This document shows, one piece after another, positions 1 through 64,000 of a stretch of 64,000 bases of DNA; the first letter of the stretch is position 1, and the number at the start of each line of letters is the position of its first letter. Both the position numbers and the translations under genes were made by a program. Below the pieces are notes generated by a model. It was not told the origin of the DNA. It saw only the letters and a list, made by a program, of their open reading frames with translations, and ran no database searches. Source of the stretch: Nitrospinales bacterium (GTDB lineage: Bacteria; Nitrospinota; Nitrospinia; Nitrospinales; VA-1); contig OZ253496.1 in the NCBI GenBank assembly GCA_965262115.1, positions 672,001-736,000 on the forward strand, read 5' to 3'.

Positions 1-349
1 GCTGGCTTTGCAGGCTTTCTACATCGTCTTTCAATTCATTTCTATCCGTGCGCTGGTCGACACTGGCAAAACCTTCCGGGTCGCCTTCAATAAAACCGTC
101 CTCGCCTGCGTCTATATCCGAGAATCCGCTATCCTCAGCAAAAAAATCATCCTCATAGGAACCCGCTCTTTCACCCCTTCTTCCGCGATCCACGGTTCTT
201 TCATCTTCAAAAGGAAAATCTTCCTCAAAAGCCAAGTCATCTTCATCATCCTCACCCATCCAGGGAAGATAACTGCAACCAGCAAAAGTGAACGAAAAGA
301 AAAGCACTAAAATTAAGATGAGACGGGTAAAAATGTTGGCGGGCAGCAT
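1..349 (-). CDS. Acidic lipoprotein, N-terminal part (runs off the window edge); possibly CpoB/YbgF-like
   Basis: Hand translation from ATG at 349 (GGAG upstream): MLPANIFTRLILILVLFFSFTFAGC|SYLPWMGEDDEDD...ELKDDVESLQSQ; lipobox FAGC; frame open to the edge. Not in the ORF track. Confidence 0.7.
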   Translation of the reverse strand, partial: MLPANIFTRLILILVLFFSFTFAGCSYLPWMGEDDEDDLAFEEDFPFEDERTVDRGRRGERAGSYEDDFFAEDSGFSDIDAGEDGFIEGDPEGFASVDQRTDRNELKDDVESLQSQ

Positions 350-401
350 AACTGACTCCATCAAATTCCAAAAAGGGTATCTACCCCTTAATAATCAATG
401 A

Positions 402-430
402 ATTATATGAGGTTGACCCGATAATGTCAA
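402..430 (-). promoter_or_regulatory. Consensus sigma70 promoter overlapped by an 11-bp inverted repeat (407-417/426-436)
   Basis: Minus strand TTGACA-17 nt-TATAAT upstream of the lipoprotein gene; ATGAGGTTGAC-N8-GTCAACCTCAT. Confidence 0.7.
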
Positions 431-483
431 CCTCATTATAAATGGTTTGCTCTGCTAAATATATTTAATATTGGGTCATGACC

Positions 484-1653
484 CTAAGTTTTTATTGTTC
501 TTTCAGCATGTGTTCCAGTCCTGTTCACTGACACAGCTTCAGCTAAAATCTTTGTGGCTTTTTCAATTTCTGCCATGGTATTGCTCCAGCCCAAGCTGAA
601 ACGAATGGATGAATTGATTTTATCAATGGGAATACCCATTGCTGTCAGCACGGGGGAAGGAAGCCCAGACCCCGAACTGCAGGCCGATCCCGTAGAAACA
701 GCAACTCCTGCCATATCCAGGCCAATCAGCAAGGTATCGCCTTCGACCCCTTCAAACCCAAGGTTTAAAGTGTTAGGAAGCCTGTTCTCCAAATCACCAA
801 AAATTTCAATCCCTGCAATCAGGTTGGATGCCATTTGCAGAAATTGATCGCGCAGGGAGGAAAGGTTTGAGAATTTCCGGGAAGACAAACGTGCCAGCTC
901 ACAAGCCTTGCCAAAACCTGCTATTCCCGCCACGTTCTCCGTCCCCCCTCTTCTTTTTTTCTCCTGGCTTCCCCCGCACACAGGTGAAAACAAATCCGGG
1001 CTCCACTTCCTCAAATAGAGTGCGCCGACACCCTTGGGGCCATTCAGCTTATGCGCTGAAATAGATAACATGTCTACAGGCAAATCTTGCACCCGAAGCG
1101 GAATTTTGCCTACACTTTGTACCGCATCGGTGTGAAACAAGACCCCCTTTTTCCTGGCTATTTCCCCAGCCCTTTCAATATCCTGCAAAACACCCGTCTC
1201 ACTGTTGGCGTGTTGCAAGGAAACCAACAGAGTCGTTTCTTCCAGGCAATTTTCCAATTCTTCAAAGTCAATGCGACCCAACTCATCGACCTTCAATCGG
1301 TCTACCCTGAAACCCAGGCTTTCCAATTGTCGGCATGGGTTTAAAACGGAAGGGTGTTCCACCTGACTGGTAACAATATGACCACCGGTTTTACCCAATC
1401 CCAGAGCCACTCCCAAGAGGGCGAAGTTATTCGCCTCGGTTCCTCCACTTGTAAAAACGATTTCCGAAGGAGAAACACCAAGGAGAGAAGCCACCTGTTC
1501 CCGGGCTTCATCAATAAGAACCCGGGCCGACCTGCCGATAGAGTGCACACTGGAAGGATTGCCCATCTGGTCTCGCAAAACAGAGGTGACGACATCCAGC
1601 ACTTCCGGAGCCACCGGCGTGGTGGCATTATGATCCAGATAAATTTTATCCAT
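484..1653 (-). CDS. iscS: Cysteine desulfurase (IscS/NifS, PLP class V)
   Basis: YLDHNATT, TSGGTEANN, SAHK (PLP Lys), GSACSSG (catalytic Cys). Confidence 0.93.
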   Translation of the reverse strand: MDKIYLDHNATTPVAPEVLDVVTSVLRDQMGNPSSVHSIGRSARVLIDEAREQVASLLGVSPSEIVFTSGGTEANNFALLGVALGLGKTGGHIVTSQVEHPSVLNPCRQLESLGFRVDRLKVDELGRIDFEELENCLEETTLLVSLQHANSETGVLQDIERAGEIARKKGVLFHTDAVQSVGKIPLRVQDLPVDMLSISAHKLNGPKGVGALYLRKWSPDLFSPVCGGSQEKKRRGGTENVAGIAGFGKACELARLSSRKFSNLSSLRDQFLQMASNLIAGIEIFGDLENRLPNTLNLGFEGVEGDTLLIGLDMAGVAVSTGSACSSGSGLPSPVLTAMGIPIDKINSSIRFSLGWSNTMAEIEKATKILAEAVSVNRTGTHAERTIKT

Positions 1654-1744
1654 CAACTTACCCAAAATGCAAAAATCAGATTAAACAAAATGTGTGGGTT
1701 TTAACAGGAAACGGCAAACGCTTTGTCATGCAAATCCTCTGCAA

Positions 1745-2458
1745 TCAGGATTCGGACTGGCGCCGTTTGATATCGGAAGAATCTGTGCCAACATGGAGGT
1801 CTATCCCTTCTTTCTTCAGAACTGCCTTTAAGTGACGGATTTCTTTTTCCATTTGCGGCAACCTGTAGAGCATGCATTCGATGGTCCGCGCCACAGGATC
1901 TGGGAAAGATTCCAGACCATCATCATCTTCCATATCCGAAGAGATGCCCGAAAAAACCACCCTTCCAGGAACTCCGATAACCGTAGAATACTCGGGGACA
2001 TCCTGAAGAACCACCGATCCGGAACCAATTTTCGTATTACGACCAACGTGGACCGGGCCTAAAACCTGCGCCCCGGCACCGATAACGACATTTTCAGCGA
2101 TGGTGGGATGGCGTTTGGCCTTCTTGGTAGCAAGGCCTCCCAATGTCACCCCGTGGTAAATGAATACATTATCCCCCACCTCCGACGTTTCCCCAATCAC
2201 CACGCCCATGCCATGATCGATAAAAAATCGATGGCCAATTTTCGCGGCCGGATGAATTTCTATACCCGTTATCCATCGGGAAAACTGCGACAAGGACCTG
2301 GCCAGGAAATTAAACCCCATACCCCATAATGCATGAGTCAGCCGATAGCTTATCAGGGCATGCACACCGGGATACAAAAGTAATACCTCGAAAAAATTCC
2401 TCGCGGCAGGATCTTTTTCCATGGCAACCCGGACATCTTCTGTAATTTGACGGAACAT
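1745..2458 (-). CDS. cysE: Serine O-acetyltransferase
   Basis: DPAA...[32 protein letters not shown], hexapeptide repeats. Confidence 0.95.
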
Positions 2459-2550
2459 AGTTAGGATGTAAACTATTGTTTATTTTTATATTATATCCCA
2501 CCCAGGGCCAGACGAAAAGCCCCAATTAGCTTCAGAGGGCATGTCTAGGC

Positions 2551-3114
2551 CTATTTAAACATGAGGGACACCAATTGAGCACGGGCATGAACCCGGAACT
2601 TGGAATATATCCTTTTAATATAGTCCTTGACGGTATGATGACTCAATCCTAACCTCTTGGCAATTTCCTTGTCGCTCAACCCATCACAAATCAGGCGGGC
2701 AACATCAGCTTCCCGGCTTGTCAACCCTGCCTCCTGCATTAAATATTTCACCTGCTCTTCGAGTTTGCCTTGAGCATCTACCTCCCCCAAATCTGATCGA
2801 TCCCTTGCCGAGTCCTGAGCTTTAAAAATTTTTAAATTATCCCTGGCTCGATCGGAAAGCGTTTTCATGATGGCCATTAAGGCATCTGGACTCGAAGACA
2901 ATTGGGCATGAAACTGTTCCTGCGTTATTTCCAGCAACTGGGTGGGCAATGCGGACATGACGGTAGCAGAACGGGGTTTGGAGCCAATCAGTGACATCTC
3001 TCCCAGATAATCACCTTCTTTTCTGCATACAATCTCTACCCCACTTTTAGAGACGATCAATTCTCCGGAAAGTATGACGTACATGGAACTGCCCTCTTCC
3101 CCATCTTTGAATAA
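2551..3114 (-). pseudogene. cNMP-binding/LuxR-HTH transcription regulator, 5'-truncated
   Basis: cNMP domain (LFKDGEEGSSMYVILSG...GEMSL...PRSATV) plus LuxR HTH (LTSREADV...GLSDKEIA). Homology continues upstream of the ATG at 3084 to about 3114, then breaks with no start codon. Confidence 0.65.
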
Positions 3115-3360
3115 GTGATCTTTCTCGGTAAAAAGGGAGACATCGAAGAATCTATTAAAAAGGTGTTACCTTTTTTTAACCCGGGTTTAACAAGTTATCA
3201 GAATCGGGAGTGGGCTGAAGCCAAAAAGTATTTTAAAAATGTATTGATGTCCCGACCAGAAGATGGTCCCTCAAAAGTCTACTTGGAGCGATGCGAAAAA
3301 TTTATCCAAGCGCCCCCTCCGGAAGATTGGGACGGCGTCTTTAATCTCAGCACAAAATAA
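3115..3360 (+). pseudogene. C-terminal tail remnant of a class III adenylate/guanylate cyclase
   Basis: LGKKG...GLTSYQNREWAEAKKYF...PEDGPSKVYLERC...PPPEDWDGVFNLSTK is the typical tail of CHASE2-type cyclases; catalytic domain absent. Confidence 0.7.
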
Positions 3361-3385
3361 GTCTTTTCCAAGATAACAACAGGGC

Positions 3386-4174
3386 TCAAGATTCGGAGGA
3401 TTCGGAATCCATAGACTGGTGGTATTCTTCCAGAATGGCGTCTTGGGTTTGCTGGTCTGCGGACTTGTAAATTCGAATGGTTTCAAAGTGGCGGGTCTGT
3501 TGAACGCGCAATAATTTAAGACGCATTAATTCCAAAATAGCAAGAAACGTCACGACAACCTCCTGTTTGCTGTTTAAAACTGTAAACAAGGATTCAAACG
3601 TAACGCTTTCTGAAGCATTAAGAATTTCCATGATGCGCTGAATCCGATCGGTGACCGACATTTCGGTGATTTCAATTTCGTAATCCTTTTCAAACGATTT
3701 CGTATCCAGGATTTTCTGGTAGGCCTTGAGCAAATCGAAAACCGATGCATCCACCAATTCTTTCCCTTCAGAGCTTTCCTCAATTTCAATCTGTCCACCC
3801 CGCGCAAAAACCTGTTGCCGGTCGTGCTCCTTCAATCTCAGCTCAAACGCCGCATCCCGATAGCGCTGGTACTCCCGCAGCCTGCGCATCAGTTCCGCGC
3901 GCGGGTCTTCCCCGGCTCCCGCATCAAATTCCTCATCGGTTTCAGGAACAGGCAGTAAAATTTTTGACTTGATCCGCGTCAACTCAGCAGCCATGACCAA
4001 ATACTCCCCGACCAGTTCAAGGTTCAACTCCTGCAGCATTTCCAGATACTCCATATACTGGCGTGTAATTTGGGCGATGGGGATATCATAGATATCCATC
4101 TTTTGTTCTTTAATAAGATGGAGAAGCAGGTCTAAAGGGCCTTCAAAAATATCCAGCTTGCATTGATAGGTCAT
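3386..4174 (-). CDS. scpA: Segregation and condensation protein A
   Basis: FEGPLDLLLHLI, YLVMAAEL, VTFLAILEL. Confidence 0.95.
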   Translation of the reverse strand: MTYQCKLDIFEGPLDLLLHLIKEQKMDIYDIPIAQITRQYMEYLEMLQELNLELVGEYLVMAAELTRIKSKILLPVPETDEEFDAGAGEDPRAELMRRLREYQRYRDAAFELRLKEHDRQQVFARGGQIEIEESSEGKELVDASVFDLLKAYQKILDTKSFEKDYEIEITEMSVTDRIQRIMEILNASESVTFESLFTVLNSKQEVVVTFLAILELMRLKLLRVQQTRHFETIRIYKSADQQTQDAILEEYHQSMDSESSES

Positions 4175-4244
4175 GGTCGGATCATCGATTCAAGGTTTCC
4201 AATACGAACAATAATAACCAGGTTTTTACTATAGAGTATGTTTT

Positions 4245-4979
4245 TTATAGATCACCCCAAAATGACTGCAAAAGAGCCAATGCTACCACAGGGGCCGTTT
4301 CCGCCCGAAGAATCCGAGGCCCCAGACTCACCGTCTGAAATCCGTATCCCCGGGCCTTCTCAATCTCTAGCAAACTGAACCCTCCTTCGGGTCCAGTTAA
4401 GACAGCGACAGAACGCGGTTCTCGATCCAACTTCAAATCTTTAAGGAAACTTTTTTCCTCCATTTCCCAAAAGACCAGTTTAAGATCCTGATAGTTATTT
4501 TTGTGGCAAAAAATTTCCAGGGTTTCAATTTTTTCTGCCACTTGAAGGACTCGAGTTCGACCGCATTGTTTGGAACTTTCCAATGCGATCTTCTTCCAGC
4601 GCTCGATTTTCTTTTCCGCCTGATCTGTTTTTACCACGCATCGCTCAGTGGTTAAAGCGGTGATGGAACACGCTCCCAGTTCCACGGACTTTCTTAAAAT
4701 CACATCAAATTTGTTACCTTTAGTCAAAGCTTGCCCCAAATGAACCGCCAGGGGAGATTCCACATTGAGCTTTTCAGAAGCAATCACTTCTCCCCGAATC
4801 TCTTTCGCCTTAACCTCAATCAACTGAACCGTGAGCAAATTATCCGAATCACTGATAACCTGAATGGATTCTCCCACCTTCAACCTTAAAACGGTTCTGA
4901 TATGGGAGACATCCGATCCGGTAAGAGTCACCCTATCATCGATAATTTGTGCTCCCGGAACAAAAAATTTATGGCTCAT
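4245..4979 (-). CDS. rsmE: 16S rRNA m3U1498 methyltransferase
   Basis: HIRTVLRL, KSVELG, SKQCGR, GPEGGF, SLGPRILRAETA. Confidence 0.95.
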   Translation of the reverse strand: MSHKFFVPGAQIIDDRVTLTGSDVSHIRTVLRLKVGESIQVISDSDNLLTVQLIEVKAKEIRGEVIASEKLNVESPLAVHLGQALTKGNKFDVILRKSVELGACSITALTTERCVVKTDQAEKKIERWKKIALESSKQCGRTRVLQVAEKIETLEIFCHKNNYQDLKLVFWEMEEKSFLKDLKLDREPRSVAVLTGPEGGFSLLEIEKARGYGFQTVSLGPRILRAETAPVVALALLQSFWGDL

Positions 4980-5698
4980 ACTTGAGCCCAATGAATCCGC
5001 AACAAATCTTCCAGGGAAGCTAATTCAAAATCAGGGCAAATATCGGCCTGTTCTTTCCTGCGGTTCAGCCAGGCCGTCTTCATCCCAACCCTATGAGCTC
5101 CAAAAATATCTACGGAAAGGCTGTCGCCGACAAAAAGAATCTCAGAAGGTTGAAACTGAAAACGGCTTATCGCAAGTTGAAAAATGGAGGGGTGCGGCTT
5201 GCGAAATGGAACTTCTGATGAATAAATGGTGAAGTCAAAAAACTTCTTCAAACCTGAGTCCTCCAGTTCTAATTCCTTCATAAAAACCGGATTGGTGGTG
5301 TTGGAAACGATTCCCATGGAAACGCCCCACTGGTTCAATTGTTCGAGAACAGCGACCACCTCGGGGAAGATCACTCTTTCCTGATAGACCTCTTGATAAT
5401 AAACTCGCAGAAGCTCCTGAAGCGGGACCTTTCCTTCCCAGGGAACTTTGAAATAAAAAAGCAGATATTGTAAAACTTCCTCATAACGGGCCTCCCGGTG
5501 GGTCGTCCGGGATAACTCGATCATCGATCTAAACAATTCCCGCGATTTTTCCAGGCATACATCAAAGTCAGGCAAGGCAATTTGTTTTGCCTGAAGACAG
5601 GCAAAAACTTTTTCAAGAGGACGCCGGTCATCCTCTTCCCCCAAGTCCACCAGAGTATGTGCCCAGTCAAAACAAATTGCTTTAAAGGGAAATTCCAT
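4976..5698 (-). CDS. HAD-family hydrolase
   Basis: FDWAHTL motif I, IVSNT, RKPHPSIF, FVGDSLSVDIFGA. Confidence 0.85.
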   Translation of the reverse strand: MEFPFKAICFDWAHTLVDLGEEDDRRPLEKVFACLQAKQIALPDFDVCLEKSRELFRSMIELSRTTHREARYEEVLQYLLFYFKVPWEGKVPLQELLRVYYQEVYQERVIFPEVVAVLEQLNQWGVSMGIVSNTTNPVFMKELELEDSGLKKFFDFTIYSSEVPFRKPHPSIFQLAISRFQFQPSEILFVGDSLSVDIFGAHRVGMKTAWLNRRKEQADICPDFELASLEDLLRIHWAQV

Positions 5699-5923
5699 TT
5701 CTCACCCGTTGTTGCTGTATTCCAGTCCGTAAAATATGAGAGATCAACATTAACAAATTAAAACCGATAATCCCTTATTAATCAATATTTAAAATGACAA
5801 ATTCGAGGCAGGTTGATTCCCGGAAATTTACCGTGACAACTCCACGAAGTATGTTCTTGACCCTCAACCTCATCCACTAAATAATACCAGTACAAAGAGA
5901 ATAAAGGAACTGCGGAAAAACCC

Positions 5924-6463
5924 ATGACTCCTGAAAACATAAAAGCCCTGCCCGAAAACATTCGTTCGAATCAGGAATTGATTCAGGAAGCGATCCGCTT
6001 AGGTTGTACCAAGGCAAAAGTGATCTTAACAAAAACCATATCCATGGCCCATTGGATGAAACTGCAATGCCAATATGGTTGCTCTCATTATGGATCACTA
6101 CTTACCTGTCCTCCCTACACTCCCAATGCGGAAGAAATGTCAGAAGTCCTTGTCGATTATGACAAGGCCTTGCTCATCAATGCCAGCCCGGGAACAAATG
6201 TCAGAGAAATTGTCGTCCAGTTGGAAAATCTCTTAAAGGAGAAAGGTTTTAACAAAGCTTTCGCTTTATGCGGTCAGCCTTGCGACCTGTGTGAGCCCTG
6301 CACGATTGCTACGCATTGCCAGTTCCCCGATAAAGCCCGGCCCACTATGCAGTCCTGCGGCATCGATGTGAATGAAACCATCCACAATAACGGATGGGAT
6401 GACCTTGGCCCACAGACCCCCTGCGCTCCGACCCATGCTATTGGCATGGTGCTTATAGATTAA
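5924..6463 (+). CDS. DUF2284-like Cys-rich metal-binding protein
   Basis: CQYGCSHYG...TCPP, CDLCEPC...CQFPDKARPTMQSCGIDV. Confidence 0.8.
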   Translation: MTPENIKALPENIRSNQELIQEAIRLGCTKAKVILTKTISMAHWMKLQCQYGCSHYGSLLTCPPYTPNAEEMSEVLVDYDKALLINASPGTNVREIVVQLENLLKEKGFNKAFALCGQPCDLCEPCTIATHCQFPDKARPTMQSCGIDVNETIHNNGWDDLGPQTPCAPTHAIGMVLID

Positions 6464-6510
6464 GAACCGTCTATAATACCCCCACTCAATCATCTTATTT
6501 TTAAATTCCC

Positions 6511-7677
6511 GTGGGTTATCGTTACGCAATCATTGGAACAGGCCGTCAGGGTCTCTCTACCGCATATGATCTGGCCCGGTTTGGCTCTGCCGAGAAAATC
6601 CTTCTCTGCGATCTCAATTTGGAAACCGCAGAGAAGGGAGCCGAAAAACTACGCACCCTGCTTTCACAAGACCTATTCCGCCCGATCCAATTGGATGCAG
6701 GAAACCCTGACCAACTCCGTCAAACATTAAAAGAAATCGACTCGGCCATCAGCGCGGTCCCCTTCACCTTCAACCTAGGAATCACTCAGGCTGCAATCGA
6801 TAGCAAAACCAACCTGTGCGATCTGGGCGGACACACCGAGACTGTTCTCAAACAATTGGCTCTTGATGAAACCGTAAAATCTTCAGGCATCACCGTTGTT
6901 CCAGACTGCGGCATGGGACCGGGACTCAATATCTCCCTTGGGGTTCTGGCCATGAGCTTCGTGGAAAAGCCCGTCAACCTGTTTATCTGGGATGGCGGCC
7001 TGCCGCTCAATCCGACTCCTCCCTGGAACTATATTTCCACATTCAACATGAATGGTTTGACCAACGAATATGAGGGGCCGGCCTGGTTCATTCTGGATGG
7101 CAAGCCGACACAAGTCCCTTGCCTCAGCGAAGTGGAAGAGTTGGACTTTCCTGCCCCGTTAGGGCGTTTGGAAGCGGCGGTAACTGCAGGTGGGCTATCC
7201 ACCGCTCCCTGGACATTTGCGGACAAACTTCAGCGCCTGGAAAACAAAACCTTGCGCTTCCCAGGCCACTGGCAAACATTTTGAGCCTTCCAGCAACTGG
7301 GTTTATTTGAGCAAAATCCTGTCACGCTCAAAGCAGAAAACTTTATTCCCAGAGAAATTTTTCACGCTCTGCTACAACCTAAAATCTCCAGCGACCTTGT
7401 CCGCGATATCTGCGTCATCCGGGCGCGATGCGAGGGAGAAACCGATGGGAAAAAAGCCATCTGCACTCTGGACCTTTGTGAGACCTACGATGCCAGTTTC
7501 ACCGCCATGGAAAAATTTACCGGTTGGCACGCCAGCATGGTCACCATTCTTTCTGCCCAAAAAAAACTGCCAGAAGGGGCCGTTCCTATCGAAACTGCCT
7601 TATCCGCTGAGTTATTGATAGAAGAGGCCAAAAAAAGAGACTGGGCTATAAAAAATAACACTCTACAGGAAGCATAA
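6511..7677 (+). pseudogene. Saccharopine dehydrogenase/lysine 6-dehydrogenase family, in-frame TGA at 7282-7284
   Basis: GTGRQG Rossmann motif, CDLGG, DCGMGPG, KTLRFPGH. The same frame continues after the TGA (AFQQLGLF...FTAMEKFTGWHAS...) to TAA at 7675-7677. Confidence 0.85.
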
Positions 7678-7753
7678 ACAGGCTAAAAAAAATATTTGTC
7701 CAAACCACTATCTTTAGGTTTACAAGTAATGAAAATTATAATACTATCCTAAG

Positions 7754-7772
7754 TAATACCCCTTAGGTATTA
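7754..7772. promoter_or_regulatory. Palindromic operator resembling CsoR/RcnR-family sites
   Basis: TAATACC-CCTTA-GGTATTA, immediately after a TTTACA-17-TACTAT promoter candidate and before the RBS of the CBS gene. Confidence 0.45.
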
Positions 7773-7784
7773 AGGAGAGAGTTT

Positions 7785-8157
7785 ATGGATACCATTCGTT
7801 CTCAAATGACCACACCGGAGTATTTATTCTGAAGCCACTGCCCAGGAAGCCGCTCAGTTAATGAAAGAAAAGGAAATCGGTTCCCTGCTCGTCGAGGGTT
7901 GCCAAGGTTATGTCGGTATTCTGGCAGAGCGCGACTTGGTATACAGATTGGTCCGTGAAGGCTTGGATCCGAAGACCACCACTCTCTCTTCAATCATGGA
8001 AGAGTCCATTCTATCCATTGACCAGGATGCATCCACCTCCGACGCATCTTTCCTGATGAAGGAATACAATATTAGCCATCTCACCGTGACGGCAGATGAT
8101 AAAATCGCAGGAATTCTTTCCCTTAGAGATTTAGCCTACCAGAAGCAACCTGTTTAA
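7785..8157 (+). pseudogene. CBS-domain protein with an early frameshift (about 7818)
   Basis: AAGGAG plus ATG 7785 gives MDTIRSQMTTP then a stop; the CBS sequence SIYSEATAQEAAQLMKEKEIGSLLV...GILAERD continues in another frame. Confidence 0.7.
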
Positions 8158-8161
8158 TGTT

Positions 8162-9403
8162 TTAACGGTTTCCCGAAGGCCAGGACTGCACTCTACCCCG
8201 ACCCGCAAGACCATCCAATTCCTGAAGTTCTTTACCGCTAATCCCTAAAAAATAAAGGATTAATTTTAAGTCGGACTGATTAATACTGGCCCGTGCCTGA
8301 CGTTGCACAATGGGCTTGGCGTTGAATGCGATTCCCAGTCCAGCCCGTGCCAGCATTTTAATATCGTTGGCACCATCCCCCACAGCAACCACTTGGCGCA
8401 GGGAGAATCCTTCCTTTTTCGCCAGAGAAACCAAGGTTTTTTCCTTGGCCTCGGCATCGATGATTTGCCCCTCCAGTTCCCCAGAAACTTTACCATTTTC
8501 TATCTTCAACTGGTTGGCGATGCCATAATCCAAGTTATAGCTATCGCGAATCTTGTCGATAAAAAACTGGAACCCCCCACTGACCAGGGCAATTTTATAA
8601 CCCAGGTACTTCAAAATATTGACCAAGGATTCCGCCCCCGGTGTCAGGGGTAAAGAATTGGACAATTGGTGCAAGCTCTCTATCGGAAGACCTTTTAAAA
8701 GTTTCACCCTTTTCAATAAAGCCGATTTGAAATCGATTTCTCCATTCACTGCCTGAACGGTAATTGCCGCTATTTCCTTCCCTACCCCCGCAAGCTTTCC
8801 CAGTTCATCAATGACTTCACATTGCAGGAAGGTCATATCGGCATCCAGCACAATCAATCTTTTGTTGCGCCGGAAATAAGTCTCCTCCTGCACAGCAATG
8901 TCGACCCCATAATTTTCCTTGAACTTCACCAGAGCGTTCAACACTTCCTCCGATGAGTGGGCCTCGCGGGTTCCGATAACAAACTCCAAGGCGTGGACAT
9001 CCCCCGAATCCAATTGTTCAATACGCAAAATGTTAATATCGAGTTCGGCAAATATCCGGGTGATTTCCAGGAATCCGGAGGATGGCATGGAGTCACAGAG
9101 CAGGGTCACCACCGAACGGTGACCATAGGCAGCATCCGGCCGAGTCGCCGTTTCCCAAGGATAGACGGTAGCTTTGAAATTCATTTTCTCCGCATAGACA
9201 GATAATGCCTCACGAAGCGGCAAAACGCGGCTCTCATCACAACCATCAAGTAGAATGGAAAGATTGAGCAGTCCATTGAAGACAAATTGCTTGATATCTA
9301 CCACATTCCAACCGGCCTGAACAATGAACTCCAGGGATTCAGCTAGAATTCCAGGCCGGTCCTGCGCTGAAATATGAATGTGTAATTGGCTGGAAGGAGA
9401 CAT
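8162..9403 (-). CDS. serB: Phosphoserine phosphatase (ACT-ACT-HAD)
   Basis: QDRPGI ACT motif, DADMTFLQCEVID, VSGGF, AVGDGAND, AFNAKP. Confidence 0.93.
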   Translation of the reverse strand: MSPSSQLHIHISAQDRPGILAESLEFIVQAGWNVVDIKQFVFNGLLNLSILLDGCDESRVLPLREALSVYAEKMNFKATVYPWETATRPDAAYGHRSVVTLLCDSMPSSGFLEITRIFAELDINILRIEQLDSGDVHALEFVIGTREAHSSEEVLNALVKFKENYGVDIAVQEETYFRRNKRLIVLDADMTFLQCEVIDELGKLAGVGKEIAAITVQAVNGEIDFKSALLKRVKLLKGLPIESLHQLSNSLPLTPGAESLVNILKYLGYKIALVSGGFQFFIDKIRDSYNLDYGIANQLKIENGKVSGELEGQIIDAEAKEKTLVSLAKKEGFSLRQVVAVGDGANDIKMLARAGLGIAFNAKPIVQRQARASINQSDLKLILYFLGISGKELQELDGLAGRGRVQSWPSGNR

Positions 9404-9406
9404 GAG

Positions 9407-9865
9407 TCAGACTTGCGGCTTGTAACGCCACCCTTCCCTTTTTTTGCAGGTCCAGACTTCATGAACTTGAAAGGTAGCCAGATTCACCAACGTTTCAGAG
9501 TTGAACAAATAAATAATTCCCTCTCCATCAATGGAGTTCCCTTTTAAATGCAAGCGCTTGAGTTTACCCAGATGCTTGGCGTTGGCGAGGAATTTCAAAC
9601 CTTCATCGCTGACGCTGTTCTGATTGAGATTCAAATACTGGACGTTTTCCAAAAATTCGCATTCGACCAGACCCTGAACTCCCTCATCCCCCAAGTTGTT
9701 ATCATCCAAGTCCAGCCAACTGACTTCCTGCATTCTCGGCGTCTGCCACAATAACCGCGCCTCTTCAGCGCTAAGCCCCTTACCGCTCAGCATCAGTTGA
9801 TTGCCGCGTAAGCGACCCTCAAAAATCTCATCAACACTCTTAAATCTGCAATTCTCGTTCATCAT
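9407..9865 (-). CDS. Small leucine-rich-repeat protein
   Basis: Repeated LxLxxNxI/L-x-DEG units. Confidence 0.8.
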   Translation of the reverse strand: MMNENCRFKSVDEIFEGRLRGNQLMLSGKGLSAEEARLLWQTPRMQEVSWLDLDDNNLGDEGVQGLVECEFLENVQYLNLNQNSVSDEGLKFLANAKHLGKLKRLHLKGNSIDGEGIIYLFNSETLVNLATFQVHEVWTCKKREGWRYKPQV

Positions 9866-10001
9866 TCTTCCTTAATTAAAGCTATGGGTGTTTTCTATAT
9901 CATGAAGCACACAGCCTGCCAATTCATTTTTTGCGGAGTGCCTCCGCCTGCAAATTGCAATGTCTTTATTTTGCCGGCAAACGTCCTTTTAGCTCAAAGA
10001 G

Positions 10002-11279
10002 CTATTGCTCACTGGCCCTACGCCTGGTAGGAATATATTTTCGATCCTTTAAAGGTTTTGGCAGGTATTCCTGCTCTACAATGGCGTCTGGGTAATTATG
10101 TGGATATTTATAGTCCACGCCATATCCATATTTGGATTTGGCGTCTTTATAATGCGTGTCTTTCAAATGATCCGGAACGGGATAAGACAATCCCTTTTTA
10201 TGGATATCGTCCAAAGCCTGATCGATAGCCACAATCGCCGAGTTATCCTTGGGCGCCCGAGCCACATAGATCACCGCCTGGGCAAGGGGAATACGGGCTT
10301 CAGGAAACCCCAGTTTTTCCACCGCCGTCGCAACCGCTTGCACCAGTATAAAGGCTTGCGGGTCTGCATTGCCCACATCCTCGGCTGCCGTAACCAGCAG
10401 TCGCCGCACAATGAAACGCGGGTCTTCCCCACCCGCAATCATTTTTGCCAACCAATATAACGCCGCATCGGCATCGGAACCACGCAGACTTTTCTGGAAT
10501 GCGGATGCATGGTCGTAGTGCTCGGTGCCTTTTTTATCGTAGAGGGTGGCGTCCTGTTGAATGATCCCCTCAACAATTTTTAAATTGACCTGCTTTTTTT
10601 CTCGCTTGGCGACCACATCATGCGCCGCCTCCAGCACATTAAGAGCACGGTGGGCGTCACCATTGGCATGGCTGACCATCATATCCATCGCCTCTGCAGA
10701 AATTTCAAGTCCGGATTCCCCCAATCCTTTTTCTTTGTCCGCCAAAGCCTGCTCCAGAATATCTCTGATCTGTTCGCGCTCTAAAGGTTCCAGGCGAAAA
10801 GTCTGGCATCGCGAACGAAGTGCCGGAATCACCTCAAAGGAAGGGTTTTCCGTGGTACTTCCGATCAGGCGAACCGTTCCATTCTCGATATGAGGCAGAA
10901 CGGCATCCTGCTGGGCCTTGTTGAACCGGTGAATTTCATCGATGAACAATACCGTTCCCATTTGCCTGGACTTCCAGGTTTGACGGGCACCTTCAATGAT
11001 CTTGCGGATATCGGCCACCCCAGCATTCACCGCGCTGATCTCATGAAACTCACTCTCGGTCAACCGCGCCGCAATCCGTGCCAAGGTTGTTTTACCCGTA
11101 CCCGGCGGCCCCCATAAGATGAAGGACAACTTTGAACCAGACTCCATCAAATCTCTCAATGGCAGACCTTCCCCAACCAAATGTTCCTGCCCGGCAAACC
11201 TTTCCCAGCTTTCAGGACGAAGGCGGTCCGCCAGAGGCGGGACGGGCATTTCATAATCCTGGAACAATTCCATGACCAC
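10002..11279 (-). CDS. rarA: Replication-associated recombination protein A (RarA/MgsA)
   Basis: PLADRLRP, GPPGTGKT, DEIHRFNKAQQD, TTENPSF, KSLRGSD, EDVGNADP. Confidence 0.95.
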   Translation of the reverse strand: MVMELFQDYEMPVPPLADRLRPESWERFAGQEHLVGEGLPLRDLMESGSKLSFILWGPPGTGKTTLARIAARLTESEFHEISAVNAGVADIRKIIEGARQTWKSRQMGTVLFIDEIHRFNKAQQDAVLPHIENGTVRLIGSTTENPSFEVIPALRSRCQTFRLEPLEREQIRDILEQALADKEKGLGESGLEISAEAMDMMVSHANGDAHRALNVLEAAHDVVAKREKKQVNLKIVEGIIQQDATLYDKKGTEHYDHASAFQKSLRGSDADAALYWLAKMIAGGEDPRFIVRRLLVTAAEDVGNADPQAFILVQAVATAVEKLGFPEARIPLAQAVIYVARAPKDNSAIVAIDQALDDIHKKGLSYPVPDHLKDTHYKDAKSKYGYGVDYKYPHNYPDAIVEQEYLPKPLKDRKYIPTRRRASEQ

Positions 11280-11287
11280 TCTTTAAA

Positions 11288-12970
11288 TTAAAAATCCCTG
11301 GCGTTTAGGGAACGGATTCCCAACCGCAATGGGATGTGGGCGATGGCCCAGGTGAGAATAAAAATCAGTGCGTAACAAACAGGAACTTCCAACCCACCGA
11401 TGGACTTAAATAGAAACTTCGCGTTCAAATGGACATAAAGCGGACGGGCCCCCAACATTAACATCAAGCCGATATAACTCAATGCTAAAATCATAAACAA
11501 CACGCCGCCGGCGCTGGACGAAATTTCCGAAATATTTTCATGGTCAAATTTGGGGTACAGAGTGCCGAGTCCCAACCCCAGGCTGGTCAACCCCAAAGTT
11601 AACAGAAACACTCCTATAATAGAAAGCCTCATCACATAGGCATCCACCTCCAGCAACTGGTTCGACACCACAACCAGCAATTCTGCAATGAATAAAAGGG
11701 GCGGGAAAAACATCCAGAACTTGCCGGCCAAAAATTTCTGCATGGTCACCGGTAGGGTATAAATCAACCAGAAACATTTGCCTTCCACACTAGCTGACGT
11801 GAACACGAATCGGGATATCAGGGCCGCCATGACAAACCCAACCAAACCAATATTCAAAAGCGAAACCACATCCCGCAAAACTTTGTTATCCAAAGGAAGA
11901 TGCATGATATTAAAAATATAAACACACACCAGAGCGAATAATATAAAGAGTTGGGACCATTGCTCGGGATCGCGAACAAAAATTTTAATATCCTTACTCA
12001 ACAAAGCCCTGGCAGGGGCAGACAGGGGCAGACGTTGAATGAAGCTTTTTCTTTTAGCCGCCAGATCGCCTCCCTCCAAAGGACTGCTACGGACTTCCTG
12101 AACCAGGCACCACCCCTCAAAATAGATGCGCGAACCCACCCACAAAAGCAAAGCGAATAATCCACCCGTCATCCCCCACAAGGCTAAAGTCTGCTTGAAT
12201 GGCATTTCTCTTTGTCCCTCGACCCAGCCTGCAAGTCCTCGGGTTATCCAGTTGCTAGGAAGAAATGGGTGATCGGGAGCCTTGAGGCTAGCAACAAATG
12301 CCATGATCTGTTCATCCGAGACATCCTGACCAAAAAATTTATCCTGCGATAAAAATCGTAAATACACCACCACTCCTACCAGAAAAAACAAACCCAGAAA
12401 CGTCAATATCTGATGCGTTTTGTGAGTGGGATAAAATTTCATCAGCACCATAATGCCCAAAACAGCGAGCAGACAGGGAATGGCTATGAAAGGAAGCAGG
12501 TTGCAGACCAGATACAGGTAATAGTCCCACGAAACTTTAAAGTACGAACCATATGCGGTGAACATGGGCAGGGAGAATAATAAAACCATCCAGGAACTGT
12601 TTGTCAGACATTGGAAGTAACGGGCCGTGACCACCGACTGGATGGAAATCGGCAAGGAATGGAGCATTTCCAGATCACGGGATAAGTAGTAGACGGAGAG
12701 GGAAACGATCAGACTGGAAAATAAAACCATCACAAACAAAGTGATGAACACCAGGTTGACCAGTTGCACGATCAACTCATCGCCCAGCCTGAAAGGCAAC
12801 CCATCCAGATAGCGGATCACCCGGTGAAAAAACCAGTAATCGCCGATCACAAACAGCGTCCCCAACGTCAAAATAGAAAGTGGGCGCACGACCTTTTTCA
12901 TTCCAAAACATTTAAAACTGTTAGCAAGAGCTTTCAGCCTGTACTTTAAAAGAAGGCTGCTCCCCATCAT
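11288..12970 (-). CDS. Putative ABC-2-type transporter permease subunit
   Basis: About 12-14 hydrophobic segments; SRDLEMLHSLP, PSNW, KDIKIFVRDP, SVEGKCFW. Start chosen at the ATG overlapping the yheT stop. Confidence 0.75.
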   Translation of the reverse strand: MMGSSLLLKYRLKALANSFKCFGMKKVVRPLSILTLGTLFVIGDYWFFHRVIRYLDGLPFRLGDELIVQLVNLVFITLFVMVLFSSLIVSLSVYYLSRDLEMLHSLPISIQSVVTARYFQCLTNSSWMVLLFSLPMFTAYGSYFKVSWDYYLYLVCNLLPFIAIPCLLAVLGIMVLMKFYPTHKTHQILTFLGLFFLVGVVVYLRFLSQDKFFGQDVSDEQIMAFVASLKAPDHPFLPSNWITRGLAGWVEGQREMPFKQTLALWGMTGGLFALLLWVGSRIYFEGWCLVQEVRSSPLEGGDLAAKRKSFIQRLPLSAPARALLSKDIKIFVRDPEQWSQLFILFALVCVYIFNIMHLPLDNKVLRDVVSLLNIGLVGFVMAALISRFVFTSASVEGKCFWLIYTLPVTMQKFLAGKFWMFFPPLLFIAELLVVVSNQLLEVDAYVMRLSIIGVFLLTLGLTSLGLGLGTLYPKFDHENISEISSSAGGVLFMILALSYIGLMLMLGARPLYVHLNAKFLFKSIGGLEVPVCYALIFILTWAIAHIPLRLGIRSLNARDF

Positions 12971-13965
12971 GGCCTGTCTCCGTGCAATTGCCGAATCCAT
13001 TCCAACACGGCATAGTCCATCCACCGCCGGTCACCATGAGGAGTGACATGTCTGGCGATATATCCCATATGGCCACCGCTATCCGGTTTACATAACGTCA
13101 CCTTTTCACTCATCACAACCTGATCAAACAAATTACCGGGGACAAAGGGATCGTCCTTAGCAGACAAAATGGCAGTGGGGGTTTTGATTCCCTTTAAATA
13201 ATTCCGGGAGCTGGATCGGTCATAATAATCATCGACATCTTTGAATCCACCCGCAGGAGCTGTATAGGTGACATCGAAATCCCAAATCGTTTTCAAGTTT
13301 TTGAGCGGACTCAAAGCAGAGGGAAACTGTTTGACCAGAGCCGCAGCCTGATTACGAATCAATTTCATATAATACTGGTTGAATAGCGCACAACTCCATT
13401 TTCTCGATATGATGGCGCTTGCAACCCTCAAGTCAACAGGCGGATTTATGGCGAGAGCCCCTAAAATATTTTCTGAAATCTTTCGCCCTTCCCCAAGATA
13501 CTTTAGAAGGACATTGCCGCTCAAAGAAAAACCGACGGGCACCAGGGACTTTTCCGGACAGCGTTGAAGCACAAATTCGATCATTTTTTCCAGATCATCG
13601 CTGGAGCCCCCATGCCACATCCGCGGACTCAACCCCATACCCGGCCCACAACCGGGTTGATTGATCAGGAACACCCCATAACCCCGCATCCAGAGTTTGG
13701 TGGAAATCCGTTTCATATAACTGGACTCGGAACACCCCCCCATGCCATGCGCCAGCAAAACAATAGGTAGGGTTTCATCTTTGGCCTCAATTTCGTACAG
13801 GATAGCCCTGCCCTGTCCATCCAAGTGCAATTCATGCTGGATTCGAGCAGGCTGGGGCAACACCTTGTCCCTGAGTTGGGACCCAGCTATGGTCTGGGCA
13901 ACGCCTCCCTGTACTCCCCAATGCGCTTCAAATGGTTCCATAAACTGATTGAATTTCAAGCTCAC
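12967..13965 (-). CDS. YheT-family alpha/beta hydrolase
   Basis: AHGMGG, GFSLSG nucleophile elbow, AKDDPF, GGHMG. Confidence 0.88.
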   Translation of the reverse strand: MSLKFNQFMEPFEAHWGVQGGVAQTIAGSQLRDKVLPQPARIQHELHLDGQGRAILYEIEAKDETLPIVLLAHGMGGCSESSYMKRISTKLWMRGYGVFLINQPGCGPGMGLSPRMWHGGSSDDLEKMIEFVLQRCPEKSLVPVGFSLSGNVLLKYLGEGRKISENILGALAINPPVDLRVASAIISRKWSCALFNQYYMKLIRNQAAALVKQFPSALSPLKNLKTIWDFDVTYTAPAGGFKDVDDYYDRSSSRNYLKGIKTPTAILSAKDDPFVPGNLFDQVVMSEKVTLCKPDSGGHMGYIARHVTPHGDRRWMDYAVLEWIRQLHGDRP

Positions 13966-14063
13966 TGCCTTTCAAAATTAAGGGCACTCAAATGCAACTC
14001 GATGGAATTTTTAAACCCCTGCGAGTATCTAACAGAGGCATCAGGGCCATTGAAAACCCTAAG

Positions 14064-14092
14064 TTGACACCCCACTTAACTATTGTTACATT
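14064..14092 (+). promoter_or_regulatory. sigma70 promoter candidate
   Basis: TTGACA-17 nt-TACATT about 30 nt before the 14125 start. Confidence 0.5.
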
Positions 14093-14124
14093 GCAAGATT
14101 CAACTTTTATGACATATTAGCAAA

Positions 14125-15504
14125 GTGAAAACTATTAAATCCCCTAAAAAATCCAACCTGGGTTTCATGGTTGTCGGCTTGATCCTTTTACTGGCCTGTC
14201 CGGCGGTTTTTGCAGCTCCCAATAAGGAAGCGGATACCCTCTATCAAAAAGCGCTGAAACTGAGCCAACAAAAGAAATGGCATCAAGCCCTAGCTGAATT
14301 CGAAAAAGCTTCCGAACTTGCGCCGCAGGATAGTCTGATTCACGCAAACCTTGGCGTTGCCTTCAGTCAGACGGGAATGCACAAGGACGCCCTGCTCTCT
14401 TTTGAAAAAGCATTGCGACTGGGGTACGACTCTCCCGGCCTGCGCTACAACCGAGGTGTTTCCTTTGCCCGTGTTAAATTGCTCGATGAAGCCATCGAAG
14501 AACTGGAAAAAGCCCTGAGCATGGACCGCAGAATGGTGAAAGCGGAATATGACCTTGGGGTTTTATACAATTTGCAGGGAAAACGCGAGAAAGCTCTGGA
14601 AAAAGTTGACACTTTGTTCAAGCGAAACAACAAGCTTGCAAAAAAACTGTTCGACCAGATTGGCTCCTCTTACACCGTCGTTAATGTAGACAATGGAGGA
14701 ACATTAAAAGGCCGTGTCACACTTTCCGGCCAGGTTCCCAGAGTCCGCTCCTTCCACTTGATCCACGCCCCGAACATCGAGTTCTGCGCGAGGATATCCG
14801 ATGGCAGAGGTCACCGCCTATTGTTCGACTTCACCGTTTCAAAAAGCCGGGGACTGAAAGATACCGTCATCCATCTGGCGAAGGTTGAAAAAGGAAAACC
14901 GTTTTCGCCCAAGATGCAAACATTTCTCATCGAACGTTGTCGAGCCAACAAATATGTCATCGGCGCGAAAAACGGTGAAAACATAATGGTGGAAAACACA
15001 GACCCCATCCAGCATGAAATCGCCATCTATGAAATCCGCAATATTTATTCAGATCAGACCAGCAACCGGCCAGTACCGCCTAAATCCAGCCAGGTTCGCA
15101 GTATCTTTGCACGCAAAGACGCGGAAAACTTCATCATAAAATGCAATCTCCATCCGTTCCTTCAGACGCATGCGTATCTGGTACAAAACCCCTATTACAC
15201 CGTGTCCGATTCAGAAGGCATCTTCAGCATCGAGAACATTCCACCCGGCACCTATGAGGTGGTCGCCTGGCATCCTTTTATTGCAGCACAAAGAGGGACC
15301 ATCACCATTCCCGAAAAGGGTGAAGCCAGTTTGGATTTCGATTTTAAAGGGGAAGATGAAAAAAGGAAGCTCTATCAGGACGATATTGAAGGCTATCGCT
15401 TCAACACCTGGTTCGATAGCAAAGAAAAATTTTATGGCGGAAAAAGAGTTGATGACCCGGTAGAAGAGTTACAGGCCTTTTGTGATGATGACCATCTTTG
15501 CTGA
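14125..15504 (+). CDS. Exported TPR protein fused to a cupredoxin-like/carboxypeptidase-regulatory-like module
   Basis: Signal peptide, TPR repeats, then NGGTLKG, NTDPIQH...CNLHPFL, NPYYTVSDSEG...IPPGTYEVVAWH; paralogous to the 29784 and 34954 genes. Confidence 0.75.
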   Translation: MKTIKSPKKSNLGFMVVGLILLLACPAVFAAPNKEADTLYQKALKLSQQKKWHQALAEFEKASELAPQDSLIHANLGVAFSQTGMHKDALLSFEKALRLGYDSPGLRYNRGVSFARVKLLDEAIEELEKALSMDRRMVKAEYDLGVLYNLQGKREKALEKVDTLFKRNNKLAKKLFDQIGSSYTVVNVDNGGTLKGRVTLSGQVPRVRSFHLIHAPNIEFCARISDGRGHRLLFDFTVSKSRGLKDTVIHLAKVEKGKPFSPKMQTFLIERCRANKYVIGAKNGENIMVENTDPIQHEIAIYEIRNIYSDQTSNRPVPPKSSQVRSIFARKDAENFIIKCNLHPFLQTHAYLVQNPYYTVSDSEGIFSIENIPPGTYEVVAWHPFIAAQRGTITIPEKGEASLDFDFKGEDEKRKLYQDDIEGYRFNTWFDSKEKFYGGKRVDDPVEELQAFCDDDHLC

Positions 15505-15537
15505 CCATTTATAAAATCAGACAATCGCAATAACCCG

Positions 15538-16188
15538 CTAGTTAGTCTTTCGCACCACAACCGCATCCAGTTGATAATCACTTCGCGCCAGGTGGGCCGC
15601 TTCCTGCGCTTTCTGCTCATCCACATACCTGCCCAGAAAAACCCGGTGCCAGGTTCCGCCATGATCGACAAGTTCTGTTTGCATTAAAAACGCGTCGAAT
15701 CCGTTTTCCTGCAGGTGTATTTTCAAAGCTCCCGCGCGCGCTTCATCCCGGAACGAACTCACTTGAACGGCATAGCGAGGTGGCTCTTTAATTTCAGGGA
15801 TGACGCTTGTTGTGCTTTTCGGGTTCTGTTTAATTTCAGGTTTTGCGACAGGTTCTAATTTCGCCGTTTTTTCTGCAGGAGGCGTGGACGCTTTTATTCT
15901 GGCAGGAACCACTGCACTTTTCTCAGGTGAAAGCACGGTCGGCATCAGCCTACCCTTGAGGTCCACATACTGGGTCATTGTCGGATCATTCAAAGTCTTG
16001 AAAAACGTATAATCCAGTTTAGGAGAAATAGGCTCTTCAACTTTTTTACGAATGAACTCAGGCTTAATGGCCCTTAGTTTTTTAGGAGATACCGCATTCC
16101 ACAGGAATTCACTGATGGTCCCCGAAAAATGCAACCCCGCCGCAAAAGCCATCCCAAGAATTAATACAAAGAGAAGTCTCATAAACAA
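15538..16188 (-). CDS. SPOR-domain cell-envelope protein (FtsN-like)
   Basis: N-terminal TM, YTFFKTL, YAVQVSSFRD...WHRVFLG; downstream of argS. Confidence 0.85.
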   Translation of the reverse strand: MFMRLLFVLILGMAFAAGLHFSGTISEFLWNAVSPKKLRAIKPEFIRKKVEEPISPKLDYTFFKTLNDPTMTQYVDLKGRLMPTVLSPEKSAVVPARIKASTPPAEKTAKLEPVAKPEIKQNPKSTTSVIPEIKEPPRYAVQVSSFRDEARAGALKIHLQENGFDAFLMQTELVDHGGTWHRVFLGRYVDEQKAQEAAHLARSDYQLDAVVVRKTN

Positions 16189-16262
16189 ATTGATTTAGAG
16201 AGTAAAACCTCTTTAAGCCGAGCTAAATTTTTGCCTGCCTACGAACGCTATTGCAACAGCCT

Positions 16263-16575
16263 CCCACGCCTAGTGGCGGAGTACCTCCGCTGGTAATGAG
16301 TGATGGCTTTTTACCGCTAGCAACGACTCTCCCTCCTAGCTTAACGAGTTCTTGCTCATTGGCCCCACGCCTAGTGGCGGAGTACCTCCGCTGGTAATGA
16401 GTGGTGGCTTTTTACCGCTAGCAACGACTCTCCCTCCTAGCTTAACGAGTTCTTGCTCATTGGCCCCATGCCTAGTGGCGGAGTACCTCCGCTGGTAATG
16501 AGTGATGGCTTTTTACCGCTAGCAACGACTCTCCTAGCTTAACGAGTTCTTGCTCATTGGCCCCACGCCTAGTGG
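16263..16575. repeat. Tandem array of three near-identical units (101, 101, 97 bp) plus a 14-bp fourth start
   Basis: Units start at 16263, 16364, 16465, 16562 (CCCAYGCCTAGTGG); internal hairpins such as GCGGAG-TAC-CTCCGC. Confidence 0.95.
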
Positions 16576-18234
16576 TCACATTTTTTCAGGAGACGAGATA
16601 CCCATCAATTCGAAACCATTACGAATGGTGGTTCTCAAAGCGTCCAGCAAAAATAATCGCGCCAGCGTGAGCGACTTATCATCAGAGATGACCCGATGCC
16701 TGCTGTAATAACCATGAAACCGGGAAACCAGATCGTGCAGGTAATGAGAAATCCGATGCACCTCCAACGCCCGGGCGCTTTTTTCCACCACTTCAGGGAA
16801 AGCCAGGATCGCCCGGATAATCGCGAACTCCTCCTCTTCTACCAGAGGGGAAAGATCCACGTCGGCAGACCTGTTCCATGCCACGCCTTTTTCTTCGGCG
16901 GTGCGGAAGATACTGCAGATTCGGGCATGTGCATATTGAATATAAAAAACCGGATTATCCGGGGTTTCCTTTTTAGCCAACTCCAGATCAAAATCCAGAT
17001 GCGTGTCGGAACTGCGCATCAGAAAATAATAACGTGCCGCATCGACCCCAACCTCCTTCACTACATCCGCCAGTGTTTCAAATTCACCGGACCGGGTGGA
17101 CATGGACACTTTTTCGCCCGTCCGCAATAGACTGACAAACTGAACCAAAAGAATCTTGAAGATATTTTTGTCATAACCCATAGCTTCCAAAACCGCCGCC
17201 ATGCGCGGCACATAACCGTGATGATCGGCGCCCATCAGGTTGATGAGTTTTTTAAAACCTCGGTTGATCTTGTTCTGATGATAGGCGATGTCTGAGCAGA
17301 AATAGGTTCGCTCTCCGGTCTGTTTGACAATGACCCGATCCTTATCATCATCGAATGCCGAAGACTTCAGCCAGACAGCCCCGTCTTTTTCATAAACATG
17401 GCCCTCGCCATCCAACCAGTCAACGGCCTTCTCTATCGATTTATCTTCATAAAGCGATTGCTCACTGAACCAGTTGTCAAAAGTCACGCGGAATTCAGAA
17501 AGGTCTTTTTCAATACCTTTAAGAATATTATCCTTCGCGAATTTTCTGAAAAAAGGAATGCACTCTTCCTCAGGCTTGTTTAAAAACTCCTTCCCCTCTT
17601 GGTCAACGATTTCGCCAACGATATCTTTAATATATTCCCCTCGATAATGGTCTTCGGGAAACTCAATGGCCTCACCCAGCAGTTCCCGATACCGGAGCCA
17701 GGTGGACCGGCCGAGGAGGTTCATCTGGTTACCCACATCATTGATGTAGTATTCAGCACTCAAATCATATCCGGCTTTTTTCAAAATCCTTGCCAGCGCA
17801 TCACCAACGGCAGCCCCCCTCCCATGCCCAACATGTAAAGGACCCGTGGGATTCGCGCTGACAAACTCGATCAAAACTTTGGTGCCCTGCCCGAAATCAG
17901 ACCTGCCAAAGTCTTCTCCCTGCGACACAGCATTTCTGAGCCGTTCCAGGAAAAACTCCTGAGACATTTTAATATTGATGAATCCCGGCCCGGCGATTTC
18001 TGCCTGGCTCAATTCACCATTTTTAAGGTAACGGGTAACACTCTCGGCAATCACTTTCGGATTCTTGCGCTCACTCCGTGCCAGCGTCATGGCAACATTG
18101 GTTGAAAAGTCTCCCAGTGTTTCGTCCTTGGGCTTTTCCACCACAATTTCAGGAAACGGGGAAAGCTCCAGCTCTCCGGCCTGCCGGGCTTTTTCCAAGG
18201 CATCATGAATAATTTTTTTAATTGCGGTTTTCAT
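16576..18234 (-). CDS. argS: Arginine--tRNA ligase
   Basis: EFVSANPTGPLHVGHGR (HIGH), GADHHGY, MSTRSG, YIQYAHAR. Confidence 0.98.
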   Translation of the reverse strand: MKTAIKKIIHDALEKARQAGELELSPFPEIVVEKPKDETLGDFSTNVAMTLARSERKNPKVIAESVTRYLKNGELSQAEIAGPGFINIKMSQEFFLERLRNAVSQGEDFGRSDFGQGTKVLIEFVSANPTGPLHVGHGRGAAVGDALARILKKAGYDLSAEYYINDVGNQMNLLGRSTWLRYRELLGEAIEFPEDHYRGEYIKDIVGEIVDQEGKEFLNKPEEECIPFFRKFAKDNILKGIEKDLSEFRVTFDNWFSEQSLYEDKSIEKAVDWLDGEGHVYEKDGAVWLKSSAFDDDKDRVIVKQTGERTYFCSDIAYHQNKINRGFKKLINLMGADHHGYVPRMAAVLEAMGYDKNIFKILLVQFVSLLRTGEKVSMSTRSGEFETLADVVKEVGVDAARYYFLMRSSDTHLDFDLELAKKETPDNPVFYIQYAHARICSIFRTAEEKGVAWNRSADVDLSPLVEEEEFAIIRAILAFPEVVEKSARALEVHRISHYLHDLVSRFHGYYSRHRVISDDKSLTLARLFLLDALRTTIRNGFELMGISSPEKM

Positions 18235-18311
18235 TCAGGCTTTATCTTAAAAATTATGATGAATAATAGTGACCGGGAAAACAGGGGTCAGATACCAGGC
18301 AGGCAACAGGG

Positions 18312-18626
18312 TCAATCTTTCCGGCTACGGACAGCTTCCACTTCTTTTTCCATTTCTTCTTCCAGAGTTTTCTTATCCGTTCGAAATTGTTCCTCTAGTT
18401 CTGCTTTTCTGGCTCCAATTTCTTCAGGGGGAACCCGATCTGGCAATTTGCGGATTTTATCATTGGAGGTCACATCCCGGTCGGCAATCCTCGCGGCATA
18501 TTCTTTTCTGATCTCGGCAATCCCCTGTTTTTGTTTTTTGGTCAGCTTTTTCTGATTTTTCAACTCTGGAGCCAGCTTGTCAGAGCGTTCCAGGCTCAAT
18601 TCCCAAGCGCTTTTTAATCCCGACAT
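18312..18626 (-). CDS. Conserved hypothetical coiled-coil protein
   Basis: MSGLKSAWELSLER start with GAGG upstream; charged helical sequence. Confidence 0.7.
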   Translation of the reverse strand: MSGLKSAWELSLERSDKLAPELKNQKKLTKKQKQGIAEIRKEYAARIADRDVTSNDKIRKLPDRVPPEEIGARKAELEEQFRTDKKTLEEEMEKEVEAVRSRKD

Positions 18627-18788
18627 ACCTATCCTCAAAAAAAGTTTAACTGCTTAATTATAAAGGAATTATTAAACAGACTCAATAGACATATCGAGAA
18701 ACATACTTAGGTTAATAATAAATATTATTGAGACATTGGAGGATTTTAGGACTATATTATTGGTTGGTGTATCTGACATGGATTTAAA

Positions 18789-19058
18789 ATGAATATCACC
18801 AGAAAAAACAAGTTGTTGCTTGCCATATTCGCACTCGTTATATGTGTGTTGTCGGCAAACCTCTCTTCAGCGTCTATGCACCATATGGATGATTCTGACT
18901 GCATGATGCAAATGACCTGCAACCACTGTTTTATCTCTGCCGTAGTCCAATCTCAAGATTTTAAATACTCTGATGCAACCAACGCTCAATTCTCGGAGAC
19001 CCCATTTCTATCCGAAATCTGTCGACAAGCCCCACTCCCCCCACCTCCAAAAATTTAA
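18789..19058 (+). CDS. CutF/CruR (DUF2946)-like leader protein
   Basis: Signal peptide, MHHMDDSDC...CNHC metal ligands, C-terminal APLPPPPKI; directly upstream of a multicopper oxidase. Confidence 0.65.
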   Translation: MNITRKNKLLLAIFALVICVLSANLSSASMHHMDDSDCMMQMTCNHCFISAVVQSQDFKYSDATNAQFSETPFLSEICRQAPLPPPPKI

Positions 19059-19061
19059 TTC

Positions 19062-19193
19062 ATTCCCTTAAAATCCAAAAGTTCCTTCAACGCCATGGCA
19101 GCGTTGCGCCAACCAATGCCATTTTTCTGTATTTGAAATCCGGCCTTTTGCCTTGATCGCATTGCGCATCACATTGAAGCTTATTTAAGGAAT
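19062..19193 (+). promoter_or_regulatory. Predicted stem sequestering the oxidase Shine-Dalgarno
   Basis: ATTCCCTTAAA (19062-72) pairs with TTTAAGGAAT (19184-93, one bulge); CTTCAA (19085-90) pairs with TTGAAG (19174-79). Confidence 0.55.
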
Positions 19194-19201
19194 ATAGCTC
19201 T

Positions 19202-28028: not shown

Positions 28029-28427
28029 ATGGCTAAAGGGAAAATTCTAATTGTTGATGACGAGCAGGATGTAAGAGATATTTTCTCAGATCGATTAGAA
28101 AAAGGTGGATACAACCCTATAGTGGCAGAAAACGGGGAAGAAGCTATTGCGCTCCTTCGTTCTGGCGACAATATGATAAATGTCGGACTTATCATGTGTG
28201 ACATTCGCATGCCAAAGGTAAACGGGATTGAATGCATCGCTTTCCTGAAACAAGAGGCGCCGGGAATCCCGGTGGTCGTTGTGACCGGGTATCCGGATCC
28301 AGATATGGCACGTGACCTAATAGCAAGAGGCATCAAGGAATATCTGGTCAAGCCCGTTGATAATGACACCATGATGAAAATGGTTAATAGAATTGTTGCG
28401 GAGGGAAAAGACTTTTCACTTGCTTAA
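28029..28427 (+). CDS. Single-domain response regulator (CheY-like)
   Basis: LIVDDE, CDIRMP (phospho-Asp), VVTG, YLVKP. Confidence 0.92.
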   Translation: MAKGKILIVDDEQDVRDIFSDRLEKGGYNPIVAENGEEAIALLRSGDNMINVGLIMCDIRMPKVNGIECIAFLKQEAPGIPVVVVTGYPDPDMARDLIARGIKEYLVKPVDNDTMMKMVNRIVAEGKDFSLA

Positions 28428-28575
28428 CAAGAATCCATTCACCGAACTCATAGTATTGAAAATCTTTTTCTACCGCTTACTCAGGTTTCACTACGGGTTT
28501 AAAAATGGGAAGAAAATAAAGCGCTACGACCAGAATTAGGTGCAATCAATTTTCCCGGTTCAAATCTAAAACCCT

Positions 28576-28767
28576 TCAAGAGGGATTCCAAGTCTCTTTA
28601 ATAATTTTCCAGCTATTGCCTTCGTTTTCCCAGATCAGTTTCTTCCGTCCTATATCGGAAATCCTGTCTGATTTAAAGTCCTGAACAAAAGACATTTCTA
28701 TGGTCTCATCGTTTTGCTTCATCTCAATGTCGCTGACCTGGATGATGATTCCCGAGTTTCGGCGCAA
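28576..28767 (-). pseudogene. Fragment of an NTF2-like domain as found in L,D-transpeptidase-associated proteins
   Basis: FVQDFKSDRISDIGRKKLIW...WKIIKETW; no credible 5' part. Confidence 0.5.
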
Positions 28768-28819
28768 AATAAAAAGGAAGGTTGTTTGTCAGTTTCCGAT
28801 TGAAGTGATTGACAACCTT

Positions 28820-29305
28820 TTAAAGCATTTTTTTTATGTAGGGCACCAATTTGTCAGCGCCAACGCCCTGAGTTCGGGTATTTAAAACTCCCTTTTGATC
28901 AATAATCAAAACCGTTGGCATATCCCTTTGCGAATAGGACTGATAAACCCCTTTCGCCGGATCGATTAAATAAGGAAACTGTACTTTTTCCGGGAACTTG
29001 CTGAGATAGTTCGCCACCGCTTCCCTGGAGTCGCCATTGGTATTGATCCCCAACACCACCACCTGATCTTCATTAAGCTGGTCTCTAACTTTATTAAATT
29101 CCATAGCTTGGTTCATGCAAGGAACACAAATATGGAACATACCTATTATAACCACCTTGCCTTTAAAATCTGACAATGCCATCTGTTTACCATCCATGGA
29201 TTTCAAGGAAAATTCAGGAGCCTGCTCCCCCGGTGAAGGCGCCCCTGCAAAAGCGGGAACCACCCCTAAAATCATGATAATCAATGAGAGAATTATTTTT
29301 CGCAT
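28820..29305 (-). CDS. Exported TlpA/ResA-like thiol-disulfide oxidoreductase
   Basis: Signal peptide, APEFSL...LSDFKGK, CVPC, cis-Pro loop MPT. Confidence 0.87.
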   Translation of the reverse strand: MRKIILSLIIMILGVVPAFAGAPSPGEQAPEFSLKSMDGKQMALSDFKGKVVIIGMFHICVPCMNQAMEFNKVRDQLNEDQVVVLGINTNGDSREAVANYLSKFPEKVQFPYLIDPAKGVYQSYSQRDMPTVLIIDQKGVLNTRTQGVGADKLVPYIKKML

Positions 29306-29783
29306 GATACACTCCATTTCATGGAATATTTTATTATGAAATCCACTCTTAAGAACGGATAGTTTTGCCTCTTATTCTATTTTAATTCAGGGCAAACTGA
29401 TTTGAAAGACATTTCAAAGAGACCAAAAATAGCAGCAATGTGAAGCCAAAACTCTCCCTTGACTTGGTGCAAATTTTATACTAAAAATCAGGTGTAATCC
29501 TTTAATTCTCTTAGGCTTTACGCTGAGATTCGAGCCTGATTCACAAGATAATGATTTTTGTCTCAAGAGACCTCATCCTTTGGGGTATATCCTTGGGAAT
29601 ATCTTCTTTTTCAATGGGTTAACTTAACAGCAGGCCGTCAAACAATAAATTGAGAGCCCCCATTGAAAGTATAATTATGAACGCTGGTTTTTATTAGACC
29701 TCGCAAATTTCTCAATGAAAAAATCGGAAAGCAACGATCACCTCCTTTTAAAGTTGCTAACTTTTGACACGAGGGTTTTAAGA

Positions 29784-30641
29784 ATGAAAAAAATATTGTT
29801 CCTCCCTAAAGTGTTGTTCGCCCTGGTCACGCTGTTGACCTTCTCCCTTCCAGCTTTTGCCTATCAGGAAATCAATGTTCAAAACGGAGGGACCATCAAG
29901 GGAAATGCTAAAATGATCGGCGGTATGCCTTTTCCCCGCCATTACCATCTGATATTGTTCCCCAATATTGATATGTGCGCGGAAGTGGATACCGATGATG
30001 AAATGAACCGGGTTCTCGATGACTTTAAAATTTCGAAGGATGGTGGGCTTAAAGATGTGGTCATCACCCTGAAACATGTTGAAGCCGGAAAGCCCTTCAA
30101 CAAAGAACCTATTGTGATCACTTCAGAAAACTGTAAATTTTTTCCGGATGTTAATGTCATCCGACAGGGCGAAGCTTTCAAGATAGACAATCTCGATGCG
30201 GTCATGCACAACAGCCAGGTCTACCAAAAGGAGAGAGGGAAAATCCTCTTAAACATCCCCATCCCCGCCGAAGAAGTTTCTGATGGAAAAGTCCAATTTA
30301 AAAAACATTACAAGATCATGCAAATGATTTGTGGAATGCACGAGTTCATGCAGACCTGGGGTTATCGGGTGCAAAATCCTTATTACTTCCAAACCGATAT
30401 TGATGGAAGCTTCAATATCGGAGATATTCCACCAGGAGAATATGAGGTCACTGCCTGGCACTATTTGATGAAAGTGCAAAAAAGGAAAATCAAAATCGCC
30501 GCAGGCGAAACAATCGACCTGAATTTTGAGTTTGACGGCGACAAGGTTACTCGGCCTTTCTACGAAACCATCAAATCTGGAAGAATCAAAAAAGATGCGG
30601 TTTATCCGGGAACCGCAAAAGGAAAAGAGCTGGGGCGCTAG
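29784..30641 (+). CDS. Exported cupredoxin-like/carboxypeptidase-regulatory-like domain protein
   Basis: Signal peptide, NGGTIKG, NLDAVMHN...CGMHEFM, NPYY...IPPGEYEVTAWH. Confidence 0.8.
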   Translation: MKKILFLPKVLFALVTLLTFSLPAFAYQEINVQNGGTIKGNAKMIGGMPFPRHYHLILFPNIDMCAEVDTDDEMNRVLDDFKISKDGGLKDVVITLKHVEAGKPFNKEPIVITSENCKFFPDVNVIRQGEAFKIDNLDAVMHNSQVYQKERGKILLNIPIPAEEVSDGKVQFKKHYKIMQMICGMHEFMQTWGYRVQNPYYFQTDIDGSFNIGDIPPGEYEVTAWHYLMKVQKRKIKIAAGETIDLNFEFDGDKVTRPFYETIKSGRIKKDAVYPGTAKGKELGR

Positions 30642-30642
30642 C

Positions 30643-32547
30643 TTGAAGCCATTCATAAAAGCCGGTATTTTCCATGAGCATGGAGTCATTCCCCTGCTCC
30701 TTTTCTGTTTTCTCGCGACATCTGCCCCCGCGTGGGGGTTCACCCCCCCTCCATCTGAAGATGTCCCTAAAATCTTTATCTTTAAAGATAAACCGATCGC
30801 TCTAAAAAGCCTGAGCAATCCTTTCAAAAAGGATCCAAAAGTTATCAAGGAAGGGGGAACCTTATACACCAAACATTGCTTTTTCTGCCACGGTGACTTA
30901 CTGGACGGCAACGGATTGTTCGGAAAAAGTTTTTTTCCGCCTCCGGCAGATTTTACCCGCCTCGACTCAATCCTCGCCCGGCCACAGGCCTATACCTTCT
31001 GGCGCATTATGAAAGGAGGCCAAGGTCTACCGGAAAAATACGATCCCTGGAACTCGGCCATGCCCGCCTGGGAAGACACCTTGAGTGTAAAAGACGTTTG
31101 GAAAATCATCACCTATATCTATGGAGTTGCTGGACAACGACACGCCAAGCCCGGCAAACAGGAGCCGCCTTCTCTGGAGAGAGGAAAACAGGTTTATCTG
31201 GAAAAATGCGCCTATTGCCACGGAGACAAGGGCAAGGGTGATGGCCCTGCAGCCGATTACTCCATGCCGCAACCGAGAAACCTGACTAAAGGCCATATAA
31301 AAATCCGTTCTACATCATTTGGCAAAATTCCAACCGATGAAGACTTGCTAAACGTCATCAACAACGGCTTGCGCGCAACCACCATGCCCGGATGGAAATA
31401 CCTGCCCGAAAATGATCGCAAGAGTCTGCTTATATTCATAAAGTCTTTATCCAAAAAATTTGAAAAGTTTAAGAAGAGAGGCAAAAGCCATAAAGTGATA
31501 AAGGTCGGCAAAGAACCCGCCCTGTCCGCGGAAAGTATAAAACGAGGCGAACCCCTGTTCCTGACTCAGTGTTCCGGGTGTCACGGCATAAAGGGGCGAG
31601 GAGACGGCGTGACCACACAACGCATTGTGGATTATTCATCGAGCGCCATCTGGCCGAGAAACCTGAGCCAGCCCTGGACCTTTCGCCGGGGCAGTACCCG
31701 CAGGGATATCTTCAAGACCCTGCGTACAGGACTCTCCACAACCGCCATGCCCAAGTTCTCACCAAGAGTATTCAAAGATGAACAGATTTGGGATATCGTC
31801 AACTACGTCAGCACCCTGGCTCCGCCCACTCAGCCCAAAATGCAAAGTCCCATTCGCGCTAAAAAAGTGGAAGGAGAAATTTCGGACGACCCCAACTCCC
31901 CTGTCTGGCAAGACGCGCAAGCCAGCTTTGTTCCTTTAGGGGGCCAACTTCAGGCAAAACCCAAATCTTATTTCCCGACAGTGCGCTACCTGATAATACG
32001 TGCGGTCCATAACAAAAAAGAAATTGCCCTTTATATCCATTGGGATGACCCCTCTCTCGACCCGGCGCTAAAAAAATTGACCCCCGTCAAAGAATCACCC
32101 GTGCCGCCACTGCCAGAAAGCATGAAAGGCCACAAGGAACCAGAAGAACCCCTGGAACCAACTATCCCCGACTACCCGGATGCTATTGCGGTGCAGTTCC
32201 CTATCAATCTGGATACCCACAAACCCTACTTCCTCAATGGCGATGCCGATCACCCTGTCAACCTTTGGAAATGGACATCTTCCACTAATAAAGCGACAAA
32301 GATACACGCCAGCGGAATAGAAAACTGGTTTGAGGAGGAAAAGTCTTCGGTCAAAGTTAAAGGGAGTTTCAGCTATGGCAGGTATTCAGTAATTTTAAAA
32401 CGCGCCTTCAAAGAAGATGACGATGACATCCAGTTCCAAACCGGCAGACCCATCCCCATCGCCTTCAATGTCTGGGACGGATACGCCGAAGAATCCGGCA
32501 ATAAAAAATCCATCTCCTCCTGGTTCACCCTCTGGCTCGACGAGTAA
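30643..32547 (+). CDS. Exported tri-haem cytochrome c with a C-terminal ethylbenzene-dehydrogenase-gamma-like (haem b) domain
   Basis: TTG start after the upstream stop, signal peptide, CFFCH, CAYCH, CSGCH each followed by MPxW/F; WDD, DAIAVQFP, VNLWKW, IAFNVWDG...K. Confidence 0.85.
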   Translation: MKPFIKAGIFHEHGVIPLLLFCFLATSAPAWGFTPPPSEDVPKIFIFKDKPIALKSLSNPFKKDPKVIKEGGTLYTKHCFFCHGDLLDGNGLFGKSFFPPPADFTRLDSILARPQAYTFWRIMKGGQGLPEKYDPWNSAMPAWEDTLSVKDVWKIITYIYGVAGQRHAKPGKQEPPSLERGKQVYLEKCAYCHGDKGKGDGPAADYSMPQPRNLTKGHIKIRSTSFGKIPTDEDLLNVINNGLRATTMPGWKYLPENDRKSLLIFIKSLSKKFEKFKKRGKSHKVIKVGKEPALSAESIKRGEPLFLTQCSGCHGIKGRGDGVTTQRIVDYSSSAIWPRNLSQPWTFRRGSTRRDIFKTLRTGLSTTAMPKFSPRVFKDEQIWDIVNYVSTLAPPTQPKMQSPIRAKKVEGEISDDPNSPVWQDAQASFVPLGGQLQAKPKSYFPTVRYLIIRAVHNKKEIALYIHWDDPSLDPALKKLTPVKESPVPPLPESMKGHKEPEEPLEPTIPDYPDAIAVQFPINLDTHKPYFLNGDADHPVNLWKWTSSTNKATKIHASGIENWFEEEKSSVKVKGSFSYGRYSVILKRAFKEDDDDIQFQTGRPIPIAFNVWDGYAEESGNKKSISSWFTLWLDE

Positions 32548-32623
32548 CCCCGTAGCCGGGGAGGCCGATAGCAATAGCCCGTTGAGCAGCCATAACTCTT
32601 TGCTCGCCAGCGAGAGTCATTGC
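32548..32623 (+). repeat. Diverged relative of the argS-downstream repeat
   Basis: TAGCCGGGGAGGCCGATAGCAATAGC resembles rc 16247-16276; GAGAGTCATTGC resembles GAGAGTCGTTGC of the tandem unit. Confidence 0.5.
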
Positions 32624-32726
32624 AAATGGGCCCACTCCTCGTGACGGGAGAGTTTGATATAATCCCCTATTGCGATAATCCAATAAAATTGTAACCAAGC
32701 AGTAACTTTCCCCCTGACAGGTGAAA

Positions 32727-33653
32727 ATGACAGGAAAAATAAAAAGAGTTGGTTTGCGGGAGGTTTGGAAACATGAGGCGAAAGATTTTGCAATTTGGCT
32801 TGAGGAAAACTGACATTCTTAACGATGTGATAGACCTTGAACTAACTAGCGCTGAACGTGAAAAATCCGTTGGAACATTTAACGTTGATTTGGTTGCTGA
32901 AGACAAATCCGGAAAACTTATAATAATTGAAAATCAATTAGAAAAAAGCAATCACGACCACCTAGGAAAAGTAATCACTTATCTCACCAACTTAGAAGCG
33001 ATAGCCGCTATTTGGATTGTTAAAGAGCCTCGACCCGAACATATTAGAGCTATTTCTTGGTTAAATGAAAGCAGTACAGCTGCATTTTATTTAATCAAAT
33101 TAGAAGCCATAAAAATATGGGCATCTGACTCAGCACCGCTTCTTACGTTGATTGTAGGCCCCAGCGAAGAGGGCAAGCAAATTGGAACGACCAAAAATGG
33201 TTTGGCAGAGAGACATGTTTTAAGGAAAAGGTTTTGGAAACAGTTGTTGGATTGCGCTAAAAATTATTCAAAATTACATTCAAATATTTCACCGAGCTTG
33301 TCAAATTGGGTTGCGGCAGGCTCAGGTAAAAGCGGGATAATTTATAGTTATGTTATTAACAACAATGATGCATCGGTGGAACTATATATTGATCGCGGAA
33401 AAGATAATGAAAAAAAAATGAGAAAATTTTTGACACTTCGGCTAAAAAGTCTAAGGACATCGAAAGTTCCTTTGGTCGTCCTTTAGACTGGCAACGTCTT
33501 GAGGGAAGACAGGCTTGCCGAATCAAGTTTAGTATTACTGGAGGAGGTATTGGGAATGAGGACAAATGTCCTGAAATACAAAAAGCCATGGTAGATTCCA
33601 TGACCCGGTTAGAAAAAGCCCTTCGACCTCATGTTAAAGGTTTAAAAATATGA
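32727..33653 (+). pseudogene. DUF4268-domain protein (nuclease-like N-terminus), two frameshifts
   Basis: MTGKIKRVGLREVWKHEAKDF..., frameshift near 32810, VD...IIIENQLEKSNHDHLGK, frameshift in the A9 tract near 33410, IESSFG..LDWQRL...ACRI. Confidence 0.85.
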
Positions 33654-33781
33654 GCTAATGTAAATCACCCCGACCCATCGAACAAAACGTATTCCTATTG
33701 TTCGAGTTTAAAAAAGAGGGCGCAATCGAGGGCCTCAACACGACATCAGGTTAAACCCACTTGTGATCAATCACACCTGCA

Positions 33782-33879
33782 CGTCGTCGCGAGCCGCGAA
33801 GCGGCGCGGCGATCCAGACTTCATAACAAACCCCTATGGATTTACCACTTCTGGATTGCTTCGCTCTGCTCGCAAAGAC
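33782..33879. repeat. Inverted pair of CGTC-type REP-like palindromes
   Basis: CGTCGTCGCGAGC...GCGATCCAG (33782-817) and CTGGATTGCTTCG...CTCGCAAAGAC (33851-879). Confidence 0.75.
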
Positions 33880-33976
33880 AACTTGGGCCAACCCTCCCTC
33901 AAGCCGAGACAATCTATTGTTTGCTAGATAAAGTTATTGCAATTTGAGTCCAGCGCCACGCTGGTGCGCCGAGCAC

Positions 33977-34014
33977 AAAAAAAAACAGCACCGGAACCGA
34001 AGTTCCGACGCTGT
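33977..34014 (-). terminator. Rho-independent terminator
   Basis: ACAGC..CGGAAC-CGAA-GTTCCG..GCTGT hairpin with a long U tail on the minus strand. Confidence 0.75.
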
Positions 34015-34135
34015 AATTTTTAAGGGTGTCTCTAATAATTCACTGTTTTATGTTTTGGCAATTCGTGCGCCCTTTCTTTCAAAGGTCGCACTCATGGCCT
34101 CGAACAATCTATAGAAATTCCCTTTTAAACTTTTC

Positions 34136-34954
34136 TTACTTCTTGGCGGTCAGCGTAAAATCAGCTTTAGCTGCACCATCTGCTACGGTAACTTCCATAG
34201 TAGACTCGCCAACATAAGGTTGCCATGCCGTCACTTTGTATGTACCGGCAGGAATTCCCTCAATCTTGAAAGTCCCGTCAGCACCCGTAACCGCGTAATA
34301 AGGGTTCCACACGATTCGTGCATCGGCTTCCATGAAGTTGTGCTGGTCGCACTGCAGGAAGAAATGTTTATCCTTTTTCTGCTTGAAGCGAGCCAGGTTC
34401 TTGGTCACGTCCGCAACATCACCCTTACTTGGCAGAGGCTTGTTGAACAGAGTTTTGCGGCTTGCACCCACAATGGAATATCCATGCGGGTTGTGCAAAA
34501 TTTCCTCATCCCGATTCGTGATTGTCACCAGGCCACCTGTTTTTTTCTCTGCTTTGGTAGCCTTGCGAACAGCACCCATTTTCTGGACAATATCGCATTT
34601 TTCGAAATCGAAAGCCATTTTGCCCCCATCACCCCAAGGCTTTCCGGCTTTAATATTTTCGATAAATACCACCGCGTCTTTCAATTTACCGCCCACAGCT
34701 GAAACTTTGATACGGGGCCGAATTCCACCCTCTTTGGTATCAGGATGTGTGACACAGAACTCAACGTTTTTACCTTTGTTCAAGTCTTCCATGATCGGGG
34801 CCGGGGCATCCCCCTTTAGCATTACCGTGCCTGTGATGGAGCCTGCGCCTGCTGCACCCTCTGCATACTTAGGCTTCTTTGCCGCAAAACCGGTGGACGC
34901 TCCCAATACCAATGACAGGGAAGCCACCATTACACCTAAAACAATCTTCTTCAT
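34136..34954 (-). CDS. Exported cupredoxin-like/carboxypeptidase-regulatory-like domain protein
   Basis: GGAGG RBS, signal peptide, NRDEEILHN...CDQHNFM, NPYYAVTGADG...IPAGTYKVTAW. Confidence 0.82.
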   Translation of the reverse strand: MKKIVLGVMVASLSLVLGASTGFAAKKPKYAEGAAGAGSITGTVMLKGDAPAPIMEDLNKGKNVEFCVTHPDTKEGGIRPRIKVSAVGGKLKDAVVFIENIKAGKPWGDGGKMAFDFEKCDIVQKMGAVRKATKAEKKTGGLVTITNRDEEILHNPHGYSIVGASRKTLFNKPLPSKGDVADVTKNLARFKQKKDKHFFLQCDQHNFMEADARIVWNPYYAVTGADGTFKIEGIPAGTYKVTAWQPYVGESTMEVTVADGAAKADFTLTAKK

Positions 34955-35093
34955 TTCTTTCGTCCCTCCTTCAATTAGGAAATCAAAAAATATACACCGC
35001 ACACAATGATACATGTCTCTCTAAAAATCCACGAAACCACCAGCTTTTGAGAATGCCGGAATTGTAGCATAAAGAATCCGCTGTTATAATGTT

Positions 35094-35123
35094 AAAAAGG
35101 GGCCCCATCAAGAGGCCCCCTTT
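35094..35123 (-). terminator. Rho-independent terminator after the giant oxidase
   Basis: AAAAAGGGGCC-loop-GGCCCCCTTT. Confidence 0.65.
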
Positions 35124-35157
35124 CACTTTTCTTAAAATAACTACCAAAAACCGGCAA

Positions 35158-38100
35158 TTATCTCATTGACAGCTTATCATCCCCAGCTTTGGAAGCGGAT
35201 TTCTCCCCTTCTTCCGGCTGAGATGCGGTTTTCACACCCTTCACTGTCGCTTTACCCAGCGGCAGGATGGAACGATCACCCACAGGCAATACCTTGAAAT
35301 AACCCCATTGGCCTGCCTGTTGGTATGGCGTTCGAGCATTCAACCACAGGTAGGTGCCGGGGTTATTGTAGGTTCCACCGGCCTTGGTGTAGGCCTGAAT
35401 GTACTCGCCCGCACCAAACTGCTCGGCATCAATCATGTCAGAACCATTCTGATCCATATGGCGCCGCCACTGGTGGCCATCCATATTGAACACCTGGTTC
35501 TGCTCATTATGAGCCCCAAAAATGTTGATCATTATCTGATCCCCAGCATGGGCTTTCAGAGTCGGTGTTGCTGGATCAGAATCCGCCGCAACACAAGCCG
35601 TGAACATATTACCCAGTTCACAACCCTCGTCTTCACGATAGAGCCATGGTTCCAAGCGGTAGTTCACACCCGTCAACCCTGCTACGTTCTGCAGGTAAGG
35701 CATGAAAGATGTACCGATGATGTTGTCTTCATCCTGGAAGTACAACGCAAAGTCTCGGTAGTTATCGATTTTCGCGTTTTCAGGGTAGGACTTATCAATG
35801 ATGACATCCGCTTTCCAGGAATTACCGAGAGAGATGTCTTTCCCGGTCTCCGGATCACGGTACACCGAACCACGCGGCCCGATGATGATACCGCCATATA
35901 AACCATCGCGAATATTTGTCAGCAGGTTACCGAAATCCCATAACAACGAACCATTGATTTTGAACTCAGGGTGCGCGTAGAACGTATAGGTTTTCGATTT
36001 ACCCGGAGCCACCGTCTGGTCGCCCGGATTGTTCCCGACGTTGATGCCCTGAGAATCCTTGGGATCGAACGCGATGTTATTAGCATGAATCGATGCGTTG
36101 CCTTTTTTCAGGCGGTTGGTCAGCTTGATCTTGACACAATCACCGATATTGACACGCAGGGTCAACGGATGCGGCATGTGGCCATCGTCAGCAGCCTGTT
36201 TGACTTCGCCTTCCAGAGCGTAAATTTTCGCACTGGCATTAGCAAGAAGCAGTTTGCGTTCAAAGTCCACTTCGATCTCATCTTCAGCGCTGGGATGAAA
36301 CTTCAACGCTTTGTCAATCGCGACAACACTGAAGTTTTTAACCGGAGCGCCTTTCGGGCACACAGTCTTCTTAACTTTTTTCTTAAAGTCTGTGTTGCCA
36401 GGGAGGATTTTCAGATCTTTCTGAACTTCATCATGCACACGGATAATTCCCCAACTCCCTTCAGACAACTTGGAGGTTCGTCCGTTGTAGTACAGATAAT
36501 CACCCGCCATTTGCTGAAAACCACCCGCTTTGGTGGGCAGGTCATAACGCTCAGCAATGCCAATATGAATGGTGTTTGTCACGCGGGAGTCCCGGTCATA
36601 ACGCTCCGGCCGGTAACCATGACCTGACACGACAAAGGTATGGGTCTCATTCTGCATACCCGCCAAAAGCCTGAAGACAATATTGTCTCCTACATAAGCT
36701 CTCAACATGGGTGTAGAAGGATCACCATGCACCTTACTGCTGAACAGTTTGGAAGCGTCTTTGTTGCTTGCAATTCTTGCGGCCAAAGAAGCAGCCCTGA
36801 AATTGAAAGCACCCCCTGTTGTATGGGTTCCACCATTCAACAAGGGAAAGGCAACTTCCAGCATGTCAGTAGGCATCTGGAAGGAAATCGATTGTCCCGC
36901 GGCGATCGCGTTTTCACGTGACAGCCCCGGCGGATTTCCTGCAGTCACCAACTGAGCAGTATGAGGAACGGTGTCACTCACCTGGGCCACCAATTCACGG
37001 AAACTTCCTTGAGTGTTGTAGCCAACAATTTCAGTACTATGAATATCAGCTACCGGTCCACTGCGAATCAGCTTGCCAGTTGTGGGATCATGGTACGTAG
37101 ACCCCCAAGGCTCAGCAATGGTAGACCCGATTCCGCCGTGCGGCCAAGTGGTCGCGCCGAACGCATGATCATGCCAGAACACCAGACCCATATCAACATC
37201 CACCCACCAGCGATAACGCACATATTCAGTCGTGACGATATGACCTGCTGCATGCGCATGCGTCATTCCCTCAGAGAACTTGATGGTGTATTTGCCATCT
37301 TTTGCTGGGCCTTTATTCGGATCAGGCGTGATGTTTGTGATCCAGCGTGCGTCCTTGCCATTGGGAACTTCGATACCAACAATGATATCAGCTCCAACAT
37401 GGTAGGTGGGCGAACCCTTTGCCATCTGAACCTGGATCGTGCTGTCACCCGGTTTCGTCGCCTTCAACAACTTGGCGTTCATCGGAACCGGCATGCCAAC
37501 ATGATGTCCGTCTTTCATCTTCTTGGTAAACTGCTTGTAAGACCTCATCGACTGGTCATAAGAGAATCCAGTGATTACGCCATCTGAGGCCTGGTTGTCG
37601 AACTGGAAGAAATGTGGATGGATGTTAACTTTAGACATCTGGAAATTAGTAAAGTCATCATCATCCCATTCACTTGAAAGCAGGACATCCACGCAGTCAT
37701 AAACATTTGCGCGAATGACCAATGGAATGGCTTTTTTAGGATCTGCTTTTTTCTCAGCCATTTCTTCATCAATCACATAGATCAAACCGTATTTATCAAT
37801 GACCGGCGGGGTTTTCCCAATCTGTCCGGCAAGCTCGATCGGAGTGTTGATGAAGTGCAGGTTGTACTGTTTGCGTCCAGCACCTCGGGGACAAAGGCTC
37901 CATCGGCCCTGTTCACCCGGTTTGGCACCACCCGTATTCTCCATATCGGGACCACTTCGCGCACTCCCGGATTCCGTCTTAGTAATAACCTCCGGATCGG
38001 TCTGCATATGGAATGGCTCCAGCCAGGGAGCGCCACCATGGTTTCGCGCAAAAGGAACACGCTTACCAAAATGCGGTGTCAGATGAGGCCACGCCAGTTT

Positions 38101-40110
38101 GCCATGTTGGTCAAACTGAATCGGATGGCGTTTACCAGGATGCGGAGTTTTAAATTTCGGCCATTTAGTAACCGTTTCCCGCTCAGACATGGCCTTATTA
38201 CCTTTCCAGCCATAATCCAATACAGAACCGTCGTACGCCTTGATCTGTTTGATCTGATCATCATGATGACCCGGTTGGCCCTTGGGCGGAAGCATGTACT
38301 TCACCCAGTCCTTGATATTGACGACCGGGATTTCTTTCGACCAGTCACTTTTTCCTTTTCCTACAATTTTAAACTTCTTGCCAAACCAGTCCATGGTTTT
38401 ACCGACCAGCTTGTCTGAAGTTTGTCCTTTGGGAATTCTTCCCGCACGATCAGGAAGTTCTTTCAAGGGACGCATGATATCGGTGCTTTCAAACGGATAG
38501 TTGCCCGTCTGCAGGATGTTGTAAACCCTCCAATAGCCCCACATACCTGCTACGTAATGATGCGCAACGTGACAATGGAACAGGAAGTCCCCTGCCAGAC
38601 GTTGACAAAGTCCGGATCCACATTCCGTTTCCAGATCCATAACTTCTGAAGGACCAATGACTTGAACGTCAACACGAGCTGAAGTTGTTCTTACAACAGG
38701 ATACTTAACAGGACCGTCATAAGCCGCTGTGGTCAGGTTCAGCAACTGCTGAGCTTCACGTTGTGGAGAACGGGTCCAACGAATGGTTCCACCATGCGGA
38801 TGATGGGAATGGAAAACTTCACCACCGCCATGCACGAGGCGGAATTTTGCCGGATCACCCAGATAGGAACGGGGAATCGTGGTCGGAGCATCTCCGAAAG
38901 TGTAAGAGCTGTAAGCCAGAGATTCGTCTTCAAAATGAAATTTCTTTTCCTGAACAGCCAGGTTGTTGATACCAAACGGCTCGGAGCGGAAATTCAAAGC
39001 GCGTGCAGAAGGACGGTATGCGTCTGTCTGCGGATCACGTTGAGGGATCATTTCGCCATGACGGTTGAGGGGGCGAAAAGATTCGTCACCCACTTCGTGG
39101 TACATCAGAGTAAATTCCCGAAAATCCTTGGCATTGTCATTGACAATCATGGCCATCCAGCCGCTTTCCAGCGGACCACCGGTCCATGGATCCAAGTAAC
39201 GGGCACCTCTCGGCTCAACAATAAACGTTCCGATCAATCCCAGAGAAGAAGGATCACGACCCGCATGATTCTGAATCATGTGACCACCTTCCTGCTCATC
39301 GATTGGGATGTACCACTCATAGTCTTGTGACTCTTCGGCCGCCACAATGGAGCCCGGAGTCGCCGCCGTGTTGGGTTGACCGCTGGAACTGATGATCATA
39401 GCGGACCCATTAATCTGAAAACCCGCGTCCTCATCTTCCAACTGGTTCGTAAATTTAACGCGGACACATTCTCCCTGATTACCTCTGATAACTAAGGGTT
39501 GAATGGCATCGCCTTGAAGGCCGTTAGAAACCGCACCGGGATCCATTCCGTATTCACGAGCGGCTGCATTTTTTTCCTCTTCAGCGCGGACTTTATCAAT
39601 GTTCTTATCCAGAACATACATATAGCCTGGGTAGTAATCGCCCCATTGGTTGAGAGTGACTTCCACATTAATCGCCGAGATATTATATTGTTTTACGGGA
39701 ATGTTGCTGGGACAGTGGGCACCTTTATATACTTTTGCTGCCGCTTCCGTTGGCCCGAGGAGATAGCTTTGTCCCAACTGATGGGCGGCCCAGGAGTCGT
39801 GAAAACCGCCACCGGATGAAGCCGGGCTGGCGTGTTCCTTGAGCTTGGATTTTAACTGGTCCATGATTCTCATCATGGTGTTGTCCAGTTTGCCCTGACT
39901 GCCTTCCATGCCGGACATTAGGTCTTCATGCTCAAGTTGTTTTTCAAGCTTTTCCAACCATGCGGGTTTGTCTACCGCAGCATTGCCGAGATTGTGACCG
40001 CCATGTGAATGGTCAGTCGAGACCGCGCCTGCCGGGACAGAAAGCCCCAAGGTCATAAGAATGACCGCAAACGCATGCCAGTTTTTCCATCCCTTTTTGA
40101 CACCAAACAT
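35158..40110 (-). CDS. 1650-aa MnxG-like multicopper oxidase, exported
   Basis: AGGAGG RBS, signal peptide, His-rich start; HSHHPHG, HCHVAHH-x4-M, then IHPH and WHDH; further cupredoxin repeats with degenerate ligands. Confidence 0.85.
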   Translation of the reverse strand: MFGVKKGWKNWHAFAVILMTLGLSVPAGAVSTDHSHGGHNLGNAAVDKPAWLEKLEKQLEHEDLMSGMEGSQGKLDNTMMRIMDQLKSKLKEHASPASSGGGFHDSWAAHQLGQSYLLGPTEAAAKVYKGAHCPSNIPVKQYNISAINVEVTLNQWGDYYPGYMYVLDKNIDKVRAEEEKNAAAREYGMDPGAVSNGLQGDAIQPLVIRGNQGECVRVKFTNQLEDEDAGFQINGSAMIISSSGQPNTAATPGSIVAAEESQDYEWYIPIDEQEGGHMIQNHAGRDPSSLGLIGTFIVEPRGARYLDPWTGGPLESGWMAMIVNDNAKDFREFTLMYHEVGDESFRPLNRHGEMIPQRDPQTDAYRPSARALNFRSEPFGINNLAVQEKKFHFEDESLAYSSYTFGDAPTTIPRSYLGDPAKFRLVHGGGEVFHSHHPHGGTIRWTRSPQREAQQLLNLTTAAYDGPVKYPVVRTTSARVDVQVIGPSEVMDLETECGSGLCQRLAGDFLFHCHVAHHYVAGMWGYWRVYNILQTGNYPFESTDIMRPLKELPDRAGRIPKGQTSDKLVGKTMDWFGKKFKIVGKGKSDWSKEIPVVNIKDWVKYMLPPKGQPGHHDDQIKQIKAYDGSVLDYGWKGNKAMSERETVTKWPKFKTPHPGKRHPIQFDQHGKLAWPHLTPHFGKRVPFARNHGGAPWLEPFHMQTDPEVITKTESGSARSGPDMENTGGAKPGEQGRWSLCPRGAGRKQYNLHFINTPIELAGQIGKTPPVIDKYGLIYVIDEEMAEKKADPKKAIPLVIRANVYDCVDVLLSSEWDDDDFTNFQMSKVNIHPHFFQFDNQASDGVITGFSYDQSMRSYKQFTKKMKDGHHVGMPVPMNAKLLKATKPGDSTIQVQMAKGSPTYHVGADIIVGIEVPNGKDARWITNITPDPNKGPAKDGKYTIKFSEGMTHAHAAGHIVTTEYVRYRWWVDVDMGLVFWHDHAFGATTWPHGGIGSTIAEPWGSTYHDPTTGKLIRSGPVADIHSTEIVGYNTQGSFRELVAQVSDTVPHTAQLVTAGNPPGLSRENAIAAGQSISFQMPTDMLEVAFPLLNGGTHTTGGAFNFRAASLAARIASNKDASKLFSSKVHGDPSTPMLRAYVGDNIVFRLLAGMQNETHTFVVSGHGYRPERYDRDSRVTNTIHIGIAERYDLPTKAGGFQQMAGDYLYYNGRTSKLSEGSWGIIRVHDEVQKDLKILPGNTDFKKKVKKTVCPKGAPVKNFSVVAIDKALKFHPSAEDEIEVDFERKLLLANASAKIYALEGEVKQAADDGHMPHPLTLRVNIGDCVKIKLTNRLKKGNASIHANNIAFDPKDSQGINVGNNPGDQTVAPGKSKTYTFYAHPEFKINGSLLWDFGNLLTNIRDGLYGGIIIGPRGSVYRDPETGKDISLGNSWKADVIIDKSYPENAKIDNYRDFALYFQDEDNIIGTSFMPYLQNVAGLTGVNYRLEPWLYREDEGCELGNMFTACVAADSDPATPTLKAHAGDQIMINIFGAHNEQNQVFNMDGHQWRRHMDQNGSDMIDAEQFGAGEYIQAYTKAGGTYNNPGTYLWLNARTPYQQAGQWGYFKVLPVGDRSILPLGKATVKGVKTASQPEEGEKSASKAGDDKLSMR

Positions 40111-40324
40111 TTGCTACCTCCTAGTAGTGCGTCTAAAAATGGCTAAACAAAAACCGTTGAATGTAGTTTTTTTCTGAATCTATATAGCGGCCCCTTCCAC
40201 CCCCTAAAATGGTAGGCCAAAAAATTTAACCCCTTATATCAAAAGGTTTATAAGATTTCTTGTGTAAAACAAAACATCCCCGCAGACAAAAACCTTGCAT
40301 TTTGGGTGCGCCAATTTAACAAAT

Positions 40325-41698
40325 TTAATTTTCCCTGACAAGCCCCAAATGAAACTTTTTATCATTTCTCCAAACCAACAGAAAAATCGCACTTCCTTTG
40401 TTAATTTTGCCTAATAATCGGTCAAAATCGGGCTGATTTTCAACGACCTCTCCATTGACCGCCGTGATCAGGTCCCCAGACAGCAACCCCTTCAAGCCAG
40501 CAGGACTCTCCGGGTTGACGCTGGACACCAGAGCCCCGGCAGGCAAATGCGTTCCCTTTGCCGGATCCTCCACGCTGAACCCCAGTCCCGATGGACTTAA
40601 AGGCGACAAATTGGCCAATTGGGTAGTGTTTCTCTTCCTCGATTCCAGTTTGACCGACACCATTTGGGATTTGCCGTCCCGCAGAATATCCAGATTGATG
40701 GTCTGCCCCGGCGTGATCGCCCCAATCACTCGAATCATTTTATTCGGGGAATCAATGTGAGATCCGCCAATCTTCAGAATGATATCGCCTATTTTGAGAC
40801 CCGCTCGATCAGCCGGGTCGCCCTCAAAAATAGAATTGATGATGACCCCTTTTCCCTCCTGCACATTAACTCGTTGGGCAACCTCCTCGGTTACAGGGTC
40901 AATGCCGACCCCCAGCCAGCCGCGATGCACCTCGCCATTTGCCACCAATTGTTCCACCACATGCTTGACCATATTGGATGGAATAGAAAAACCGATGCTC
41001 TGGGCGTAATTAATGATCGCTGTGTTGATGCCAATCACTTCCCCTTTGATGTTCAAGAGAGGTCCACCGCTACTGCCCGGGTTGATAGAAGCATCGGTCT
41101 GCAGGAAATCTTCATAACGAGAGAGATTGACATTTTCCCTCTTCAGTCCGCTGATAATGCCAAAAGTGGTGGTGTCATTAAGTCCATACGGATTGCCCAC
41201 CGCGACCACCAGTTGACCGACGCGGACTTTACTGGAGTCTCCAAACTTAACTTCGGTCAACGGCTTGTCGGAGGATACATGAATCACGGCGAGATCGGTG
41301 TCTTCATCGGTCCCCAGCACTTCACCGATGATCTCCCGGCCATCCTTAAAGGTCACCTTGATTTTGTTAACATTGCGCACCACATGACTGTTGGTGACAA
41401 TAAGGCCCTTTTCAGCATTGTAGACAACCCCTGCTCCGGCATTTGTGGGCCTGCCCCTGTTGGGCAGCCCCTGCCCGATAGCGCCTTTAGCAACATAAGG
41501 TGACAAGCTGACAACCGCAGGACGCACCTGATCCGCGAGTTCCACCAATTCGTTTTCCATCTGCTCCAAAATTCCCGCTTCGCCTGAAAAAGGAATCGCA
41601 AAAAGCAGAGCGGCAAAAAATAAAACAAATATCACCTGTAGGTTTTGTAATAGGTATTGAAAGAAATTCCCGGTTTTAGAAAAATAATGTTTCACCAT
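40325..41698 (-). CDS. Do/DegP/HtrA serine protease with two PDZ domains
   Basis: TNSHVV, TDLAV, QTDASINPGSSGGPL, RGWLGV. Confidence 0.93.
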   Translation of the reverse strand: MVKHYFSKTGNFFQYLLQNLQVIFVLFFAALLFAIPFSGEAGILEQMENELVELADQVRPAVVSLSPYVAKGAIGQGLPNRGRPTNAGAGVVYNAEKGLIVTNSHVVRNVNKIKVTFKDGREIIGEVLGTDEDTDLAVIHVSSDKPLTEVKFGDSSKVRVGQLVVAVGNPYGLNDTTTFGIISGLKRENVNLSRYEDFLQTDASINPGSSGGPLLNIKGEVIGINTAIINYAQSIGFSIPSNMVKHVVEQLVANGEVHRGWLGVGIDPVTEEVAQRVNVQEGKGVIINSIFEGDPADRAGLKIGDIILKIGGSHIDSPNKMIRVIGAITPGQTINLDILRDGKSQMVSVKLESRKRNTTQLANLSPLSPSGLGFSVEDPAKGTHLPAGALVSSVNPESPAGLKGLLSGDLITAVNGEVVENQPDFDRLLGKINKGSAIFLLVWRNDKKFHLGLVREN

Positions 41699-41876
41699 TG
41701 ATCCGTTATCAAAGAAAAACGACAGAAGGTACGTTTTGAATGGAAAGAGCTTTAATGTTTTTTCGCTCCCAGAGCTTGATTTTTCGGCACGGGCATGAAA
41801 AAGTAAGAGGGTCGCTATCTAATGTAATTTCAATTTATATAAACTATCCATTCTCATGTCAAGTGGGAAGCCCGTT

Positions 41877-42578
41877 ATGACATTATCATCTATTGATTTC
41901 GAAGCTAAATCTGCGGAAGAACTGTTGCGTTGGAGTATGGACCAATATGGCGTTAAAGCTGGACTGGCATCCAGCTTCGGCATGGAAGACATGGTGCTCA
42001 TCGACATGATCGCCAAACTCGATGGCCCCCTCACCATCTTCACCCTCGATACCGGACGACTTCATGAAGAAACCTATGAAGTCATGGACCGGGTGCGATC
42101 CAAATATGGACTCGAAATCAAAACCTATTTTCCCGACCACAATGAAGTCGAGCGTCTGGTTCGGGAAAAAGGGTTTTTCTCGTTCCGTGAAAGCGTGGAC
42201 AACCGCAAGGAGTGTTGCTACATCCGCAAAGTGGAGCCGCTGAATAGAGCATTGGGAGAATTGAAAGCCTGGGTGACAGGATTAAGACGGGCCCAAGGGG
42301 TCACGCGGACAGATATCCCAAAAGTCATGGAAGATCCGGATCATCCTCCTTTAATAAAAATCAATCCTCTTGCGGAATGGACCGAGGAACAGGTATTGAC
42401 CTATATTACGGAACACAATGTTCCTATCAACGTCCTGCATAGAAGAAATTACCCCAGCATTGGTTGTGCCCCCTGCACACGTCCGGTAGAACCCGGTGAA
42501 GACATCCGCGCCGGGCGCTGGTGGTGGGAAAACCCGGAACATAAAGAATGTGGCCTCCACCAGCGTAACGCCCACTAG
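41877..42578 (+). CDS. cysH: Thioredoxin-dependent APS/PAPS reductase (4Fe-4S, APS-type)
   Basis: LDTG, ECCYIRK, GLRRAQ, SIGCAPCT, ECGLH. Confidence 0.93.
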   Translation: MTLSSIDFEAKSAEELLRWSMDQYGVKAGLASSFGMEDMVLIDMIAKLDGPLTIFTLDTGRLHEETYEVMDRVRSKYGLEIKTYFPDHNEVERLVREKGFFSFRESVDNRKECCYIRKVEPLNRALGELKAWVTGLRRAQGVTRTDIPKVMEDPDHPPLIKINPLAEWTEEQVLTYITEHNVPINVLHRRNYPSIGCAPCTRPVEPGEDIRAGRWWWENPEHKECGLHQRNAH

Positions 42579-42590
42579 GCGTGGGGCCAA
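42572..42590 (+). repeat. 19-bp exact copy of the argS tandem-repeat junction
   Basis: CCACTAGGCGTGGGGCCAA equals the rc of 16557-16575 and 16359-16377; contains the cysH TAG. Confidence 0.8.
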
Positions 42591-42623
42591 CTAGCCATAC
42601 TTTCACTTGCTAACCAGAAATAG

Positions 42624-43295
42624 CTATTGCTCATTGCCACCGGCGGCTCGCCGGTAGCGGTCTATATCGGAAAATACCCAGACGATGAATTGCAGGACGG
42701 AACGGCACACAGAACGTAATTTTTTAGTGCCCCGTTCACTCTCATTCTTGCGAAGACCTGCAAAATATTCTTCGGTCTCGGCAAAGATCATCGGCAAAAA
42801 CTTCACCGCCATTACCGAAACAGCAAGCAGGTCGCGGATGATCGGCAAACGATATGTCATGGGACCAAGCAGCTTATCCAGGCCTCCCATCCAGTCCGCC
42901 GTCGTGCGCACCAGCACCAGGGATATAAGGAGAATGTTCAGCAGTCGCGCGGAGGATTCTAGACCCAACGCCAAGCCTTCACGCGAAAGGGTGACGGGAA
43001 TCCACGCAGGCAGGTCAATATAAAACCCCGGAGTGAACAGCACAGGAAAAATCGCGATGGCCAAAAAAAACCAGGTCATGCGCCGGATGACATGAAAAAT
43101 TTCTTTAACAGGCACTCGGGCTACGAGAACTCCCAACACCGACAGCAAACCGACCACGGAGAGGGCCCAGCTATTGCCTACTCCCGCTCCTATTAACAGG
43201 AATAAAGCGGCGATGATTTTAGTTTCCGGCTTTAAGTTATGGAGAACGCTGTCACCCGCCACATAACCACCATTTTTAGTGCTGTGGATTTTCAA
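42624..43295 (-). CDS. ECF transporter transmembrane (T) component, CbiQ/EcfT family
   Basis: GYVAGDSVLHNLKPETKI, FTPG, RL...VRTT, KFLP. Start approximate; the ORF-track extension is antisense to the HD gene. Confidence 0.72.
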   Translation of the reverse strand: MKIHSTKNGGYVAGDSVLHNLKPETKIIAALFLLIGAGVGNSWALSVVGLLSVLGVLVARVPVKEIFHVIRRMTWFFLAIAIFPVLFTPGFYIDLPAWIPVTLSREGLALGLESSARLLNILLISLVLVRTTADWMGGLDKLLGPMTYRLPIIRDLLAVSVMAVKFLPMIFAETEEYFAGLRKNESERGTKKLRSVCRSVLQFIVWVFSDIDRYRRAAGGNEQ

Positions 43296-43364
43296 TTGTT
43301 CGTTGATCCTTAAATCGGGATATGAAATGATACCGCTGTTCATGAACCTTAAAATTATCAGACC

Positions 43365-44009
43365 ATGCCTATTATAAATAAAACCTGTCGCTTTGTGGAG
43401 CAGAAGCTCGCAGGTGACGGGTCTGGCCACGACTGGTGGCATATCTACCGGGTATGGAACCTGGCAAAAAATATCGCCAAACAGGAGGGGGCCAATTTGC
43501 TCATCGTTGAGTTGTCCGCCCTGCTCCACGATATTGCCGACTGGAAATTTCACGACGGTGACGACAGCAAAGGCCCGCAAATGGCAGAACAGTTCCTTAT
43601 AGATAATCAAGTGGAGCGTAAAGTGATCGACCCGGTCGTTGAAATCGTCGCCAGCATCTCTTACAAGGGTGCCGGAGTTGCCACTCCCATGCAAACACTT
43701 GAAGGCAAAGTGGTGCAAGATGCCGACCGGCTTGACGCCATTGGGGCAATGGGCATCGCCCACACTTTCGCCTATGGCGGAAACAAAAACCGTTTGATGT
43801 ATCACCCTGATGAAAAGCCAGTCATGCATCAGAGTTTTGCGGATTACAAAAAAAATACCGGGCACACCATCAACCATTTTTATGAAAAACTGCTTTTACT
43901 GAAAGACCGGATGAACACGGCCTCGGCCAAAAAGATGGCGGAAGGTAGACACCAGTTCATGCAGGCGTATCTCGATCAGTTTTATGAGGAGTGGGATGGA
44001 AAAGCTTGA
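43365..44009 (+). CDS. HD-domain phosphohydrolase
   Basis: GHDWWHIYRV, LLHDIAD, VQDADRLDAIGA, HFYEKLL. Confidence 0.92.
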   Translation: MPIINKTCRFVEQKLAGDGSGHDWWHIYRVWNLAKNIAKQEGANLLIVELSALLHDIADWKFHDGDDSKGPQMAEQFLIDNQVERKVIDPVVEIVASISYKGAGVATPMQTLEGKVVQDADRLDAIGAMGIAHTFAYGGNKNRLMYHPDEKPVMHQSFADYKKNTGHTINHFYEKLLLLKDRMNTASAKKMAEGRHQFMQAYLDQFYEEWDGKA

Positions 44010-44823
44010 AATTCTGCACGAAGCCTCGGACCTGATTAAAAAGTCCAGACGCACACTGTTCTTAACCAGCGCCGGCATGAGCGCCGACTCCAACATCCCG
44101 ACATTCAGGGACAAGGACGGTTATTGGAGAAATTTTCCTCCCTTCAAAGACAAAAACCTGGAAGCGCAGGATCTGGCCAGCCCCTGGGCGTTTCGTAATG
44201 AATTGCCGCACGCCTGGGCTTTTTATGAATGGCGACGTCGTAACGCTCAGGAAAACCAGCCGCATGAGGGTTATCGGATCATCAACAAATGGCTTGAGGC
44301 TCAGGATGGATTCATCCACACCACCAATACCGATGGTTTGCATTTGCGATCAGGTTGCCCCGAAGACCGCATTCTTGAAGTTCACGGCTCTATGTGGCGA
44401 CTGCAATGCCTCAATACCTGCACCTACCAGTTCTGGGAAGAACTTGCGGTCCCGCTTTGCGATCTCGACACGGGTACGATGAAAGCCTCCAATTATCCAA
44501 CTTGCAAAAGTTGCCGGGGAATCGCCCGCCCTCATATCCTGATGTTTGGAGACGGGGAATACACGGGGCACCCTGAACAGGAAGGAAGTTTTAAGAGGTT
44601 TGTGCAGGAACCGATTGACCTGACGATTCTGGTCGGCAGTTCGGGAGCCGTTCCCACTAATGATTATATTGCTGTTCATTTCAAGGAACGGGGAACCCCG
44701 GTCATCAATATCAATCTGGACCCATCCAGCAATCGCATCGTCAACACGGATTTATTTATTGAAATGAAAGGCAAAGAGGCCTTCGCCGAACTGGATCGAA
44801 TCACTTTCGGAAGCGGCGATTGA
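43996..44823 (+). CDS. Sir2-family NAD-dependent protein deacylase
   Basis: AGMSADSNIPTFR, TTNTDGLH, EVHGS, CxxxC...CxxC, RPHILMFG, GSSG. Confidence 0.88.
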   Translation: MEKLEILHEASDLIKKSRRTLFLTSAGMSADSNIPTFRDKDGYWRNFPPFKDKNLEAQDLASPWAFRNELPHAWAFYEWRRRNAQENQPHEGYRIINKWLEAQDGFIHTTNTDGLHLRSGCPEDRILEVHGSMWRLQCLNTCTYQFWEELAVPLCDLDTGTMKASNYPTCKSCRGIARPHILMFGDGEYTGHPEQEGSFKRFVQEPIDLTILVGSSGAVPTNDYIAVHFKERGTPVININLDPSSNRIVNTDLFIEMKGKEAFAELDRITFGSGD

Positions 44824-44968
44824 CCTCTGCCCTTTCTGCGGCATAAATTAGTGGCTAGATTTTATGTTTCCGTGAGTTGCCAATTTATAGTATCCTCACT
44901 CTCAAGCTAACGTAGATGAAACAGTTGTTTCTTTAGTCCAGAAAAACTTTTCCGACCAGGAGTTTAAT

Positions 44969-45604
44969 ATGCGGATCGTGCTTTTGACGTTAATGGTTTT
45001 ATTGATCCAGCCGATTCCTTCCTTCGCCAAATGTAAGCAGGCCGACATTTGCGAAATGATAAAGAAAATGGATCACTTCTCCATTCTCAACGTATGCCCA
45101 GGTTCGGGAACTATGCTTAAAGAATGCCGAAAAGTCAGTGAAGAAATACTTGAAGAGCTTGCCGAGCCGGCATTTGTGGACAACGGTGACGGAACGGTGA
45201 CCGATACCGTGAATAAACTGCGTTGGATCAAAAAAGGCGTGGTGAATAAATTAAAATTAAAAGATGCCAAGGCTTATGCGGAAGCAGAAACTTTTGCCGG
45301 AAGCTCTGATTGGCGCTTGCCCACCTTGGCAGAATTGAAAACTCTTATTTTCTCTAAGCGGGTCATCAACGCCAGCGGGAAAAAGGCCTGGATCAACCCT
45401 GTTTTTGATGATGGTCTTGGGCATTATTACTGGACCACCACCACCTGCGACCAGTTATCGGTTATAGAAGACCGCTATCAGCGAAAAATATGCCAACAAG
45501 GAAAAGGCGCCGCATGGCTGGTGCATTTCAATATCAATGCCGTCTTCTGGTTTCAGACCAGCGAAGAAAGACCTCATAGCTGGCTGGTGCAAAATGTAGA
45601 ATAG
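44969..45604 (+). CDS. Exported DUF1566 (Lcl C-terminal) domain protein
   Basis: FVDNGDGTVTD, DWRLPTLAEL, YWTTT, AWLVHF. Confidence 0.85.
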   Translation: MRIVLLTLMVLLIQPIPSFAKCKQADICEMIKKMDHFSILNVCPGSGTMLKECRKVSEEILEELAEPAFVDNGDGTVTDTVNKLRWIKKGVVNKLKLKDAKAYAEAETFAGSSDWRLPTLAELKTLIFSKRVINASGKKAWINPVFDDGLGHYYWTTTTCDQLSVIEDRYQRKICQQGKGAAWLVHFNINAVFWFQTSEERPHSWLVQNVE

Positions 45605-45625
45605 GCACCCATTCCCATGAGAGGG

Positions 45626-45665
45626 TGTGATATCCCCATCATTATCTTCATGCCCCGAAGGGCTA
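45626..45665 (+). mobile_element. Micro-element copy inside a C/G hairpin repeat
   Basis: TGTGATATCCCCATCATTATCTTCATG-CCCC-GAA-GGGC-TA. Confidence 0.7.
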
Positions 45666-45785
45666 GACGGCCGGGAAATCTCCCTCTATTGGACTGAAGT
45701 TCAAGGAAAAAAAGAATCCTCACCCCTCTTTTCTCCATCCACATACTGAGCCATTTTTATTTCCTGAAATCCAAGCTTTCATCCT

Positions 45786-47243
45786 TTGACTGACTACCTT
45801 AATTTGAATTTTCAAAATCGCTTTATCGGTCTGGGACCAGAGTTTTATCAGGCCAAGGCTCCAGATCCCGTGACCGATCCTTATCTGGTCGATTTTTCCC
45901 CTTTAGCCGGACAATTGATAGACCTGCCACCTGAAGCTGGCGGAAACAAGGATTTCATAGATCGCTTTAGCGGGAACAACCCTATGGAGGGCGCCGAGCC
46001 CCTGGCTATGGCTTATTCGGGCCACCAGTTCGGTTCTTACAATCCCAGACTGGGAGATGGACGCGGACTCTTGCTGGGCGAGGTGCAAAACCAAAACCAG
46101 GAAATCTGGGACATTCACCTGAAGGGTGCCGGTCCCACCCGGTTTGCCCGAGGCTTTGACGGAAGGGCAACCCTCAACTCTTCTATCCGCGAGCACCTCG
46201 CAAGCGAAGCTTTAAATGGACTGGGAATTCCCACCACCCGTTCGCTAGCCGTCATTGGAATTCGCGAACTGATCTACCGACAAAAACCGGAGTTGGCGGC
46301 AATACTGGTCAGAATCGCCGATTCACATATCCGCTTTGGTAATTTCGAGTTTTTTCACTATACCGGACAGGGAAAAAATGTGGAGCGGCTGTTGGAGTTT
46401 TCTATTCAAAATTATTATCCGGATATTATCGAAGAGTCCGACCGCTATCGAATATTTTTTCAACGTACCGTTCAGCGCACCGCAAAACTTATCGCAAAAT
46501 GGCAAGCGGTGGGATTCATCCATGGCGTGATGAACACCGACAATATGTGCATCACCGGCACCACTTTTGACTATGGCCCTTATGGGTTTATGGACCGTTT
46601 TGCTCCTGATCATACCCCCAATCATTCTGACACGCATGGGCGATATGCTTACAACCAGCAACCTGAGATCGGTTTCTGGAATCTCAACAAATTAGCAGAA
46701 ACCCTCGTTGCTCTGATTGGCGCGGAGAACCTGGAAGAAGAAATGAAACAATACCAGCCGCTTTTCAATCGCTTCTATCGCGAAGAAATCGGTAAAAAAC
46801 TGGGGCTGGCTATTCTGGACTCGGAGTTCACACAACTGGTTCAGAGAATGTTCCAACTGCTTCATGAGCATCAATTTGATTACACCAACTTCTTCAGGTT
46901 TCTCGCAGACCACCCGGCGAACGGCAACAATGGCGAGTTAAAATCGTGGCTGAGTCAATACCTTGCTCTGGCTCAACGGGAAGGCACAAGCCATGAAGAA
47001 CGAAAAGCACAAATGGACTCCATTAATCCCAAGTTTATTTTGAGAAATCATTTGCTACAAACGGCTCTGGATAAAGCGCTCAAGGAATCGGATTTTTCTG
47101 AAATCGCACGCCTTAGAATCCTTTTGGAAGATCCATTCCAGGATCGACCAGAAGTTTTTGAGAAATACGGAATCGACTCTGAACACTATGCCCAGGATAC
47201 TCCGGAAACATTTCTCTGCCGACAAACCAGTTGTTCAGCATAA
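45786..47243 (+). CDS. selO: SelO/YdiU protein adenylyltransferase
   Basis: YSGHQFG...LGDGR, LKGAGPT, DGRA, HGVMNTDN, DYGPY, NPKFILRN. Confidence 0.95.
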   Translation: MTDYLNLNFQNRFIGLGPEFYQAKAPDPVTDPYLVDFSPLAGQLIDLPPEAGGNKDFIDRFSGNNPMEGAEPLAMAYSGHQFGSYNPRLGDGRGLLLGEVQNQNQEIWDIHLKGAGPTRFARGFDGRATLNSSIREHLASEALNGLGIPTTRSLAVIGIRELIYRQKPELAAILVRIADSHIRFGNFEFFHYTGQGKNVERLLEFSIQNYYPDIIEESDRYRIFFQRTVQRTAKLIAKWQAVGFIHGVMNTDNMCITGTTFDYGPYGFMDRFAPDHTPNHSDTHGRYAYNQQPEIGFWNLNKLAETLVALIGAENLEEEMKQYQPLFNRFYREEIGKKLGLAILDSEFTQLVQRMFQLLHEHQFDYTNFFRFLADHPANGNNGELKSWLSQYLALAQREGTSHEERKAQMDSINPKFILRNHLLQTALDKALKESDFSEIARLRILLEDPFQDRPEVFEKYGIDSEHYAQDTPETFLCRQTSCSA

Positions 47244-47276
47244 CAAGGCAATCTTATAGATTGCAGAAAGGAAGCA

Positions 47277-47507
47277 ATGATTCTGTTAGATGGAGAAATC
47301 ACCGAGATCAATACTCCCCCCAATAAGGCCGACCAGTTTCGGGAACTCACCATCTGGGTTCCTGAAACAGGAGAACATGTGGAGTTGACGTGCTATGTTC
47401 ATGAGCTCCAAAAGTCAGGCTTGGAAGAAGGCAACAAGATTTCCATTAAAATTGAAAAGAAATTCGATGTTGACTCTCTGACCCGCGACTTGCTGAAACC
47501 ACAATAG
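47277..47507 (+). CDS. Small hypothetical (OB-fold-like) protein
   Basis: AAGGA RBS; co-oriented between selO and thiL. Confidence 0.65.
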   Translation: MILLDGEITEINTPPNKADQFRELTIWVPETGEHVELTCYVHELQKSGLEEGNKISIKIEKKFDVDSLTRDLLKPQ

Positions 47508-47610
47508 GTTCGAGAAAGCATCGGGAAACATCAGGAAATGCCAGCGTGGCTTTTAGTTTTCCTTCTTGATAGTATAGTTGCTAAATAAACTGAAAGCTCG
47601 ACCCATATTT

Positions 47611-48606
47611 ATGAGCAAAATAAAAGAACTCGGCGAATTTGGGCTCATCCATCACCTTTCTTCACACTTGAAATTCCGCGCATCCGATTCTGTTCTGGGT
47701 ATCGGAGATGACTGTGCGGTTTACCCGGTTAAATCCGGGGCCTATGAAATCATCTCCACGGATGCCATGGTTGAGGGCATCCATTTTAAACTTTCCACTA
47801 CAACTCCCGAGGCTCTGGGCCGAAAAGCCCTGTCTGTCAGCCTCAGTGACATCGCGGCCATGGGGGGAACTCCCAAAAGGGCGCTGGTGACATTGGGAAT
47901 TTCAAAAAAGATTTCAGTGTCGTTTCTTGACAGGCTGTATGCCGGATTCAACGAAGTATGCAATCAGTTCAAGGTGGAAGTCGTCGGCGGAGATACCGTC
48001 TCCTCCCCAAAATGTTTTTTCATAAATGTTTCAGTCATCGGTGAAGCAAAACGCATTTTCACTCGCCGGGGTGCCAGACCGGGTGACCTCATTTTCGTGA
48101 CAGGGACATTGGGCGACTCAAGTCTGGCATTAAAACTGCTCAACAAAAAGAAAAAAGGCGATTATAAATTTCTGATCGGGAGGCACCTGGACCCAACGCC
48201 TAGAGTCCATGAAGCCGGCCTCCTGGCCCGTTCCAGAATAAATATTACCTCAATGATAGATATCAGTGACGGCTTGGTCCAGGACCTTTACCATATTTGC
48301 AAAGCCTCCAAGGTAGGCGCCCAAATTTACGAAGCCCGGTTGCCCCAATCCCCGGAGTTTTCACGGATCTGTAGCGAGGATTCGATCTCCCCTCTTCCAC
48401 TCCTTTTGAATGGCGGAGAGGATTATGAATTACTGTTTACTTTACCTGCTGATGGTGTTAAAAATTTAAACAGGCAGTTTTTAAAGGCTAACGCGCTTGT
48501 TACGCAAATCGGGGAGATCGTTCTCAAACCCAGGAAAGTATCACTGGAAATGAGAGATGGGACGACGAAGACCCTTCCACAGTCAGAGGGCTTCAATCAT
48601 TTTTAA
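47611..48606 (+). CDS. thiL: Thiamine-monophosphate kinase
   Basis: GEFGLI, GIGDDCA, SDIAAMG, GGDT, IDISDGL, GGEDYEL. Confidence 0.96.
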   Translation: MSKIKELGEFGLIHHLSSHLKFRASDSVLGIGDDCAVYPVKSGAYEIISTDAMVEGIHFKLSTTTPEALGRKALSVSLSDIAAMGGTPKRALVTLGISKKISVSFLDRLYAGFNEVCNQFKVEVVGGDTVSSPKCFFINVSVIGEAKRIFTRRGARPGDLIFVTGTLGDSSLALKLLNKKKKGDYKFLIGRHLDPTPRVHEAGLLARSRINITSMIDISDGLVQDLYHICKASKVGAQIYEARLPQSPEFSRICSEDSISPLPLLLNGGEDYELLFTLPADGVKNLNRQFLKANALVTQIGEIVLKPRKVSLEMRDGTTKTLPQSEGFNHF

Positions 48607-48712
48607 GTTTAACAGCGATGGTTTACCCTTCCCAGATGTGCAAATTGCCAAATCGAGTTATCGTGCAATTTGGTTCACAAACGCCAGCCAAGCTTGAGGT
48701 TTCTTAAAAACT

Positions 48713-50014
48713 TTGGACGATTCATTATTATCCCGTTCACTACTACTGGTATTTCTACTTCTGTGTTCGGCCTTTTTTTCAGCCTGTGAGGTCGCCTATT
48801 TTTCTCTAAACCCTCTTCAACTGAATGAGATGTCAGAGAAAAAAGGACGCATGGGCCGAATTGTAAATTCCCTCCTGGCAAAACCACGCGAACTGCTCAT
48901 CACCATTTATATCGGTAATGAGTTCGTAAATATTGCTATTTCCGTCGTGATCACCTCCATAGCGATCAACCTTTTTGGAAGCATCGGTGTGGGCATCGCC
49001 ATTGGGCTCGGTACTTTGCTCCTGCTGATTTTTGGCGATATCATCCCAAAGAGTATTTCAATAAAATTTGCCCAACCCTACGCCTTGTTTTCGGCATATC
49101 CTTTAAAAGCCTTTGCCAAGCTTGTTCAGCCCGCCCAGAAACTGTTTTCTATTTGGACAGAAAAGATCATCGGATCCATGGGAATCCTGCCACATAGACT
49201 AAAAGAATCCCCCATCACCGATGAAGAGTTCCGGGCCATGGTTCAGGTGGGCGAAGGGGAAGGTGTTATCGATTCCGATGAAAGAGAGTTGATCCAGAAT
49301 GTTATAGAGTTTGGTGAAACCACTGTGGCGGAAATCATGACCCCGAAAATAGATATGTTCACCGTAAACATTGAGGACAGTCTGAATAATATTCTGCCCC
49401 GGATCATTGAAAATTTTTATTCCCGGGTTCCTGTATATGGAGTGGACGAAGAAGGCATTCTGGGAATTTTGTTTACCAAAGACCTGACACGGCACAAACA
49501 TGTGCCTCGGGAAAAAATAAGCTTGAAAAGCATTCTGCATCCCACCGTTTCGGTCCCGCAGTCAAAAAAGATCAAAGAAATGCTGGAAGAATTCAGGAAA
49601 CTGAAAAGGCATATGGCCATCGTTCTGGATGAATACGGAAGCGTCTGCGGGCTGGTCACGCTGGAAGATGTCATTGAGGAACTGGTTGGAGAAATTGACA
49701 GCGAAATGCGGCAGGAAGAACTCCCACTAAAGAAACTGAGTGAAAACCATTATCGCATTGCCGGCGCTTATAGCCTGGCAGAATTTAATGAAAGCTTTCA
49801 GAGCAAACTACCTGAGAACGATTACGACACAGTGGGCGGCTATGTTTTCGGCCTCTTTGGCCGAATTCCCCGGTCAGGCGAATCAACCACCGTAGACAGG
49901 TTCAAATTACGTGTCCAAAAAATGAAGGGATCAAGAATCCTGAATCTTTACCTCACCCTTATGGGTCCCCGTCCATTGCCGGATAAAGAGCAAGCTGAGG
50001 TTCCCGAAGACTAA
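48713..50014 (+). CDS. CNNM/DUF21-CBS-CorC (TlyC/hemolysin family) protein 1
   Basis: SAFFSACE, GNEFVN, YSRVPVY, AIVLDEYG, TLEDVIEE. Confidence 0.92.
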   Translation: MDDSLLSRSLLLVFLLLCSAFFSACEVAYFSLNPLQLNEMSEKKGRMGRIVNSLLAKPRELLITIYIGNEFVNIAISVVITSIAINLFGSIGVGIAIGLGTLLLLIFGDIIPKSISIKFAQPYALFSAYPLKAFAKLVQPAQKLFSIWTEKIIGSMGILPHRLKESPITDEEFRAMVQVGEGEGVIDSDERELIQNVIEFGETTVAEIMTPKIDMFTVNIEDSLNNILPRIIENFYSRVPVYGVDEEGILGILFTKDLTRHKHVPREKISLKSILHPTVSVPQSKKIKEMLEEFRKLKRHMAIVLDEYGSVCGLVTLEDVIEELVGEIDSEMRQEELPLKKLSENHYRIAGAYSLAEFNESFQSKLPENDYDTVGGYVFGLFGRIPRSGESTTVDRFKLRVQKMKGSRILNLYLTLMGPRPLPDKEQAEVPED

Positions 50015-51294
50015 TGGACTTTGCAACAACACTCATACTGGTATTGCTGGGAATACTGCTGGAAGCATTTTTTTCCGGTTCAGAAATCGGCATGGTTTCT
50101 GTAAACCGGATAAAAATGAAGCAACTTGTCGAAGATGGAAATTCGGCCGCTCGATCCGTCTTGAAATTACTCGATAATCCTGAACGGCTCTTCACCACAA
50201 CCTCACTGGGGACCAATTTAGCGATGGTGACCAGCACCGCTATATTCACCGCGTTCATGGTCACACATTTTGGAGATTCCGGGGAATGGATGGCCATGCT
50301 GATTATTTCGCCCCTGATATTTTTTGTGGGTGAAATCATTCCCAAAGTTATTTTTCAGCACCGCGCCGATTCCCTCATGTTGTTTATGGTTTATCCGCTT
50401 ATTTTTTTCTATAAAATACTGGCCCCGTTTACATCCTGGTTATCAAAAACATCGGCGAAAGTCACCAGTCGCGTGCAGTTGGCCTCTACGGAAGAGCATA
50501 AGACCTTCAGCCGGGATCAGCTTAGGGGGGTATTGAGCCTGGAGTCGCAGACCGTTGATTTAGGAGTGACGGAAAAGAAAATCATTCACAATATTTTCAA
50601 CTTCGGAGAACTTCGGGCTGAACATTGCATGGTTCCTCTAATTCAAATGATCGTCATAAGGGATACCGCTACGATGCAGGAGGCACATGATGTCGCAAAC
50701 GATTCCGGTTTTTCGCGCGTCCCCGTTTTTCATGAAAGAATGTATAACCTAATTGGAATTTTAAACACCTTCGACCTTTTGGGCCAACCTGTTGACAACA
50801 CCCCTATCACCAGTCTCATCCGGCCTGCCTATTATATTCCCCCGATCAAAAAAATTGATGATCTTCTCAAGGAACTTCAGCAAAGGGGTTTGCACATGGC
50901 CATCGTGGTGGATGAATATGGAGGATGTATCGGCTTGATAACGATCGAGGATCTGCTGGAAAAAATTGTCGGCGAAATCGAAGATGAATACGACAAGCTC
51001 GAGAAAACCTATGAGCCCTATGCAGACGGGGGATACCTTGTGGATGGGAGCACAGAAATAAGCGTTCTCAACGATACCCTCAACTGGGATCTTCCCGGTG
51101 GGGACTTCGAAACCCTTGCAGGTTTGGCCATTGACCGGTTGGAAAGAATCCCCAACTCCGGCGACCAAGTCGTGGTGGGTTCCTACCGAATAACCGTTAA
51201 AGAAGCCAGTAAGCGAAAAATTCAATCCCTGATCATCCGCAAACTGGATCCGTCACAGAAAACCAGCACTAACGGAAAAACTCCGGCCTCTTAA
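50014..51294 (+). CDS. CNNM/DUF21-CBS-CorC protein 2
   Basis: [35 protein letters not shown]. Confidence 0.92.
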
Positions 51295-52013
51295 AATTTT
51301 CTAACCATTTCCAGCTCTTTATAAGCCGACTGAATCTCAAGAAACTTCTGGTGGGCCTCATGAACTGTCTGTTCATCCATTGTGGCAACCCGGTCGGGAT
51401 GGCACTGGCTGGCCAGTTTTCGGTAGGCTTTTTTGATTTCATCATTCGAAGCGTCAGAAGAAAGTCCCAATATATAGTAAGGGGTTCTAAAGGGTTCCAG
51501 TGAATACTTCTCTCTGATTTCGTTATGTTGGTCATACGACAGCCCCAACTGCAACCCGACTTTTTTTATCAGCGATTGGGTTTCTTCACCTACGGCATTC
51601 TCAATTAAATTAATCTGATAGCATAGGGCGAGGAGCAAAAGATTGTAGTTGTTCTGACAAGATTTTTTATACTCACCTATGAACCGGTCAATATCCGGTT
51701 TTTTGGACTGAACTTCCTTGATCAATCGATCCAGTGATTTTAAATCCGGGGGGCTATAGCCCAGGTTCTTCATAAAAAATTTATGAATCACCTCCACCTG
51801 TTTCGGGCTTAATGCTCCCGCCTCCATAGCCACCCGCGTTAAAATGACGACCAGAGATGTTATAAATTCACCCTCACGGATAATGCCGGGCAAATTTTCA
51901 TGCAGTTTTTTCTGGAGTTTTTTACCTAAAAAATGTTCAATGGTGCCGCCAATAACGGCACCCAAAGGGCCGCCACGTAAAAAACCCAAACCTGCACCCA
52001 TCCACCATGACAT
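51291..52013 (-). CDS. DjlA-like co-chaperone (TerB-like plus C-terminal J domain)
   Basis: [15 protein letters not shown]...[15 protein letters not shown]. Confidence 0.87.
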
Positions 52014-52146
52014 ATAAAGTGTTCCACTCACAAAATGAAAACGGGCACTATACCACAAACAGGGCCCCGCACCCCCTTACATCAGAAAGCTCAAAAAAGT
52101 GGCAGGTAAGCACAAACACAAAACAACCCACTGGAGGAAGCAATTG

Positions 52147-52437
52147 ATGGTCAAACACATTGTTATGTTCAAACTGGCAGAAAAGAATCAGGAAAACCGG
52201 GACCAAGCCATCACCGCCCTCAACAGCCTGAGGGGAAATATTGAAACTTTGAAGTTTTTAGAGCTGGGAACTGATTTTTTAAGCTCCGAAAGAAGCTACG
52301 ATATCGTTCTTACCGCTTTTTTTGACGATCGTGAGGGTTTGAAAGTATATGCGAGCCATAAAAACCATTTACCCGTTGTTGAGAAAATGCGTTCACTCTG
52401 TTCCTCATCCATTGTCGTGGACTATGAAACGGAATAA
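52147..52437 (+). CDS. Dabb (stress-responsive alpha/beta barrel) protein
   Basis: MVKHIVMFKL...YASHKNH...VVDY; GGAGG RBS. Confidence 0.88.
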   Translation: MVKHIVMFKLAEKNQENRDQAITALNSLRGNIETLKFLELGTDFLSSERSYDIVLTAFFDDREGLKVYASHKNHLPVVEKMRSLCSSSIVVDYETE

Positions 52438-52621
52438 CGTTGGCTTTCCCAGTAGAAAGCAGTTTTTTTATGCCATCTGGGCAAATAAATTGTTGTACTT
52501 TATTTTCCCAAATGCTAAGGTTCAAAGAATTTTTATCCAGCCATGGGTAAAATGCAAAGGTTTTTGAGTTACCTGCCCGAATGTATTCAGTATAGGGTTC
52601 CCTAATATAGGAGATTCGGCA

Positions 52622-53230
52622 ATGGCAACGAAAAAAAAGGCGGCAAAAAAAAAGACTTATGTAAAGAAGAAAGTTGTGACTAAAAAGAAAGCAAAGGCCA
52701 AGAAAACTGCAAAAAAGGCCGCTAAGAAGAAGGTTACGAAAAAAACTGCAGCAAAAAAAGCGTCGCCTAAAAAGAAGACCAAGGCCTCACCTGCGAAAAC
52801 CGCCTCAACAAAAAAGAAAACCAAGGGCTCAAAAACCAATATTGAACCGGGCAAGTTACGCTTGGTCAGACAGGAACATCCTCAACTGGATCCTGCGGTT
52901 CTCAAAATCCTTGAACGGCTTATTGCCAACCGGGGAGAATTATTGAAATTGATTCGGGCTTCACAATCTGTGGAGCGCGATGCTGGAGATTTGACATTCA
53001 GTAACGAAATTGATCTTGCCTCAAGTCTTGAGGGAAGAGAAATGATTTTTCAATTGACCAGCAGGGATCGCAATGAACTTAAGTTGATTGAAGAAGCGTT
53101 ATTCAGAATAAACAACGGTAGTTACGGGGAATGTGAATCCTGCGAAAAAAAGATCACCTTGAAGCGTCTTCAAATTATGCCATTGACCACTTTATGTATT
53201 GAGTGCCAGGAGGCCGCCGAGAATCTTTAA
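52622..53230 (+). CDS. dksA: DksA/TraR zinc-finger regulator with a histone-H1-like Lys/Ala N-terminus
   Basis: NEIDLA coiled-coil tip, ALFRI..GSYGECESC...RL...LCIECQ. Confidence 0.85.
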   Translation: MATKKKAAKKKTYVKKKVVTKKKAKAKKTAKKAAKKKVTKKTAAKKASPKKKTKASPAKTASTKKKTKGSKTNIEPGKLRLVRQEHPQLDPAVLKILERLIANRGELLKLIRASQSVERDAGDLTFSNEIDLASSLEGREMIFQLTSRDRNELKLIEEALFRINNGSYGECESCEKKITLKRLQIMPLTTLCIECQEAAENL

Positions 53231-53238
53231 CCGCGCCT

Positions 53239-55800
53239 TTACTTCCCATGGCACTTTTTGTATTTCTTACCGCTGCCACACGGGCAAGGATCGTTCCGAC
53301 CAACCTTCTCTTCATCGCGCCGAACCGTCACCTGTTTTTCTGAAGCCTCCGATGCTCCCCGGTGTTCTACAATCCCCCGAGGCTTACTGATCAGTTCCTC
53401 TGGCATCTCCACTTTCTGATTAACCTGAACCTTGAACAAATATTCCGTAGCTTCTTCTTTGATGCGTGCCATCAGGTTGCTAAACAGATCAAACCCTTCC
53501 TTCTTATATTCTGTCAGAGGATTTTTCTGGGCATAACCACGCAAACCAATCCCTTCCTTGAGGTGGTCCATGCCTAACAGGTGATCTTTCCAGAGTGTAT
53601 CCAGAATCTGCAGCATGATGACTTTTTCAACGTGCCGCATGAATTCGGCCTCAATGCCTACTTCTTTTGCTTCATAGGCCTGGGTCACCGCCTCCATGAC
53701 GGCATCATGAAGCTTTTCTCTGTTACAGTATTCCAATTCCAACTTTACACTTCCAAGAATGAGGGGTCCATGTTCGCCGTGTTTTTCAATGTGAACCGCA
53801 AACTGCCTTTCCAGCAACTCGTTCAGAGCTTCAATATCCCACTCTTCTGGATATATCTTTTCATGAGCAATACCAGCCAGCGCGTCATCCACCAACTCAT
53901 CTGCCATATCCAACAGGATTTCTTTCCCATTTTCCGTATTGATGATTTCCCGGCGCAATGCATAAAGAACCTCCCTTTGGCGATTCATGACATCGTCATA
54001 TTCCAGGAGGTGCTTGCGTATATCAAAGTTATGGGCTTCAACTTTTTTCTGGGCATTGGCAACCGCTTTCGAGATCATGGCATGCTCAACGGGTTGCCCA
54101 TCTTCCATTCCTAATCGGGCCATTAAAGGAGAAATTTTATCGGACCCGAAAATACGCAGTAAATCATCCTCAAGGCTGAGATAAAAACGGGAAGACCCCA
54201 TATCCCCCTGCCTTCCAGAGCGACCTCGCAACTGGTTATCAATGCGTCGACTTTCATGACGTTCGGTTCCGAGAATATGGAGACCACCCAGTTCGGGGAT
54301 GCCCTCGCCCAAAACAATATCCGTACCCCTTCCGGCCATATTCGTCGCAATGGTCACAGCTCCGGGTTGCCCGGCCTGCGCAATGATCTCGGCCTCTTGT
54401 TCATGATGCTTGGCATTCAAAACACTATGTTTGATGCCGGTTTTTTTCAGCTTCTTGCTCAAAAGCTCTGATCTTTCGATGGATATCGTACCCACCAGGA
54501 CGGGTCTTTTTATTGCATTCAATTCCTTGATCTCTTCGATAGCAGCATCAAATTTTTCCATTTCTGTTCTGTAAATCACGTCCGGATAATCTTCCCGAAT
54601 CATAGGCTGATTTGTGGGAACAACAACGACTTCGAGTTTATAAATCGAGCTAAATTCTTCCGCCTCCGTATCTGCCGTTCCAGTCATGCCTGCCAGTTTT
54701 TCATACATACGAAAATAGTTTTGGAAGGTAATGCTTGCAAGGGTCTGGTTTTCGTTTTCAATTTTTACTCCCTCTTTCGCCTCCAAAGCCTGATGCAGTC
54801 CATCGCTGTAACGCCTTCCCGACATCATGCGGCCGGTGAATTCGTCGATAATGACGACTTCCCCATCCTTCACCACATAGTCCACTTCATTTTTGAACAA
54901 CCCATGCGCTTTAACCGCTTGGTTTAGACAATGAAGTGTTTCAATATTGGCTGGATCATACAGGTTCTCTATATTTAACAATTTTTCCATGAGGACAATT
55001 CCCTCATCCGTCAAGGAAGCGGTCCTGGCCTTTTCATCAACCGTATAATGCTCTTCTTTTTTCAGCTTGGGGACAATCTGGTTCACCGTATAATATTTGT
55101 CCGTCGATTCCTCCGCCGGACCAGAGATGATCAAAGGAGTCCGAGCCTCATCAATTAAAATACTATCGACCTCATCCACAATGGCAAAATTCAGTTCCCG
55201 CTGAACCATTTGTTCTTTTGAGAACTTCATATTGTCCCGAAGAAAATCGAACCCGAATTCATTATTAGTGCCATAAAGCACATCTGCCGAATAGGCCGCC
55301 TTTCTTTCCTCCTCAGGAATATCGTGATAGATCTTGCCCACAGACAAGCCTAGAAACTTGTATATCTCTCCCATCCACTGGCTGTCACGGGTAGCCAGAT
55401 AGTCGTTGACCGTTACAACATGCACACCCTTTCCCGTCAAGGCGTTCAAGTAAACCGGCAAGGTCGCCATCAGGGTTTTTCCTTCACCGGTTTTCATTTC
55501 CGCTATTTTTCCTTCATGCAGAACCACTCCGCCTATAATCTGCACATCAAAAGGACGCATTTCAAGCGTCCTACAACTGGCTTCGCGAACCACCGCAAAT
55601 GCCTCGGGCAGGACATCTTCCAATGTAGAGCCGTTAGCCAGCTTGTCTTTCAATTCGGGTGTTTTGGCTTTAAGCTGGCCGTCAGAAAGTGCCTTGATCT
55701 CATCTTCCAATGCGTTAACGGCGTCCACATAACTCTGAATCCGCTTAATCTCGCGGTCATTGCGGGTACCCACTAATTTTCTGATTAAGCCAAGCACCAT
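53239..55800 (-). CDS. secA: Preprotein translocase ATPase SecA
   Basis: [51 protein letters not shown]. Confidence 0.99.
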
Positions 55801-55985
55801 CTCAAATCCTGAATATTAATTTATAGTTTGAAGTTTAGAACAATAATAATACAGGGGGATCCTAGACCCTGGCCATCAAGGCCAAACCCTCGCCCATTAA
55901 GGATGCATATAGAAAAAATTCGAGGTATCGGTGGGGGAAAAAGGTGACTCAAAACCTGGCGATTCAATGATCGCCAAAGGACGAC

Positions 55986-56915
55986 CTATTCTTCTAAAAT
56001 ATAGTTCTTGGGAGTGACCGGCACACCGTTGAGCAACACTTCATAGTGGAGATGAGGTCCGGTGCTCCGCCCGGTATTTCCAACCCGCGAAACCACCTGC
56101 CCTCGCTTGACACGGTCTCCCACTTTAACCAGATGCTTGGAGTTGTGACCATAGCGGGTAACAATACCATAACCATGGTCGATCTCAATCATGTTTCCAT
56201 ATCCATATTCTCTTCCTTCAACGACAACCACACCATCCGCCGTAGCACGCACAGGAGCCCCGGTTCGGGCCGCAATATCCCAGCCTTCATGTTTTTCCCT
56301 TAAACCTGTAAACGGAGATTTTCGAAAACCAAAACTGGAGGTCACCCAACCGCGAGTCGGCCAGATTGAAGGGGTTGAAGAAAGAAAAGATTTTTGATTC
56401 TTAAAGAAATCATCCAGCTCCTGAAAGCTGATAGTCTGAATTTTAGCCTGCCTGCCTAAATGATCCAGTCCATTAGATAAACGATCCACCATACTGGCCG
56501 CGCCTCGGCCCATAGCGGTCGTGAAGCTGTTAGTGCTCAATCCATAAGGCCCGCCAACGCCCCAGTTTTTCTCAACCGATTTGGGCGAATTTTCCAGAGC
56601 CGTAATAACCCGGAGCTTTTTCTCAAATCGTTCCAGCCGGGCCATCTCTGTCTCGAAATTTTTTACCTGCTGGGCAAATTTTTCTATCTGGATTTCGCGG
56701 ATTTTTGAGTCCCGACGAAGCTTGGCCAGCTCGGTTTCGCCACCTTGCAACCGCAAATATTGCTGGGCAAAATAAAATGTAGACCCCAGAAACCCTATCA
56801 AAACAACAAAAGACACCAAAACGCCAAACTTTACAAAACGCTTCGGCAGGCGCAATTTTTTAGGGGAGCCCGCCGCCCCAGGAAAAACTACTATGGTTAC
56901 TTCATCTTTGCCCAC
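55986..56915 (-). CDS. M23-family metallopeptidase
   Basis: GTG start after AAGGAGG; TM, coiled coil, HEGWD, YGH, TGRSTGPHLHYE. Confidence 0.92.
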   Translation of the reverse strand: MGKDEVTIVVFPGAAGSPKKLRLPKRFVKFGVLVSFVVLIGFLGSTFYFAQQYLRLQGGETELAKLRRDSKIREIQIEKFAQQVKNFETEMARLERFEKKLRVITALENSPKSVEKNWGVGGPYGLSTNSFTTAMGRGAASMVDRLSNGLDHLGRQAKIQTISFQELDDFFKNQKSFLSSTPSIWPTRGWVTSSFGFRKSPFTGLREKHEGWDIAARTGAPVRATADGVVVVEGREYGYGNMIEIDHGYGIVTRYGHNSKHLVKVGDRVKRGQVVSRVGNTGRSTGPHLHYEVLLNGVPVTPKNYILEE

Positions 56916-57078
56916 TTTGCCTCCTTGGCAGCAGTTAGAAACACGCACAATCTTTCGAATAGTATCGCTTAAACCCATTATTTGTCAATACTTAAATCAG
57001 CCCAGCCAAAAAGGAAATAAATACAAAAGCCCCGCCTTTCAATGCCTGCAAAAGTGGCTCTAAATGGAGCCCTCGAAC

Positions 57079-57954
57079 CTAATCTATAGACTTTATTTTC
57101 TCTCTGGCCTGAATATGATCCGGGTTGATCGACAACACCAGCCTGAAAAATTCCTGGCCTTTTTGGACATCTCCATTTTCTTCATGGAGCAGGCCCAGGC
57201 TGAATAAAGCGGGAACCTGTCCATTGACATCACCAATTTTCTGGTAAATATTCAGCATTTTTTCAAAACCGGCAATCGCTCCGGTTAAATTTCCTTTGTC
57301 GTAATCACGAAATGCATTCTGTCGAATCGATTGGGCAAGGACCTTTCCATAGCCCCAGCCCAAAGTCTGTGACCCCTCTTTTAAAGAGTCGTTATATTCT
57401 GCTTCAAACCGTTGTCCTTCACCCATCTCTTCAAAAATTTTCTTCAGGTTGAAAAAAAACATCAACTCTTTCGGGTTGGTTCGAATCGCAGTTCGCACTT
57501 TTTCCAACGCTTCCTGAAATTGTTTACCATTAACAAGAGAAGCCGCCCAATTATTCCAGGCCAGTCCATTCTCTGGGTCCAGTTCTGTCGCCTGCTTAAA
57601 TAACTCTTCGGCTTTTTGATCTTCACCCTTTACATAATGTAGATAGCCCAACGCATACCAAACTGAGGACGAGTTTTCGTGAGACCGGCGGTATCCGCCC
57701 AAAAATTCCTCTGCTTCGTCAAGAGCCCCCAGAGCATTCCAGGCCTTCACCATATTGCGGAAAACATAACCGGGGTTGGTCTCATCAACCAAGACCGATT
57801 TATAAATTTCAAGAGCCTCTTTAAACTTTCCCTGAGAAAAATAAAAATCGGCTTTGGCATTTGCGGGTAACTGAAAACCACCGGAATGCGGTTGGGCCTC
57901 TATATGCAGGGGCCAAAGCATCAGCGCTAAAAACACTGGTAGAAAATAAATCAT
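57079..57954 (-). CDS. Exported TPR protein
   Basis: Signal peptide then multiple TPRs; the ORF-track 5' extension overlaps dnaB. Confidence 0.8.
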   Translation of the reverse strand: MIYFLPVFLALMLWPLHIEAQPHSGGFQLPANAKADFYFSQGKFKEALEIYKSVLVDETNPGYVFRNMVKAWNALGALDEAEEFLGGYRRSHENSSSVWYALGYLHYVKGEDQKAEELFKQATELDPENGLAWNNWAASLVNGKQFQEALEKVRTAIRTNPKELMFFFNLKKIFEEMGEGQRFEAEYNDSLKEGSQTLGWGYGKVLAQSIRQNAFRDYDKGNLTGAIAGFEKMLNIYQKIGDVNGQVPALFSLGLLHEENGDVQKGQEFFRLVLSINPDHIQAREKIKSID

Positions 57955-57997
57955 GGACCATATTGAAGCCCCTCTGTTTTGCGAAGAAAGCTTGCGA

Positions 57998-59389
57998 TTA
58001 AAAGGCAGGTTCAAAGTCTGAAGAGTCCGCTTCGGGTGGAACATCCGCGCGGGTGCTTCTATCGTAGAAGCGTGTGTATTGGTTTTCAAAGTGTAAGAGC
58101 ACCTCCCCGATGGGACCGTTTCTTTGTTTGCGAACCAGAATTTCTGTTTTACCCGGGTCATCCGATTCGGGGTTGTATACAACATCTCGGTAAATAAACA
58201 TGACCACATCCGCATCCTGCTCAATGGAACCCGATTCCCGAAGATCCGACAAGAGCGGCCGCTTATCCGTCCGACTCTCAACAGCTCGGCTCAACTGGGA
58301 AAGTGCCAGTATCGGAGCATTTATCTCTTTGGCCAGGGCTTTGAGTCCTCTCGATATTTCTGAGACTTCCAGTTGTCGGCTCTCGCTCTTCCCCCGTCCC
58401 TGCATCAATTGCATATAGTCTACAATAATCAGTCCGAGAGGCTGTTCGGCGGCGAGCCTGCGGGAGCGGGCACGTATATCCAGGACCGACAAAGCTGAGC
58501 TGTCGTCGATAAACAATTGCGCTTCCGCCAGTTCCCTGCCAGCGTCATGCACTTTAGGCCAATCACTCTTAGCCAGATAACCGGTACGAACTTTAGAAGA
58601 ATCCATCTGCGCCTTGGAGCACAAAAGCCGCATTCCCAATTGTTCTTTCGACATTTCGAGACTGAAAAAAGCTGTAGAAATTTTTTTATTCAAAGACACA
58701 TAACGGGCGATATCCAGAGCAAAACTGGTTTTACCCATACTGGGCCGTGCCGCCAGAACGATCAGATCAGATTTTTGAAACCCCGCTGTCATGTTATCCA
58801 AATCAGTAAATCCCGAAGGCACCCCGGTAACCATTCCCGGTTCCTGGGCAAGTTTTTCCAGATCCGACAAACCCTGCTTAACAATCTCAGGAAGCTTGTA
58901 AAAGCTTGGTTTGGTTCTTTTTTCGGAGATTTCGAAAATGGACTGCTCAGCTTTATCAAGCAGGGTGTCCACATCATCACTGTCGCTGTAACTATTAGAA
59001 ACAATCTCTGTCGCGGTCTGAATCAGGTCTCGGAGGATTTTTTTTTCGCGGAGGATTTTAGCGTGGTGGACTACTGCTGTAGAGGTGGGTACAAAATCTT
59101 CAAGAAGAGTCAGGTATTCGATGCCCCCCACCTCTTCCAGCTCATTTTTTCTTTTGAGCTTGTCTGCCAATGCGAGAACATCTATCGGCTCATTGCCTTC
59201 GAACTGTTCCCGCATTACAGAAAATATTTTTTTATGGGTGGACTTGTAGAAGTCCTCTGCACTCAAAATTTCAAGAGCTTTAGCAATCGCATCTTCTGAA
59301 TGCAGGCAGGCACCTAGAACACTCTGCTCCGCCTCCTTGTTATAAGGAGGCAATTTGTTCAGAGAAATGTCGGTCAGGGCATCAGCCAT
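57998..59389 (-). CDS. dnaB: Replicative DNA helicase
   Basis: ARPSMGKT, FSLEM, VDYMQL, SQLSR, LRESGSIEQDAD, KQRNGP; no intein. Confidence 0.99.
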   Translation of the reverse strand: MADALTDISLNKLPPYNKEAEQSVLGACLHSEDAIAKALEILSAEDFYKSTHKKIFSVMREQFEGNEPIDVLALADKLKRKNELEEVGGIEYLTLLEDFVPTSTAVVHHAKILREKKILRDLIQTATEIVSNSYSDSDDVDTLLDKAEQSIFEISEKRTKPSFYKLPEIVKQGLSDLEKLAQEPGMVTGVPSGFTDLDNMTAGFQKSDLIVLAARPSMGKTSFALDIARYVSLNKKISTAFFSLEMSKEQLGMRLLCSKAQMDSSKVRTGYLAKSDWPKVHDAGRELAEAQLFIDDSSALSVLDIRARSRRLAAEQPLGLIIVDYMQLMQGRGKSESRQLEVSEISRGLKALAKEINAPILALSQLSRAVESRTDKRPLLSDLRESGSIEQDADVVMFIYRDVVYNPESDDPGKTEILVRKQRNGPIGEVLLHFENQYTRFYDRSTRADVPPEADSSDFEPAF

Positions 59390-59416
59390 AATTCTTTCAG
59401 GGTAAAGGCCTCTTTA

Positions 59417-59944
59417 CTATTTTTTAGCTTCTATCTCAGCTTCCCCTTCTTCTTTAACTTCCGGGGCAGGTTCAGCAGATTTGGCAGGCTCTACAACTTC
59501 CCGCTCCCCTTCAACAACAAGTTTAATTTCCGCTGTCACTTCCAAATGGAGTTTTACGGGGATTTTATATTCCCCAGCTTTTTTAATGGGCTCGGCAATC
59601 TGAATTTTACGCCGATCAATATCGACGCCCTGACCTTTGAGCAAATCAGCAACTTCCTGCGCTGTCACGGAACCAAACATCTTTCCGGTATCGCCGACCT
59701 TTTTCTTGACCGAGCAGGTCACCTTTGCAATTTCATCAGCAATAGCCTGGGCCGCAGCGATCACCTTTGTCACTTTGCTCTGGACCACACGTTTCTGATG
59801 ATTAAAAGCTTTAAGGTTATTAGGGGTCGCCAACAAAGCCTTGCCCTTGGGGATCAGGAAGTTCCTCCCATATCCGTCTTTAACCTCTACCTCATCGCCA
59901 CAAAATCCGAGGCCATCCACATCTTCTTTCAACAACAGCTTCAT
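59417..59944 (-). CDS. rplI: 50S ribosomal protein L9
   Basis: VKDGYGRNFLIP, MFGSVT. Confidence 0.98.
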   Translation of the reverse strand: MKLLLKEDVDGLGFCGDEVEVKDGYGRNFLIPKGKALLATPNNLKAFNHQKRVVQSKVTKVIAAAQAIADEIAKVTCSVKKKVGDTGKMFGSVTAQEVADLLKGQGVDIDRRKIQIAEPIKKAGEYKIPVKLHLEVTAEIKLVVEGEREVVEPAKSAEPAPEVKEEGEAEIEAKK

Positions 59945-59975
59945 AAGTTTTCCTTTCCTGAGGATCAGAGTGTTT

Positions 59976-60923
59976 TCAATTTGTATCTTCAACGGCTCTC
60001 AGCTTTCTAAAATCCGCCCAGATATCAAACACGCCCAACCCAGCCACCAATCCAATTAAAAGAGATTGCACAAAAATTAATATAAAAAGAACAAACCAAA
60101 AGAAAGTCGGAATCTTCCTGACTTTCAAAAAATGAACAATAATGCTGAGTCCCTGAGCAAAATAGATGCAAAGCATCACCAGAAAGATATTGAGCCCGGC
60201 ATCCGCCACCATGCCCTGCCCCAGGAACAAAGCCGCTCCCGACAATATGAAACCCCAGACCAGGTTTTCCGGACAAATCCATTGGGAGAATGCTCTCTCC
60301 GAAAACAGTCCCGGCCCATAAAGTCGCGTCCAGGCGATTCGTACCAATGCGTAATTGGCCGCCGCGCCAATCAAAGACCCGATCAACAAAAAGGCCGGAT
60401 AAGACGCCGCAAAACCCTCAGCCGCCCGTTCTGCGAAGGCCTTCATCTCCGCAACCTCAGCTTTGTCCTCGCCCATGGACTCGAAGGCTTCCATCGACTG
60501 GGAAAAATGAGCGCGAACTTGCGTCTCAAAAAACTCTTTAACCGATGTATCCTGATCGCCAAACAAAGCCATCAACAGAACGATCGACACAAAACCCGAT
60601 GCCAAAGCACTGATAGCGATGCACCGGTCTGCCGACAACTGGATTCGGATCATCTCCCCCAGTACCAGAGCCATCAGCGCATACTCAGCTAAAAATAACA
60701 TGGCCTGGTTAATCCCAATCAGCAACAGGAGCACCGCAAAAACCAACGCAACAAGAGCAATGCCAACCTGCCTGCCCCTCTGCAAGTAAATGAATACGAG
60801 AGGAAAAGGGGATAAAACCCCGATCAATGCCCCCAATGGCGGAAACACCATCAAAGCAAAAAAGAGAGCAAAAACCAGAACTACAGCGACCAGTAGGTTT
60901 TTGGGTGATGATGACTCAGCCAA
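59976..60923 (-). CDS. YybS/DUF2232 membrane protein
   Basis: Multi-TM, QGLS, GVFDIWADFR; between rpsR and rplI. Confidence 0.85.
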   Translation of the reverse strand: MAESSSPKNLLVAVVLVFALFFALMVFPPLGALIGVLSPFPLVFIYLQRGRQVGIALVALVFAVLLLLIGINQAMLFLAEYALMALVLGEMIRIQLSADRCIAISALASGFVSIVLLMALFGDQDTSVKEFFETQVRAHFSQSMEAFESMGEDKAEVAEMKAFAERAAEGFAASYPAFLLIGSLIGAAANYALVRIAWTRLYGPGLFSERAFSQWICPENLVWGFILSGAALFLGQGMVADAGLNIFLVMLCIYFAQGLSIIVHFLKVRKIPTFFWFVLFILIFVQSLLIGLVAGLGVFDIWADFRKLRAVEDTN

Positions 60924-60925
60924 GT

Positions 60926-61168
60926 CTAATGCTCAACAGCAAACGGTAATAAAGCAATGTTCCTGGCTTTTTTGATCGCCCGGGTCAAAATTCTCTGACA
61001 CTTGGCACAATTTCCTGAAATTCGCGAAGGCACGATCTTTCCTCTTTCAGAAATCAGCGGTTTCAATGCCTTGATATCGAAAAAATCGATATAAACCTTG
61101 CTTTGGTCGTCGTTGCAAAACCGGCAAATTTTTTGCGAAAAAAATGAACGTTTTTTTGTTTCTGGCAT
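60926..61168 (-). CDS. rpsR: 30S ribosomal protein S18 (Zn-binding form)
   Basis: [31 protein letters not shown]. Confidence 0.97.
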
Positions 61169-61195
61169 AACACCCTTCTTCTTTTAGTAGTTTTA

Positions 61196-61588
61196 TTAAA
61201 ATGGGATATCATCAGCGGCCGGGGCAGAAGTCGAGTCAGTATTCATACTCACTTTATCTCCCTGGCGGGTCAAGAACTGCACATTATTAGCGACCACTTC
61301 AAGCTTGCTTCGCTTCTGTCCACCATCCGCTTCCCAGGTCTGATAGTTCAGCCGACCTTCAAGAAAAACCAGACTGCCCTTATTCAGGTATTGGGCACAA
61401 TTCTCACCTTGCTTGGCCCAAACCGTGATATCGACAAAACAGACCTCATCTTTCCATTCCTCGCCCTGCTTGAACTTGCGGTTGACCGCCAAGCCAAAAC
61501 TGGCAACGGCCGCACCACTTGCGGTATAACGCAGTTCAGGATCCCGGGTCAGGTTACCCATCAGAAGCACCTTGTTGAACGAAGCCAT
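61196..61588 (-). CDS. ssb: Single-stranded DNA-binding protein
   Basis: NKVLLMGNLTRDPELRYT...DDIPF. Confidence 0.98.
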   Translation of the reverse strand: MASFNKVLLMGNLTRDPELRYTASGAAVASFGLAVNRKFKQGEEWKDEVCFVDITVWAKQGENCAQYLNKGSLVFLEGRLNYQTWEADGGQKRSKLEVVANNVQFLTRQGDKVSMNTDSTSAPAADDIPF

Positions 61589-61615
61589 ATCAAATCCTTA
61601 TTGTTACTTTGTTAA

Positions 61616-61996
61616 TCAGGAGTCTTCTTTCTTTTCAGCTTTATTATCACCATTGGCGGAAGCCTCTTCCTCGGTTTCACTTTCCTTACCGAGGGCTCTT
61701 TCCAATTCATCACCCTCCAACCGGAGCACCATATATTTTATGATCAGGTCGTACAACTTATATTTATTTTCTAGAGCGGAGACTTTTGCGGACTCAAGGG
61801 TGTGATAAAGGTTCAGGTATATCCCAAATCTGTTTTTCTTTACCCGGTAGGCGAGGCGTTTTTTACCCCAGTTTTCAATTTTAAGACACGCACCTCCGTT
61901 GCTCTTGATGAACTCGCCTATTTTTTCCAAGGCTTCAGCAACACGTGCTTCGTCAATATCGGGTTTGAGAATCAGGACACTCTGGTAAGATCGCAA
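61616..61996 (-). CDS. rpsF: 30S ribosomal protein S6
   Basis: WGKKRLAY; TTG start at 61996 follows GAGGAGG. Confidence 0.95.
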   Translation of the reverse strand: MRSYQSVLILKPDIDEARVAEALEKIGEFIKSNGGACLKIENWGKKRLAYRVKKNRFGIYLNLYHTLESAKVSALENKYKLYDLIIKYMVLRLEGDELERALGKESETEEEASANGDNKAEKKEDS

Positions 61997-62002
61997 TGAA
62001 TA

Positions 62003-62051
62003 CCTCCTCATGGGTTAAGAATAGCCCCAGCCTAAATCTGGAACGAGGGGT
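62003..62051 (-). promoter_or_regulatory. Possible S6:S18 autoregulatory leader
   Basis: CCUCG...CCAG-loop-CUGG...CCC-AU-GAGGAGG: anti-SD pairing with a CCC internal loop before rpsF. Confidence 0.45.
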
Positions 62052-62206
62052 TAAAGCACGTAAAAACGGGATTTAACTAAATTTAATTATTCACTATATA
62101 ATAAGTATCTGTGAAAGGCGAATTTTTGCATAGTCGCCCAACAAAATCAAGGGATTTCAAGCAACCTAAACGAACAAATATAGTGAAAAAACAACCCACC
62201 ATCAAG

Positions 62207-63355
62207 ATGAAACCCGACTCCGACCTTTTCCAGCACCTGTCATGGGCCGGTTTATATGGCGCGGTTTTACTGCTGTCGGCCTGCGACTTTCCACAGCCGC
62301 CGCCGGACTTGTTCTACAAATTCGATGTCATGCCGGTGGGTCAGGGCCCGGCCCATCTATTGACCGCCGATTTAAATCTGGACGGAGAACCGGATCTGGT
62401 TTCCACCAACGCCAAGAACGGCACTCTCACCCTCCTATACGGAAAAGGCGACGGCAGTTTTCATGCAGGTCTAACTATAAACGTCGCCGCCGAACCAACT
62501 ATGTCAGCGGTGGGAGATTTTAATAAAGATGGAGTCCCTGATATTGCGATCAACTCCCGAGGAACAGGAAGGTTTTTAGTTTTTCTGGGAAAAGGAAACG
62601 GCAAATTCATGAAACCCATCCCCACGCGAACCGGCAAAGTCCCTTTAAACATTATTCTCGGTGACTACAACCAGGACGGCAACCTGGATGCCGCCGTCAC
62701 CCTGACCTTTGACGAAATGGAATTGTATCTTGGCACCGGAGACGGTCATTTTAAAAAAGGCGAAACCTATCTGACCGGTTCCCGATCCTTTTCCGGAGTG
62801 ACAGAAGACTTCAATGAGGACGGGCACCTCGACATTGCCCTCGCGGCCAGCAGTTCCAGCGCCAGTTCTGTCCGGTTGTTTATCGGGAACGGCGATGGAA
62901 CTTTTCAGAAACCTAAACGGCTGGCAGAAAAGCTGGTGCCGCTAGCCATCGTGGCTAGTGACATGAATGATGACGGTAGAACCGACCTGGTGTTTGCCGC
63001 AGGTCAGGGAGACAATTTATACTTGCTCACTTCAAACGGAGACGGCAGTTTCAAAGAACCCATTGCCTTTTCCGGCGGGGGTGGACCCTTTGCTCTCATT
63101 ACGGGGCATTTTGATCCGGACAAGTTGAAGGATGTTGCGGTCGCCAATTCCCGATCCAGTACTTTCTCGATTATTGTCCGCAATGCCAACGGAACATTTA
63201 AATTCCCCACCCGGGATTATGTGATCGAAGGCGGCACCGTATTAGCCATTACCAGCGGCGATTATAACCACAGTGGCATGAGCGATATTGTCGTGGCCAG
63301 CAATGCTAAGCACACCATCGAAATTTATTTACAACGGCGGATATTTGCTCCTTAA
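62207..63355 (+). CDS. FG-GAP/VCBS-repeat lipoprotein
   Basis: Lipobox LSAC; repeated DxNxDGxxD...GxGDGxF units. Confidence 0.88.
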   Translation: MKPDSDLFQHLSWAGLYGAVLLLSACDFPQPPPDLFYKFDVMPVGQGPAHLLTADLNLDGEPDLVSTNAKNGTLTLLYGKGDGSFHAGLTINVAAEPTMSAVGDFNKDGVPDIAINSRGTGRFLVFLGKGNGKFMKPIPTRTGKVPLNIILGDYNQDGNLDAAVTLTFDEMELYLGTGDGHFKKGETYLTGSRSFSGVTEDFNEDGHLDIALAASSSSASSVRLFIGNGDGTFQKPKRLAEKLVPLAIVASDMNDDGRTDLVFAAGQGDNLYLLTSNGDGSFKEPIAFSGGGGPFALITGHFDPDKLKDVAVANSRSSTFSIIVRNANGTFKFPTRDYVIEGGTVLAITSGDYNHSGMSDIVVASNAKHTIEIYLQRRIFAP

Positions 63356-63358
63356 TCC

Positions 63359-63802
63359 AACCCTCCCCTTACCCCTCCCTATGAAGGGAGGGGGATATGA
63401 AAAGTAAAAAGCGATGGCAACAATTTTCAACAAGAATACAGAAAAGGCTAAAAGAAAATCTTTGCGCAAAGAAATGCCACCTGCAGAGGTCACTTTATGG
63501 CAAGTTTTGCGAAACAAGCAAGCTAATGGACATAAATTTCGGCGACAATACAGTGTTGACCAATACATTCTGGATTTTTATTGCCCCTCGGCAAAACTCG
63601 CGATTGAAATCGATGGAGATTCTCATTTCAGTGACACAGCAATTCAATCGGATGAAATCCGTCAGAAGGCCATCGAAGATATGGGAATACAAATTCTGCG
63701 TTTTACCAATCAGGATATCTATGAAAACTTGGATGAAGTATTTGAGAAGATTTTAAAACATTTACCTCCCCTCCCTTCATAGGGAGGGGGCGAGGGAGGG
63801 TT
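63359..63802 (+). mobile_element. 444-bp cassette: DUF559 gene bounded by 35-bp inverted hairpin repeats
   Basis: 63359-63393 versus rc 63768-63802, 31/35 identical; each contains CCCCTCCCT-ATGA-AGGGAGGGG. Confidence 0.65.
63414..63782 (+). CDS. DUF559 (Vsr-like) endonuclease domain protein
   Basis: LRKEMPPAEVTLW...KFRRQ...YILDFYC...IEIDGDSH...D..R...LRFTN. Confidence 0.92.
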   Translation: MATIFNKNTEKAKRKSLRKEMPPAEVTLWQVLRNKQANGHKFRRQYSVDQYILDFYCPSAKLAIEIDGDSHFSDTAIQSDEIRQKAIEDMGIQILRFTNQDIYENLDEVFEKILKHLPPLPS

Positions 63803-63821
63803 TGCCATTATCTGGATACGG

Positions 63822-64000
63822 TTATCCGTATGAGTGGTCTAAAACTCTTCGTTCTTCATCCAGGTGTTTAATAAATTCTTTCCCCTTTTGTTCCATATTC
63901 GTAACCAACTTAAATATTTCTTCCAAATGCCCACTATTAACGAGTTGTTCATCAGGAATAGATAATAGAATTTCATAGACTCGACTTGCACGAGCAATGA
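63822..64000 (-). CDS. 3' end of a hypothetical protein entering from the window edge
   Basis: Open frame IARASRVYEILL...HLDEERRVLDHSYG* ending at TAA 63822-24. Confidence 0.5.
   Translation of the reverse strand, partial: IARASRVYEILLSIPDEQLVNSGHLEEIFKLVTNMEQKGKEFIKHLDEERRVLDHSYG

Follow-up and report, generated by a model that had tools for sequence, protein, structure and literature searches.

A giant MnxG-type multicopper oxidase and its cupredoxin neighbours in Nitrospinales and Nitrospirota

What does a 1650-aa copper oxidase, predicted to be exported, do for a probable nitrite oxidiser, and which of the genes around it share its task? A locus of a Nitrospinales bacterium raises this question. 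We analysed it in a stretch of 64,000 nucleotides (GCA_965262115.1, contig OZ253496.1, positions 672,001 to 736,000 of the forward strand), hereafter the window. The locus is already described, having been annotated for Nitrospina gracilis by Lucker et al. 2013 (PMC3578206). The original prediction read it as a dedicated six-gene electron-transfer module with a substrate that cannot be read from sequence, and on the substrate we agree. The host was correctly taken for a nitrite oxidiser: nxrABC is in the genome and, among the best 120 of 1791 matches, the closest named oxidase (98% identical) comes from a record labelled Nitrospina sp. LS_NOB, a genus renamed Ca. Nitromaricola (PMC13768755). 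The named N. gracilis enzyme, among the same 120, shares 79% identity with it across residues 130-1640.

The six ORFs were verified at 28820..41698 of the window, and each product has a single hydrophobic, signal-peptide-like N-terminal stretch and no later membrane segments, consistent with the export that had been predicted. A predicted TlpA/ResA-like thioredoxin (28820..29305, minus strand, start revised to 29305) diverges from a predicted type-1 copper protein of 285 aa, CUP1 (29784..30641, plus strand, start revised to 29784). A putatively soluble tri-haem c cytochrome of 634 aa follows (30643..32547, plus strand), and its revised TTG start at 30643 lies 1 nt past the CUP1 stop. On the minus strand are CUP2, a second predicted type-1 copper protein of 272 aa (34136..34954, start revised to 34954), the oxidase (35158..40110) and a DegP/HtrA protease (40325..41698). 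Strong Shine-Dalgarno sequences, claimed for the whole locus, were found for the oxidase and CUP2 (6/6 matches to AGGAGG) and CUP1 (5/6), but not for TlpA and the cytochrome (4/6 each) or DegP (3/6).

Gene orientation and hairpins imply that the locus is not a single operon but is made of at least three transcription units, and probably of more. An intrinsic-terminator-like hairpin of 13 pairs with a T9 tail lies 3' of CUP2 (33985..34014, minus strand). A second hairpin (13-14 bp) with a T-run occupies the gap between the oxidase and CUP2 (35093..35125, minus strand) and is followed by a promoter-like site (35095-35066), both being consensus matches; this arrangement suggests that CUP2 may be expressed separately. 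The terminators noted earlier have counterparts at these two places, but the 17 terminator-like sites in 26000-44000 do not exceed the chance level (22.9 ± 4.8 in shuffles). The original prediction missed a frameshifted DUF4268 gene (32773..33653, plus strand), an intruder outside the module that sits between the two convergent halves of the locus; in each close relative, other genes occupy the same position. Its frameshift falls within nine consecutive A (33410-33418) and was matched by one sequencing run, possibly of the source sample itself, with no independent support. Eight short contigs from a presumed-RNA run covered CUP2 and the oxidase only, too few for ranking genes.

By sequence, the giant enzyme of 1650 aa belongs to the six-domain MnxG-type multicopper oxidases and has every copper ligand in place. 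As had been proposed, it is MnxG-like: the sole PDB sequence match at E≤0.001 was MnxG of Bacillus sp. PL-12 (9bxa, E 4e-96), to which its six cupredoxin domains can be aligned in the same permuted motif order. Matches at E 0.35-0.96 in this architecture comparison were rejected as chance. Both proteins have one type-1 site, in domain 2, and in both, domains 2 and 3 each contribute ligands to the trinuclear cluster. The type-1 ligands (His434, Cys513, His518 and Met523) and the eight cluster histidines (His437, 439, 512, 514, 831, 833, 980 and 982) were invariant in 32/32 homologues. The domain-3 model also matched 9bxa best (E 1.2e-5), although it is poor at the copper loops (pLDDT under 50) and uninformative on cluster geometry. 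The present oxidase differs from MnxG in being about 420 aa longer (an N-terminal extension, a linker of about 200 aa and a beta insertion of about 100 aa in domain 3), in its predicted signal peptide and in being flanked by type-1 copper proteins. At this locus only about 200 nt separate the oxidase from the next gene in either direction, which leaves no room for a gene of MnxE or MnxF size. The identity of the oxidase between the present genome and family f2 (77%) exceeds that of SecA (71%) and of DnaB (69%).

The kinship to MnxG bears on a reading proposed in print, in which the enzyme oxidises Mn(II) and periplasmic Mn(III) removes superoxide or couples the nitrogen and manganese cycles, while the cupredoxins are accessories or route Mn-derived electrons to the respiratory chain. 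We regard it as the main rival of the explanation preferred below, possible though on balance doubtful. Among proteins of solved structure, Bacillus MnxG is the one relative found by sequence, and a Manganitrophus genome carries three copies of the oxidase. We found no Fe/Mn or Cu/Zn superoxide dismutase in the present genome, and PMC3578206 notes the same absence in N. gracilis. The superoxide dismutase of N. marina increased at low O2 alongside the oxidase (PMC8115632 Data Set 3). Against manganese stand the match to MnxG, which is confined to local pieces and scores 111 bits where the NCBIfam equivalog NF041487 has a cut-off of 3100, and the missing space for MnxE and MnxF. Moreover, the cited papers call the activity unconfirmed, our literature searches turned up no assay, and PMC9477243 counts the Nitrospinae protein as a manganese oxidase without one.

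CUP1 is predicted to be a type-1 cupredoxin, with a His plus CxxHxxM ligand set and a cupredoxin fold in its AlphaFold model (pLDDT 80). The ligands (His142, Cys183, His186 and Met189) were invariant in 29/29 sequences and form a loop with amicyanin spacing; the fold matches included amicyanin, plastocyanin, the cupredoxin domain of NirK and the copper chaperone CupA. Unlike in amicyanin or plastocyanin, the domain is inserted in a second, carboxypeptidase-regulatory-like beta sandwich, which is also the database label: atlas searches with the cupredoxins returned 'carboxypeptidase regulatory-like' clusters only. Identity between solved cupredoxins and the proteins of the locus was 12-25%. CUP2 is 29% identical to CUP1, homology from which we infer its fold, and has a predicted type-1 site (His154, Cys202, His205 and Met208) invariant in 20/20 sequences. 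In a quick tree, with CUP3 and TPR-CUP on long branches, CUP1 grouped with the genes 3' of the oxidase in Nitrospirota (SH-aLRT 96), where the oxidase neighbour carries the CUP1 motif MICGMHEFMQ. The node joining CUP2 to the Nitrospira QCDQH proteins was weak (80); the QCDQH motif of CUP2 is common to Nitrospira-like oxidase operons, and these contain both CUP types.

The cytochrome has the three CxxCH motifs and the close coupling to CUP1 that were first reported, but its fourth, NxrC/EbdC-like domain at the C-terminus had been overlooked (Pfam EB_dh, 72 bits vs a cut-off of 33; also matching 2ivf_C and 7b04_C). The haem b of Kuenenia NxrC has the axial ligands Met155 and Lys305 (PMC8387239). 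Mapped from solved NxrC, the Met position is Asn532 in the cytochrome and Asn in 23/23 distinct orthologous stretches, while the Lys is retained (Lys622; 22/23 stretches). Among six other NxrC-like proteins checked in the same genome, five keep the Met and one gave no pattern match. On this mapping, the Met/Lys ligand pair of haem b is lost in the cytochrome at the Met. Its N. gracilis counterpart is alt_NxrC4 (NITGRv1_620040, supplement of PMC3578206). That paper gives NITGRv1_620035-620040 of N. gracilis 3/211 in the same tag order as here, with cysH (APS reductase), a 1634-aa 'possible manganese oxidase' and an alt_NxrC4 of 642 aa that has three sites for haem c. It also lists a haem-b-binding domain for this protein, in contrast to the Asn of the orthologous stretches; the texts searched do not mention the exchange of Asn for Met.

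Within Nitrospinales, CUP2 came next after the oxidase in 20/25 genomes compared. CysH, the oxidase and the tri-haem alt_NxrC4 lay within 15 kb in 32/37 decidable genomes (30 further genomes were undecidable), and in the other 5/37 the block of TlpA, CUP1 and cytochrome was more than 15 kb off on the same contig. We rejected synteny inside Nitrospinales as functional proof: the housekeeping neighbours (cysH, HD, SIR2, SelO and CNNM on one side, ArgRS and UDG on the other) are equally syntenic. In Nitrospirota, a cupredoxin gene was directly 3' of the oxidase in 23/24 scorable Nitrospiria/Manganitrophaceae loci; in 18 further scorable loci it adjoined the oxidase in 12 and was absent beside it in 6. 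CUP1-family genes were present in 113/115 oxidase-positive and 0/186 oxidase-negative Nitrospirota genomes, counts overstated by tracking lineage, the genomes being kin and not independent. The oxidase was found in 77/77 genomes with Nitrospira-type NxrB, but in 0/16 with a distant NarH-like match. By contrast with the cupredoxins, of 57 Nitrospirota loci one had DegP, one had TlpA and none had the cytochrome.

These comparisons support a conserved core of the oxidase and type-1 copper proteins in two phyla, which in Nitrospinales has been extended by DegP, TlpA and the cytochrome. The dedicated module of the original prediction, for which synteny and co-occurrence had been the suggested check, therefore survives as the link of oxidase and cupredoxins but not as a unit of six genes. 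It could be argued that even the core consists of unrelated neighbours in a conserved region, with the cupredoxins and the cytochrome serving the nitrite oxidoreductase (NXR). The equally syntenic flanks, the several transcription units and the detached left block all fit this. We consider it unlikely, because the adjacency of oxidase and cupredoxin is kept in a second phylum where all other neighbours differ, including a Manganitrophus genome that retains this core and in which NxrA was not detected. A genus (g7) seemingly without NXR was rejected as a likely assembly gap; NxrA pieces at 95-96% identity, covering the first 39-67 residues only, were found in 2/4 of its genomes, probably cut by assembly breaks.

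The two outer genes of the locus seem less tied to the oxidase. TlpA has the CVPC motif first reported and a Pfam AhpC-TSA/Redoxin match, with scores under the ResA and TlpA cut-offs; FHICVPCM was conserved in 9/9 orthologues, and a close orthologue occurred in 71/76 Nitrospinales and 0/15 other genomes. In several relatives TlpA heads an ABC-transporter-like operon, and family f2 has in addition a second tri-haem cytochrome and a third cupredoxin; the present genome gave no full-length match to any of these. DegP has a trypsin domain with the His/Asp/Ser triad and two PDZ domains (TIGR02037, 392 bits vs a cut-off of 416). It is linked to cysH in 19/19 cases, as often as to the oxidase, and is probably just an unrelated neighbour. 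TlpA and DegP would be maturation helpers if the locus served copper homeostasis, with a Cu(I) oxidase and cupredoxin-like copper carriers. This idea draws on the His/Met-rich N-terminal stretch of the oxidase and on CupA among the CUP1 fold matches, and has little probability in our view: that stretch is the least conserved part of the oxidase (0.54 vs 0.77-0.88 for the domains), a distinct three-domain CopA-like oxidase is encoded at 19202-21340 of the window, and the conserved neighbourhood showed neither a copper pump nor a copper sensor.

According to Lucker et al. 2013 (PMC3578206), an NXR accessory set in Nitrospira, Nitrospina and anammox bacteria comprises alt_NxrC, cytochromes, two cupredoxin-like proteins and a bd-like oxidase, with the giant oxidase added in Nitrospina and Nitrospira. 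The alt_NxrC-type cytochrome and two cupredoxins of our locus resemble this set, and CUP1 and CUP2 may be its two cupredoxins; by difference, nxrABC lies here about 700 kb (0.7 Mb) and the bd-like/alt_NxrC cluster 1.9 Mb from the locus. The paper places the cupredoxin-like proteins also in anammox bacteria without the oxidase, and we found proteins similar to CUP1 and CUP2 in other phyla, so the cupredoxins may serve NXR instead.

The explanation that we tentatively prefer, while holding it to be somewhat short of an even chance, is that the oxidase is a soluble electron outlet of the periplasm that reduces O2 and receives its electrons from cupredoxins. CUP1 and CUP2 would draw on the cytochrome pool of the periplasm and supply the oxidase. 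Electrons would enter it at the single domain-2 type-1 copper, move to a trinuclear cluster at the interface of domains 2 and 3 and reduce O2 to water. The link to NXR in Nitrospinales would be the tri-haem alt_NxrC4, which is translationally coupled to CUP1; its NxrC-like domain, with the Met ligand lost, may serve docking. TlpA might keep the Cys ligands reduced and DegP provide quality control, as plausible helpers or possibly mere neighbours. Such a soluble route would form no proton gradient, making it a redox valve or O2 sink and not an energy-conserving terminal oxidase. What the analysis shows of this is the sets of copper ligands, a cupredoxin fold in the CUP1 model and the linkage of oxidase and cupredoxin genes in two phyla. 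Several points count against the outlet. It would waste scarce energy from nitrite oxidation, given the proton balance in PMC3578206, and bd-like oxidase genes, a published terminal-oxidase candidate, are in the genome. The 306-aa gene adjacent to the N. marina oxidase rose only 1.5-fold at low O2 (not significant; PMC8115632 Data Set 3), and at the present locus a hairpin stands between the oxidase and CUP2.

Published expression data speak for the outlet. The 1627-aa multicopper oxidase of N. marina was top among the proteins raised at low O2 (16-fold, PMC8115632 Data Set 3), which argues against a pure O2 scavenger, expected to rise at high O2; the texts searched do not mention this ranking. 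The Nitrospinae protein peaked at the cline of the oxygen-deficient zone and was the second most abundant oxidoreductase of the group in a Pacific metaproteome (PMC9477243). In N. moscoviensis, oxidase transcripts ranked 19 and 53, and a 798-bp gene for an exported protein, in the CUP2 position, ranked 20 (PMC6606698 supplement). No mention of the oxidase was found by text search of PMC10839748, PMC11033732, PMC12342949 and PMC13768755 (the last with its supplement).

Induction at low O2 and the tie to nitrite oxidisers, with one paralogue beside nxrAB in 2/20 loci, would also suit nitrogen-oxide handling. The enzyme would then turn NO into nitrite at low O2, a reaction known from ceruloplasmin, and pass the electrons to the cupredoxins. 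We give this little credence. The complete eight-His cluster is of the oxidase type, whereas NirK has a single three-His type-2 site; the oxidase gene gave no TIGR02376 (NirK) match, and a search of the present genome yielded no NirK above cut-off. In addition, the Manganitrophus genome keeps its three copies without detectable NxrA, and its family lacks nitrification genes (PMC9040806).

An extension of the electron outlet concerns respiration. The means of respiration at very low O2 in Nitrospinaceae that lack haem-copper oxidases has been called open (PMC8115632, PMC13768755), and we found no haem-copper oxidase in the present genome (94% complete). In marine Nitrospinales this missing route might consist of the oxidase with its blue-copper partners and an alt_NxrC4 devoid of haem b, a proposal that we consider improbable as it stands. 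NXR would give electrons to alt_NxrC4, which would dock by its NxrC-like domain, and they would go on to CUP1, the oxidase and O2, in a respiratory branch that ends in a soluble multicopper oxidase and is switched on as O2 falls.

As the locus was known already, the surprise is moderate. The conserved partners CUP1, CUP2 and alt_NxrC4, together with the low-O2 induction, narrow the questions to a few enzyme assays. If Mn(II) is the substrate, nitrite oxidisers would be major manganese oxidisers. If the electron outlet is real, they would have an unrecognised O2-reducing branch, and ocean manganese-cycling estimates made from the oxidase gene would be wrong. If the low-O2 route exists, an oxidoreductase that is among the most abundant in ocean nitrite oxidisers would not be a manganese oxidase.

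All six genes of the original prediction were found, and export is predicted for each product (one N-terminal hydrophobic stretch, no membrane segment after it). The TlpA-like thioredoxin gene (28820..29305) is leftmost, on the minus strand. To its right, on the plus strand, lie the predicted cupredoxin CUP1 (29784..30641) and a tri-haem cytochrome c (30643..32547), separated by 1 nt. Next come a DUF4268 gene with a frameshift and, on the minus strand, a second predicted cupredoxin, CUP2 (34136..34954), the 1650-aa oxidase (35158..40110) and DegP (40325..41698). By gene orientation there are at least three transcription units, and probably more than three. The strong ribosome-binding sites held for the oxidase, CUP2 and CUP1 but not for the other genes; likewise, one terminator after CUP2 and a T-run hairpin between the oxidase and CUP2 were recovered, but the total in the region was not above chance (17 terminator-like sites vs. 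22.9). The gap between the convergent halves (32548-34135) is an insertion hot spot, with different genes in each close relative (L031-L033, L036), and two Nitrospinales families (f2 and f4) retain a second tri-haem cytochrome there. Where relatives carry an ABC-transporter-like operon co-oriented with TlpA, positions 23324-28427 hold a ParA-like ATPase, a lone response regulator and two features labelled by eye, an IS3-like element and a small toxin-antitoxin-like pair.

Bacillus MnxG was the sole sequence match of the oxidase among solved structures (E 4e-96). The oxidase motifs occur in MnxG order, each aligned to its MnxG counterpart: HxxHxH (residues 434-439) and HCHxxxHxxxxM (512-523) in domain 2, and HxH at 831-833 and 980-982 in domain 3. 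All 32 homologues compared, drawn from two phyla, keep every one of the 12 copper ligands. The site is complete and of the oxidase kind, not the nitrite-reductase kind. NCBIfam MnxG membership failed (111 bits against a cut-off of 3100), and the gaps at the locus leave no room for an MnxE/F-sized gene beside the oxidase. Unlike MnxG, domain 3 carries an insertion of ~100 aa (residues 865-962, about 37225-37518, minus strand), modelled as a confident beta domain, in which His904 and His953 are invariant. Outside the insertion the domain-3 model is weak near the copper loops, and 9bxa alone matched it in fold at E ≤ 0.001. A second, CopA-like multicopper oxidase (19202-21340, plus strand; 712 aa, three domains, usual motif order) contains an insert rich in Met and is extended at the C terminus.

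The CUP1 ligands His142, Cys183, His186 and Met189 were unchanged in 29 of 29 aligned sequences, and its model (pLDDT 80) matched the folds of amicyanin, plastocyanin and NirK cupredoxin domains. CUP2 showed the CUP1-type ligand pattern in 20 of 20 sequences; the database label for both is 'carboxypeptidase regulatory-like'. A TPR protein (14125-15504, plus strand) carries a fused CUP1-like domain with 37% identity, and in its loop, CNLHPFL, Leu replaces the Met ligand; the fusion was also found adjoining ArgRS in another genome (G034). Two further cupredoxin-like genes occur in the genome studied (L170 and L171; G000:C1:905693-906985 and 521373-525516): one is a 59% CUP2 paralogue adjoining a mono-haem cytochrome c, and the other adjoins a 1016-aa protein with one CxxCH.

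The cytochrome combines three CxxCH motifs with a C-terminal domain that shares homology with EbdC and NxrC. Its N. gracilis counterpart, NITGRv1_620040, was described as alt_NxrC4, a 642-aa protein with three haem c and one haem-b domain (Lucker et al. 2013, PMC3578206). In Kuenenia NxrC the reported haem-b ligands are Met155 and Lys305 (PMC8387239), whereas Asn532 and Lys622 align with them here. At the Met position, all 23 distinct orthologous stretches (a few of them sharing a genome) have Asn; Met was kept in 5 of the 6 other NxrC-like proteins of the genome studied, the pattern being unmatched in the remaining one. Haem b is likely absent from this domain, or bound another way. Among the matches listed by literature searches of openly accessible papers and preprint main texts, none showed an enzyme assay of the oxidase or a mention of this Met-to-Asn change.

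Close orthologues, defined by strict thresholds, were sought in 91 other Nitrospinota genomes with a completeness of at least 80%. They were found in 66 (oxidase), 72 (CUP1), 70 (cytochrome) and 71 (TlpA) of the 76 that belong to the same order vs. 0 of 15 of other orders in every case. A one-contig relative (L050 in G023, 86% complete) has a 317-aa oxidase stub only, with CUP2 upstream, and gave no match for CUP1, TlpA or NxrB. In Nitrospirota, the oxidase was present in 115 of 301 genomes, mostly in several copies, and the CUP1 profile was matched by 113 of these 115 vs. 0 of the 186 oxidase-negative genomes. The oxidase accompanied Nitrospira-type NxrB in 77 of 77 Nitrospirota genomes and was found in 0 of 16 with a distant NarH-like match only; all these counts track lineage, and the genomes are not independent. 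The tie to NxrB is not strict: a genome of another Nitrospinota order (G041) counts against it, with no oxidase match despite an NxrB-like gene at 69% identity (G041:C104:11310-12563). NxrB gave no match in 38 oxidase-positive Nitrospirota genomes, including a Manganitrophus genome with three oxidase copies and no NxrA match; that family is described as without nitrification genes and with 'two novel MCOs' (PMC9040806).

Of the 25 Nitrospinales genomes fetched for gene order, 19 have DegP ahead of an oxidase copy and 20 have CUP2 after one; the exceptions are mostly contig ends or second oxidase copies. However, cysH adjoins DegP in those same 19 and more housekeeping genes are syntenic on either flank; since the flanks are equally syntenic, gene order inside Nitrospinales proves little. 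In the 67 genomes with both the oxidase and the CUP1/cytochrome block, the two are no more than 15 kb apart in 32, share a contig at a greater distance in 5 and lie on separate contigs in 30. In many Nitrospinales (L035, L038, L040, L047, L063, L068) the oxidase occurs as two tandem copies, separated by a sigma-factor-like (183-217 aa) and a ferritin-like (160-163 aa) ORF (labels by eye).

Nitrospirota offer a sharper test: there, the gene immediately after the oxidase encodes a cupredoxin at 23 of 24 scorable loci in a first set of 37 and at 12 of 18 in a second, hand-chosen set of 20. The first-set cupredoxin usually has CUP1's exact MICGMHEFMQ motif and clusters with CUP1 (SH-aLRT 96; quick tree, 56 selected rows); Nitrospira-like operons combine CUP1-related genes with a QCDQH gene resembling CUP2. 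DegP and TlpA each occurred at 1 of the 57 loci and the cytochrome at none. The conserved core is therefore the oxidase plus cupredoxins. This much of the proposed six-protein module extends across two phyla, while DegP, TlpA and the cytochrome belong to a Nitrospinales arrangement. Two Nitrospirota genomes (L152, L155) each have, 3-4 kb from nxrAB, one oxidase paralogue that no cupredoxin gene adjoins.

The genome studied is a single contig (2.68 Mb, 94% complete) with nxrABC ~700 kb from the locus. The closest named oxidase (98% identity) is from a record labelled Nitrospina sp. LS_NOB, a genus now called Ca. Nitromaricola and reported to be without known terminal oxidases except a bd-like subunit (PMC13768755). 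Two bd-like genes were present in our genome, and no haem-copper oxidase, superoxide dismutase or NirK scored above cut-off; because nirK is reported in all five genomes examined by that source, its absence here may reflect an assembly or search gap. Mn(II) oxidation by the oxidase is a close rival to an electron outlet: the nearest relative with a solved structure is MnxG, several copies occur in Mn oxidisers, and no superoxide dismutase was found here. Lucker et al. 2013 (PMC3578206) annotated NITGRv1_620037 as 'possible manganese oxidase' and proposed Mn(III)-based superoxide defence; they also suggested copper carriers downstream of NXR (nitrite oxidoreductase). A sand-filter preprint cautions that homology is no proof of Mn oxidation (10.1101/2024.12.25.630300).

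According to Saunders et al. 2022 (PMC9477243), the Nitrospinae protein, of unconfirmed function, ranks second in abundance among the group's oxidoreductases and correlates negatively with O2 (r = -0.47). In the N. moscoviensis transcriptome, three large oxidase genes rank 19, 53 and 1365, and a 798-bp gene, equated to the CUP2 type by position and length only, ranks 20 (PMC6606698 supplement). A 1627-aa N. marina multicopper oxidase, assigned to the family from its annotation, length and neighbour rather than from an alignment, heads the low-O2 table (PMC8115632 supplement). Its counts rose from 33/42/12 to 503/409/436 at low O2 (16-fold, adjusted P 1.6e-18), and targeted values were 0.41/0.49/0.03 and 48.7/34.2/40.7 fmol per microgram, assuming the column order of the count table; the 306-aa neighbour rose 1.5-fold, not significantly. 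The main text, under the terms tried, has no mention of a multicopper oxidase or manganese, and its Fig. 6 may show the protein.

The intact oxidase ligands, the modelled cupredoxin fold of CUP1 and the oxidase-cupredoxin linkage across phyla are supported directly. In the leading reading, an electron outlet, reduced cupredoxin would pass electrons to the type-1 copper of the oxidase and on through the trinuclear cluster to O2, and alt_NxrC4 may connect CUP1 with the electron pool of NXR. Because the oxidase would use up protons on the side where periplasmic NXR releases them, this route would build no gradient and would act as a valve or sink. The main objections are this energy cost, the hairpin ahead of CUP2 and the weak co-regulation of the neighbouring gene in N. 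marina; NO oxidation by the oxidase, copper handling by the locus and chance neighbourhood of its genes are less likely readings. The cluster is real, conserved and already annotated, and the host is new. New here are the division of the locus between a core shared across phyla and additions of one lineage, the loss of a haem-b ligand in the cytochrome and the low-O2 proteome signal of the oxidase.

Follow-up and report, generated by a model that had tools for sequence, protein, structure and literature searches.

A DUF559 nuclease gene between predicted triplex arms: a candidate minimal mobile element with BoxC/PIT/TM ends in a Nitrospinales genome

The window, that is, the whole stretch of 64,000 nucleotides that was analysed, contains close to its right end a unit of about 455 bp in which a short nuclease gene is enclosed by two structured arms (Table 1). 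The arms are inverted copies of one another and match at 31 of 35 positions (89%; 63359–63393 and 63768–63802), whereas the best 35-nt inverted match in a control set of 150 random 560-nt genome tiles reached 22/35. Each arm folds as a stem of 9 bp with a loop of 4 nt, and the folding tool predicts the hairpin only. The unit begins with the TAA stop codon of the upstream FG-GAP gene, and the TAG stop codon of the DUF559 gene (63780–63782) is located in the right hairpin. The convergent ORF of 85 aa on the other side matches no Pfam family above the cut-off. A scan of the locus for promoters and terminators gave hits at chance level only and no terminator-like site.

Table 1. Coordinates of the unit, its neighbours and the gene-less relatives in the window
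Feature	Position	Strand	Remarks
IS3-type insertion sequence, multi-copy	23241–24529		Sits in the hairpin of the first arm of the doublet
Gene-less tail-to-tail doublet	24529–24619		Truncated arm of the unit subtype (24529–24552) and intact arm of a second subtype (hairpin 24598–24619)
Tail-only arm fragment	33887–33901	+	15 nt, no hairpin
Upstream host gene with FG-GAP repeats	62111–63355	+	Conserved in the genus
Left arm	63353–63393	+	Outer end; 8-nt C-rich tail 63361–63368; 3-nt linker; hairpin 63372–63393 (9-bp stem, 4-nt loop)
DUF559 / Vsr-fold nuclease gene	63414–63782	+	122 aa; PF04480 match; stop codon within the right hairpin
Right arm, inverted copy	63768–63802	-	Hairpin 63768–63789; linker 63790–63792; third strand 63793–63800
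Convergent 85-aa ORF, 3' part	63822–64000	-	Start lies beyond the window

Most of these local features had been noted in a preceding sequence-only reading, which described an intact Vsr-like gene of 122 aa, inverted repeats of 35 bp with a stem and loop in each, a stop codon in the right hairpin and a position between convergent genes; folding, coordinates and the random tiles bear this description out. The gene-less relatives that it listed in the window could be confirmed in part. The truncated arm at 24529–24552 matches the left arm in 22 of 24 positions, and the genome contains 22 doublets of the kind to which it belongs; the insertion sequence in its hairpin is called IS3-type from a reading of its ORF and not from a library classification. 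The second listed relative is reduced to the tail, and around position 45608 neither arm type gave a local alignment that reached the threshold. The sequence-only reading did not mention the four other gene-bearing copies in the genome or the mirror (triplex) symmetry that the arms show, both of which are described below.

In a profile search the 122-aa ORF matches PF04480 with an E-value of 2e-31 and 108.5 bits, compared to a curated cut-off of 20.6, and covers the profile in full length (positions 4–108 of 109). The protein consists of the nuclease domain only and is encoded by a free-standing ORF with no intron or intein. Residues E25, D54, E65, D67, H71, D80 and R83 are kept in 99–100% of 153 relatives. 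An AlphaFold model of the protein (pLDDT 88.5) finds its best fold matches in Neisseria NGO0050 (3HRL, E 4e-8) and the catalytic domain of I-Bth0305I (3R3P, E 9e-4), with Vsr as a weaker match than both. The residues E25, D54, H71 and D80 fit the EDxHD motif, as assigned by order and spacing against the available text of PMC3239194 and not by superposition. Neither a separate DNA-binding domain nor an HUH or DDE signature was found in the 122 aa, which gives the protein the look of a nicking or cutting enzyme rather than of a strand-transfer enzyme. For the five unit ORFs of the source genome, dN/dS was 0.10–0.18 in the 8 divergent pairs out of 10, 0.82 in a nearly identical pair with few changes, and undefined in an identical pair; at the level of codon comparison this shows that the gene of the units is under purifying selection. 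The named relatives closest to the protein are from Nitrospinota genomes, and DUF559 relatives are few on plasmids (43 records) and phages (2 records). DUF559 is a common family, to which E. coli ycjD belongs, and we know of no function for it. Three matches to C5-methylases (PF00145) occur in the source genome, and the nearest lies at least 23 kb from any of its seven DUF559 genes, so a linkage to a C5-methyltransferase was not observed.

The arms exhibit a symmetry that reaches beyond the hairpin. Outside each hairpin lies a C-rich tail that is the mirror image of the pyrimidine stem, and purine-motif triads can be written for 8 of 8 positions in the left arm (G-rich minus strand) and for 7 of 8 in the right arm (plus strand). 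A T in the stem is matched in the tail by T or A, both of which are permitted in the purine motif. Of 124 distinct arms, collected from 108 loci, 46 have a perfect 7/7 mirror of tail and stem at a linker of 3 nt, compared to 9.3 ± 2.5 (maximum 16) with permuted tails and 4 in a same-direction control. Within the limits of such base-pattern comparison, this shows that the triplex geometry is kept while the sequence of the arm changes. The source genome holds 71 strict triplex motifs; none was found in three shuffled versions or in the reversed genome.

In their order of pyrimidine stem, loop, purine stem, 3-nt linker and mirror third strand, with G-G-C and A/T-A-T triads, the arms match the BoxC/PIT/TM repeats. 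By this design they are the known BoxC/PIT/TM intrastrand-triplex motif, with triplex folding predicted, and not a new family of hairpin repeats (PMC4666352). According to the available text of PMC4666352 (Holder et al. 2015), these motifs have been on record since the 1990s, are present in hundreds of genomes and are a mark of unstable regions, and neither a function nor a mobilising enzyme is given there. The same text reports that the single strand forms a triplex in vitro, that neither double-stranded DNA nor in vivo footprinting showed a stable triplex (Discussion), that variability is raised around the motifs, and that transposase or integrase remnants were not found near them. The words ycjD, endonuclease and nuclease do not appear in its main text.

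The source genome (2.68 Mb, one contig, 93.9% complete) carries five units of the window clade at unrelated sites, and the ORFs of the other units share 81–100% amino acid identity with the window copy. Together with two further full-length DUF559 genes that have different arms, the total amounts to seven full-length genes in four sequence groups, besides fragments. Two of the units are identical over 457 bp, the identity ending at most 4 nt from the outer ends of the arms; a faint left flank of 20 nt in this pair is common to other copies. Comparison of 12 ORFs from five genomes gave identities between different sites of one genome of 100% and 97.8% (source genome), 98.6% (relative G013) and 95.1% (relative G019). 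In contrast, the copies of the source genome and of G019 at the one site that they share agree to 85.2%, with flanks of about 93%. Judged by these identities, 95–100% between sites and 85.2% at the same site, units have been copied between sites repeatedly and in recent times. Gene conversion between two pre-existing copies, instead of a fresh insertion, may account for the identical pair, but the dispersal of the units requires movement even in that case.

The window unit is missing 3' of the FG-GAP gene in 13 of the 14 relatives fetched, and relative G015 has a copy of its own, set about 40 nt farther away from the stop codon of the FG-GAP gene than the window unit. At one site a copy appears to have been replaced by a paralogue, and an HsdS-like ORF carries an in-frame insertion. 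Three multi-copy genomes of other phyla contain copies that are only 69–79% alike, none above 80%. Synteny with vertical inheritance, named beforehand as part of what would speak against the earlier suggestion, did not materialise: from the five sites, the relatives that do not have the unit and the recent within-genome copies, the unit is, as far as sequence comparison tells, a real mobile multi-copy element and not a vertically inherited gene.

Target site duplications were not found at 14 units, where adjacent direct repeats had a mean of 2.21 compared to 2.16 after permutation. When copies at different sites are compared, the flank co-copied beyond the arms ranges in length from 4 to about 75 nt. 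A metagenome unit has an identical 39-nt insertion at the same place in its two arms; no other locus compared contains it, and it suggests either copying from one arm to the other or an artefact of the assembly. The proposed search for empty sites in relatives yielded no base-resolved junction at any site examined. Since intergenic regions turn over as blocks, a clean pair of filled and empty site could be obtained neither for the window copy, nor for the copy at 1.59 Mb, the other DUF559 clades or 39 solo-arm sites of three relatives, and the ends of the unit and its cut site are thus not defined at base level. Four public runs gave no joint across the unit; three runs of relatives diverge from the window sequence at 63340–63346 into unlike DNA. 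None of the public RNA runs is listed as containing the unit sequence.

The association of gene and arms spans at least ten phyla. Of 77 GTDB loci, 61 have at least one triplex arm within 200 nt of the DUF559 gene, as do 44 of 61 metagenome loci (expected 0.03); the 80 best matches were fetched from each of the two sources, are partly redundant, and had to come with full flanks. Arms on both sides were present at 34 GTDB and 22 metagenome loci. Their tails pointed inward in 24 and 17 loci, respectively, and outward, as in the window unit, in 6 and 2. This rarer orientation of the window unit (24 versus 6) was counted against the nick-and-copy explanation given below. Beside Y1 genes no arm was seen in the 20 loci fetched of 59 matches. 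Within the genus there are five DUF559 groups, each with its own arm subtype, and the subtype is common to 61–100% of protein pairs with at least 70% identity and to less than 10% of pairs below 60%. These observations support a pairing of gene and repeat that is family-wide and clade-specific.

The gene is patchily distributed in Nitrospinota (56 of 120 genomes), and the repeat load follows it, as the sequence-only reading had asked to be checked along with the flanking repeats. The median was 28.3 motif matches per Mb in 51 genomes with the gene and 5.6 in 69 without, a correlation confounded by kinship, the general load of mobile DNA and the units' own arms, and counted on motif matches that overlap. 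A load below 5/Mb occurred in none of the 51 gene-positive and in 32 of the 69 gene-negative genomes. Five genomes of one genus had been moved to the gene-negative group after the counts were seen, their DUF559 being a weak domain of ORFs of 306–543 aa; left among the positives, they change the medians to 27.5 and 6.2. Over all 120 genomes, presence of Y1 also separates the medians (25.6 and 10.5/Mb), whereas in the 58 genomes with at least 90% completeness the link to Y1 is lost (p 0.21) and the link to DUF559 stays (28.3 versus 7.3). Seven genomes of this completeness exceed 15 motif matches/Mb and have no DUF559 gene. With regard to the exact arm subtype, the matching gene clade was present in 4 of 7 genus genomes with at least 10 hairpins and in 1 of 16 with fewer; three genus genomes, all fragmented assemblies, contain 10–25 arms of the window subtype and not the matching gene clade.

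On balance it seems probable to us that the nuclease drives the spread of the unit by nick-and-copy at the folded arms. An arm would fold into the triplex when it is transiently single-stranded, e.g. at a replication fork, and in this form would be the substrate of the nuclease, which would place a nick beside it. Repair by host recombination from another arm-bearing site would then copy the unit together with its arms. Spread of this kind would be a homing-like conversion rather than a cut-and-paste process. Absence of a target duplication, co-copied flanks of variable length, replacement by a paralogue and the shared 39-nt insertion fit such a course.

The gene-less arms have to be considered separately, as they lend weight to a different reading. 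According to this reading, which we regard as unlikely, the unit is cargo: resident transposases such as the DDE enzyme of a MITE or IS110 would move arms and gene, and gene conversion would homogenise the copies. The nuclease would travel as a passenger, retained perhaps through a defence or addiction effect, and the link between gene and repeat would be inherited linkage. Classification of 45 arms of the window subtype placed 9 in units, 22 in doublets and 14 as solo arms. Of the 22 gene-less doublets, 17 contain sequence from a separate MITE, both of whose ends are present in 6 doublets, and a direct repeat of at least 8 nt flanks 41 of the 55 copies of this MITE (raw count, no control run). 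Since these doublets reside in a target-duplicating MITE, a DDE transposase probably multiplied many of them. Other active IS are also present in the source genome, with IS110 at about 22 copies; the arms have been struck repeatedly by insertions of MITE, IS3-type and mini-repeat sequences, and the units occupy intergenic hot spots together with other small cargo genes. For the units themselves the picture is different: none of the five is bounded by MITE ends, and target duplications are lacking. Further points against a cargo role are the occurrence of the pairing in at least ten phyla with different transposase sets, the preservation of triplex geometry under sequence change, the Y1 genes without arm pairing and the near-invariant active-site residues.

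The gene-less doublets join two arm subtypes tail-to-tail. This is the order of the commonest gene-bearing form in relatives, and the doublets therefore look like internal deletions of that form. Other enzymes were considered as mobilisers and rejected. For Y1/RAYT, no PF01797 gene was found in the source genome by profile search (one contig, 94% complete), and the Y1 loci fetched are those without an arm (20 of 59); for an ISL3-type mobilisation, PF01610 is absent from the source genome and target duplications are missing. The ends of those multi-copy IS that were compared differ from the unit arms. The earlier suggestion that a nuclease and not a transposase propagates the repeats has two sides: the family-wide pairing, the repeat load that follows the gene and the absence of Y1/RAYT are in its favour, but "not a transposase" does not hold for roughly half of the gene-less arms, since the MITE contains 17 of the 22 doublets.

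Data from E. coli bear on another alternative. The protein could be a domesticated host enzyme, comparable to a non-jumping RAYT or a solitary Vsr, that resolves lesions, either triplexes or mismatches, or serves the host by maintaining the repeats, the extra copies being incidental; we consider this improbable, and somewhat more so than a cargo role. In strain K-12 the DUF559 gene ycjD is located 168 nt from a BoxC motif, one of the 23 E. coli motifs of PMC4666352, and in another strain a BoxC motif overlaps the 3' end of ycjD. The gene is present in 3378 of 5426 E. coli genomes, in nearly all of them as a single copy, and at the fabI–sapF site in the records listed; by this distribution it behaves as a resident single-copy gene, in agreement with a domesticated enzyme beside its motif. 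Six ycjD-positive strains have 16–31 BoxC motifs and six strains without ycjD at fabI have 1, 1, 2, 7, 11 and 18, in a sample of 12 strains that is small and follows phylogroup. The two motif-richest ycjD-negative strains, including the one with 18 motifs, show no DUF559 match at all. E. coli was rejected as a clean empty-site model, as an efflux locus occupies the site in the three ycjD-negative strains that were opened.

The domesticated-enzyme reading also gains from Caulobacter, where VsrA, a DUF559 protein, causes an SOS response on loss of a cytosine methylase and is proposed as a repair enzyme in the available text of PMC12907096. The three C5-methylase matches of the source genome and the fact that some sites are common to relatives point the same way. 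It is difficult to reconcile, however, with seven full-length DUF559 genes of four sequence groups in one 2.7-Mb genome, with repeated recent copying and with presence in 56 of 120 genomes. The in-frame insertion within the HsdS-like ORF and the distance of at least 23 kb between every unit and a C5-methylase match likewise argue against it. An ordinary vertically inherited gene that lies by chance between two terminator-like hairpins is hardly credible: the same-site copy of G015 is as identical as its flanks (about 85%), but there are five copies, closer relatives do not have the unit, the inverted match is far beyond chance with no terminator-like site in the scan, and gene and arm are paired family-wide.

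Nick-and-copy by the nuclease can be extended into a broader proposal, which we place just on the probable side. DUF559 and ycjD proteins would be the cognate enzymes of BoxC/PIT motifs. Gene and arms together would form a new minimal class of mobile DNA that has no transposase or recombinase and whose ends are read as three-stranded DNA. The class would at present be active in genomes of the Nitrospina type, and in E. coli it would be quiescent in the manner of RAYT. The pairing of DUF559 and BoxC joins two questions, that of repeats without a mobiliser and that of a nuclease family without a function, and both can be tested with one small protein and a 35-nt oligonucleotide. This genome adds evidence for recent activity in the form of 95–100% identical copies at different sites. 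If the proposal is true, a second enzyme class would do for BoxC/PIT/TM what RAYT does for REP, and intrastrand triplex DNA would have a natural role, possibly as the target of a structure-specific nickase. The literature searched, with most subscription journals outside the search, contains no description of DUF559 paired with triplex repeats.

Compared with known systems, the unit resembles insertion sequences, MITEs and mobile insertion cassettes in its compactness and terminal inverted repeats (31/35), and some gene-less arms are borne by a MITE. Unlike DDE-type IS, MITEs and cassettes, it has no transposase gene, no target duplication and variable ends. With Vsr and VsrA the protein shares the fold family, and Caulobacter VsrA, which carries DUF559, damages DNA in vivo according to the text available of PMC12907096. 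In contrast to Vsr of E. coli, the unit has no linked cytosine methylase, is multi-copy and is bracketed by triplex arms. The EDxHD homing endonuclease I-Bth0305I, as far as it is described in the accessible part of PMC3239194, has a similar catalytic fold (3R3P) and E/D/H/D residues, and the cut-then-copy spread of this group is the mechanism proposed here for the unit. By the same source, the DUF559 protein differs from I-Bth0305I in the absence of an intron or intein and of an N-terminal DNA-binding region (122 aa compared to 266 aa); it also differs from this group in the many unrelated sites in place of one cognate allele and in the flanking structured repeats.

The BoxC/PIT/TM motifs, in the portion available of PMC4666352, have the same design as the unit arms and likewise occur as singles and inverted doublets in variable intergenic regions, but here the motif brackets a recently copied putative nuclease gene. 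The closest parallel in operation is provided by REP/REPIN sequences and their RAYT, known as REPtrons, and by TIRtrons (bioRxiv 10.1101/2021.07.10.451892; PMC3733652), to the extent that the available text of these sources describes them. There, too, a small nuclease gene lies between structured repeats of its own, inverted doublets of about 100 bp occur that contain no gene, the repeat subtype follows the enzyme clade and the repeat load follows the enzyme. The enzyme is different, a PD-(D/E)XK Vsr-fold protein (PF04480) here and an HUH/Y1 protein in RAYT; the arm ends carry no GTAG or CGTC tag, and the arm is a predicted triplex instead of a simple hairpin. In addition, the gene itself has increased in copy number here; RAYTs, by their description, are single-copy and do not jump, a pattern that ycjD fits. 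The unit would work like a REPtron and stands apart from that class by its enzyme, its missing tag and its copy number.

In the second arm subtype found among the doublets (two gene-less triplex arms, tail-to-tail) of G000, the genome containing the window, the place of the 3-nt linker is usually taken by 14 nt that include a small hairpin, as for example at 24568-24619 in the window. The mirror third strand is retained despite this replacement, and in three copies of the subtype the plain 3-nt linker is present. In one clade-A unit from a metagenome an identical 39-nt mini-repeat occurs at the same position in both arms (L065:205-285 and about 650-730), which points either to homogenisation of the arms or to an assembly artefact.

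Hairpins are frequent landing sites of the MITE of G000, triplex arms among them, and inside the MITE copies triplex doublets or a different repeat family are found. Remnants of DDE_Tnp_1 lie near two of the MITE ends, at about 131-133 kb and 205 kb. Besides the IS3-type element listed in the table, several further copies are likewise situated within or adjoining repeats. The start of the IS110 element resembles a hairpin mini-repeat of ~40 nt, and downstream of the IS110 copies right halves of this mini-repeat occur that vary between copies. The IS110 element either uses the mini-repeat as an insertion site or is the enzyme mobilising it.

Features recorded in addition to the nuclease unit (C1, the single contig of G000)
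Feature	Location	Domains	Description
593-aa ORF	L021:841-2622 (G006, a relative)	DUF559, in frame	flanking GC-rich hairpins
IS110 element	G000:C1:736439-737700, just past the window end	PF01548 + PF02371	multi-copy, ~21 further sites
Low-complexity tandem repeat blocks, large	G000:C1:6563-35797, near the contig start		
MITE, 100-350 bp	~55 sites in G000, e.g. C1:2054852-2055024		conserved inverted ends, 8-11-nt target duplications
IS3-type element	window 23241-24529		interrupts the hairpin of a triplex arm

Very high loads of the triplex motif, about 200-390 raw matches per Mb, were observed in five genomes (G036, G039, G112, G113 and G008). A DUF559 match at E 1e-15 was not obtained in G113, an assembly of 430 contigs. 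DUF559 domains also occur inside longer reading frames: judged by its sequence, the ORF of G006 resembles the specificity subunit of a type I restriction system, and a further domain lies in a 1023-aa ORF of G026.

The gap 3' of the FG-GAP gene, where the window unit resides (window 63340-64000; L002-L015 in relatives), is a hot spot with unrelated cargo in the relatives, for example small gene pairs, putative restriction-like ORFs and apparent transposase pieces. At the fabI-downstream site of E. coli, the location of the DUF559 gene ycjD, the breakpoint in strains lacking ycjD (L143-L145) is the same, but genes for a TetR regulator and RND efflux are found there; this site therefore has two alternative occupants.
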